Below are positions 1 to 64,000 of a DNA stretch of 64,000 bases, piece by piece. The stretch is from Staphylococcus phage PhiSepi-HH3. The notes beneath the pieces were generated by a model. It had not been told where the DNA came from. It ran no database searches and saw nothing but the letters and a program-made list of their open reading frames with translations. Position 1 is the first letter of the stretch. Each line of letters opens with the position of its first letter. The stretch is taken from the sequence record MT880872.1, one strand, 5' to 3'. Position numbers and translations under genes: made by a program.

Positions 1-707
1 GTTGTCGCAACATTTCTGAACACATAATCTCCATCTAAAATTACTCTATGGCTTGTTCTTGATGTACTTTCACCGTTTTTAAGATAATAATCTTCTTGCA
101 TATATGCTCTCTCTAAAGCCTTGATTAAAGTGGCAGATACATCCAATGTTCTAGTTGATATACTTTGATCGCTATTTATACTTCTTAGTTCGATTTCATA
201 AGTATTATTAGGTTTTGGTTTGTTTTTTGCTTTTTTAACATCTTGAATTTTTAAATTACTAATTTCACTATAAGTATTTCCATTTAGTCCTTCAAATAAA
301 GCTAAATATAGAGCATAATCACATTCGTTTGCTACATTTTTTAAAGAGATATCAAAGTTATCTTTAGAAAAGTATTTTAATTTATGTTTAGCTAAATAAT
401 TATCAAGCTGACTATACATAAACGTATTATATAGATTTATATTGCTAGACTTTTTACCCGTTTTAATCGCATAGTCACAATATCTTCTTGCTTGGTTAAG
501 GTATGTAACTAAGGTATTTCTCTGCGCAGTATTAATACTAAATAACAAAATTTGAATTTCATTATCTGTAAAATTATATAAATCTTTATTTAATTGTGCT
601 TCTAATTGTTTACTTCTCCTAAAAAGTGATCGGAAGTTCGCACGGTTTTCCTCACTAATAGTCGATAAGAACTCATCTTTAAAAAATTGATTGTAGTAAT
701 TCATACT
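1..707 (-). CDS. Hypothetical protein, N-terminal 235 aa only; the gene runs past the window start. Weakly resembles a tyrosine recombinase (SAM-like region plus catalytic-domain entry YALYLALFEGLNG..SEI), but the box I Arg appears to be missing.
   Basis: Hand translation of the minus strand from ATG at 705-707, with RBS GGGGGAAAG upstream. The frame stays open to position 1. Its start sits just past the stop of the 716..1999 gene. Confidence 0.4.
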
Positions 708-715
708 CTTTCCCC

Positions 716-1999
716 CTATGTCTCCTTGCACAATTCTAATACTTTAGAATACGTTTCTTCCTTGACCAACTTTTCCTTTGTGTTTTGTAAAGTGAAATTG
801 AAATCATTATTTTTAAGGTATTCTTCCAATTTATCCAATAAATGAAGATATTCATCAACATCATTGTTGTATTTTTCTTTAAACAATTTAATAAATGCGT
901 ATACATAATATTGAGATTTCAAAGTGTTTGAGTATTGTTTTAACTCATTAACTCTTGAAAGTATTTTGCTAAGTTTCTCAGCAAGAATAACTTCTTCTTT
1001 TCTACTATTTAAAGTATACATTTCATCTATAATATTAGTAAGATTATTGAAAGTTATCAATGATTTATCATTTTTTAATCTTGATCCTGTATAAATTAAA
1101 TAACTAAATTCATGATCCGAATTTTTAATTGCTTTTACTACTTTTGAAGCTCGATTTTCTAATTGCATTTCACTTATTCTATTTTTAGACCACGCAGTTG
1201 CTTTTGAATGTTGAGCTTGCCATTTGATTGCTTCAGAAGTGGTGAAGTTACTAAATACTACGTTGAATTCAAATTCGATCATAGGGTTTTCACGTAATGC
1301 TCTTTGAACTGCTAAAAGTCTGTGGAAACCATCTAATACATCTATTCTTGTATCTTCAGTGACTATTAATGTGTACGTTGAGTTATCGTAAATCAATTCA
1401 TCACCTACACTACTAGTCGTTGGAGCAGCGTTTAAATAGATTGTACTTTCTTTAAGACTATCATTTAATAAATGGTTTACCATTTCTCTAACATTTCTCT
1501 CGTTGATATTAGGTGTTTTTATTATTTCACCAGTTCGTATTTCCAATTTTGCTTCTCTTTGAATATCAAAATTATAATTAATAATACCACTATTCATGAA
1601 TGCTCCTAACTCTTTCACCGACATTTTCGTACTGTAAACGTCATTTACTGGTAGAGTTGGTGTAAATTCATAAGGTAAAGTAACTTCATCAGCTTTGTTA
1701 TATGCTAAAAAATCGTATTGTTTAGCTTCTTGTTGTTCTCCTTTTGGTATATAATCTTCAAGCATTTCTTCTCTTCCAAGAACTTTAAAGGCTTCCATAA
1801 TATACAAAGTAATCAATCTTAAATCAGTTGTATCAAAGAAGTTTCTATCCAAGTCTCTTGAAGTAAATGAATAAGTTAGCCCTTTTGGAATTTTATAATT
1901 ATTTTCCATATTTGTAGCAATTTTCTCGATTGCTGTATCATCTTTTTGATTTCTTAATTCTGAAACAATATTGATCAATACATCTTCTTTATTCATCAT
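716..1999 (-). CDS. DGQHR-domain protein (DndB-like, ParB/Srx fold)
   Basis: 427-aa ORF containing the motif VLDGFHRLLAVQRAL, which matches the DGQHR signature. A candidate extended -10 promoter (TGgTATAAT) lies around 2180-2200 on the minus strand. Confidence 0.6.
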   Translation of the reverse strand: MMNKEDVLINIVSELRNQKDDTAIEKIATNMENNYKIPKGLTYSFTSRDLDRNFFDTTDLRLITLYIMEAFKVLGREEMLEDYIPKGEQQEAKQYDFLAYNKADEVTLPYEFTPTLPVNDVYSTKMSVKELGAFMNSGIINYNFDIQREAKLEIRTGEIIKTPNINERNVREMVNHLLNDSLKESTIYLNAAPTTSSVGDELIYDNSTYTLIVTEDTRIDVLDGFHRLLAVQRALRENPMIEFEFNVVFSNFTTSEAIKWQAQHSKATAWSKNRISEMQLENRASKVVKAIKNSDHEFSYLIYTGSRLKNDKSLITFNNLTNIIDEMYTLNSRKEEVILAEKLSKILSRVNELKQYSNTLKSQYYVYAFIKLFKEKYNNDVDEYLHLLDKLEEYLKNNDFNFTLQNTKEKLVKEETYSKVLELCKET

Positions 2000-2019
2000 T
2001 TTCCTCCTTACTAATTTTC

Positions 2020-2140
2020 TTTTTTTATTTTTTATATTTCATTTTTTAGATTCCTTGTTTTTCATTTTTTGAATTCTGATTTTTCATTTTTTAGAATTCA
2101 TTTTTTGGTTTCTATTTTTCGCATTCTTTATTTTATTTTT
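2020..2140. repeat. Phased A/T-tract repeats, about 22 bp period (..GAATTC..TTTTTCATTTTTT..), likely intrinsically bent DNA upstream of the DGQHR gene
   Basis: Tandem units agattccttgtttttcatttttt / gaattctgatttttcatttttt / agaattcattttttggtttctattttt. Confidence 0.5.
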
Positions 2141-2307
2141 CAAAAGAACACCTACAATTTTTATATGTTTTCTCTTTCACGTATTATACCATATTACTGT
2201 TTTAGAAATAAACTAAAAATTCACATATTCTTTATGATATTTTAGTAATATAATTCGTAAATAGCATAATAAATTTCATTAAGTGATATAATACATTTTC
2301 CATGCTG

Positions 2308-3360
2308 TTACTTAATTTTATTCAATTCGGTTTTAACTTGAAGTTGAATAGCTTCTGGTAATGATTTTAACACTTCAATTAGTTGATCCTTTTCAAAATT
2401 ATTAAAATCTACATCTTTAACTCCAGTTGCGAAGTTATTAGATACTGCTCCTTTAAAAGCTTCTTCATTATCAGCTATATAACGTTGAGTAGTTTCCATG
2501 TTACTATGGCTACCAACATTCATGGCTACTCTTATATCCTTTGTGCATTCATATGCGTATGTTACTGCACCTTTTTTAAAACTATGGAATGTTATATTTC
2601 TATTTTCCCAACCTAAAGACTTTTTAGCCCTATTTAACATGTCAGTTCTATTTTTCCCTGAGAAATTAAAGATGTTATCAGTTAAGTTAAGTTGATCGAA
2701 TTTTAAATCATTGTGCATATTATCATAAAACTCACGACTAATGACTTTAGTATAAGCTTTTTTACCTTTATCGACACCTTTAACAATCACTTCATCTTCT
2801 TTAATAATAAATGACGCTTTAGTTAATTTATTTAATGCTTCTGCACGCACTCCAGTATCAAGTGCTAATAAACAGTAGTAATACTTATCTAAAGCTTTTC
2901 TATTCTCATTATCTTTGATCCAATTTATTAAAGCATATGCCTCTTCAAGTGATAAAGCTTCGTACGAATTATTAGTTGTTTTTAATTTAGATAATTGATT
3001 AATGATATTAATATCAATATCATAACCATATGATGAAAGATATTTAATGAACTCTTTTAAAGCACACATTTTACGATTGATCGTACTAGCACTTAACTTC
3101 TTCTCTTCTAATAAGTATGAGCGATACTTAACAATATTATTTCTTGTAAAAATTATGTACACAACGTCAGTTGTACTTTCATTATTACAATTAAAATATT
3201 TAAAGAATTGTGCTACATCATCTCTATACGCAATTTTAGTTCTCTCTGAATTGATACCAACTTCATTCGAATAGTTCTCGATCAACTCAGTTAATTTCAT
3301 ATTAAAATGTGTTACCTTTTGATTTAATTCTACTTTTGATAAAGCGTTCATTTGTTTCAT
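2308..3360 (-). CDS. Tyrosine recombinase / phage-integrase-family protein with a non-canonical HxFK box II
   Basis: 350 aa. It has an N-terminal SAM-like region, box I GVRAEAL, box II HSFKKGAVTY, and the catalytic Tyr in ETTQRYI. Two copies of the early promoter motif lie upstream (3377-3397, 3430-3442). Confidence 0.7.
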   Translation of the reverse strand: MKQMNALSKVELNQKVTHFNMKLTELIENYSNEVGINSERTKIAYRDDVAQFFKYFNCNNESTTDVVYIIFTRNNIVKYRSYLLEEKKLSASTINRKMCALKEFIKYLSSYGYDIDINIINQLSKLKTTNNSYEALSLEEAYALINWIKDNENRKALDKYYYCLLALDTGVRAEALNKLTKASFIIKEDEVIVKGVDKGKKAYTKVISREFYDNMHNDLKFDQLNLTDNIFNFSGKNRTDMLNRAKKSLGWENRNITFHSFKKGAVTYAYECTKDIRVAMNVGSHSNMETTQRYIADNEEAFKGAVSNNFATGVKDVDFNNFEKDQLIEVLKSLPEAIQLQVKTELNKIK

Positions 3361-3468
3361 CTCCTTAACTTAATTTTATTATATATTATTTCTTAAATAC
3401 TTTCAATAGATTTTTGTAATTTTTCTAAATTTTATTTCTTAACTATATTTCTCCCGTGAATTTCTCAT

Positions 3469-3536
3469 TCGCTGTTATATAGCGATATTTCTGAAAGCCC
3501 TGTGGAATTTTAGAATCGCTGTTATATAGCAATATT
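3469..3536. repeat. Direct repeat of tcgctgttatatagcRatattt (2 copies, 46 bp apart) with internal dyad symmetry; candidate operator or iteron
   Basis: The two copies are visible at 3469-3490 and 3515-3536. Confidence 0.5.
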
Positions 3537-3566
3537 TTTCGTTCCCCGACCATTTTAAAAAGGCCG

Positions 3567-3600
3567 CCCATCGCAAACCCAAACCCCCACCCATCGCAAA
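3567..3600. repeat. GC-rich direct repeat CCCATCGCAAA x2 in an otherwise AT-rich intergenic region
   Basis: The sequence reads cccatcgcaaacccaaacccccacccatcgcaaa. Confidence 0.4.
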
Positions 3601-4034
3601 AAACATCGAACACAATATAATTTACATATATTATTATTTTTTCTTTGTCTGTCCGCTGCTTTTTGATCTCGTCACTACTTCACTACTTTAAAATATAGTA
3701 TCATGCTTTAATTAATATATATGTGCTATTTTATGATCTCAATTGTATATTTAACTACCTTAATACTATATAACAAAGCCATTTAATTATTATAATATGC
3801 TTATATATAACGTTTATAGCGTCATTTTAAGACTTTTAACGTGTTTTAATGGTACTATACACATATTTTTTAATGGCTTTTATAGGCTCTTAAATGGCCA
3901 TATAAAGCATATTTATATAATAAAATACGTGTTTTATTTTAAATTATGATTGTGTTAATAGCCTTGAAACACTAGGCAAAAACGCAAAAAATAAAACGCC
4001 TATTATAAAATATAATAAGCGTTTTACTTTGTCA

Positions 4035-4463
4035 TTATTCAATGAATTCATATTGTGAACCGTATTTTATTATAAATTCTTTCTCACTCATTTTTTTACC
4101 GTCAAAGCCACTGTATAGATGGCGTTCGTCTTTGTGTGCTCTTTCCGTGTGGTAGTTTTCATATAATCGCATGGCCTCACTTGTAGTTAATAAATAAGTT
4201 GTATAACTTTTCCTAACTTCTGCCGCTTTCATTAGTCCGCTTTTAAAGTCTCTTACACATGTATTAGCTGGCAATTGATAAATTATTTCACATTCTTTAA
4301 ATGTCATGACTTGCGTCAATGATTTTCTTAATTTAAAAAAATTAATGTGTTTATTTTTAAGATCGTGCAATTTTGTAAATCGTTGAAATGGTTCCCACTT
4401 CATCCCGTTTGTGTCCGATCTCTTGAAATTTGAAACGCTATTTTTTTTGATATATTTTTTCAT
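4035..4463 (-). CDS. Hypothetical early protein (142 aa, basic)
   Basis: ORF from the track in a co-directional early gene array. I recognise no domain. Confidence 0.45.
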   Translation of the reverse strand: MKKYIKKNSVSNFKRSDTNGMKWEPFQRFTKLHDLKNKHINFFKLRKSLTQVMTFKECEIIYQLPANTCVRDFKSGLMKAAEVRKSYTTYLLTTSEAMRLYENYHTERAHKDERHLYSGFDGKKMSEKEFIIKYGSQYEFIE

Positions 4464-4527
4464 TGCTTTTTATCTCCCTTAATGATCAATTATTATTTTA
4501 TTTATGAAACGATCAATATATAAATAT

Positions 4528-4544
4528 CTAGCCGCAAAGGCTAG
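4528..4544 (-). terminator. Hairpin ctagccgcaaaggctag followed by an A/T run
   Basis: Perfect 6-bp stem overlapping the stop of the 4541..5062 gene. Confidence 0.35.
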
Positions 4545-5062
4545 ATAATTGTATATGTGCTTTTAATTTGTCCGTTTTCTGTTTCTTCCGTTTTTATACA
4601 TATCTTATATTTATATATATCTTTCAATTGCTTATTAATTTCTTTCATGATGTTTAATTGATATTGTGAAAAATCATAATTAATATATTTAACACCATAT
4701 GAAAGCAATTTTAAAATGTGCGTGGCTGCTTTATCTTTCATATATTCATATGAAAATATATAATTTAAATTTGTGAATTTGCTTAAATCATTTTTAATAA
4801 AATACTTACTTTTTAAATACTCATGTTTTTTAATTATATATTTTATTGCTTTTTCTTCCGTGCTAAACTCTTTAATTTTTATTATCCTTTCAATAGATAC
4901 ATCAAAATTATACTTTAAAAAATCAGCTTTGAACGGACTAAAAAAAGCCCGTTCAAGTTTTGACAATCTTATTTTATTATTATGTTTTTCTAGTCGGTAA
5001 TATATAACATTAAATAAATTGTTTTCAGTTTCTAAAAAATCAATATAAAATATCTTTGTCAT
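4541..5062 (-). CDS. Hypothetical early protein (173 aa)
   Basis: ORF from the track. Its stop abuts the start of the next gene (ATGA overlap at 5062). Confidence 0.45.
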   Translation of the reverse strand: MTKIFYIDFLETENNLFNVIYYRLEKHNNKIRLSKLERAFFSPFKADFLKYNFDVSIERIIKIKEFSTEEKAIKYIIKKHEYLKSKYFIKNDLSKFTNLNYIFSYEYMKDKAATHILKLLSYGVKYINYDFSQYQLNIMKEINKQLKDIYKYKICIKTEETENGQIKSTYTII

Positions 5063-5571
5063 TATTTCATCACTTCATCACTTATAAAGTTTTTTATTTC
5101 TTTAATAATTGATTGATAACACAGATCAATAGAATGATCTTCAATATATGGCGTATCTATTTCGTGATCTCTCATTATTTCAATTGAAAAAGTATATTCT
5201 TGTGGCGTATAACTATTATTAAAATATGCGTTTATTTGTTCATCTGTTAAATTTTCATCATTTAATTTTATTTGCTCTATTAGATCATTTTCATCTATAT
5301 TATTATATTCGTATAAATCAACCATGAAAGCCGCTTTATAATATAAATCAAAATAAACATAATTATTAATATCATCATTATTAATAAATAAAATATGGTT
5401 ATAACTTCCGTTATCCTCAAAAAATATATTTATATCAGTATTATATTTTTTGTTGATGTTCGTTAATTCTTCACTTACTTTTTTAATCACTTTGTTAATT
5501 TCATTTAATCTCATTGTGTCCACTCCTAAAATTGATATATGTATTTTTAATAACTCAATTGATAACACCAT
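5062..5571 (-). CDS. Hypothetical very acidic early protein (169 aa, D/E/N-rich); candidate DNA-mimic or anti-defence protein
   Basis: Composition is read from the translation. It lies in the co-directional early array. Confidence 0.45.
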   Translation of the reverse strand: MVLSIELLKIHISILGVDTMRLNEINKVIKKVSEELTNINKKYNTDINIFFEDNGSYNHILFINNDDINNYVYFDLYYKAAFMVDLYEYNNIDENDLIEQIKLNDENLTDEQINAYFNNSYTPQEYTFSIEIMRDHEIDTPYIEDHSIDLCYQSIIKEIKNFISDEVMK

Positions 5572-5629
5572 TTAAAAAAATGATGTTATCTATCAATTAT
5601 TAAAATATAGTTTTATATGTTATTTTTTG

Positions 5630-6361
5630 TTATGGTCTAATCGGACAAATAACATAATTAAAAGAATTTGCTTGATCTGTGATATTAATCGGAAAATTGC
5701 TTTTAGTTAAATATATATAATAATTATTTGTTAAATCTTGCGTTTTTACATCGTCTTTTAAATATTCAAATACATTTAAAAGATAAGAAATATTAAACGT
5801 TATTTTATGCACTGGTTTATCGCTTAAATTTACATTTTTTAATTTATAATTTAAATTGAGATGTTCAAGAAGTTCATTATTATTAAAATTATAATCGCTA
5901 TAATTCATTAAATAATATTCTTGATCTTTATCAATTATTAATGTTAAGCGATCTAATTTAATACCTTTATAGCCTTTTAAAATTGCGATTAATAGATCAA
6001 TTTCATCATGGTTAATAATAATTTTATTGTTTGCGTTCTCACTTTCTGGAATTATTCGGCTTGTTTCTGGGTATTGTTGAAAGCTTTCCGCATTCTCTCC
6101 AGTTTTTGCATTATATAAAACATTAGTTTTATTATGCTTTTTGTTGATCTGCAACAATCGATGGCTATCAGTTGCCACGATAGTATTATCATTATAATAA
6201 ATATGTTGTAAAATTGGTCTAGCGTCTGAGACTTTGCCCGTGATCTTCTTCATGTTTTTAACGATTTTTTTATCTTCCATATTTGAAAAGTTTTTAATTT
6301 CATTATTCATAATTTTTATACCTCTTTTATATTTTATTTTATAGATTTTCAATAAATTCAT
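5630..6361 (-). CDS. DnaN (beta sliding clamp)-like domain protein
   Basis: 243 aa. The motif NTIVATDSHRLLQI resembles the conserved beta-clamp segment (l)vATDghRLa. The protein is shorter than a three-domain clamp. Confidence 0.35.
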   Translation of the reverse strand: MNLLKIYKIKYKRGIKIMNNEIKNFSNMEDKKIVKNMKKITGKVSDARPILQHIYYNDNTIVATDSHRLLQINKKHNKTNVLYNAKTGENAESFQQYPETSRIIPESENANNKIIINHDEIDLLIAILKGYKGIKLDRLTLIIDKDQEYYLMNYSDYNFNNNELLEHLNLNYKLKNVNLSDKPVHKITFNISYLLNVFEYLKDDVKTQDLTNNYYIYLTKSNFPINITDQANSFNYVICPIRP

Positions 6362-6602
6362 TTAATTCATCAATTGATAAATTTGTCGCTATTTCTTTAT
6401 TATCTGTTAACCTTTTAACACTATATAGCGGCTTTGCGTCTAGTCCGTAACTATTTATAAAATCATAATTACAACCGCTTATATATTCATTAAGCGTTAA
6501 ATTGTCATTTATAACACCGTTATAATTTCCCTTGAATTCTTGCACTACTTCAATACTTTCAATAATATAATATTTATTATTGAAATCTTTTAAGTTTGCC
6601 AT
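6339..6602 (-). CDS. Hypothetical small acidic protein (87 aa)
   Basis: ORF from the track, overlapping the next gene by 23 nt. Confidence 0.4.
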   Translation of the reverse strand: MANLKDFNNKYYIIESIEVVQEFKGNYNGVINDNLTLNEYISGCNYDFINSYGLDAKPLYSVKRLTDNKEIATNLSIDELNEFIENL

Positions 6603-6694
6603 AATTTTTATACCTCACATTTTTATTTAATATTTCAATTGTTAGCACTTAAAAATTAATTATTCTTAAATGCTAACTATCAAATATTAAACAT

Positions 6695-7018
6695 TTACCA
6701 ACCATAAGAAGTCGTTAAAACTTCATCATTACTTGATAAGTAATTGCTAGAAATATCCCAATTAGCTGTTAAATCTTCCGCTAGTCCCTCATAGTCGATA
6801 TAATCAAATAAATCAGGTGCACCGTTAAAATTTGCGTTTGTGTCAATTATTGACGAATACCAACCTTCAGTTACTTCATATCGTGCGAAGTCCTCTTTGT
6901 CTTTGTGGTAATATATTTCATTTTCTAGCCATTCCCCCGCCTCTTTTTCTTTCAATAATTCACTAGCAAGATCACTATTATATTTTTTTAATTCCTCGAA
7001 GTTTTTAAAGATTTTCAT
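6695..7018 (-). CDS. ArdA C-terminal-domain-like acidic protein (second ArdA-related gene)
   Basis: 107 aa. The segment IYYHKDKEDFARYEV...FDYIDYEGLAEDLTANWDI resembles the C-terminal region of Tn916 ArdA (..IIHSDCDDMYDVARYYI...NYIDYQAYGRDLDLSGTF) as I remember that sequence. Early promoter motif upstream at 7037-7054. Confidence 0.4.
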   Translation of the reverse strand: MKIFKNFEELKKYNSDLASELLKEKEAGEWLENEIYYHKDKEDFARYEVTEGWYSSIIDTNANFNGAPDLFDYIDYEGLAEDLTANWDISSNYLSSNDEVLTTSYGW

Positions 7019-7061
7019 TTTTTTACCTCTCTTTGTTATATTTTATTTCTTTAATAGTTAA

Positions 7062-7721
7062 TTAAAATAATGTTACAATTATAATTGTGTCGTTTAATTT
7101 TCCCACTTCATAAGTACCAATAATTACATCGCTATTTGCGTTTAATTCGATTAGTTTATCATGTCCGAATTTTTCAAAGTCAAAATAATTGACAACTTTT
7201 TGATCTATTTTTTCAATTGCTTTAAAGTTGATAAACTCTAATTCATCAATTAAATAATTCGCAAAGTTAACAATACATGAATTATATTGATCTTGTGCAA
7301 AAATTCGCATACTTTCTATATTTTCAATAATTTCATCGGTTGTTAATTCGTCCGCTTGCTCTTTTGCGTAGTCGTTTAAAATTTCCATAACTTTATATTT
7401 ATCATCATTAAAATAAGTTATTTCTTGATCTGCACCAAAGAAATTATATAATTTTTCATTAATAGCAATTTGAATTTTTGCCATATTGTTCACACGTTCA
7501 ATATTTGAAAATTGACTAATGCCGCCGATATTTTCCCAATCAGTTAGAAAGTATTCTTCATATTGTACACCATCAACACCGATATTTTTTAATACTACAT
7601 TAAATTGTTCTTTTGTAGCTGGTACATTTAACCATTGCCCCATGTGTTCGCCCTCCGTGTATTTTCCTAAATTAGTGATATAGATCGCTGGTTGATTTTC
7701 TTTAATTGTTAAGTTTTTCAT
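7062..7721 (-). CDS. ardA: ArdA-family anti-restriction protein (DNA mimic, anti-Type I RM)
   Basis: 219 aa, acidic. The N-terminus AIYITNLGKYTEGEHMGQWLNVP matches the ArdA signature VYIANLGKYNEGELVGAWFTFP. Early promoter motif at 7741-7758. Confidence 0.65.
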   Translation of the reverse strand: MKNLTIKENQPAIYITNLGKYTEGEHMGQWLNVPATKEQFNVVLKNIGVDGVQYEEYFLTDWENIGGISQFSNIERVNNMAKIQIAINEKLYNFFGADQEITYFNDDKYKVMEILNDYAKEQADELTTDEIIENIESMRIFAQDQYNSCIVNFANYLIDELEFINFKAIEKIDQKVVNYFDFEKFGHDKLIELNANSDVIIGTYEVGKLNDTIIIVTLF

Positions 7722-7873
7722 TTTATTTACCTAGCCTTTTTATATTTTATTTCTAAAATCTCAATTTATAATTAAAATTTTAGTTTTGTGTGCTTACTAA
7801 CCTTAACACATTTATAATTATAATACTTTATCATTATAAAATCAATAGTTTTTTATAATTTATTTCTTAATTC

Positions 7874-8275
7874 TTACCATTCCTCATTAGGAACATAAGC
7901 GATTAAAATATAATTATCGTTTTTGTTAATTATATTTATTTCATTTTCAAAGTTAGTTACATATTCATTAATAAATTCTTGATAATCTTTTACATTATCA
8001 AAGTAATACAAATATTTTAATAATCTGTAAATATCATAATCATCACATATATCATTATTGTTAAAATATTGCTCTACATCTGAAAATGATAAATTATTTA
8101 CAGATAAGAAAATTGTTAAATCTTCAAGAATTCTATTGTAAAATTGTTGATCTTCAATTTCTGTTATTTCCTCAAAACCCTTGAAGTATTCTAATACTTC
8201 ATTTCTAACTTTTTCATTAATTTTTACTATGTTTCTATTTGTTAAATTTTCAATATTTAACATTATTGCGTACAC
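7874..8275 (-). CDS. Hypothetical highly acidic early protein (133 aa; very few K/R); DNA-mimic candidate
   Basis: ORF from the track with the composition noted. Promoter motif at 8367-8386. Confidence 0.45.
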   Translation of the reverse strand: MYAIMLNIENLTNRNIVKINEKVRNEVLEYFKGFEEITEIEDQQFYNRILEDLTIFLSVNNLSFSDVEQYFNNNDICDDYDIYRLLKYLYYFDNVKDYQEFINEYVTNFENEINIINKNDNYILIAYVPNEEW

Positions 8276-8399
8276 TCCTTAAAATTAAAATTTTAGTTTG
8301 TAATTTATTAATTACTTATCCTTACAAGATCTATTATACACATATATTTTTAAATTTCAATACTTTATTATATTTTATTTCTTAAAATTCAAGAAATTT

Positions 8400-8660
8400 T
8401 TATATCGTTACACTTGAGAATTTAAAGCCTATTAAAGTATTAAAACCATTAAACATAGTGACAATATACAAATATTTAAAATCATTGTAATTATGATCTA
8501 CTATTTTTGAGTGATCTAAATAATTACTATTTAAATACTTTTCTATTTTGGCGGCTGCCTCTTTCTCATTTTTTAATTCTGTTCTATATATCAATTTTTG
8601 ATCTTGCAGCCCTAAAGAATTTGTATAAATTTCAGTGCCTTCAAGTGTTAAAATATCCAT
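8400..8660 (-). CDS. Hypothetical early protein (86 aa)
   Basis: ORF from the track. Confidence 0.4.
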   Translation of the reverse strand: MDILTLEGTEIYTNSLGLQDQKLIYRTELKNEKEAAAKIEKYLNSNYLDHSKIVDHNYNDFKYLYIVTMFNGFNTLIGFKFSSVTI

Positions 8661-8734
8661 TTTATAATATCCCTACTTTTTCAGATCATTAAACTATCAA
8701 TAAAAATCATATATTAATGATCTTGTTGATCTCC

Positions 8735-8950
8735 TTAATATCCTAATTTATGACAATATAAAATAAATTCATCATATCGACTTGAACCAATTGAAAGCAA
8801 TCTTTCATAAATTGACTTGTATTTTTTTGTTGGCGTTCTCCAATTAAAATAACTTTTTGCCAACTCTTCAATAGTTTCAACATGTTCAAAGTTAATAGAA
8901 ATCTTTTTAAAATCGTTACAACTTCCATTGTCCATTGTTAAAGTAATCAT
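8735..8950 (-). CDS. Hypothetical early protein (71 aa)
   Basis: ORF from the track. Promoter motif at 8976-8996. An overlapping 61-aa frame (8743..8928) is an alternative reading. Confidence 0.35.
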   Translation of the reverse strand: MITLTMDNGSCNDFKKISINFEHVETIEELAKSYFNWRTPTKKYKSIYERLLSIGSSRYDEFILYCHKLGY

Positions 8951-9002
8951 TTTTTGATCTCCTCAGTAATTTATTTATTATATGTTATTCCTTAAATACT
9001 TT

Positions 9003-9119
9003 TAACGTTCTTTAAATTCTTCACCTTCAGGGAATAAACTTCTTTGCATTTCTTTGTTGCCTAGCAAATAACCTACTCCAATAAAACCAATAATAGCAAT
9101 AAACAACGTAAACATTTTA
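9003..9119 (-). CDS. Small single-TM peptide (38 aa: MFTLFIAIIGFIGVGYLLGNKEMQRSLFPEGEEFKER)
   Basis: It is not in the ORF track because it falls below the length cutoff. A strong RBS (GGAGG, 8 nt spacer) precedes the ATG on the minus strand. A hydrophobic core is followed by a charged tail. Confidence 0.5.
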
Positions 9120-9129
9120 AAACCTCCGT

Positions 9130-9414
9130 TTATAAATTATAATATTGTGCGATCTCTTCGACTTTCTCAAGTGCCATGCTTGCGGCGTTTGTTTCTTGCT
9201 TTTTGCTTTTTCTTGTAACTTCAATTAATAGCATTCTTGCGGCTCCCGTTGGTTGTGTTAAGTCTTCAAATGCTCCAAACTCCCTAGCATTGCGGCGTAC
9301 TTCCAAATAATAGCCTCTTGCTTTGTTTTGTCCGGTAAAATGGTTATAGCCTCCTAGATCGTAATCAGTGCGATAGTATAAGTTTGTTCCATTTTCTGTT
9401 GTGTATAATTCCAT
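9130..9414 (-). CDS. Hypothetical early protein (94 aa)
   Basis: ORF from the track with an AAAGGAG RBS. The promoter motif ttattatatgttatttctt lies at 9436-9457. Confidence 0.5.
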   Translation of the reverse strand: MELYTTENGTNLYYRTDYDLGGYNHFTGQNKARGYYLEVRRNAREFGAFEDLTQPTGAARMLLIEVTRKSKKQETNAASMALEKVEEIAQYYNL

Positions 9415-9544
9415 TTTAAAAACTCCTTTATTATTTATTATATGTTATTTCTTATTAAAATTTTAGTTTTTAATTTAAATTTAAAGCTTTTCTAACTTCT
9501 TTTATCTTACTTTTTTATCCCTTCTTTTTTGTTTTATTTATGGC

Positions 9545-29040: not shown

Positions 29041-29481
29041 ATGGCAAAATTAAATTTAGACCGTGTAAAAGGTCACTACGTTGAAACAATTAAAGCTGAC
29101 AAAGAATACGAAAACGGTTCTTTAGTTGGTAAAGGTTTATTAGAAGATGGAGAAATTCGTCTTTACAAAGCTGCTGAAGCTACTGCTGAAAACTGCTTCT
29201 TAGTTTCTACTCCGGAACTTGATTTAGCTGCTAAAGCAAACGGTCATGGTTCAATCGACTTTGTTAACCCTAAAGGTTCAATCATGCGTGCTCATCAATT
29301 AGAAGTTGGAGATACATTTACAGTTGAACAAAAATTACATGGTACAGGTTTCGTTGCTGGTGAAGCTTTAACTGTTACTGATGGGAAATTCGCTAAAGGT
29401 GAAGGTGCATTCGTAGTTGAATATGTAACTACTATTGGTGCTGATCGCCGCCCTGCTTATTCAATTCGTAAAGTTAAGTAA
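29041..29481 (+). CDS. Putative head protein (decoration or scaffold-associated), 146 aa
   Basis: Strong RBS GGAGG. It sits between the protease and the capsid gene. Confidence 0.45.
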   Translation: MAKLNLDRVKGHYVETIKADKEYENGSLVGKGLLEDGEIRLYKAAEATAENCFLVSTPELDLAAKANGHGSIDFVNPKGSIMRAHQLEVGDTFTVEQKLHGTGFVAGEALTVTDGKFAKGEGAFVVEYVTTIGADRRPAYSIRKVK

Positions 29482-29519
29482 TAAATTATAATAACACAAA
29501 TGTATGGAGGATAACTTAA

Positions 29520-30521
29520 ATGCCTAAATTTAGTAATGAATTAAAAGAAGTTGCTATCCAAGCTGCTCATGGTGCAACTACTACTCAATTTTCAAATAAA
29601 GACTTATCGGACGCTGTTCGTAAAAAAATGATCGAGGAATTAGGTTCAGATACTTTAGATTATTCTACTTATCGCCGCCGCAAACATGATTTATTCGAAT
29701 TCATCGAAGAAACTGTTGCCCCTATCGTAAATGAACGCACTGCTGAAATTTTCGGTCAGTTCGCTGAATACAAAAATATCGCTTTCGGTGATCAAAACAA
29801 ATTCTTCATCGAAGATATTAAATTATTCCCTGTTGCTACTATCTCTACTGGTAACGGAAACGTAAAACGTCAACGTTTAGATAGTCAAGAATTAGTAGTA
29901 CCAATGCATACAATCGGTGCTGGTGTATACGAAGAGTTAGTTCGCTTTTTAGCTGGTCGTACTGATTGGGCTCGTTTAACTGCTCGTTTAGCTGAGTCAT
30001 TTGTAAATGATATCGCTCAACGTATTGGTGACGCTCTTTACAAATCAGTTGACTCTGTTGGTTCTACTTACAAAGCTAACGTTAGTGGTAGTAACAGTGA
30101 ACTTAAAACTAAAGTATTAGAAATCGCTGATCACGTTGAAGCTGCTAATGGTCAAGCAGTAATCGTTGGTACTAAAGCTGCTCTTCGTAAATTAAAGCCA
30201 GAAGATAGCTCAGACTTACAAAAAGGTGCTAAAAACGAAGTTGGTTACTTCGGTTTTGTTGATGGAGTTGAATGCATTGCTTTACCTCAATTCCACAAAG
30301 CTGGTACTGATGAGTTCGGTCTTAAAAACGATGTTATTTTCGTATTACCAAGCTCAGATGAAAAATTAGTTAAAGTTGTTCAAGACGGTCATTACATCGC
30401 TCGTGAAGAAGGCGGATCAGAAGGATATCGCACAGACTTACAAATGAGCTTAGACGTAATCACTCGTGTTGGTGTAGCTGTTGTTACTGCTGCTCGTTAT
30501 GGTGCTGTTGAATTAAGTTAA
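29520..30521 (+). CDS. Major capsid protein
   Basis: 333 aa with a strong RBS GGAGG. The position, and the hairpin terminator just downstream (30553-30585), are the classic signs. Confidence 0.7.
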   Translation: MPKFSNELKEVAIQAAHGATTTQFSNKDLSDAVRKKMIEELGSDTLDYSTYRRRKHDLFEFIEETVAPIVNERTAEIFGQFAEYKNIAFGDQNKFFIEDIKLFPVATISTGNGNVKRQRLDSQELVVPMHTIGAGVYEELVRFLAGRTDWARLTARLAESFVNDIAQRIGDALYKSVDSVGSTYKANVSGSNSELKTKVLEIADHVEAANGQAVIVGTKAALRKLKPEDSSDLQKGAKNEVGYFGFVDGVECIALPQFHKAGTDEFGLKNDVIFVLPSSDEKLVKVVQDGHYIAREEGGSEGYRTDLQMSLDVITRVGVAVVTAARYGAVELS

Positions 30522-30552
30522 GCTTAATATGATTAAAGTTTGCTCCCTATTA

Positions 30553-30585
30553 ATTTAGGGAGCTTATTTTATATGGAGAAAAAGG
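30553..30585 (+). terminator. Hairpin gctccct-attaattt-agggagc followed by ttatttta
   Basis: 7-bp stem directly after the capsid gene. Confidence 0.6.
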
Positions 30586-30595
30586 AGACATTTAA

Positions 30596-31147
30596 ATGGC
30601 TATTAAAAAAACTACAACTACTGAGAAATCTACTCAAAAAACTACTAAACCTACTGAAAAGAAAACAACTCGTACTGCTAAACCAAAGCGTAAAGAGGTT
30701 GATTTATCTCAATCAGTATTAGTTATTAATATGACTCAAGGTTCATTAACTTATGTAGCTAAAAAAGGTACAGGTTATTTAGAATTAAGTGAATACTTAG
30801 ATAGTGATTATTTAACTGTTGAAGAGTTAAAAATCATGAAAAGTTCAGCTAGAGGCATGTTTGATAAAGGTTGGTTGTTTGTTGATGATGAAGATGTAGT
30901 TGAATTTCTTGGAATTAAGAAACAAATGGACGCTATCTTATTACCTGATGAGTTAGATGACCTATTCGAACTTCCAGCAGATGAACTTAGAGAGCGATTA
31001 AAAAGCTTATCACCTTCAGTGAAAGAAACAGTTCATTTAGCTATGAAGAAAAAATATGAAGATGGTGAACTAGCAAACGCTCACGTTATTCGTGCTATCG
31101 AAGAGTCAGTGAATATTGATAATAACGTTTCAATTCTAAATATCTAG
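30596..31147 (+). CDS. Head-associated protein with a Lys/Thr-rich N-terminal tail (183 aa)
   Basis: RBS AAGGAGA. N-terminus MAIKKTTTTEKSTQKTTKPTEKK. Confidence 0.45.
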   Translation: MAIKKTTTTEKSTQKTTKPTEKKTTRTAKPKRKEVDLSQSVLVINMTQGSLTYVAKKGTGYLELSEYLDSDYLTVEELKIMKSSARGMFDKGWLFVDDEDVVEFLGIKKQMDAILLPDELDDLFELPADELRERLKSLSPSVKETVHLAMKKKYEDGELANAHVIRAIEESVNIDNNVSILNI

Positions 31148-31164
31148 TTGGGAGGCAAATTCTC

Positions 31165-31599
31165 TTGACAGAATTTACTTTAATTTATGACAAATTTTTA
31201 TCTAAACTAACAGATTTTTCTTTAGCGAGATTAGATAAAGACGTTTTAGAGTCAGATTTACAAGAACGGTTAATAACTGCTCTTTCAGATTTTGCACAGT
31301 TACCCGAAGAGAAAACTGAAGTTGATTTAAGTACAAAAACTTTTACTAATGGTCTAAGTGTAGAAGAACAAAATATCATCGCAACTTTAATGGTTATCAA
31401 TTATTTAGACAAATATATTTTGTCTGAAGATAATATGAGAATTCTATTAAACTCTAAAGACTATAAACAGTATTCACAAGCCGCTTTACTTAAAGAGCTT
31501 AAAGCTACTAAATCTGAATATCAATCAGATGTTGACGCTAAGCTTAATAGTTATAGCTTTAGACAAAAATTCCGAAAGAAAAAGAAAGATGAACAGTAA
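31165..31599 (+). CDS. Head-tail connector (gp6-like, DNA-packaging/head-tail adaptor)
   Basis: Position, size, and a pattern like LESDLQERLITALSDFAQ. Confidence 0.45.
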   Translation: MTEFTLIYDKFLSKLTDFSLARLDKDVLESDLQERLITALSDFAQLPEEKTEVDLSTKTFTNGLSVEEQNIIATLMVINYLDKYILSEDNMRILLNSKDYKQYSQAALLKELKATKSEYQSDVDAKLNSYSFRQKFRKKKKDEQ

Positions 31600-31906
31600 A
31601 TCTTATACTTTTTATCTCACGGAATTGAAAAATAGAGTTTTCAAAATATTGCCTTTATGTGAAGAAAAGAATGACTACATAGATAAGTATTTAGAGAATT
31701 TGATCATTGAACTCAAAGGGCTTCCTAAAGCATATCCTGAAGTGTTTGATAGTCAATCTGCTTGGTACGTTAGAGTGTTAAGCTCTTTATTTACTTTCTA
31801 TGAAGACTTTTCTATCGCAGAATTACATAGTGTTGATGGAGTTCAAAGAGTAAGACGAATTATTCTATCATTAGTAAATTTGATAGATAAGGAGGTAGGA
31901 CGTTAA
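31589..31906 (+). CDS. Head closure or neck protein (105 aa)
   Basis: Internal ATG at 31589. The track lists a longer overlapping version starting at 31529. Confidence 0.4.
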   Translation: MNSKSYTFYLTELKNRVFKILPLCEEKNDYIDKYLENLIIELKGLPKAYPEVFDSQSAWYVRVLSSLFTFYEDFSIAELHSVDGVQRVRRIILSLVNLIDKEVGR

Positions 31907-31909
31907 ATA

Positions 31910-32575
31910 ATGGACTACTTTGAAAGATATAAAAATATTAATATGCCTTATGGCACAGATTTAAGTTCACATGTCATTAACGCAAGTAAAGACAGTGCTT
32001 TGAGAACATTTCTCTCTTCCCCTACTCTATCTGATATTTATGTTGATAGTATTCCTACTCAGTCAGTTGTAAGTAATTATTCTGGTGACTTTTTTGAGCG
32101 TACGTTCTTATTTGAGCCAGACTCAGACTTAGCTAAAGTAGGTAATTATATTGAACATAGAGGCTATACATACTTAACTATGAAAAGTAATGATGATGAT
32201 ATTTATCCTAACCTACACGCTAAGTTATGCAATGAAGATTTTAAACTTCCATTAAAAATTACTAAGAAGAAGGTTTCTACTGGTCGTGGTGGTTACACTT
32301 ATGTTGATCAATTAGAGACCAAAGATATTCCTATTGTGGTTGATGTTAAAGGTTACTCAATTGCGGATAATGCTATCTTACCTTTAACTGAAGGCCGAGT
32401 AATTATCTATATGAAATACAGTAAGGAATACTTAGAAAAAATTAAACTTAACTATGAGTTTGAGTTATTTAATGATAGTTATAAAATCACTGATATTCAA
32501 ACAGATAACATAATTAATCATCAAGGTTATATTGTATTATCTGCACAGAAAGTAGTTGAAACAAATGCAACTTAG
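31910..32575 (+). CDS. Neck or tail-completion protein
   Basis: Position in the connector block. Confidence 0.4.
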   Translation: MDYFERYKNINMPYGTDLSSHVINASKDSALRTFLSSPTLSDIYVDSIPTQSVVSNYSGDFFERTFLFEPDSDLAKVGNYIEHRGYTYLTMKSNDDDIYPNLHAKLCNEDFKLPLKITKKKVSTGRGGYTYVDQLETKDIPIVVDVKGYSIADNAILPLTEGRVIIYMKYSKEYLEKIKLNYEFELFNDSYKITDIQTDNIINHQGYIVLSAQKVVETNAT

Positions 32576-33086
32576 ATATAAAACTTCTGGTCGTGGTGAT
32601 ATCTTACAGAAATTTATTAAGGTAATGGCAAATGATGAACACTTATTAAGATTGCTTTACTACAACCCTATTGATGAGAATGGCAATTATATAGAGTTCA
32701 CAGACGCTTCTTTACCTAATATCACTGAGATGGACGAAGAGAAAAAAGACCAAATAGTAAATGATTTGATTAGAACGTCTCAAAAGAGTGACGACATAAT
32801 CGAGATGAAAAAGACAGTTATTTTTGTATTTTATGGTAAATCGAGACCTAAGTATAACAATCATACTCTTGTAGACAGAGAGATTATTTTTATGATCCTA
32901 TCTCATAATGATTTCTCATTTGCTGATAGAATAGAGGAAATTTGTGATAGATTAGATACTTTGTTCGTTAATAAGCATATTGGTGGCATTGGTAGAACAA
33001 ACATCGGAATATCATTCCCTGTTGAAGCTCCAAAAGAATACCTTGCTTTTGAACAAAAATACACTATCACTGATAAGCGGATGTGA
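32556..33086 (+). CDS. Neck or tail-completion protein
   Basis: Position. Confidence 0.4.
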   Translation: MKQMQLRYKTSGRGDILQKFIKVMANDEHLLRLLYYNPIDENGNYIEFTDASLPNITEMDEEKKDQIVNDLIRTSQKSDDIIEMKKTVIFVFYGKSRPKYNNHTLVDREIIFMILSHNDFSFADRIEEICDRLDTLFVNKHIGGIGRTNIGISFPVEAPKEYLAFEQKYTITDKRM

Positions 33087-33091
33087 TTTAA

Positions 33092-33964
33092 ATGGAAGAG
33101 TTATTAGAAAATCTATTTGATGATCAGAGTATTCAAGATAAAGTTATCTTGAATTTGCCTATCGAAAGTCCATTTGGTGAATTAAAACCACTGAGTATTC
33201 ATGATTACATGCAACGACTCTCTTCTATTTCAGTAATATCTCTTAACAAGAAATACTTACTCGCTGAGTATGGTAAAGGTTATCAAGAAGAAACTGGTCA
33301 AACTGATAATGAAATTTTCACAATGTTGAAAGACTTGAATGAAAAATATTCATTATTCTACTTTTTAAGAGAGATGTTCCAAGACCTTCTCCACCACTAC
33401 ATTATTATAACCCGATACGTTAAGTTCTACGATTATCAATACGATAAGAAAAACCCTCAATCTAGAAAAGACATTGATGAAAATAGTGATGACGATACAC
33501 CTTTGAGTGAAAAGGAATTTACTGAGGCTATCTTAGAAAAATGTATTCAATTTGTATTTTCATTAGATGATGATCAATTTGAGCTTTATCGTAAATACAT
33601 ATTACAACTTCATGGACAATCTGAACCTAGAGCTTTCTTAAACCCTAAGCTTCAACGTAATGAAGAGAGATCTAAAGCTTCAAAGCTTAAAAAGAAGGAC
33701 TCAACGCCAACTTTATCTACTATGGTTACAAGTTGTGCAGTGTACATGGGCGTTGATTACTCAGATATTATGAAATGGAATGCTTTACAATTACAACATT
33801 CATTCCAACGAATTTCACTATTCATTCAAAATAACGCTACAACGTTGTTTGCTACTGTTACTTCTGAAGTCGATTTAGTTAATTGGTCAGAAAATATTAC
33901 TGACAATGAGAAAAAAGAAGATATGACTTTAGATACTTTCAGACAGAATGTAAGTGGAGTTTAG
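33092..33964 (+). CDS. Neck or tail-terminator-associated protein (290 aa)
   Basis: Position. Confidence 0.35.
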   Translation: MEELLENLFDDQSIQDKVILNLPIESPFGELKPLSIHDYMQRLSSISVISLNKKYLLAEYGKGYQEETGQTDNEIFTMLKDLNEKYSLFYFLREMFQDLLHHYIIITRYVKFYDYQYDKKNPQSRKDIDENSDDDTPLSEKEFTEAILEKCIQFVFSLDDDQFELYRKYILQLHGQSEPRAFLNPKLQRNEERSKASKLKKKDSTPTLSTMVTSCAVYMGVDYSDIMKWNALQLQHSFQRISLFIQNNATTLFATVTSEVDLVNWSENITDNEKKEDMTLDTFRQNVSGV

Positions 33965-34002
33965 TTAGAATATATATAAATTATTTTAGGAGGAATTGGA
34001 AT

Positions 34003-34794
34003 ATGCCTTTATATATCCAAGACACTGCGGACGCAGTATTAGAACGTAAATCGGACAAATTTGTTATCGCTACTGGTACAACTCAAACTGTTACTTTGAA
34101 ACAAAAAGTTGACGAAGAAACAGTTAAAGGCGGTATTGGTAACGCTGCTCAATTCACAATCAAATCTAACAAAGAGTTAGAAATCACTATGGAAGACGCT
34201 TTATTCAACTTCCAATGGTTAGCTGCTACTCAAGGTGTTAAAGTTGTTAACGACAAATTAGTTGTTAAACGTACTGAGGTTGCTGAAGTAGAAGAAGGTG
34301 GAAAAGTTACTTCTGTTAATTCTAAATTAGCTGGTGAGTTAGTTGTTATCGACACTTATGGTAAAAACGTTAAAGGTAAGTTCACTGCTGGTTCTGCAAC
34401 TATCTCTGACTTGTCTTCACAAGTTGGTAAAAACGTAACTATCGTTACAGAAGAAGAAGTTCAAGGTGAAAAAGTTTCTATTCGTGCTGACCGTTTCGCT
34501 GAAAAGTATCGTTTACAATTATTCACTTATGCTTATGACCAAGATACTGAAGCAATTGCAAAAGACGTATTCTTGACATTCGATAACGTTTCTCCATCTT
34601 CTGAGTTTGACTTAAAACTTAAGGCTGGTGATCCATTATCTCCAGAATTACAATTGAAAGCTACTGCAAACCCAAAAACTAAAGAAATTGGTTCTTGGAT
34701 GATTGTTGATCATAAAGAAGACGCTGGAGAAACAAATTCGGGTGCTGTTGTTGCTGGTAGAAGATCTGAAGAGTCAGGTTCACATTTAGGCTAA
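34003..34794 (+). CDS. Major tail protein
   Basis: 263 aa, strong RBS, with a terminator hairpin directly downstream and the tail chaperones following. Confidence 0.6.
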   Translation: MPLYIQDTADAVLERKSDKFVIATGTTQTVTLKQKVDEETVKGGIGNAAQFTIKSNKELEITMEDALFNFQWLAATQGVKVVNDKLVVKRTEVAEVEEGGKVTSVNSKLAGELVVIDTYGKNVKGKFTAGSATISDLSSQVGKNVTIVTEEEVQGEKVSIRADRFAEKYRLQLFTYAYDQDTEAIAKDVFLTFDNVSPSSEFDLKLKAGDPLSPELQLKATANPKTKEIGSWMIVDHKEDAGETNSGAVVAGRRSEESGSHLG

Positions 34795-34818
34795 TAATTT
34801 AGTCATAAGAGTGGGAGA

Positions 34819-34850
34819 TTAGTTTCTCCCCTCTTTTTTATTTATCCAAA
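34819..34850 (+). terminator. Hairpin gggaga-ttagtt-tctccc followed by ctcttttttattt
   Basis: Read directly, after the major tail protein gene. Confidence 0.6.
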
Positions 34851-34877
34851 TTTATAGAATAAAAGGAGAATTTTATC

Positions 34878-35435
34878 ATGAAAATAAACGACAATAACGA
34901 TAAAAATGTCGAACAAAATGCTGTTGTTGACTTAAAAAAGGTCTTAGAAATGGCTAAATCTTATGATGAAATTGAAAGATACACTTTATCAAACGGTGAA
35001 GACATTGAATTCTATCCCCACTTCTCTCGTACAAAGATTAAAGAAATCATTGAAGAGTATAAAGGATATTTAATTTCTGAAGATAAAGATGATATGAAAT
35101 TCATGGATATGGTTTCTAAAGATGATGTAAGCTTAGTCCTTTTCTGGTACTTCTTAGCTGTTAAAAAATTCACTCATTTTGGTGAGTCTATGAAACGTAT
35201 TAAGAAAGTTAAATCTTTAGCTCCTTATTACAATGCATTATTAGAAACGGGTATCTTAGAAGAAATTTGTAATGACGCTTTTGCTTATGAAGAGTTATCA
35301 AAAGTTACTGAAATGTTTGCAAAAGAAGCTGCAATTAATGTAACTGCTAATGAATTTGTAAACAAATATGAAGATGAAATTGAAGTAGCTCGTGAAAAAT
35401 TTGCTAACACTTATTTAAACAAGAGTGAAGATTAA
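34878..35435 (+). CDS. Tail assembly chaperone (gpG-like)
   Basis: Position upstream of the tape measure. Acidic, 185 aa. Confidence 0.5.
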   Translation: MKINDNNDKNVEQNAVVDLKKVLEMAKSYDEIERYTLSNGEDIEFYPHFSRTKIKEIIEEYKGYLISEDKDDMKFMDMVSKDDVSLVLFWYFLAVKKFTHFGESMKRIKKVKSLAPYYNALLETGILEEICNDAFAYEELSKVTEMFAKEAAINVTANEFVNKYEDEIEVAREKFANTYLNKSED

Positions 35436-35908
35436 TGCCTCATTTTAGTGATTTACAAAGCCTTAATAACTATGTACTTAGAGCAATAACTGAAGTAATG
35501 AGAAATGAAGTTGCTGACGCAGTTAGACAAGAATGGATAGCTATGATGGAAAAGAATGTGTATGGAACGTATCAACCCTGGTCATATGAACGTAGACATA
35601 AACAAGGTGGTTTAGCTGATCCAAGAAATATTCAAATCGTTTCAGAAAAAGTTGCTGCTGACTCTGCTGCTATCGTAATGGAGAACTTGACTAAAGGTCA
35701 AGGTTGGGATCATTACTATGGTGATTTAATCAATACGATGATTGAAAGTGCAGACGGTTTTGCTGGTAATTCAGCTTTAGGAATGCCTAAACGTCCTTAT
35801 ACTGAAGAAGCAGTTGATTTCATGACAAAAGGAATTGGTAGAAATACTATATTGGACGCTCTCACATCAGGTTTAGCTAGAAGAGGTATTAATGTCAATA
35901 TTAAATAG
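35435..35908 (+). CDS. Tail assembly protein (gpT-like partner), separate ORF in the -1 frame
   Basis: TAATG overlap with the preceding gene. Confidence 0.45.
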   Translation: MPHFSDLQSLNNYVLRAITEVMRNEVADAVRQEWIAMMEKNVYGTYQPWSYERRHKQGGLADPRNIQIVSEKVAADSAAIVMENLTKGQGWDHYYGDLINTMIESADGFAGNSALGMPKRPYTEEAVDFMTKGIGRNTILDALTSGLARRGINVNIK

Positions 35909-35923
35909 AAAGTAGGAATTAGT

Positions 35924-36940
35924 ATGGCAATCGAGAAAAACATGCTGAGAGAAAGAGCCAAAAAGCTTCCGACAATTACAGATGAAATGTGGGAAAAGGT
36001 ACATCCTATTTACAAGGAACTTTTAAGTGAGTATTTAGGTTCAGTAGATTTATCGAGAGACACTAAAAAACAATATACTTCAGCATTGAAACAATTTGGT
36101 TGGTTTGTTGCTGATAGTTTAAACAATAAACCCCTATTCAAATTAAAGAAACGTGACGCATTGCGTTATATGAACTATTTAAGAGAAGACCGTAAGATGT
36201 CATCATCTGGAATTAACTTAAAGAAATCTGCTGTATCTGCTTTCTGTCAATGGATAGAAAACTATATCGCTGATGACTATGAAGATGAAAATGGAGACCT
36301 AGTTTTTGAAACATTTCGTAATTTCATGACAGGCTTACCACCAGTTGTAAAAAATCAAGTATACGATAAGAAGAAAGTTACATTCGAAGAGTATCAAGAA
36401 ATGATGAAAGCTCTAAGAAGTGATGAAGATTATTTAGGTATGGCTTGGTTAGCTACTGCATTTAATGTTGGTGCAAGACGCAGCGAAATTATACAATTTA
36501 AAACATCTTTATTCGATCATGAGTGGAATGAAGAAGGAAACTTCTTAATGTCTCATAACGTTCGTGGTAAAGGTCGTGGTGAAGATGGTAAGATACTTCA
36601 ATTTATGATCAATGATGAAGCACTTAAATATATGAAGCTTTGGGTAGAAAAACGTGGATATGAAGACGAATACATCTTTACAGTTGGAAATGAGAACACT
36701 CATAGGCAAATGAGTAAGTCTTGGGCTGATTATTTCTGCGAGCATACTCTATCTCATATTTTAGGAAGACGTGTTAACCCTCATATCTTTAAAGCTAGTT
36801 GTGTAACCTATCTATTAGAAGTTAAAAAGGTTGATATTAAACACGTATCTAAATTAGTGGCACATCATGAGTCAGTTGAAACTACTCAAATATATGATTT
36901 AAGAGACTCTGAAGAAGAGAGAAATTCTATCTTTAGTTAA
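35924..36940 (+). CDS. Tyrosine-recombinase-like protein embedded in the tail module; paralogue of the 2308..3360 gene
   Basis: Box I VGARRSEI, box II HIFKASCVTY (K in place of the second Arg), and Tyr in ETTQIYD. It has an N-terminal SAM-like region. Confidence 0.6.
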   Translation: MAIEKNMLRERAKKLPTITDEMWEKVHPIYKELLSEYLGSVDLSRDTKKQYTSALKQFGWFVADSLNNKPLFKLKKRDALRYMNYLREDRKMSSSGINLKKSAVSAFCQWIENYIADDYEDENGDLVFETFRNFMTGLPPVVKNQVYDKKKVTFEEYQEMMKALRSDEDYLGMAWLATAFNVGARRSEIIQFKTSLFDHEWNEEGNFLMSHNVRGKGRGEDGKILQFMINDEALKYMKLWVEKRGYEDEYIFTVGNENTHRQMSKSWADYFCEHTLSHILGRRVNPHIFKASCVTYLLEVKKVDIKHVSKLVAHHESVETTQIYDLRDSEEERNSIFS

Positions 36941-37036
36941 TCTAGTTTTGAATTCTTGTGGGAATATTTAGTTCTCATAAGACTTGAATACTAGATTTTT
37001 TATAATGATTTCGAGAATAAAAGGAGTGAATATAGC

Positions 37037-40000
37037 GTGGCAAGTGATTTTAATATAGGTATATTATCTACCTTAGAGATAGACTCTAGCTCCTCAAGAA
37101 AGAAGATTAACGACACACTTAAAAATATTGAAGCAAATATTAATAGCATTAAAGCAGACTTAGAAGTTTCAGATACAAAGAAATCAGAAAATAATGCTAT
37201 AAAAAGTGCAAACAACGTAATCAGAAACATCAATTCAAACGGTAATTTAAAGAAATTAAATGTTGAACTAGATGTAAACTTAACAAAAAGTAGACAAAAC
37301 ATTCAAAGAGCATTATCTACTCTATCAAAAGATTTTAAGAATAAGAAAATTGATATTGAAGTTAATGCTAAAGCTAATAAAAATTCAATCGGACAAGTTA
37401 AGAATTCTATTTCTAAAGGTGCAAGTCAGCCACTAGAAATTAAAGAGTCCCCTAGTAGTAGAAGCACTAGTAGAGATATTAAAGAACAGCAGTCTTTAAT
37501 GACAGGTTTAGCAAATTCTTATAAGAACTTAGATGATTTAACAAGAGCTTTAAATACAAGTACATTTGAAGGGCTTAGAAAAACTGTAAAAGAAATTAAG
37601 AACGCAGATAATTCTCTTAAAAGTTATCAAGTTACTTTAGAACGTGTTAACCAAGAAGGTAAAAAATTAGGCTCTCAAAGATTTGATTATACCCCTTCTG
37701 CAAATGGTTTGAAGTTAAACAAAACTCAATTAACTGATCAAACAGATAAAGCTCGTAAAGAAGAAAATGCTGCTATTAATAAATTATTAGAAAATGAAGT
37801 TTCTAAGTATGATCGTTTATTGAATAAAGGTAAAATTGATATTAAACAACATCAAACTTTACTTCAAACTCTTAGACAAATTACTAATGAGAAATCAAAA
37901 GCTAACCAATTTAATAGAACTGATTTCAATAGAGTAGCAAAAGCTGCTGCTGATGAAGCAAAAGAATATCAATATCAAAATGATATGCTTCGAAAGAAAT
38001 TAGCTTTAACTTCTCAAATTGAGCGTATTGAAAACAGAATGGCTGCTACAATTGATAAGCAACAAACAAATGCTTTGAAAAATCAATTGAATTCTTTAGG
38101 TAATAATAGAACACCATTCGGTAAAGAAGCAGCTTTCCATATGAACCAAATTCAAGACAAGGTTCGTCAAATCTCTGCTGAAGCTGAAAGAGCAACTAGA
38201 ACTCAGTTAAGTTTTGTTGATCAATTCAGAGAAGCAATGACAAAATTCCCAGTTTGGATGGGTGCTACTACCCTATTCTTCGGTGCCATAAATGGTGCTA
38301 AAGAAATGCTTGATGTAATTACTGAAATTGATGGAAAAATGATTACTCTTGCAAAAGTTACTGGTGATGACAATGCACTTCAACAAACATTTATTGACGC
38401 AAATAATGCTGCTTCTCAATTCGGACAGACATTAGGAAGCGTATTAGATGTATATGCAGAATTCGCTAGACAAGGTGTTAAAGGTAATGAGTTATCTCAA
38501 TTCTCAAATGCAGCATTAATTGCTGCTAACGTTGGTGAGATTGACGCTAAACAAGCTTCTGAATATTTAACTTCTATGTCTGCTCAGTGGGAAACGACTG
38601 GAAACCAAGCTATGAGACAAGTTGACTCACTCAACGAAGTTTCCAATAAATATGCTACAACTGTTGAAAAGTTAGCACAAGGTCAAGCAAAAGCTGGCTC
38701 TACTGCTAAATCAATGGGACTTACTTTTGATGAAACTAATGGTATTATTGGTGCATTAACAGCTAAGACTAAGCAATCTGGGGACGAAATTGGTAACTTT
38801 ATGAAAGCCACTTTACCTAAACTTTATAGTGGTAAAGGTAAATCAACTATTGAAGGCTTAGGCATTAGTATGAAAGATGAAAATGGACAATTAAAATCTG
38901 CCATTTCTCTTTTAGAAGAAGTTTCTCAGAAAACTAAAAACTTAGAAAAAGACCAAAAAGCCGCTGTTATAAATGGCTTGGGTGGAACATACCACTACCA
39001 ACGTATGCAAGTATTATTAGATGATTTATCTAAAACAGATGGCTTATATAAACAAATTAAAGAAAGTTCCGAAAGTTCAGCTGGCTCTGCATTACAAGAG
39101 AATGCAAAATACATGGAGTCAATTGAAGCTAAAGTTAACCAAGCAAAAACAGCATTCGAACAATTCGCATTAGCTGTTGGTGAAACATTTGCTAAATCAG
39201 GAATGCTTGATGGTATCAGAATGGTTACTCAACTTTTAACTGGTTTAACTCATGGAATTACTGAATTAGGCACAACTGCTCCGATTTTCGGCATGGTTGG
39301 TGGTGCTGCCTCATTAATGAGTAAGAATGTTAGAAGTGGTTTTGAAGGTGCTAGAAGTAGTGTTGCTAATTATATTACTGAGGTAAATAAATTAGCTAAA
39401 GTTAACAATGCTGCTGGTCAAGTTGTTGGACTTCAAAAAGTTCAAACTGGTACAGCTTCACAACTTCAGTTTAATAAAAATGGTGAATATGATAAAGCTG
39501 CTTCACAAGCAAAGGCTGCTGAACAAGCAACTTACCAATTCTCTAAAGCTCAAAAAGATGTATCAGCTAGTGCTATGATCGCTTCAGGTGCAATCAACAA
39601 AACAACTGTGGCTACCACAGCAAGCACTGTTGCCACTCGTGCTGCTACACTTGCAGTTAATGGTTTAAAATTAGCCTTTAGAGGCTTGTTGGCTGCTACT
39701 GGTGTCGGGTTAGCAATAACTGGTGTTTCTTTTGTACTGGAAAAAGTTGTAGGTAGTTTTAATGCTGCAAGTCAAGCTGCTGAACAATATAAACAAAAAC
39801 AAGAGCAAACGAAGCAAGCAATAGCTTCTATGAGTAATGGTGAAATTAATTCACTTATTAGTAGTTACGATAAACTACAACAAAAAATGAATTCTGGTAG
39901 TGCATTTAATACAGCGGAAGCTGAGAAATATAAAGAAGTAACAAGTCAATTAGCTAATATATTCCCCGATTTAGTTACTGGTGAAAACCGTTATGGTAAG

Positions 40001-43000
40001 GAAATGGCCGGTAATAAAGAAGTAATGAAACAGAAAATTGAGTTAATCAAGCAAGAAATGGAGCTTGAAAGACAAAAGAATGCTATCAAACAAAAAGAAG
40101 AGCAAGACGCTTACATCAAAGAACAAGATAGCTTAGCTAAGAAAAACAGAGGTCAAAAATGGTATCAACTTGGTCAAACACCAGAGTTGAAACTTCAGGA
40201 ACAAGCACGTCCTACTACTGTTTCTGATAATAGTAACATTAACAAAATTAATGCCACTATCCAAAAAGTGAAGAGTCAAGCCCAAGCTGAAAAAGCATTA
40301 GAACAAGTTGATAAGCAACTTGCTCAATCTCAAACTAAGAATAGACAAAATGAAGTTCAGCACTTACAAAAAGTTAGACAAGCTTTACAAGATTATATTA
40401 CTAAAACTGGTCAAGCAAATCAGGCAACAAGAGCTGCGGTATTAACTGCACAGCAACAATTCACTAACCAGATAGCAACAATGAAAAAGCTTGGTACTAC
40501 TGGTCAACAAGTGATGACTACTATTTCTAACTCAGTTGCGAAAACAGCAAAGTCTGGTAAAGCTGCTCAAGCAACCTTCAAGTCGTTTGAAACCTCATTA
40601 GTTAAAAGCTCTTCATTCAAAAGCAAGATGGCTAGTTATGAAGCTTCTGTTAAGAAATTTAAAAATGCTGCTAACCAATCTGCTAAAATTGCTGCTCTTA
40701 AAGACGTAGAACGTGATTACTCTAAAGTTGCTAAAGGTATTATGCAAGCGGCAAAAGCGGCAAACATGAGTAAATCTCAAATGAAAGATTTGAAAAAATC
40801 TCTTCAACAAAATATACAAGCAGAAACAGGCTTTAGAGCTTCAGTAAGTAAAGCTGGTAAAGTTACTATTGATCAATCTAAGAAAATCAAACAGAATACT
40901 GCTGAAACAAGACGTAACTCAAGTGCTAAATTACAAAATGCTGACGCTTCAGACCAAGCTTCTGAAGAAAATAAAGAGTTAGCAGACTCAATGCGTGCTG
41001 GTATTGAAAGTTCTCAATTACTTGGAAAAGCGATGGGAGAATTACAATCTCAAGGAACACTTAGTACAGAAACTTTAATTGAATTAACTGAGAAGTATGG
41101 AGACGAAATTTTAGCTGTTGCTGGAGATCAGGAAGCTTTAAGTAACTTCATCATGCAAAAGCAAAATGAAGAAACTGATAACTACAACAAAAACCTTAAA
41201 ACTAAATTAGAAAACTCTTCATCATACTATAAGGCGGTAGCTGGAGCTGACTCTGCCCTATCCAACTACTTAATGGAAAACTATGGTATTGATACTAAAA
41301 ACTATAAGAGTTTAACAGAAGTCAAAGCTAAAATTACAGACCTTTACTACAATGGTTCAGCTGAAGAACAAGCTAAAGTAGTAGACGCTATCGCAAAAGC
41401 TTACCATATTGACTTATCTAACTATGGCTCTCTGAATGAGAAAAAAGAAGCATTAGAGAACCAATTGATGAAAATCTTAGGTAGTAAGTGGAAAAAATAT
41501 ATTGGTAGCGTAGCTAAGGATATGAAATCTCTTGGTGTTGACGCTGGTGAAGTTGGAGCAGATGGTTTTGATGACAGTAAAATGTTCAATCCGGGTGCTC
41601 TTATCGGTGCTAACAATTTCCAAAACGTTTCTAACCTAAGTAATATCAGTAATGTATTCAACTCACTTAATGGTGCATTTAATGAAGCTAAGAATGAAGC
41701 TGCTGGTGTTAGTAGAGGCTTAGATGACGCTGCTAGTGGCTTAAAAGATGTTGGTGACAGTGCTGGCTCAGCTGGTAGTGGTTTAGGTAAAACTGCTAAA
41801 GGCGCGGATAAAGCGTCTGACAGTTTAGATGGTACTAATAAAGAATTAGAAAAAACTAAAGAAAAAGCTGAAGAAGCTGGTGTCACAGTTAAACAACTTT
41901 ATAAGCAATTTACAGTTACTACTTATGTTGCTGATAAACTAAGTATGGCTTTAGATAAAATTAATAATAAGTTAGAGAAACAAAAACTTTTAACTGAAAA
42001 ATACGCAACTTGGTCAAGCAGTTATCGTAACTCACTTAAAGCAGAAAATAAATTGCTCGATGAAAAGACCGCTAAGATTAAAAAACAAATCGAGTCAATG
42101 AAAGAACAAATCGCTCAAGGTAAAGTTATTGAGTATGGTTTAGTTGGTAAAGATATTAATGTTCCTTACTATGAATATACTGCAAATAATTTAGATGATG
42201 GAGAAACTGGTCGTATTTCTCGATATACCGGTAATTCAACTCAAGCTAAGGTTTGGAATTTCTTTAAATCTAAAGGGTTATCTGATCATGCTGTTGCGGG
42301 TATCATGGGTAATATGGAACGTGAGTCTAGATTTAAACCGGGAGCTCAAGAACAAGGCGGTACTGGTATTGGTTTAGTACAACTTTCATTTGGGCGTGCA
42401 AATAATTTAAGAAATTATGCTGCTAGAAGAGGAAAAAGCTGGAAAGACTTAAATACTCAACTTGACTTCATTTGGAAAGAATTAAATACTACTGAAGTTA
42501 ATGCTTTACGAGGACTTAAATCAGCTACTTCAGTTATTGGTGCAGCAAACTCTTTCCAAAGATTATATGAACGTGCTGGTGTTGTAGCACAAGGAGAACG
42601 TAATGCGGCAGCTAAAAAGTATTACAGACAATTTAAAGGTACTAATGGTTCATCTGGCTTCCTAAGTGGTGGCGTGGTCGCTGGAACAAATGGTAAACCA
42701 CTTACTTCAGATAGAAACGCTTATATCTTAGATAGACAATTCGGACGATATAATGGTGGTGGTGTCCATCACGGAAGAGATATCACGAGTGCTACTATTA
42801 ACGGATCACCTATTAAAGCTGCACGTTCAGGTATAGTTACTTTTAAAGGATGGACTGGTGGTGGTAATACACTATCTATATTTGATGGTAAAAATACTTA
42901 TACATACATGCATATGAAGAACCCGGCAAGAGTGGTAAAAGGACAACGAGTTAAAGCTGGACAAATTGTTGGTAACGTTGGTACTACGCATGATAGAAGA

Positions 43001-43531
43001 TTAGGTGGCTTCTCTACTGGCCCTCACCTTCACGTACAAGTAAACTTAGGAAAAACTCCTTCTGGTACATTTATGAACACTTTCAATGGTGCTCATAGAG
43101 CAGTCGATCCTGTTAAATATGGATATACTAGAGTTTCTGGTGGCGGTAGTCTAAACTTAGGCTCGCTAACTTCTGGACATTCAGCGATGTCTGGTTCTAT
43201 CAGTGCTGCAATGGCTGAAGACTTAAATGAAGCTGAACAAGAGCGTTTAAACAAAATTGAACAAGCAATTAACGCACATAATAAAGCTGAAGAAATGAAG
43301 CAAAAAGTTGATGAGCTTAGAAAAACGTTAATGGATAAACAGCTTGAAGAAGTTCAAACTGCTAAAGAAAAAAGTGAAAATCTTTATAACATCCAAAAAT
43401 CTCACGTAGAAGAATATGATCATTGGAGAACATTACAAGAAGCACGATCTGCTAAATTAGAATACGAATTAAACAAAATCGAATTCGAAAAAGGTAGAAA
43501 TACTAAAGAATGGCGTAATAAAAATAAATAA
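37037..43531 (+). CDS. Tail tape measure protein with lysozyme-like (tail lysozyme, GIMGNMERES) and M23 peptidase (HHGRD..GPHLHVQV) domains
   Basis: 2164 aa, coiled-coil-rich, with a hydrophobic central segment and a GTG start with RBS. Confidence 0.9.
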   Translation: MASDFNIGILSTLEIDSSSSRKKINDTLKNIEANINSIKADLEVSDTKKSENNAIKSANNVIRNINSNGNLKKLNVELDVNLTKSRQNIQRALSTLSKDFKNKKIDIEVNAKANKNSIGQVKNSISKGASQPLEIKESPSSRSTSRDIKEQQSLMTGLANSYKNLDDLTRALNTSTFEGLRKTVKEIKNADNSLKSYQVTLERVNQEGKKLGSQRFDYTPSANGLKLNKTQLTDQTDKARKEENAAINKLLENEVSKYDRLLNKGKIDIKQHQTLLQTLRQITNEKSKANQFNRTDFNRVAKAAADEAKEYQYQNDMLRKKLALTSQIERIENRMAATIDKQQTNALKNQLNSLGNNRTPFGKEAAFHMNQIQDKVRQISAEAERATRTQLSFVDQFREAMTKFPVWMGATTLFFGAINGAKEMLDVITEIDGKMITLAKVTGDDNALQQTFIDANNAASQFGQTLGSVLDVYAEFARQGVKGNELSQFSNAALIAANVGEIDAKQASEYLTSMSAQWETTGNQAMRQVDSLNEVSNKYATTVEKLAQGQAKAGSTAKSMGLTFDETNGIIGALTAKTKQSGDEIGNFMKATLPKLYSGKGKSTIEGLGISMKDENGQLKSAISLLEEVSQKTKNLEKDQKAAVINGLGGTYHYQRMQVLLDDLSKTDGLYKQIKESSESSAGSALQENAKYMESIEAKVNQAKTAFEQFALAVGETFAKSGMLDGIRMVTQLLTGLTHGITELGTTAPIFGMVGGAASLMSKNVRSGFEGARSSVANYITEVNKLAKVNNAAGQVVGLQKVQTGTASQLQFNKNGEYDKAASQAKAAEQATYQFSKAQKDVSASAMIASGAINKTTVATTASTVATRAATLAVNGLKLAFRGLLAATGVGLAITGVSFVLEKVVGSFNAASQAAEQYKQKQEQTKQAIASMSNGEINSLISSYDKLQQKMNSGSAFNTAEAEKYKEVTSQLANIFPDLVTGENRYGKEMAGNKEVMKQKIELIKQEMELERQKNAIKQKEEQDAYIKEQDSLAKKNRGQKWYQLGQTPELKLQEQARPTTVSDNSNINKINATIQKVKSQAQAEKALEQVDKQLAQSQTKNRQNEVQHLQKVRQALQDYITKTGQANQATRAAVLTAQQQFTNQIATMKKLGTTGQQVMTTISNSVAKTAKSGKAAQATFKSFETSLVKSSSFKSKMASYEASVKKFKNAANQSAKIAALKDVERDYSKVAKGIMQAAKAANMSKSQMKDLKKSLQQNIQAETGFRASVSKAGKVTIDQSKKIKQNTAETRRNSSAKLQNADASDQASEENKELADSMRAGIESSQLLGKAMGELQSQGTLSTETLIELTEKYGDEILAVAGDQEALSNFIMQKQNEETDNYNKNLKTKLENSSSYYKAVAGADSALSNYLMENYGIDTKNYKSLTEVKAKITDLYYNGSAEEQAKVVDAIAKAYHIDLSNYGSLNEKKEALENQLMKILGSKWKKYIGSVAKDMKSLGVDAGEVGADGFDDSKMFNPGALIGANNFQNVSNLSNISNVFNSLNGAFNEAKNEAAGVSRGLDDAASGLKDVGDSAGSAGSGLGKTAKGADKASDSLDGTNKELEKTKEKAEEAGVTVKQLYKQFTVTTYVADKLSMALDKINNKLEKQKLLTEKYATWSSSYRNSLKAENKLLDEKTAKIKKQIESMKEQIAQGKVIEYGLVGKDINVPYYEYTANNLDDGETGRISRYTGNSTQAKVWNFFKSKGLSDHAVAGIMGNMERESRFKPGAQEQGGTGIGLVQLSFGRANNLRNYAARRGKSWKDLNTQLDFIWKELNTTEVNALRGLKSATSVIGAANSFQRLYERAGVVAQGERNAAAKKYYRQFKGTNGSSGFLSGGVVAGTNGKPLTSDRNAYILDRQFGRYNGGGVHHGRDITSATINGSPIKAARSGIVTFKGWTGGGNTLSIFDGKNTYTYMHMKNPARVVKGQRVKAGQIVGNVGTTHDRRLGGFSTGPHLHVQVNLGKTPSGTFMNTFNGAHRAVDPVKYGYTRVSGGGSLNLGSLTSGHSAMSGSISAAMAEDLNEAEQERLNKIEQAINAHNKAEEMKQKVDELRKTLMDKQLEEVQTAKEKSENLYNIQKSHVEEYDHWRTLQEARSAKLEYELNKIEFEKGRNTKEWRNKNK

Positions 43532-43597
43532 CTTCAAGCTTCTAGACAACTTGAAGTTAATTTCGAAGACTCAAAAATACAATATATTAATAAAGCA

Positions 43598-45310
43598 TTG
43601 AAGAAGAATGCAAATAAAATATTTGGTAAAAATACAGTAAATCGTGATGAGTTTGAAACAATGAAGCGAGACGCTCAACAAAATATAAGAGATTTAAAAG
43701 CTGGTATTCAAACTGCTTCTGGTGAAATTGCTACTTCAATGATTGATCAAATTCTTGATGAATATGAAGACCGTGTAGGTAAAGTTTCAGCTAAAATTGA
43801 AAAGATGGGTAAACAAAAAGAAAAACTTGATTTAGCCGATAATAAACAGGCTTTGAAAAGTTCATCCCTAAGTAGACAACAAGCTAAAGACTCTAAGTCA
43901 CTAGCTAGTTACATTAATTTCTATATCAAACAATTAGAACGCCAGTTAAAATTAACGGGTAAAAACCATGAATTACAACAAAAAGTAAAAGAACAAATTA
44001 AAGAAATGAAAGTTGCTTATGATGACGCTACCCTAGCCGCTCATCAATATATTACTGAAGCTGCTGAAGTTGATACAGAAAGACAACTTCAATTAAACGC
44101 TAATCGTTTAAGAGACGCACAAAACGAGTTGTCTAAAGCTGATTATAAAGCTGGTTTCATTTCACAAGAATATCAAATTGACCTATACCGAAAAAATCAA
44201 GAAGCTAAGTTCAAAGGTTACTTAAAAGAAAAAGAAGCACTTGAACAAAATAAATCAGAACTTCAAGACATGTATGAGATTTATAAATCTGTCCCTACTC
44301 AAGCTCAAAAAATCAAAGAAGCTCTAATTGAAACCAAAAATGCTATTAGAGATAATAATAAAGGTCTCTATGATTTGAAATATGATATGGCTAACAGTGT
44401 TATAAATCAAATTAAGGATATCTATTCAAAACAACTAGAGGTTGCCACGAAAGCGTATGATGATGAATACAAAGCATACGAAAAAATGATCAACAAAAAG
44501 CTTAAACTTATTGATGATGAACAAACTCAAGAGTCATTCAATAAAGATGTCCGTGATAGAACTGAAGCAATGGATAAAATTAGAGATGAAATTGCTCAAA
44601 GAAGTGGTGACGATAGTTTAGCTAACCAAAAGAAACTTAAAGATTTAAGAGAACAATTAAAACAACAAGAAGAAGACTATACGATGTTCATTAACAATAA
44701 AAATCGTGATGACAGAAGAAAAGCTTTACAAGATGAGCTAAACGATAAAAACGAACAAATACAAGAACAAAAAGAAGATTTAAATAAAGCTTTCCAAGAC
44801 TTAATTGGTGATACACGAAGATTTAATGCGATCCAAGAGTCACTTATGGAAGGTCAAATTGATAAATATAAATCTCTAATTGCTGACTTAACTAAATACG
44901 TCAACGATAATATGAAAGAAATTGGACGTTCTACTAGTGAAGGAATATTAGATGGTCTTGCTGCTTCATTTAAAGGTTTGTCTTCTTTATCTAAAGAACT
45001 TCAGAAACAAGAAAAAAATAATTTGAACCCAGTACCTAATTCAAAATTAAAACCTACTAAGGTTGATGAAGCTACAATCGCTGCCATTAAGAAAGTTAAT
45101 GGTTTATCCCCTACTACTATACTTCAAGGTTTAGATATCAAACCTGTTAACCTTCCTAAAGATGTAAAACCAAGTAAAACAGTTACTAACAATAATAAAA
45201 CGACTGCTAAAGCATTAGTTAACATTGAAAACTTCAACGGTACAAAAGCTGAAGCAGATAAATTAGCTAATAACTTAGCAACTGCCATGAGAAAACAAGG
45301 CGTATTATAA
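43598..45310 (+). CDS. Coiled-coil tail-associated protein (570 aa); start uncertain (TTG with no clear RBS)
   Basis: ORF from the track. A hairpin cttcaag..cttgaag precedes it. Confidence 0.4.
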   Translation: MKKNANKIFGKNTVNRDEFETMKRDAQQNIRDLKAGIQTASGEIATSMIDQILDEYEDRVGKVSAKIEKMGKQKEKLDLADNKQALKSSSLSRQQAKDSKSLASYINFYIKQLERQLKLTGKNHELQQKVKEQIKEMKVAYDDATLAAHQYITEAAEVDTERQLQLNANRLRDAQNELSKADYKAGFISQEYQIDLYRKNQEAKFKGYLKEKEALEQNKSELQDMYEIYKSVPTQAQKIKEALIETKNAIRDNNKGLYDLKYDMANSVINQIKDIYSKQLEVATKAYDDEYKAYEKMINKKLKLIDDEQTQESFNKDVRDRTEAMDKIRDEIAQRSGDDSLANQKKLKDLREQLKQQEEDYTMFINNKNRDDRRKALQDELNDKNEQIQEQKEDLNKAFQDLIGDTRRFNAIQESLMEGQIDKYKSLIADLTKYVNDNMKEIGRSTSEGILDGLAASFKGLSSLSKELQKQEKNNLNPVPNSKLKPTKVDEATIAAIKKVNGLSPTTILQGLDIKPVNLPKDVKPSKTVTNNNKTTAKALVNIENFNGTKAEADKLANNLATAMRKQGVL

Positions 45311-45331
45311 GATTGTGAGGAGATGAGATAA

Positions 45332-47413
45332 GTGCCAGATATATTCTCAATGGAATATACAGAGCTGAGAAATGCTCCCCACTTTATTTTTAACGGTTAT
45401 CATACTCGTGATTTCAATGTAAAAAATGTACAAGTAGACAACGGTTTAGCAAGCGACACGTTCCTTGCTGACCGTACGCCTACTATTGAAAAAACAAGGT
45501 TCAGTGAGAAGACTTATTTACTAGGTTATACTGAAGAACCGCTTAAATTTAAAGTTAGATTATTATTTGATGAACATAAATTCACATTGAATAATATTAT
45601 GACGTTAAGACGAATGATTGACACTGCTGGCTTTAAAGAATTTAGATTTGACAATGAAGAAGAGTCTGCATTAAATATTGTAGTTTATGCAATGATTACT
45701 GGAGCTTCTAATTTAACTCATAATGTAATCAATGATGGTTATGTTGACTTAGAATTCCAAACTAATAGTCCAAGAAGATATTCTGAAATCATGATTGATG
45801 AATATGACTTTAGTCGATCAGGTTCAGACAGATTAATTACTGAATTCAAAAGCGAATTAAATAGTATTGTTCAATTAGAAGAAACTTTCTCTCATGAAAT
45901 TAAGCAATACACTGCTAGAACAAACTATGCAAATATTGAAGAATTTTTTGAAGATAAGAATAAAGATAGTATTCCAGATGGTTGGAAAATTATCTCTGGT
46001 AATAAAAGTGGAATTGTTCTAAATAAAGACAAAAGTTTATCATTAACTAATGTAAAACTTAGAAAACGTTTCTACCCTATTAATAACAGAAATTACTACA
46101 TTAGATTTCATGGTAATGGTGGAAAGTTTAGAATTCATGAAGATACTTATAAAATCACAGATGGTTTAGTCCATGAATTTAAATATAGAAGAAACCTTTT
46201 AGGCCATAGTGGTACTTTTGATTTAGATAGTTCTAGTGATGGAATTGGTGAAGGTTGGACTCAAAAAGGAGATAATGGTGCTTTTACTATTAATAAAGTA
46301 AGTGAGTTTCAGCAAATTACTGATGGTGGTATTTTAACCTCTCCTATTTCCATTCAAAAAATGCAAAAATATGTAGTGATTGCAGATGATTTAAATAAAA
46401 ATTCTACTATCAAAGTTGGTAAAAACACAGTAACCAATACTACTTCACTACTCACAAAGATGAAGTTTATTGGTAGCTTGTCAGATCATGATATTACTAT
46501 CAGTGCAGCCACTCCAACTGATAAAGCAATGTTATCACATATTCGAGTATTTGCAGTTACAGACGATGAATATGCAGAATTCGATACATTGACTGACCAG
46601 CAAATTAAAAATAAATACCCACATACTGACGCTCACGACTATTTCGAATTAGATTTTCTAGATACAGCTGGAAAAATTAATTATATAGATATGTGGGAAT
46701 TAAGTGATGTTAATAAAAAGAAATTAGATAAAGGAACTAAAATAGAAGATATTATTTATACACCTTATAAGAAATATCTAGCATTCCTTAATAAATACAA
46801 AGCTAATTTCACTCGAATGAAGGTTGAATTACTTGATAACTTCGCTAAAGTAAGCGGAGATCCAACAATTAACTTCAGACCACTTCGGGATAAAACAACG
46901 ATTTTATTGCAAAAATTCAATCTACTTTTACAGAGTTTATCATTCGGTGACAATATGAAAAAGTATCAGTGGGCTGACTTACAACCATATTATCACCAAG
47001 TTTTATCAATCAAAGAGGAAACTGCGAAGCTTTTACCAGATTTGATCAGTTTCGTTAAACTGAATTCGAATAAGATTGATTTAATTTCAAACTTAGCTAA
47101 CAGTAAAATTACAGTTTATAACTTTGGTGATAAACCTGTTTACCCTACTTTTACATTTGAGTCAACAAATGGCTCAGATATATTAGTAAGAAACTTAGAC
47201 ACCAATCAACAAACAATCATCAGTGATAATCTTGCTGGTGAGACAATCACTATGATTGGTGCAAGCGAACAAATTTATTCTTCTCGACCAGCTCCATATT
47301 TTAAATATGACGCACATGATGATAATTTTATCAGATTGGGTGTTGGAAGTAACGATTTAGAATTCGCTGGCAATTTTAAACTGAAAATTAAATATCAATT
47401 TGTATTACTATAA
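45332..47413 (+). CDS. Distal tail protein (Dit) with a long C-terminal extension
   Basis: The N-terminus MPDIFSMEYTELRNAPHFIFNGYHTRDFNVKNVQV is Dit-like. Position is TMP-Dit-Tal. GTG start with RBS GAGGAG. Confidence 0.65.
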   Translation: MPDIFSMEYTELRNAPHFIFNGYHTRDFNVKNVQVDNGLASDTFLADRTPTIEKTRFSEKTYLLGYTEEPLKFKVRLLFDEHKFTLNNIMTLRRMIDTAGFKEFRFDNEEESALNIVVYAMITGASNLTHNVINDGYVDLEFQTNSPRRYSEIMIDEYDFSRSGSDRLITEFKSELNSIVQLEETFSHEIKQYTARTNYANIEEFFEDKNKDSIPDGWKIISGNKSGIVLNKDKSLSLTNVKLRKRFYPINNRNYYIRFHGNGGKFRIHEDTYKITDGLVHEFKYRRNLLGHSGTFDLDSSSDGIGEGWTQKGDNGAFTINKVSEFQQITDGGILTSPISIQKMQKYVVIADDLNKNSTIKVGKNTVTNTTSLLTKMKFIGSLSDHDITISAATPTDKAMLSHIRVFAVTDDEYAEFDTLTDQQIKNKYPHTDAHDYFELDFLDTAGKINYIDMWELSDVNKKKLDKGTKIEDIIYTPYKKYLAFLNKYKANFTRMKVELLDNFAKVSGDPTINFRPLRDKTTILLQKFNLLLQSLSFGDNMKKYQWADLQPYYHQVLSIKEETAKLLPDLISFVKLNSNKIDLISNLANSKITVYNFGDKPVYPTFTFESTNGSDILVRNLDTNQQTIISDNLAGETITMIGASEQIYSSRPAPYFKYDAHDDNFIRLGVGSNDLEFAGNFKLKIKYQFVLL

Positions 47414-47415
47414 AG

Positions 47416-47445
47416 AGTCACTTTTGTGGCTCTTTTATATTTGAG
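47416..47445 (+). terminator. Hairpin agagtcac-tttt-gtggctct followed by tttatattt
   Basis: One mismatch in the stem. Confidence 0.4.
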
Positions 47446-47473
47446 TTTTTTAAGAATATAAGGAGGAAACAAA

Positions 47474-50400
47474 ATGACTTTAAATAACCATTTTGCATAT
47501 ACATTTGAGGAGAGACCTACCCCAAAATTATGGCTTTGTAAACCAGATGGAACTAGAATTGAAAGAATTGCAGATTTTTCAAAACTTGGTGGAACATTCA
47601 AATTCACTAATGTGAACACTTTACATTTTGATTTGCCATTGCAAGTATTTAGTGAAGATACTAAGCAAATTGAAAGAAATAAAGTAGTTGATTTAGTAAA
47701 AAATAAATACTTAATTGATTATAGATATAACGGATATAGAGATATCTTTGTAATTGATGATATTAAAAAATCTGCTAATGACTCTGATTTTATTACATTA
47801 AATTTAGACTCAAGAGCGTCTGAATTAAATAAGAAAGCTGCAAATGAAATTGAATTATTAGGTTCTACTATCCCTCAAATGATGAACAAAATCTTATCAG
47901 TTTATGCTCCACTATGGAAACTTGGACATGTTGATGGAAAAATTATTGATGTTAAACGTGAGTTAACTGGTTCTAATACAACTGTTAACGCTCTTATTGA
48001 TAATATTTGTTCTCTTTTTGACGCAGTTGCTATTTATAACAACATTAATAGAACAATAAGCTTCTATCATAAAGACAATGTTGGTACTAATCGTGGTTTA
48101 AGAGTTAGGGAAAATAGTTATTTAAAATCATTTGAAGATCAATTTGTATCAAAGGATATCGTTACTAGATTATATCCATTTGGTCAAAGTGGTTTAACAA
48201 TTCAAAGTGTTAACCCAGCTGGCTCTTCTTATATTGAAGACTTCTCTTATTTCATGTCACCATTCAAACGTGATAATAACAGAAATGTATTACAACATAG
48301 TGATTATATGTCTGATGAATTATGTCACGCTTTGTTAGATTATCAAGAGTTTTATGCTAGTAAGAAGGATCAAGCTGGTGAATTATCTAAACAATATAGT
48401 GCAATTCTTAAAGAGCATTCACAAGAAGACTTCAGATTAAATCAATTAAGTGCTACACTTCAACGACTAAATGAGCGTGTTGAATTAGTTAAACCTAAAT
48501 CAGAATATATTGACTTAGGAACAAAGGTTAAGAATTTCAAAATCACTGTACCTAAATCATCATATTATTTAATCATGATTAGAAATGATGGTAGTTTCAC
48601 TAGAATTAAATTCAATAATAAACAGTATGATATTCCAAGTGGTGAGTGGTTGTATATCAAACTTAAAACTGGTAAGTTTAATGACGCTACTAAGTTTGAG
48701 AAACAATTAGAATACCCTCTTGAAATATTAAGTGCAAACGCTAATTTAAGAGTGGTATATACTCGTTCTTCTGAAGGAGATTATGAAGAAGAAGATACTA
48801 AGACAATCGAAGAAAAATACAACTTAGAAAAATATAAAATTTTAGTAAAAGATCAAGAAAAAGTAGTCGCTTCAATCGAAAGACGATTAAAAGCTTTTGA
48901 AGACCAAAAAGCAAGTGTAATACGTTCAATGAATGCAAAGAATTTCTTATCTGAAAAACTTTATAATGAACGTGAGTTATATGTTTTTGAGTCTGTTTGG
49001 ACGGAAGAAAATCATACAGACGCTCAAGAATTATATGATGACGCTGTAAAACAAATGAAGGAACAAAAGAAAATCAATAGAACGATTACAGTTGATTTAG
49101 TTAACTTCATTCAATCGCTTGACCATAAAGATGATTGGGATAAATTAAATGTTGGAGATAAAGTTGTTTTCCAAAACAAAATCTTCAATACTAAAATCAA
49201 AGCCTATATCACTGAAATGCAATTAGATTTCCAAACTAATCAAGTAAAAATTACTATTAGTGATATTTTTGATTACAAAGATTTAGACACAATCATCGCT
49301 GAAAAATTAGCCCAAACTACCTCTACTTCTTCTCAAGTTGATTTCCATAAACAACAAATTAGAGAGCAAACCGGAAGAATTACAGATATGACTCGTCTTA
49401 TCGAAGGTGAGTGGGACGCAAATAAAAAGCGTGTGATGGCTGGTAATGAAACAGTTGATATTGGTTCACATGGTGTTAAAGTCATTTCAAAAGAGAACCC
49501 TAACGAATTCGTAATCATGGTTGGTGGCGTAATTGCTATGACTCGTGATAACGGTGAAACATTTAAAACTGGTATTACACCAGAAGGTATCAATGCTGAA
49601 ATGCTTATCGGTAAGATGATCGTTGGTGAAACTTTAACTTTTGAAAATGAGTCTGGTACAGTTAAATTCGACAAAGATGGACTTTATGTTAACTCTAAAA
49701 ACTTCCATTTAGTTTCAAATGATGGAGAAGAAGACTACTTCGATAAATTAAAACGTGAAATGTCTGAAAACGCTAAACAACAAACAGACAGAATGTTAGA
49801 AGAGTATAAAAAAGAAGTTTCACAAACTATTTCTGAAGCTACTGACGTTAGAAACATTGTTGATAATGCAGCAGATATTCTTCAAGCAGCTTTTGCTGAT
49901 GGAGTTATCACAGATGTTGAAAAACGTTTGATTTCTGAAACTCTTGCTCAACTTGAAAAAGAAAATAGAGAATTCGAAGATAAAATTAACTTAGCTTTAA
50001 ACCACCCTTACATCACTGAGGAAGATACTATTGAGTTAAATAATTCTATCGTTGAATATAGCTCAATGTATGAAACACTTGTTATTTCTATTAATGAAAG
50101 TGTTAGTGACAAGATGATCACACCTCAAGAGTCTGAAGAAATTAATCAAAATATTATAAACTTCAGAGAAGAGATCAAAGACATCTTATCATTAGTAGAA
50201 GAAATTATTGAACGAACTAAAAATGCTCAACTACAAGCTACTTTAGAAGAAGCAAAAGATTATACAACAAGAGTTCGTGACGATATTAAAGATGAATTAA
50301 AAGACTTAAATAATTCATTTAAATCTTTAAATAGTACAGTTGAAGAGTCATTACAAGATAATATTTTTGACGCTGCTGAATTAGAAGCTATTAAAACAGT

Positions 50401-53400
50401 TGTATTAGTAACTAAATCAGAATATCAAGATATTACAAATAGATATTCTTCAATGTCTGCAAATACAGATTTAAAATCGGAAAGTAAATTAGATTTAACA
50501 AAATCTTATAAAACTTTAGATACTAGCTTTAATGACTTTGTTAAATATATTGACGAAATGACAATGGATAGAATTGCAGATGAGACTGAGAAAGTTAATT
50601 ACAAAAAGAAATATGATACTTTACAAAAGAACTTATCAGATTATATGAAAAAATATGATAACTGTATTTTGGAAATATCTAAAAAGTATTCTAATGACGC
50701 AGCAGATAAAGTGTTAGGTGACTTCACAGCTATTGCTACTGAATTACAAAATGATTTCCAAGATGTTAAAGACAATTGGGCTGAATTCAAGCAAACTACT
50801 CTTGAGTCATTTAAAGATGGTATAGTAACTGAGGCAGAAAAAGCTCGACTAAGAGTACAATTAGATATGCTTGATCGTGAAAGCATAGATATTGAAGAAC
50901 GATATAAAAGCTTACTTGCTAACCAATATACTAATACTGATATTAAAAATCGCTTAACTGCTTCACGTTCTCCTTACTTATCAGTTCATGCTAGTTTAAG
51001 AAAAGTAATTGAACAAATAATTGCTGACGGAAAAGTTGATGAAAGTGAAAAAACATTAGCTAATAATTCACTTAATACATACAACACAACATTAACTGCT
51101 TATTCTAAAACAATTCAAGAAGCTCTAAATACATTATCACAAATCATCTCTTCTGATGTAGCAAGTAAAAAAGTTGAAGAATTCAATGGTGTAATAACTA
51201 CAATTTCTTCAGACGTTGATACAATCAAGAAACAAAGAGATGGTGCAGTAATCACTTATTATTATAGCGGTGTACCTACATTATCTAACGATCCAGCTAA
51301 AAGTTGGACGACTAATGATTTAAAAGACTTACATATTAAAGATATGTATTTAGACACTAAATCTGGTTATGCATATACTTTCACTAAATCTGGTACTAGT
51401 TATTCTTGGAAACCACTTACTGACCAAGTTATTGTTAGCTCATTGAAACAAGCAAAAAATGCACAAGACACAGCGGACAATAAACGTAGAGTTTTTGTAA
51501 CTCAACCTATTCCTCCTTATGATCAAGGAGATATGTGGACTCAAGGTTCACAAGGAGATATTTATGTCTGTGGAACTTCGAGAGCTACTGGCTCATTCGT
51601 AAGTAGCGACTGGGTTAAAGCGAGCAAATACACTGACGATACAGTAGCTAAACAGGCAGCAAAAGATTTAGAAGATTATAAAGTCAAAATGACTAAAGAC
51701 TTCAAAGATTTAAATGACGGTGTATCTACTTTTAAAACTGAAGTGGTTAAAGATTTCAAAGATGGAATTGTAACTGAAGCTGAGAAAACTAGATTACGTG
51801 TTCAATTAGATATCTTAGATAGAGAAAGTCAAGATATCGAAGAAAGATATAATAGTATCTTTAACAGTCAATATGCAGATACTCAAGTTAAAACTTCTAT
51901 TTCTAACGCACGCTCTACTTATAATAACTCTCTTACTAAGTTAAGAAACACTATTCAAACCGTGATTGAAGATGGAAAAGTAACGCCTACTGAGAAAACT
52001 ACTGCTAATCAAACTTTAACCGCATATAATAATGCTTTAACGAGTTATTCAGCTGCTATCCAAGAAGCATTAAATAGCATGTCAAAAGTAATTGCTCAAA
52101 AAGAAGCTACTAGTCAAGTAAATCAATTCAATGAAGTTATCAAAAATATAAATACAAATATTACTGATATTCAAAAACAAGTTGATGGTGCAATTGAAAC
52201 TTTCTATTACAGTGGAGTACCAACACTTACTAATATCCCCGCTTCGTATTGGACAACTGCTAGTAAACGTGAAGCTCATTTAGGTGATTTATATTTAGAC
52301 ACTGCTACTGGTGTTGCTTATCGTTTCTTAAAAAAAGGAACAACTTCCCCTACTTACTATTGGTCTCCAATTTCTGATCAAATTATTACAGACGCATTGA
52401 ATAGAGCAAAAACAGCTCAAGACACCGCCGATGGAAAAAGAAGAGTTTTTGTAAATACACCTGTTCCACCATACGACACTGGTGACATGTGGACGCAAGG
52501 AGCTAGTGGTGACATCTTAGTTTGTAAAACACCTAAAGCTAAAGGTGGTATTTACTCAATAAGCGACTGGGTAAAAGCTAGTAAGTATACAGATGATACA
52601 GTAGCAAACAGTGCTGTTCAACAATTAAATGAATACAAACGCACTAATAATCTTGATATCGCAGACCTAAAGAGAAAAACTAGTGACTTCGAAAAAACAG
52701 TTGTAAATGCATTTGACGATAGAGTCATTAGTATTTCCGAGTCTTCATCTATTAAAGGACAACTTGCTCTACTTAATCACGAAAAAGATAGATTAACTAG
52801 ACAATACGAAAATATAATCAGAAATTCTAATCTTGTTGGAGCAGAAAAAACTAAATTATCTACTGCATATTCAAATATAAATACTAAGCTTAGTGATTTA
52901 AGTACAACTATTAATAGTGCAATTGTTGATAATAAAATTGTTGACGCTGAAAGTAAATCTGTAACTTCAAAATTTGAATTGTATAAAGCTTCAGTTAATG
53001 AATATCAAATCGCTTTTGATAATGCTCTAAACTCAATTATTAGAGAAATCGCTTCTTCCCAAGCTAAAGATAGATTAGATGAATGGAAACGTACAGAATT
53101 TAGTACAGACTCAGACGGTATTATTGAAAGAGTAGCTGGTGCTAAGTTTGACTCAAAATGGACTGATACTTGGAGAAATACAGTTAACCCAGCTATTCAA
53201 CAAGTGAGTAATATAACATATGGAAGTGAAAACCTATTACTTAATAGCGAAAGTCGAAGTGACGGTGCTAATACCACGACTCACTCTTTTATAAGATACT
53301 ACCTGACACGCCCTTTAGAAACAGGGAAAACTTATACTTTAAAAGCTAGTGTTTTAACAACTGATGAAAGACAAAGTGGACAAATTAGTGTTTATCCATA

Positions 53401-55519
53401 CTCCCCTAACGGAGCAAGAGAGACAGTAAATATTAAAGACGGTAAAATTACTTATACATTTACTGCACAAACTGAAAGTACACAATTTCTTATTTATAAA
53501 GACGTGGCTGGTCAATCTGATGTAGACTTAAATGTAACAATCGAGAAGGCTATTTTAGTCGAAGGAAATAAAGTTACAGGGTGGTCTCCAGCACCAGAGG
53601 AGACTTCTTCTGCTTTACGAGATTATAATACTCGTATCTCCTCAGCAGAAACATTCATTGAGAAAAACAAAGAAAAGATTTCTCAAATTGCTACTAAATC
53701 TGATGTTGACGCTTCACTTAGTAAAGTAGCTACTTATGAAACTCAATATAATGTTTCTAGCGGAACTAACTATCAAATTCCTCTTCAAGAATACAATGGT
53801 TCATTCTTTACCGACAACTACACTTATGAAGTTGTAGCTAAAAATAACTCTTTAAGTTCTAACAACGTAGCAACTGCTATATTCGTAAGTAAAGGTTCAA
53901 ACAATGGTTATGAATTGGTTGAATTAGACAACATGTCTAAAACTGGTGCTAACCCTAGATTTGTTTTAGACAGTAAAGGTAGACCTTCTATCTCTACTTT
54001 CTCCCCTCAATCTACTACTCAAGATATTTCAGTTATTTACACTAAATATTTAGGTAGTGCTTCAGCAATCAATACAACTAAATCATTGATTGAGCAAACT
54101 GCTAGTTCTATTGAATTACAAGTTAAGAAACTTACTGCTGAGACTGAATACAACAACATATTATTAAATTCAGACTTCTCTTCTGGCTGGGAAGGTTGGA
54201 TAAATGTTGATCCTCAGTATAGTATTGTTGATAAAAATACTTTTGGTATCACTCTTCCTGACGCAATCACTAATAAAAATAAGAAATATAATACAGTTAA
54301 AATGACATACAATAAAAATACAAATTACCCTTCTGTATTTTCTAATTTTATTTCTGTTGGAAAAGGTCAAGAGGTAGCTATTGGTGAACATTTAACACTA
54401 ACTTGTTATGCCTATATCCCTTCTTCATCTAAAGGTAAATTAACTGGTAACATATATATTGAATTCGCTGGTTACTATGAAAAAGACCAAAAATCAAACC
54501 CAATGATTGCTAGACATGAAATATTACCTAAAGATTTTGAATATAATAAATGGTTCAGAATGACAGCTAGTACTGCTATTCCTTCTACTAACTCTGAGGG
54601 TAAAAAAATCAATTATATTAGAGCTTGTTTACGTTATGACGGTAAAAATCAAAGCGTAAATAATAGTGCTATATTCTATTATGCGTTACCTCAATTAGAG
54701 CGTGGATCAAAACCAACCGAGTGGTCGTTATCAAGACTTGACGTATTTAGCACTGAACAATTGGCAGCTAAGATTGCCTTAAACCCAGAGAGTGTGGATA
54801 TTATCGCAAGAAATATTGATTTCAATACTGACTCAATGAAGATTTATAATTCTAACGGTACATTAAACATTTCTGGAGATACTTTAACAATTAGTAACAA
54901 CAATAGTTCTAATGAAGTAATTATAAATCCAAAAGGTTTTACACTTAAAAAAGATGGTGTAGTTAAGTTTAAAAATGGACTAGACACAAGCGATTATAGT
55001 GTCCAAGCTTATGAACCACAGTTTAGTTCATGGAATAATATTAAAGCTACTGATCCCGCTGCTAAGAGTAAGTATAATTACATTCGACATATTGAGCCGG
55101 GGATGAATGGTTATTACACTATAAATACTGGTGTTTACAATTTTGCAGTACAACACAAACAACTATTAGAGGTAAATAATACAAAAAATGCGAGAGTTAA
55201 CAGGTATACATATCTTTACAACAAAAGGTATTTAAAAATACAAATGTCTGCTTCTTCTCGAGGTAAAAGTAAGCTTTATATAATATTCAAGACAAAAACT
55301 GGAGATACTACACTCCATCAAGAAATAGTTAGTTCTAGTTCAATGGTATACCCAGATATAACAATTGACTTACAGGCTAAATTAGGTTATCCGCCTAACA
55401 ATTTGCCAGACTTTTTTGAATTACAAGCTGGTATTGCCTATGGAGAAAATAATTCTATTGATGGTTTCTTTAGAATTAGACGTATGGCAATGACAGATAC
55501 ACCAAATGCGGAGGTTTAA
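47474..55519 (+). CDS. Tail-associated lysin (Tal)-like N-terminus fused to a giant fibre or receptor-binding protein (2681 aa) with an internal tandem duplication of about 335 aa
   Basis: Tal-like N-terminus MTLNNHFAYTFEERPTPKLWLCKPDG. The duplicated module ..KDFKDGIVTEAEK(A/T)RLRVQLD..YYSGVPTL..RRVFV..PPYD.GDMWTQG.. occurs at about 50800-51750 and about 51750-52750. C-terminal beta-rich domains follow. Confidence 0.75.
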   Translation: MTLNNHFAYTFEERPTPKLWLCKPDGTRIERIADFSKLGGTFKFTNVNTLHFDLPLQVFSEDTKQIERNKVVDLVKNKYLIDYRYNGYRDIFVIDDIKKSANDSDFITLNLDSRASELNKKAANEIELLGSTIPQMMNKILSVYAPLWKLGHVDGKIIDVKRELTGSNTTVNALIDNICSLFDAVAIYNNINRTISFYHKDNVGTNRGLRVRENSYLKSFEDQFVSKDIVTRLYPFGQSGLTIQSVNPAGSSYIEDFSYFMSPFKRDNNRNVLQHSDYMSDELCHALLDYQEFYASKKDQAGELSKQYSAILKEHSQEDFRLNQLSATLQRLNERVELVKPKSEYIDLGTKVKNFKITVPKSSYYLIMIRNDGSFTRIKFNNKQYDIPSGEWLYIKLKTGKFNDATKFEKQLEYPLEILSANANLRVVYTRSSEGDYEEEDTKTIEEKYNLEKYKILVKDQEKVVASIERRLKAFEDQKASVIRSMNAKNFLSEKLYNERELYVFESVWTEENHTDAQELYDDAVKQMKEQKKINRTITVDLVNFIQSLDHKDDWDKLNVGDKVVFQNKIFNTKIKAYITEMQLDFQTNQVKITISDIFDYKDLDTIIAEKLAQTTSTSSQVDFHKQQIREQTGRITDMTRLIEGEWDANKKRVMAGNETVDIGSHGVKVISKENPNEFVIMVGGVIAMTRDNGETFKTGITPEGINAEMLIGKMIVGETLTFENESGTVKFDKDGLYVNSKNFHLVSNDGEEDYFDKLKREMSENAKQQTDRMLEEYKKEVSQTISEATDVRNIVDNAADILQAAFADGVITDVEKRLISETLAQLEKENREFEDKINLALNHPYITEEDTIELNNSIVEYSSMYETLVISINESVSDKMITPQESEEINQNIINFREEIKDILSLVEEIIERTKNAQLQATLEEAKDYTTRVRDDIKDELKDLNNSFKSLNSTVEESLQDNIFDAAELEAIKTVVLVTKSEYQDITNRYSSMSANTDLKSESKLDLTKSYKTLDTSFNDFVKYIDEMTMDRIADETEKVNYKKKYDTLQKNLSDYMKKYDNCILEISKKYSNDAADKVLGDFTAIATELQNDFQDVKDNWAEFKQTTLESFKDGIVTEAEKARLRVQLDMLDRESIDIEERYKSLLANQYTNTDIKNRLTASRSPYLSVHASLRKVIEQIIADGKVDESEKTLANNSLNTYNTTLTAYSKTIQEALNTLSQIISSDVASKKVEEFNGVITTISSDVDTIKKQRDGAVITYYYSGVPTLSNDPAKSWTTNDLKDLHIKDMYLDTKSGYAYTFTKSGTSYSWKPLTDQVIVSSLKQAKNAQDTADNKRRVFVTQPIPPYDQGDMWTQGSQGDIYVCGTSRATGSFVSSDWVKASKYTDDTVAKQAAKDLEDYKVKMTKDFKDLNDGVSTFKTEVVKDFKDGIVTEAEKTRLRVQLDILDRESQDIEERYNSIFNSQYADTQVKTSISNARSTYNNSLTKLRNTIQTVIEDGKVTPTEKTTANQTLTAYNNALTSYSAAIQEALNSMSKVIAQKEATSQVNQFNEVIKNINTNITDIQKQVDGAIETFYYSGVPTLTNIPASYWTTASKREAHLGDLYLDTATGVAYRFLKKGTTSPTYYWSPISDQIITDALNRAKTAQDTADGKRRVFVNTPVPPYDTGDMWTQGASGDILVCKTPKAKGGIYSISDWVKASKYTDDTVANSAVQQLNEYKRTNNLDIADLKRKTSDFEKTVVNAFDDRVISISESSSIKGQLALLNHEKDRLTRQYENIIRNSNLVGAEKTKLSTAYSNINTKLSDLSTTINSAIVDNKIVDAESKSVTSKFELYKASVNEYQIAFDNALNSIIREIASSQAKDRLDEWKRTEFSTDSDGIIERVAGAKFDSKWTDTWRNTVNPAIQQVSNITYGSENLLLNSESRSDGANTTTHSFIRYYLTRPLETGKTYTLKASVLTTDERQSGQISVYPYSPNGARETVNIKDGKITYTFTAQTESTQFLIYKDVAGQSDVDLNVTIEKAILVEGNKVTGWSPAPEETSSALRDYNTRISSAETFIEKNKEKISQIATKSDVDASLSKVATYETQYNVSSGTNYQIPLQEYNGSFFTDNYTYEVVAKNNSLSSNNVATAIFVSKGSNNGYELVELDNMSKTGANPRFVLDSKGRPSISTFSPQSTTQDISVIYTKYLGSASAINTTKSLIEQTASSIELQVKKLTAETEYNNILLNSDFSSGWEGWINVDPQYSIVDKNTFGITLPDAITNKNKKYNTVKMTYNKNTNYPSVFSNFISVGKGQEVAIGEHLTLTCYAYIPSSSKGKLTGNIYIEFAGYYEKDQKSNPMIARHEILPKDFEYNKWFRMTASTAIPSTNSEGKKINYIRACLRYDGKNQSVNNSAIFYYALPQLERGSKPTEWSLSRLDVFSTEQLAAKIALNPESVDIIARNIDFNTDSMKIYNSNGTLNISGDTLTISNNNSSNEVIINPKGFTLKKDGVVKFKNGLDTSDYSVQAYEPQFSSWNNIKATDPAAKSKYNYIRHIEPGMNGYYTINTGVYNFAVQHKQLLEVNNTKNARVNRYTYLYNKRYLKIQMSASSRGKSKLYIIFKTKTGDTTLHQEIVSSSSMVYPDITIDLQAKLGYPPNNLPDFFELQAGIAYGENNSIDGFFRIRRMAMTDTPNAEV

Positions 55520-55521
55520 AA

Positions 55522-55896
55522 ATGGAAATCATAAAAACTTATGACTCACTCATTAACTTAGAAAATGGAGATTATTACACGGATCGCTATGTATTAGCTG
55601 TTCCATACACTTCTATTGGTGAGGATGGAAAAATATTCGGTGATTACTCTTTTGGCTCAACCTTTCACACGGTTGTTCCTTGTGCTACTTTAATTATTGA
55701 CGAAAATACGCATAATCAATTAGAAAGTTTAAGACTTAAAATTATTGATGGCGTATATAAATTAGTAGCACCAGATGGTTATAAATTCATAACTGTTGAA
55801 GAAAATGAAAGCGAAGAAGACCGTGAAATTCGTGAATTAGAAGAAATGTTAGCAAAATTAAGATCGAAAAAAAGGAGTTTAAATAATAATGAATAA
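55522..55896 (+). CDS. Hypothetical tail-associated protein (124 aa)
   Basis: RBS GGAGG. Start overlaps the preceding gene. Confidence 0.45.
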   Translation: MEIIKTYDSLINLENGDYYTDRYVLAVPYTSIGEDGKIFGDYSFGSTFHTVVPCATLIIDENTHNQLESLRLKIIDGVYKLVAPDGYKFITVEENESEEDREIRELEEMLAKLRSKKRSLNNNE

Positions 55897-56056
55897 AAAT
55901 GATTTAAATTTACAAATACAAAGATTACAAGCACAAAATGAGAAGTTATCAACTGTTGTTGGAAATCAAGCAAATTATATTGCTGAGCTTGAAGTGACGA
56001 ATGAAATGTTGTTATCTCAAATTCAAAATAATGATGAACAAGAAGCTCAAGGTTAA
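55889..56056 (+). CDS. Small coiled-coil protein (55 aa: MNKNDLNLQIQRLQAQNEKLSTVVGNQANYIAELEVTNEMLLSQIQNNDEQEAQG)
   Basis: Not in the track because it is short. RBS AAGGAG 8 nt upstream, with a terminator following. Confidence 0.45.
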   Translation: MNKNDLNLQIQRLQAQNEKLSTVVGNQANYIAELEVTNEMLLSQIQNNDEQEAQG

Positions 56057-56075
56057 TACCTTGAGTTTTCTTATG
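56047..56075 (+). terminator. Hairpin ctcaagg-ttaata-ccttgag followed by ttttctt
   Basis: Read directly. Confidence 0.55.
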
Positions 56076-56097
56076 TAGAATACAAGGAGTGTTTTAA

Positions 56098-58767
56098 TTG
56101 TCATATTTTAATAATGTCTATACGTTAAAATTAGATATCAAGCAACAAAACCCTAACCCAGTAATTCGTATTGTTCAATATGACTCAGCTGTTTTTAAAA
56201 TAGAGTTATATGATAATGGACGAAAAATAGATATCAAAGATGGCGAGAGATTTACGGTTAGTGTAGAACATGAGGCTACTGGTGAAACTCATTCTGGTAT
56301 CGCTAAATACGATGGTGAACAATTTGTTGTTTATGATTTAAGAAAAGCTGATATGAAAAATATTGGTACATATAGAGCAAGATTTGCCTCTTATAAAGAT
56401 AGAAACCGTGTTTCTTCACTAATGTTCAGATATGAAGTTTATGAAGATTATGAAACTGTTGGAGACGCTAGTGAATTAACTATGCTCCAAGAACTATTCC
56501 AAGAAGTTGAAGAAGTTGGAAGAGTTACACAACGTCAAGGTGAATATGCTGAGGATCGTGGAGATTATGCTAATGCAGCTGGTGACTATGCAAACCGTGC
56601 TGGAGACTCTCAGATTATGAATTGGCTACCTTACGTTAAGACCTTAGCTGAAAGAAATAAACTATATCCAAACCCGGAAAACGGCGATACTGTTTATGTT
56701 ATTGATGAAAATAAAGTATTCAGGTATGACGGAATTGACGCATTAGACTGGGAAGCAATTTCTGGATATGACACTTCAGTTATTCAAGACATTTATAATA
56801 CTAAAGAAGATAAAACAGTTGTTGCTAAATTAAGAGAAGATTTAAATTCATTAACTATTGGTGCTAGAAACTTACTCACAGGTACAGATTTCGAAAAACC
56901 TATGAATTTAAAATATACCTCACCTACCTTTACTTTCACTCAAAATAAATCAGACTCATCTATGACATTAGCCCCTACTGATAAATACGTTTCAACTTCT
57001 GCTGTATACTTTGATTTAGAAAAAGAAGCTCTCGAAAATAATTTCTTTACCCTTTCATTTAACGTAAAAGTATTAAGTGGTAGTGCTACACTCAAGTTTA
57101 AAGTTGGTGACGCTGCTTATTCTGAGCCTGTTACTGTAAAAGCTTCATCTAATTACCAACGTGTAGTATTAACTGCTTCAACTCAAGATTTAAAAACGAA
57201 TAAAACTAACCTTTTATTGCAAACTACAAGTGCTATTGCCATTGAAAAAGAAAGCTTTAAAGCAGAAATCGGTAATAGAGCAACTACTTGGACACCTTCT
57301 TATCTAGATGTAAAAACAAAACTGGATGACTATGGTACTAGAATTAAAGGTTTAGAAGTTGAAATGAACACAAACGTAGTTAAGAAATCGGTCTATGAAG
57401 CTGATAAATCTAAAAATGAAGAGAAGCTCAGTAAGATTATACAAGACGCTAATAGTTTAACATCTATCGTTTCTAAGAAAGTTGATAAAGGTCAAGTTAA
57501 ATCTATGATCAACCAAACTGCTGAACGTATCAAAATTAAAGCAAGTAATATTGATTTTGATGGAGTAGTTGTATTCAAAAACAGAAACAATAAGATTGAT
57601 CCTAACGCTTTTGTAAGAATTAACGGTGGAGAATTAACTGCTAAAGGTTACTACCGAAGAGTATGGCGTGATGGTAAAGCTCGTAACCGTGTTCAAGTTG
57701 TTCAACTTACAGACGGAATGCTAAGAATTTCCGATCCAAAAGGTGACTTAGTTGACTCAACAAAAGATAGAGACTATCGCTATGATATTGATGTTAATGG
57801 TAAGAAAGTTTATAGTACAGTTCGTTCTCTTTACTATTCTTCAGATGGTGTCTCTACTTACCGTGACGGTTCTGGTAAAGCATTTAATAAAGAAGGTAAA
57901 GTAGTTTCTTCTGGTACTATCGAATTCTTCTCACATGAATATTCTAGAAGTCGTGGTTTAACATTATATTCTGCTGGTGGTACAATTGGTTTACAAGCAG
58001 CTAACAATGCTATTCATATTGACGCAGCGGCTACTTTATATAATCGTTCAAGACAAGCTAATGTAATAATTCGACCTCATGAGAACGTTCGTAAAGGTAT
58101 CAACGACTTCAAATTTGGTATTAGTGCTGATAATACAGGTAGACTTGTTTATGGTGATGAAAGTAAACGTTTAGGTGTAGGACTTAGATTTTCTAAATCA
58201 TCTAAAAACAAAGTAATTACAGGTATTGACTCAACTGGACGTGCTAGTTCAGATGTACGTTTGGAAATTGGTGAAGTAAGAGCTAACAAAATTTTATCAA
58301 GAGATGGTAAGGAAACAGTTTACTTCAACAATGCTGGTAGTGGTAACTTAACTCAATCAGCTACTTTACGTGCTGGCGGTATCAAAACTAATGCAACTAA
58401 CTTCTATGTTGGTGTACGTGGTGAACTACGTGTTACTAATACTAGAGGTGCTAACTTTGGTAAAGGTATTGGTTACATGCCTGTAAGAGCAAGTAAATTT
58501 AACTCTGTATCTAGTAGAAAATATAAAACAAATATTAAAGATTTAGAAATTAATTCTTTAGATGTTTTGAATTCTACTGATATTAAACAATACAATCTTA
58601 AATCTGATTTAAATGACGGTATCGACAAAGTTAAATATGGTGTGATCCTTGAAGACTCTCATGACGCTTTAAAAGAAGGAGACGCAATTGACGTTTATAC
58701 TATGACTTCTATCCTTTGGGATGTTGTTAAAAAGCAACAAAAAGAAATCGAGCAATTGAAAAAATAA
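56098..58767 (+). CDS. Tail fibre or baseplate upper protein (BppU-like N-terminus) with a C-terminal peptidase S74 intramolecular chaperone domain
   Basis: TTG start after GGAG. The C-terminal region VSSRKYKTNIKDLE...DVYTMTSILWDVVKKQQKEIEQLKK resembles the auto-processing chaperone. Confidence 0.65.
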   Translation: MSYFNNVYTLKLDIKQQNPNPVIRIVQYDSAVFKIELYDNGRKIDIKDGERFTVSVEHEATGETHSGIAKYDGEQFVVYDLRKADMKNIGTYRARFASYKDRNRVSSLMFRYEVYEDYETVGDASELTMLQELFQEVEEVGRVTQRQGEYAEDRGDYANAAGDYANRAGDSQIMNWLPYVKTLAERNKLYPNPENGDTVYVIDENKVFRYDGIDALDWEAISGYDTSVIQDIYNTKEDKTVVAKLREDLNSLTIGARNLLTGTDFEKPMNLKYTSPTFTFTQNKSDSSMTLAPTDKYVSTSAVYFDLEKEALENNFFTLSFNVKVLSGSATLKFKVGDAAYSEPVTVKASSNYQRVVLTASTQDLKTNKTNLLLQTTSAIAIEKESFKAEIGNRATTWTPSYLDVKTKLDDYGTRIKGLEVEMNTNVVKKSVYEADKSKNEEKLSKIIQDANSLTSIVSKKVDKGQVKSMINQTAERIKIKASNIDFDGVVVFKNRNNKIDPNAFVRINGGELTAKGYYRRVWRDGKARNRVQVVQLTDGMLRISDPKGDLVDSTKDRDYRYDIDVNGKKVYSTVRSLYYSSDGVSTYRDGSGKAFNKEGKVVSSGTIEFFSHEYSRSRGLTLYSAGGTIGLQAANNAIHIDAAATLYNRSRQANVIIRPHENVRKGINDFKFGISADNTGRLVYGDESKRLGVGLRFSKSSKNKVITGIDSTGRASSDVRLEIGEVRANKILSRDGKETVYFNNAGSGNLTQSATLRAGGIKTNATNFYVGVRGELRVTNTRGANFGKGIGYMPVRASKFNSVSSRKYKTNIKDLEINSLDVLNSTDIKQYNLKSDLNDGIDKVKYGVILEDSHDALKEGDAIDVYTMTSILWDVVKKQQKEIEQLKK

Positions 58768-58810
58768 TCTCTAAGGTGGCTATTTATTAGTCACCTATCT
58801 TCTTTATAAG

Positions 58811-59275
58811 GTGGTGATAACCATTAGAAAGCTAAATGAGTTAAGAGAACTTCTCAAGAAAAACTTATTACAGTTGAATATAGCCACAATTGGTTTTGAC
58901 GTATTAATCATAAGTACAAGTATAATTGGTATGATCAAATCAATAGAATGGATCAATAAGAACACTAGTGAATTAAAAAATGCTTCTGTATTCTACTATA
59001 ATATCTCTGAAGTTGTTGATATACAGATAATGGGATGGTTGCTTTTAGTATCATGTTTAATATTATTAATTTCAGTATTCATTAGAACACCAAATGAATT
59101 CAGACTTATGATTTTAGGTGGCTTGGTATCAGGCTTAGTTTATTTTGCATTTGGCATTCTTGCAGTGGATAACGCTTCTTTATACGCAACATATTACAAT
59201 AATCTTATCAATGGATGGGTTCAAATATTAATAGCAGGAATGGGTGCAATTGGCATATGGAAAACGAAAGTATAA
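58811..59275 (+). CDS. Membrane protein with about four TM helices (lysis-cassette associated)
   Basis: Hydrophobic segments read from the translation. Confidence 0.4.
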   Translation: MVITIRKLNELRELLKKNLLQLNIATIGFDVLIISTSIIGMIKSIEWINKNTSELKNASVFYYNISEVVDIQIMGWLLLVSCLILLISVFIRTPNEFRLMILGGLVSGLVYFAFGILAVDNASLYATYYNNLINGWVQILIAGMGAIGIWKTKV

Positions 59276-59769
59276 TCGAGGTGCAATTATCTGGTATTAA
59301 GGAAGATGTAACAAAACTACAAGAAGATCATGACAAAACAAAAGAGCGTCAAGATAAACTTGACACCAAAATTGAAAAAACTTTAGATAAAATGCAAAAG
59401 TATCAAGATATGAACAATGAAAAGTTTTTACAGTTAAGTATAAACAATGCTCAAATGTTAGAGATGACTAAAAATGTAGAAAAAAATACTGAAAGAACTG
59501 CGGATATCATGGAGAAAATGGTTGAAGAAGATAAAGAAACAAAGGCTTCAATTGATAAAAAGTTTGCTGAAGTCGATGACGATATTAGTGACTTGAAATC
59601 AGAAATTCATACTAAAATCAATTCTATTGAGACTACTAGTATTAGTGAAGATGGAGAGTCGAGAATATCTGGTAAGACTTGGGGTACAATTTTGATTGCC
59701 CTTTTTGCACTTATGGAAACAATGATTAAGGTAGTAGCTCCCCTACTAGCTCCATTAATCACAAAATAA
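59258..59769 (+). CDS. XhlA-like coiled-coil protein with a C-terminal TM anchor (lysis-associated)
   Basis: Internal ATG at 59258. A long coiled coil ends in GTILIALFALMETMIKVVAPLLAPL. Confidence 0.4.
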
Positions 59770-59790
59770 ATTTAAAGGAGATAAAATATA

Positions 59791-60120
59791 ATGATTAAAC
59801 TTGATAAAGGATCACTTGTTAGAGGTGTTTTAGGTTTACTTGCTTTCTTAAACGTAGCTTTAGAATTGTCTGGTCATAACCCTATTCCTATTGATGAAGG
59901 TGCAATTAATACATTTATTACTCTAGCCTTCTTAGGTGTTACAACTATTCTTGGTTATTATAAGAACTTCAATGTAACTCAAGAGGCACATGTTGCTCAA
60001 GCTAACTTAAACGCTTTGAAACAACAAAAGAAATACGCACAAAACACAGGTGGAGTAATCTCAGCAGCTATGGCTAATGAAGATAGTCTTCCTAACAAAC
60101 ATTTAGATCAAACTATTTAA
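59791..60120 (+). CDS. Holin (2 TM helices, charged C-terminus)
   Basis: RBS AAAGGAG, 109 aa. Confidence 0.6.
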   Translation: MIKLDKGSLVRGVLGLLAFLNVALELSGHNPIPIDEGAINTFITLAFLGVTTILGYYKNFNVTQEAHVAQANLNALKQQKKYAQNTGGVISAAMANEDSLPNKHLDQTI

Positions 60121-60123
60121 TCT

Positions 60124-60155
60124 AAGCCGAGTTATCTATTAACTCGGTTTTAATT
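60124..60155 (+). terminator. Hairpin ccgagtt-atctatt-aactcgg followed by ttttaatt
   Basis: Read directly. Confidence 0.5.
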
Positions 60156-60171
60156 AATAAGGAGTGCAATA

Positions 60172-62565
60172 ATGAGAAGAAATTTAATTAATAATTATCG
60201 TTTCTTAGAATTCCCACAAGAGACTTCTATTGAAATTAAACAAGGTGACTTTACTCCTATCTCTGTTAAATTGGACTCTACTGAGATGATTAAAGATGAT
60301 GGTAAAGACGCAAAAGTTATTTTAATCAACACTGATAATGAAAAAGTATTTGAAACTAGCGTACCAGCGAAAAATAGAATTATTGAGTTTGTTATCAATA
60401 AGAACTTACCTAAAGGAAGATACTTTTTAGAAATCGTTTATAATCAAATGAAGTTTCCTTCTAGAGATTATAAAACTATCATTATTAATGGATCAGCTTC
60501 ATTAGGTAGTTTAAAAGAGATTAATATCATTAGTTCAGATGATATTAAAAATAGATTTATTTCTGAAGCTAAAAAAGAATTATCAGCGGATATTGATCAA
60601 CTAGTTAGTGAGAAACTTAATAAGTATGTCATTGAAAATCAAGAAGATTTAAAAGGTCAATCGATATCTATTGCTAACCACGAATTCGATGAAAAAGGTA
60701 ATCTAAATATTACTTTTAGCGATCAAACATTTATTCAGATACCAAAAGGAAAAGATGGCCACAACGGTGAAGATGGTCGAGATGGCTTGAACGGAAGAGA
60801 TGGTCAATCTGTAACCACTATCACTGAACGTGGAATTAGTAATAATAGCAGTGGTATCTATGTTCGTACATACAAAGTTGATCATGAAGGTATTAAACAA
60901 GATTTAATCAGTGAAACTTTCGTGTCTGATGGAAAAGATGGTAAAGATGGAACGTCAGTTGAAATCGACCATACTGAAGAAATTGACAACGACCTCAAAA
61001 TATACTTTACAAATGGCAAATCTTTATTCTTACCAAAGACAAAAGTTGTAGAAACTAATACCTCAGCCAGCACAGAAATCTCACAACTTAAAGATTTAGT
61101 AGGTGTGTTTATTGGTGATAGTATTACTGAAGTTAACTTACGAACAGAAAAGAACTACCATCAATTTATTGCTGATCGTACTGGGCTTAAAAATATTAAC
61201 TTAGGTCATAGTGGTACAGGTTATCAAGATAGAAAAAATGCTTTCACTGAAATAAAAGAGGCACCCGATTTCATCACCGTGTTCTTGGGAACAAATGACT
61301 ATGGTTTAGTTGGTGGAAAAACTAGAGAGTTAGGAACTGCGAAAGAACATAAAGCTGGAACAGTTGCGGGTAGTATTTATTATACATTATTACAACTTTC
61401 AAACTCATTCCCTACTACGCCTATTGGTGTAATGACTCCTATTCCTAGAGCTGAATGTAACCCGTTCAAAGAAGTTGCTAACTCTAAGGGATATACTTTA
61501 GGCCAATTAACTGAAGTAATTAAAGAATTGGCTAGTTCATTCTCATTCCCTGTTTTAGATTTGTATAATGAAAGTAATCTAAGAGTTTGGAATGAAACTG
61601 TTAATAAGACTTTCTTTAGTCTTTCAAATGGTTCATACGATGGTTTACACCCTAATGCTAAAGGTCATGAGTATTTATCTTATATGATTGAAAGATTTAT
61701 TGAAGATAAATTAGTTGTGGGTACACGATTTGATTACGAACATGTTGATACTACTCCAACAAGTCTAGGTAATGATGTCTTTAAAAAAGCTATTAAACCA
61801 GAAGGTATGTTTTGGAATACAACCCAAAGCCTCATTATTAATGTTACTGCTAGTGACATTGATTTAGATAAGTTTAAATTGCTGAAAATAAAATATAAAA
61901 ACTATAAAATTATTGATCCTAGTGGTATATTAAGTGGTTCTCCTTATTGGTACACTTTACCTAACTACGCTGATAAAGATAAGTTTAATAGAACTTCAGA
62001 TGTCACTGAGTTTGTTAAAGGTTTTGAAGTTATGGATATTACTGAAAGTCGTGGTAATGAATATATGCCAGATTATGTAGAATTCATATACACTCTCAAA
62101 ACTAATACAGATGTTGTAGCGGATATTAATAAAGATTACGTCTTGAAGTCTGCTGCACAACCGACTACACCTTCTACTTCAACACCTACTTCTCCAACAA
62201 CAAATACAAAAGAGAAAGTAACACCAGTTGATAATGGTGATGGAACATTTACCGCTACTATCACTCCAACTAAGATTTCTTGGAAGCAAGATCAAAGCTT
62301 CATGATTAACACAGATGGAGAACAATTAGATTTAACTGGTAAGCAAGTTAAAAAAGTAGAGTCTGGTGATTATTCAATTCTAAACCCAAATACAACTGCT
62401 TCTAACTACTTCTTCTGGTATTCTGTTCCTACTTCTACTGAAGGTACTATGTTCAATAAAACACCAGACATTAATAAATTCGTTGCTGGCTTAACTGTTG
62501 ATAAAACTGAAGCTGATGGAAGAATAGTATATAAACTTGTACCAGTAAAAATTACATACAAATAA
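60172..62565 (+). CDS. Collagen-like (G-x-y) repeat protein with an SGNH/GDSL hydrolase domain and a C-terminal Thr/Pro linker plus a beta domain. Likely a virion-associated cell-wall esterase.
   Basis: GKDGHNGEDGRDGLNGRDGQS. SGNH blocks FIGDSITE, GTNDY and DGLHPN. Confidence 0.65.
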   Translation: MRRNLINNYRFLEFPQETSIEIKQGDFTPISVKLDSTEMIKDDGKDAKVILINTDNEKVFETSVPAKNRIIEFVINKNLPKGRYFLEIVYNQMKFPSRDYKTIIINGSASLGSLKEINIISSDDIKNRFISEAKKELSADIDQLVSEKLNKYVIENQEDLKGQSISIANHEFDEKGNLNITFSDQTFIQIPKGKDGHNGEDGRDGLNGRDGQSVTTITERGISNNSSGIYVRTYKVDHEGIKQDLISETFVSDGKDGKDGTSVEIDHTEEIDNDLKIYFTNGKSLFLPKTKVVETNTSASTEISQLKDLVGVFIGDSITEVNLRTEKNYHQFIADRTGLKNINLGHSGTGYQDRKNAFTEIKEAPDFITVFLGTNDYGLVGGKTRELGTAKEHKAGTVAGSIYYTLLQLSNSFPTTPIGVMTPIPRAECNPFKEVANSKGYTLGQLTEVIKELASSFSFPVLDLYNESNLRVWNETVNKTFFSLSNGSYDGLHPNAKGHEYLSYMIERFIEDKLVVGTRFDYEHVDTTPTSLGNDVFKKAIKPEGMFWNTTQSLIINVTASDIDLDKFKLLKIKYKNYKIIDPSGILSGSPYWYTLPNYADKDKFNRTSDVTEFVKGFEVMDITESRGNEYMPDYVEFIYTLKTNTDVVADINKDYVLKSAAQPTTPSTSTPTSPTTNTKEKVTPVDNGDGTFTATITPTKISWKQDQSFMINTDGEQLDLTGKQVKKVESGDYSILNPNTTASNYFFWYSVPTSTEGTMFNKTPDINKFVAGLTVDKTEADGRIVYKLVPVKITYK

Positions 62566-62577
62566 CATATAAAAATC

Positions 62578-62610
62578 TCAAGAACTAGTTAACGCTAGTT
62601 CTTTTTTTTA
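62578..62610 (+). terminator. Hairpin agaactag-ttaacg-ctagttct followed by tttttttt
   Basis: Perfect 8-bp stem. Confidence 0.7.
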
Positions 62611-62641
62611 TTACATAAATTTAACTAAGGAGTGTTGTTCT

Positions 62642-64000
62642 TTGAAAACTCAAAAACAAGTTGCTGAAAGATTACGTGCTTACGTTAACGGTACTGTTGA
62701 TAGTCCATATCGAGTTAGAGATTGGACTCATTATGATGATGATTTTGGAACAATGGAACCGGGCTGTATTGATGTTGATCGTAGCTTCCATGCTCAATGT
62801 ATGGATCTCGTAATCGACTATTGTTTATGGATATCTGATAATCAATTTAGAATTCGTGGTAATGCAAAACAAGCTATCGACAACCCTCTTCCAAAAGGCT
62901 GGAAAATTATTCGTAATGAAAGAGCCACAGTGCCGAAACAGGGCTGGATAGGTGTTAATACAAGCACATATTATGGTCATATTTGGCTCGTTGATAAAGG
63001 TGCTACTCAAATGACTATGCCTGTTATTGAGCAAAACTGGAATTCGTTAGCGAACTTAAAACCAAAACGTAGACTTGATTACTACTATGGTTGTACTCAC
63101 TTTATCGTTCCGCCAATTAGTTCAAATAATGCTATTGTGAGAGCTGCTAAGAACGTTTTACCTAGTCCTAAACCTATGAAAGTATTACTTGTAGCTGGAC
63201 ATGGTAAAGGTGCTTATTCAAACGATCCTGGTGTAGTAAATACTGAATTAGATATTTGTGAAAGAGACTTTGTTAGACAAAAAATCGTTCCTAATGTTGC
63301 TAAGTATCTTAAACAAGCAGAAGTAAATGTTCAGTTGTATGGTGGTTCTACTATGAACCAAGACATGTACCAAGACACTAGATATGGTGTTAATCTTGGA
63401 GATACTAAGAGATATGGAATGTACTGGGCTGCTCGACAAGGTTTCGATCAAATTGTTGAATTCCATTTGGACGCAGCTAGTCCACAAGCTTCTGGTGGTC
63501 ATGTAATTATTGATAATAACGTATATCAAGATAAGATTGATGAAAGACTTCATAAAGTTATTGATAAATACGTTGGTACAATTCGAGGTATAGACAAGCG
63601 TGATAACTTATTGAATGCTAACGTATCTGCCGACCTAAACCAAAATTATAGATTAGTTGAATTAGGTTTCATTACTAATAAAACTGATGTAAGAAATATC
63701 GAGAGACATCTTGAAGCTTTCACTAAAGAAATGGCTGAAGCTATTGTTGGTAATGTTATCGGTAATAACTTAGGTTCTCAAGATATAAAGCCTTCTACTA
63801 AAAAAGGTACTAAATCTAAACCTTCTAAGAAAAAACCTGAACCTCAACAAATTGAGTGGAAGTGGTCTGGCACTTTCTACCCTAATACATCGATCAAAGT
63901 TAGAAGAAACTGGGGGCTTAACGGTGAAGAAGTTCCTAGAAAATTCTGGCTTAATGGAGAAAAAGACTGGGTATATATCCATTCAGTTATCAAAGATACT
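62642..64000 (+). CDS. Endolysin with CHAP peptidase, amidase_3 (N-acetylmuramoyl-L-alanine amidase) and SH3b wall-binding domains; 3' end beyond the window
   Basis: TTG start 8 nt after AAGGAG. The frame is open to 64000. It is missing from the track only because it is unterminated. CHAP Cys in GCIDVD and His in GHIWL; amidase_3 LLVAGHGKG; SH3b-like C-terminus. Confidence 0.8.
   Translation, partial: MKTQKQVAERLRAYVNGTVDSPYRVRDWTHYDDDFGTMEPGCIDVDRSFHAQCMDLVIDYCLWISDNQFRIRGNAKQAIDNPLPKGWKIIRNERATVPKQGWIGVNTSTYYGHIWLVDKGATQMTMPVIEQNWNSLANLKPKRRLDYYYGCTHFIVPPISSNNAIVRAAKNVLPSPKPMKVLLVAGHGKGAYSNDPGVVNTELDICERDFVRQKIVPNVAKYLKQAEVNVQLYGGSTMNQDMYQDTRYGVNLGDTKRYGMYWAARQGFDQIVEFHLDAASPQASGGHVIIDNNVYQDKIDERLHKVIDKYVGTIRGIDKRDNLLNANVSADLNQNYRLVELGFITNKTDVRNIERHLEAFTKEMAEAIVGNVIGNNLGSQDIKPSTKKGTKSKPSKKKPEPQQIEWKWSGTFYPNTSIKVRRNWGLNGEEVPRKFWLNGEKDWVYIHSVIKDT

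Follow-up and report, generated by a model that had tools for sequence, protein, structure and literature searches.

An Xer-like recombinase gene upstream of the tape measure gene in SPbeta-like phages: a YomM orthologue with a probable DNA role in lytic growth

Results

A YomM orthologue in the tail module

We analysed a stretch of 64,000 nucleotides from Staphylococcus phage PhiSepi-HH3 (MT880872.1), referred to here as the window. Judged by its sequence, the open reading frame at 35924..36940 is the orthologue of Bacillus phage SPbeta YomM. Its product probably does a DNA job during lytic growth, since it is not the phage's integrase, is the best conserved protein in these phages and is also found in lytic relatives. 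The genes and elements around it are as follows.

34003..34794, + strand: YomU-like tail tube protein (29% identity to SPbeta YomU; solved YomU homologues are tail tube proteins)
34813..34830: terminator-like hairpin after the tail tube gene (terminator scan)
34878..35435, + strand: 185-aa protein of unknown function at the YomO position (phrog_7383; 31% identity to the same-position Perkons gene; gene order)
35435..35908, + strand: 157-aa protein of unknown function at the YomN position (phrog_16506; synteny)
35924..36940, + strand: YomM orthologue, predicted two-domain Xer-like tyrosine recombinase, 338 aa (Pfam, PHROG, identity to SPbeta YomM, AlphaFold2/Foldseek, residue conservation)
36939..36997, + strand: imperfect hairpin starting at the YomM stop codon (26-nt arms, 5-7 nt loop, T-run after it)
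37037..45310, + strand: tape measure gene (YomI/CwlP-like giant protein)

The yomM gene runs in the same direction as the tail genes, is closely spaced with them and has the tape measure gene immediately downstream. The first-pass annotation of this DNA had found such a place unusual for an integrase-family gene, and the location was confirmed: the gene sits between the tail tube, YomO-position and YomN-position genes and the tape measure gene (37037..). From its position, the product of 34878..35435 may be a tail assembly chaperone. The start of 35435..35908 overlaps the upstream stop (ATGA), and no PDB homologue of its product was found. A nonsense change at 43529 splits the tape measure gene of the window into 37037..43531 and 43598..45310.

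The genome had also been taken for a lytic-type one, which is wrong. Over the aligned parts the window is 99.98-100% identical to KT429160 (Staphylococcus phage SPbeta-like), and on this identity the phage is classed as a near-identical relative of that temperate phage. A SprA-like serine integrase, the phage's real integrase, is encoded just outside the window, and SPbeta excision requires SprA. The structural and lysis genes of SPbeta form a single operon, which is transcribed by YonO and starts upstream of yonK. The YonO-dependent genes number 37, and yomM may be among them.

Active site and fold

YomM scored 47.5 bits against the Phage_integrase model (PF00589; cut-off 27.1) and was also above the Pfam threshold for Phage_int_SAM_4. 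Its catalytic positions are R185, E188, K223, H287, K290, H315 and Y324, arranged as R185..E188..K223..H287-I-F-K290..H315..ETTQIY324. When YomM was aligned with XerA of Pyrococcus and XerD of E. coli, its lysine fell exactly on the arginine of the H-x-x-R box (Arg-II). Both unusual motifs that had been read in this protein and in the one at 2308..3360 are real: H-x-F-K is found as H287-I-F-K290 and H259-S-F-K262, and ETTQ(I/R)Y as ETTQIY324 and ETTQRY294.

Residue conservation was counted over 189 distinct YomM relatives. Arg-I, Glu, Lys-beta and His-II were each present in 189/189, the tyrosine nucleophile in 188/189 and His-III in 186/189. Six of the seven catalytic residues are therefore canonical and invariant or nearly so, while Arg-II is mostly lysine (182/189, with arginine in the other 7/189). 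Lysine is found at this position in the SPbeta-like clade, whereas the 949 and Tsamsa proteins and more distant clades retain the canonical H-x-x-R arginine.

An AlphaFold2 model of the YomM orthologue (mean pLDDT 84.6) matched XerA, IntI, Cre, Tn1549 Int, XerH and lambda Int in Foldseek with E values of 1e-10 to 1e-7. XerA, IntI, Cre and XerH were the top matches, and MrpR was absent among the matches listed. The predicted fold is that of a normal XerA/Cre/IntI-like two-domain recombinase, made up of a core-binding and a catalytic domain but lacking an arm-binding domain. The core-binding domain is preceded by a conserved N-terminal extension that bears an acidic-aromatic motif.

Xer-type recombinases are the best matches of YomM in both sequence and structure, with catalytic residues that align one to one. 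The simple Xer proteins (archaeal XerA, XerC/XerD, XerH, XerS) have the same two-domain architecture free of an arm domain. YomM differs from them in the lysine at Arg-II, in being encoded in a phage late operon and in that no dif-like site was found. It reached 69 of 220 bits for the NCBIfam XerA equivalog, 59 of 335 for XerC and 43 of 330 for XerD (score and cut-off). With scores so far under the cut-offs and no dif-like site, we rejected equivalog status for all three. Identity as an integron integrase was likewise rejected, as YomM scored 28 bits with the IntI model (cut-off 265) and no recurring, cassette-bounding hairpins were found between the cargo genes.

Cre is a simple tyrosine recombinase of phage P1 with a non-integrative role, the cyclisation of P1 DNA and dimer resolution. 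Like YomM it is phage-encoded, and the two folds match by Foldseek. The role of Cre is tied to a plasmid prophage, whereas the window phage integrates via a serine recombinase, and no lox-like site for YomM was found.

Conservation and gene order among relatives

Orthologues of the same length and position (behind YomU-YomO-YomN, ahead of the tape measure gene) were found in several phages. Identity to the window protein was 57% for SPbeta YomM, 61% for Geobacillus E3 gp28, 59% for Psychrobacillus Perkons ORF195, 35% for Lactococcus 949 ORF131 and 34% for Bacillus Tsamsa gp227. In a genome-wide comparison of the Staphylococcus phage with SPbeta, YomM was the most conserved protein of all (56.7% identity), ahead of the large ribonucleotide reductase subunit (51.5%) and DNA polymerase (41.6%). 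The serine integrase (30%) and the tail tube protein (29%) were far less conserved in the same comparison. We found no demonstrated function in the literature for any of these five orthologues. A literature search for yomM and B. subtilis returned no mention, and the papers on phiL47 and on cheese-whey phages leave the recombinase undiscussed.

The order YomU-YomO-YomN-recombinase is preserved down to 32% identity, and orthologues occupy the same position in lytic lactococcal phages (phiL47, 949 group). In Staphylococcus, Mammaliicoccus, 949 and Tsamsa phages the yomM gene is directly upstream of the tape measure gene. It is still upstream of it, behind inserted cargo, in most of 80 related viral contigs. 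The gap between the two genes is 52-96 bp in Staphylococcus-type phages, whereas in Bacillus-type phages they are split by 0.5-7.2 kb of variable cargo, which includes MazF, PemK, Arc and ribbon-helix-helix genes. More distant homologues, at 24-28% identity and not assumed to be functionally equivalent, come last in the late and lysis block of 6ec, Maenad and vipetofem and lie amid small genes of unknown function in Basilisk.

Target sites and hairpins

Searches for a DNA target of YomM gave no candidate. No dif-like site was found in the Staphylococcus or the Bacillus genome at up to 7 mismatches, nor was a Xer-type palindrome common to both. Comparison of the non-coding DNA of the two genomes, and of that close to yomM in a set of 19 non-redundant loci, brought up only ribosome-binding sites and low-complexity words as conserved. 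An ordinary integrase would have all its catalytic residues intact and an attP nearby; here Arg-II is lysine and no attP-like repeats were found near 35924..36940. We rejected a phage integrase role on the basis of this lack of attP-like repeats, the serine integrase encoded elsewhere, the late tail operon and the orthologues in lytic phages.

Inverted and direct repeats were searched for around the fibre genes in 30000..64000, and only imperfect AT-rich matches at chance level were obtained. With no convincing inverted repeats flanking a segment in this region, an identity as a FimB/Rci-like DNA invertase was rejected.

The hairpin at 36939..36997 carries TTGAA on both arms, which produces a G.G mismatch. 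It folds with a z-score of -5.2, and in 13 relatives 90.9% of cells were paired as compared with 60.4% in shuffles. In the same set, 18 of the 22 pairs had changed on both sides, G-U pairs were tolerated, and the + strand was the more stable one in 11/13 sequences. A second copy was detected in the window:

22126..22186, + strand: second TTGAA/TTGAA hairpin (custom scan; covariance model R1, 36.3 bits, E 7e-5)

This copy is part of the 1.7 kb of non-coding DNA that precede the packaging genes, and in a Mammaliicoccus phage the corresponding position also bears a copy. The loci searched in SPbeta, 949 and Tsamsa encode YomM but lack the TTGAA hairpin, and cargo-rich B. subtilis phages carry a different one. 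Neither the hairpin nor the window as a whole had a match in Rfam. Because of its covariation, G-U tolerance and sense-strand stability, its second copy in a non-coding leader and its absence from the loci searched in SPbeta, 949 and Tsamsa, we read the hairpin as a probable RNA element and rejected its assignment as a recombination site.

What YomM may do

The function that we favour, at about even probability, is that of an active enzyme, recombinase or nickase, that would play a late DNA role in the lytic cycle, most likely the resolution or processing of replicated DNA. YomM would be produced late, alongside the structural genes, and as a DNA breaking-rejoining enzyme would act on phage DNA in the lytic cycle and not in integration. 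Most likely it would resolve or process replicated phage DNA in a site-specific way at around the time of packaging. With lysine at Arg-II, as in the SPbeta-like clade, cleavage and strand exchange should remain possible, while religation should be slowed, giving a longer-lived covalent 3'-phosphotyrosyl intermediate. [quoted passage not shown] The first-pass annotation had offered three options, namely a structural or assembly adaptation of the fold, an inverter of tail-fibre segments, and a resolvase for replication or packaging; on the present comparisons it is the resolvase that appears to survive.

Alternatively, YomM could be a DNA-binding regulator that does not recombine, controlling late or tail genes or acting on the downstream hairpin region. 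MrpR, the master repressor of SPbeta, is a catalytically dead recombinase fold that does not recombine (PMC10516654). A repressor of the same fold thus exists in the same phage family, and a conserved structured element lies directly 3' of the yomM gene. However, MrpR keeps 3/7 catalytic residues, whereas the catalytic positions of YomM, including Tyr and Lys-beta, are invariant or nearly so (n=189), and the loci searched in SPbeta, 949 and Tsamsa have the YomM protein without the hairpin. This makes a regulator unlikely, though it deserves some weight. We consider it decidedly unlikely that YomM is a virion-delivered enzyme, packaged or co-ejected with the tape measure protein to circularise the incoming genome or protect its ends. 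Cyclisation of P1 DNA by Cre and the virion-packaged topoisomerase IB of poxviruses provide analogies, and such delivery would suit a late gene that adjoins the tape measure gene, the conserved N-terminal extension with its acidic-aromatic motif and a lysine at Arg-II that favours a long-lived covalent complex. On the other side, the annotation of 949 gives ORF131 as a recombinase and the neighbouring proteins as structural, and solved PDB chains contain no YomM homologue although they include a YomU-homologous tail tube protein. Nor was a lox-like site found, and in more distant relatives the gene is away from the tail genes. That YomM, made late, does not turn over as a recombinase but stays covalently or tightly bound to phage DNA, travels with the genome beside the tape measure protein into the next cell and circularises or protects the incoming DNA there is improbable; the lysine at Arg-II would then help through slower religation. 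If true, a tyrosine-recombinase-derived pilot or end protein would be common to temperate SPbeta-like and lytic 949-like phages.

Database records name the protein a 'site-specific integrase', and a 2026 paper on Perkons proposed an 'arsenal of integrases', several such genes being present in each of Perkons, E3 and Tsamsa. That YomM is a spare or alternative integrase, used at other attachment sites or in other hosts, is nevertheless very unlikely. Same-position orthologues occur in lytic 949-group phages, the gene belongs to the late structural operon, and it comes without attP, arm-binding domain or adjacent excisionase. Only the serine integrase has been seen acting in Perkons and SPbeta, and YomM is conserved far above the real integrases of these genomes, unlike a host-range function. 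We give even less credence to YomM as a cassette-capture recombinase, with the downstream hairpin as an attC-like folded single-strand site and the junction as a platform for accessory genes. The 0.5-7.2 kb of variable cargo after yomM in Bacillus-type relatives and the strand specificity and conserved mismatch of the hairpin would fit this model. However, no recurring hairpins were found between the cargo genes of E3, SPbeta, Goe14, Perkons and BUCT082, hairpin-bearing phages have no cargo, cargo-rich B. subtilis phages have a different hairpin, and the integron integrase score is far below its cut-off (28 vs 265 bits). The hot spot can be explained by homologous recombination between the conserved flanking genes, with no need for a recombinase. 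That the fold has been adapted to a structural or assembly role, such as that of a tape-measure chaperone without DNA chemistry, is equally improbable, even though the slot before the tape measure gene is the usual place of a chaperone gene. A catalytic set that is invariant or nearly so in 189 sequences makes a purely structural role unlikely; in addition, the chaperone-like positions are already taken by the YomO and YomN genes, up to 7 kb separates the yomM and tape measure genes in relatives, and no homologue is found among solved PDB chains. Least credible of all is that YomM inverts tail-fibre or host-range segments in a site-specific manner. Its tail-region location and the 949 orthologue's weak NCBIfam similarity to tyrosine-type DNA invertases speak for it, but the idea is unsupported by the repeat searches in 30000..64000, where inverted repeats around the fibre genes were no better than chance, and the gene is kept in phages with unrelated fibre modules.

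Some observations also count against a late role of YomM in processing replicated DNA. The phage already encodes a RusA-type junction resolvase, so it is not evident why a second resolving enzyme would be needed. Searches for dif-like sites, shared Xer-type palindromes and conserved non-coding DNA yielded no target site. The high conservation of YomM could reflect a conserved host partner and not phage DNA, and MrpR shows that in this phage family the fold has been reused for DNA binding alone.

Databases label the yomM gene as an integrase and recent literature as a spare integrase, and the comparisons made here argue against both. The gene is fixed within the late structural operon of a large group of long-tailed Firmicutes phages, lytic ones included, under a constraint that exceeds that on polymerase, ribonucleotide reductase or any virion protein. 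If a site-specific recombinase is indeed needed for lytic growth or virion infectivity, this would be a DNA-handling step that has not been described in this type of tailed phage. The genetics of SPbeta are accessible enough to put the question to a direct test. 949-like phages would be misclassified if the number of 'integrases' were taken as a sign of a temperate lifestyle. The natural Arg-II-to-Lys family also lends itself, as it stands, to work on how the covalent intermediate is controlled.

Recombinase-fold genes in the left arm

The first-pass annotation had named three recombinase-like ORFs, at 35924..36940, 2308..3360 and 1..707, and all are present as described. The last two belong to the following group in the left arm.

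1..707, - strand: MrpR (YopR)-like master repressor (first 235 of 334 aa)
716..1999, - strand: YopQ orthologue, ParB/DndB-like (Pfam DndB, phrog_5732; 29% identity to SPbeta YopQ)
2308..3360, - strand: YopP orthologue, 350 aa, distant YomM paralogue (23% identity)

The ORF at 1..707 had been noted as a possible third copy of the recombinase. It matched Pfam MrpR_N_CB (PF22822; E 1.8e-22) and phrog_5830 (E 2.6e-92) and is 25% identical to SPbeta YopR. We assign it by these matches as the MrpR orthologue, whose tyrosine recombinase fold has a degenerate active site and is predicted to bind DNA. The suspected degenerate fold, with no Arg at the box I position, was thus borne out, while its identity turned out to be that of a known repressor. 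MrpR and YomM share fold and phage family, but MrpR has lost four of the seven catalytic residues and YomM retains all the positions; an MrpR-type repressor identity for YomM was rejected for this reason.

The suspected paralogue at 2308..3360 was confirmed as the YopP orthologue. It passes the Phage_integrase cut-off of 27.1 with 38.9 bits and has the motif string R172..K201..H259-S-F-K262..H285..ETTQRY294. YopP and YomM are paralogues with lysine at Arg-II in common (K262 in YopP), and H-S-F-K was found in 4/4 aligned YopP members, including those of the 949 and Tsamsa groups. Unlike YomM, YopP has no Glu at Arg-I+3 and evolves much faster (29% vs 57% identity between the Staphylococcus phage and SPbeta). 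Its gene, part of the yopMNOPQR operon, is located in the early or lysogeny region, beside a ParB-like gene. The gene order MrpR-YopQ-YopP in the window matches that of SPbeta, where the operon with yopP, yopQ and mrpR has been described (PMC8612738).

Phage identity and recombinase-like ORFs

A 4-kb query around 35924..36940 matched Staphylococcus phage SPbeta-like (KT429160 / NC_029119, 127.7 kb) at 100% identity, and 'SPbeta-like 2' of S. haemolyticus at 99.7%. Over the full window length, two insertion-sequence events and eight small changes account for all differences from KT429160. Just outside the window the phage encodes a 512-aa SprA-like serine integrase with a DNA-binding partner, as well as a RusA resolvase. 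The phage is temperate and carries this integrase, so the 'apparently lytic-type genome' of the first-pass annotation was a wrong description.

The three recombinase-like ORFs of that annotation (35924..36940, 2308..3360 and 1..707) were present at their coordinates, and whole-genome comparison with Bacillus phage SPbeta gave the following orthologies.

Window ORFs and their SPbeta counterparts
35924..36940 (+), 338 aa: YomM, 56.7% identity; above the Pfam Phage_integrase threshold, N-terminal SAM-like core-binding domain
2308..3360, 350 aa: YopP, 29% identity; above the Pfam Phage_integrase threshold, N-terminal SAM-like core-binding domain
716..1999: YopQ, 29% identity
1..707 (partial): YopR (MrpR), 25% identity; Pfam match to MrpR_N_CB (E 1.8e-22)

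The assignments to YomM, YopP and MrpR are secure. MrpR has been characterised by experiment as the SPbeta master repressor; its crystal structure shows a tyrosine recombinase fold with three of the seven catalytic residues left and no recombination (PMC10516654). The conserved yopM-yopR operon includes the genes for YopP and YopQ, which are described solely by a XerC-type and a ParB-like domain, respectively (PMC8612738).

Catalytic residues were placed by aligning the proteins with solved chains of XerA and XerD, and also jointly with Cre and XerD; the XerD part of the joint alignment was consistent with the solved-chain alignment. The positions are R185, E188, K223, H287, K290, H315 and Y324 in the YomM orthologue, and R172, K201, H259, K262, H285 and Y294 in the YopP orthologue. 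The proposed non-canonical box was borne out: in both proteins Lys aligns with the Arg of H-x-x-R, and ETTQ(I/R)Y closes the motif. The absence of the box I Arg from 1..707 was likewise confirmed. H-S-F-K was found in every YopP relative aligned (four members, those of the 949 and Tsamsa groups included).

YopP-type recombinases also occur in lytic phages of the 949 group and in phages of the Tsamsa group (148..1167 and 3911..4927 in the relatives' loci L016 and L017). In 949 this is the record's first gene, beside an exonuclease gene; in phage Izhevsk it adjoins a gene annotated 'replication initiation by nicking'.

Fold and conservation of catalytic positions in YomM

An AlphaFold2 model of the 35924..36940 product (mean pLDDT 84.6) was an ordinary two-domain recombinase, with XerA, IntI, Cre, Tn1549 Int, XerH and lambda Int as top Foldseek matches. 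The nearest NCBIfam models were XerA, XerC and XerD, at scores far under their cut-offs. By these comparisons the protein has a Xer-like architecture, yet it is not a Xer equivalog. The family is small, with 437 matches at E <= 1e-3 and 30 at E <= 1e-30 among 1.84 billion representative proteins.

Arg-I, Glu, Lys-beta and His-II did not vary in any of 189 distinct family members; 186 of them have His-III and 188 have the Tyr nucleophile. At the Arg-II position 182 carry Lys and seven carry Arg: one SPbeta-like protein (P0049) and those of 949, Tsamsa, 6ec, Maenad, vipetofem and Basilisk. YomM also topped the protein identities between the Staphylococcus and Bacillus (SPbeta) phages (56.7%), above the large ribonucleotide reductase subunit (51.5%), Sak4 (48%), DNA polymerase (41.6%), helicase (32%) and serine integrase (30%); structural proteins matched over at least 60% of their length were all at 29% or less. 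Such strict retention of the catalytic residues argues that YomM still cleaves and rejoins DNA, and the sequence evidence points strongly to an active enzyme. [quoted passage not shown]

Genomic context and possible role of YomM

The giant tape measure gene follows immediately after the yomM-type gene in Staphylococcus, Mammaliicoccus, lactococcal 949 and Bacillus Tsamsa phages. Among 80 related viral contigs the gap between the two genes spanned 52-96 bp for most phages of the Staphylococcus type. In those of the Bacillus type it measured 546-7204 bp and is filled by variable cargo, such as yomL, yomK and yomJ in SPbeta or the MazF, PemK and Arc-like genes of E3. A 32%-identical homologue in an unrelated assembly keeps the order YomU (tube)-YomO-YomN followed by the recombinase. 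In SPbeta, YonO transcribes the genes for structure and lysis as a single operon beginning upstream of yonK, and the 37 YonO-dependent genes may include yomM. YomM-type and YopP-type genes are both present in phiL47 (949 group), a large lytic phage with clear plaques (PMC3888941). More distant homologues (24-28% identity) come last in the late and lysis block in siphophages of 80-95 kb such as 6ec, Maenad and vipetofem. We take these siphophages to be lytic, and no argument rests on them.

It is well supported that YomM is not the integrase of the phage and is not needed for lysogeny only. The Perkons orthologue, ORF195, was counted among 'multiple integrases' in a 2026 paper, in which the serine integrase alone carries out integration and a spare role for the others is speculation (PMC13245101). 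From the gene position and the SPbeta late operon, we infer that YomM acts late on phage DNA; our guess is that it serves resolution or processing for packaging, or is delivered with the virion. The gene is already known and annotated; a literature search for yomM jointly with B. subtilis found no paper.

Inversion of tail-fibre segments had been suggested earlier, and a search for recombination sites at the fibre genes (30000..64000) found no flanking repeats, inverted or direct, better than chance. No dif-like site was found in the genomes of the window phage and SPbeta with up to 7 mismatches allowed, and no Xer-type palindrome was common to the Staphylococcus and Bacillus phage genomes. 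Conserved non-coding DNA was found neither between these two genomes nor, across 19 non-redundant loci, near yomM. The lack of a target candidate from these searches is what most weakens an enzymatic model for YomM.

As an observation in its own right, the yomM/tape-measure junction is an accessory-gene hot spot in Bacillus-type SPbeta-like phages (80 IMG/VR loci). Inserts of 0.5-7.2 kb include toxin-antitoxin-like and repressor-like genes (relatives' loci L002 9994..12998, L004 9991..16822, L007, L008 and L009). The junction is without cargo in Staphylococcus, Mammaliicoccus, 949 and Tsamsa phages.

A hairpin class, proposed RNA elements of late transcription

Hairpin copies in the window
36939..36997, late-gene strand: 26-nt arms, begins at the yomM stop codon, followed by a T-run
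22126..22186, late-gene strand: second copy, found by covariance model in the non-coding leader that precedes the packaging genes

Related hairpins lie 3' of the yomM-type gene in E3, in Mammaliicoccus phages and in numerous uncultured relatives. Across 13 aligned sequences, paired cells made up 90.9%, versus 60.4% in shuffles and 31-51% with partners slid, and 18 of the 22 pairs had changed on both sides. The core TGA of a (T/C)TGA(A/G) pentamer, mostly TTGAA, is kept on both arms, and a G.G mismatch is therefore preserved in every aligned sequence. In 11 of the 13 the sense strand had a more stable fold than its complement; relatives do not conserve the T-run. The covariance model placed a further copy at the place equivalent to 22126..22186 in a Mammaliicoccus phage, and did not find the class in the SPbeta, 949 and Tsamsa loci searched; Rfam gave no match. 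Given the covarying stem, the more stable sense strand, the second copy in the leader and the absence from the SPbeta, 949 and Tsamsa loci searched, we do not read the hairpin as a YomM recombination site. Our reading is that these hairpins are RNA elements formed on the sense strand of the late transcript; they could serve attenuation, processing or stability.

Staphylococcus and Mammaliicoccus SPbeta-like phages carry at least two copies of this class per genome (further coordinates: 2180..2239 and 3461..3506 in the relative's locus L102). B. subtilis-type relatives have a different element 3' of yomM (L007 7021..7068; L009 6996..7043; L002 10391..10445), in which alternative left arms, AAAATCCCTC and AAGATTCCTC, are each able to pair with GAGGGATTTT; it could switch between two structures.

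Other features of the window

The 1.7-kb stretch 21691..23384, from the YonJ-like exonuclease gene to the packaging genes, contains ORFs of at most 78 aa and gave no Rfam match. Mammaliicoccus phage phi36 has two tRNA genes in the corresponding region, and in SPbeta an unannotated non-coding RNA is located shortly after the YonO late promoter (PMC5467207). The stretch may be a long structured leader or non-coding RNA.

Compared with KT429160, a C-to-T change at 43529 turns a Gln codon into TAA and divides the tape measure gene (2757 aa) into two ORFs, 37037..43531 and 43598..45310; it may reflect a tail-defective phage copy or a sequencing error. Two extra bases at 24956..24957 leave the large terminase gene (24253..26061) as one intact ORF, and one extra base at 29876 does the same for the major capsid gene (29520..30521); both are split in the public record. 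A 1557-bp insertion at 15042..16598, not present in KT429160 and with a 357-aa transposase ORF (15149..16222, minus strand), splits a RecD2-like 'exonuclease V' gene into 14220..15056 and 16536..18065. The IS3 copy of KT429160 is missing from the window at about 62590.

With up to 3 mismatches allowed, there are 17 copies of a 20-bp repeat, TTATTATATTTTATTTCTTA, versus 0.25 expected (2029..29494; e.g. 3376, 8365, 9435, 9644, 18113), mostly between early-region genes. It is the positional counterpart of the SPbeta repeated element (SPBRE), which MrpR binds in SPbeta, and may serve the MrpR-like repressor as its operator or belong to early promoters.
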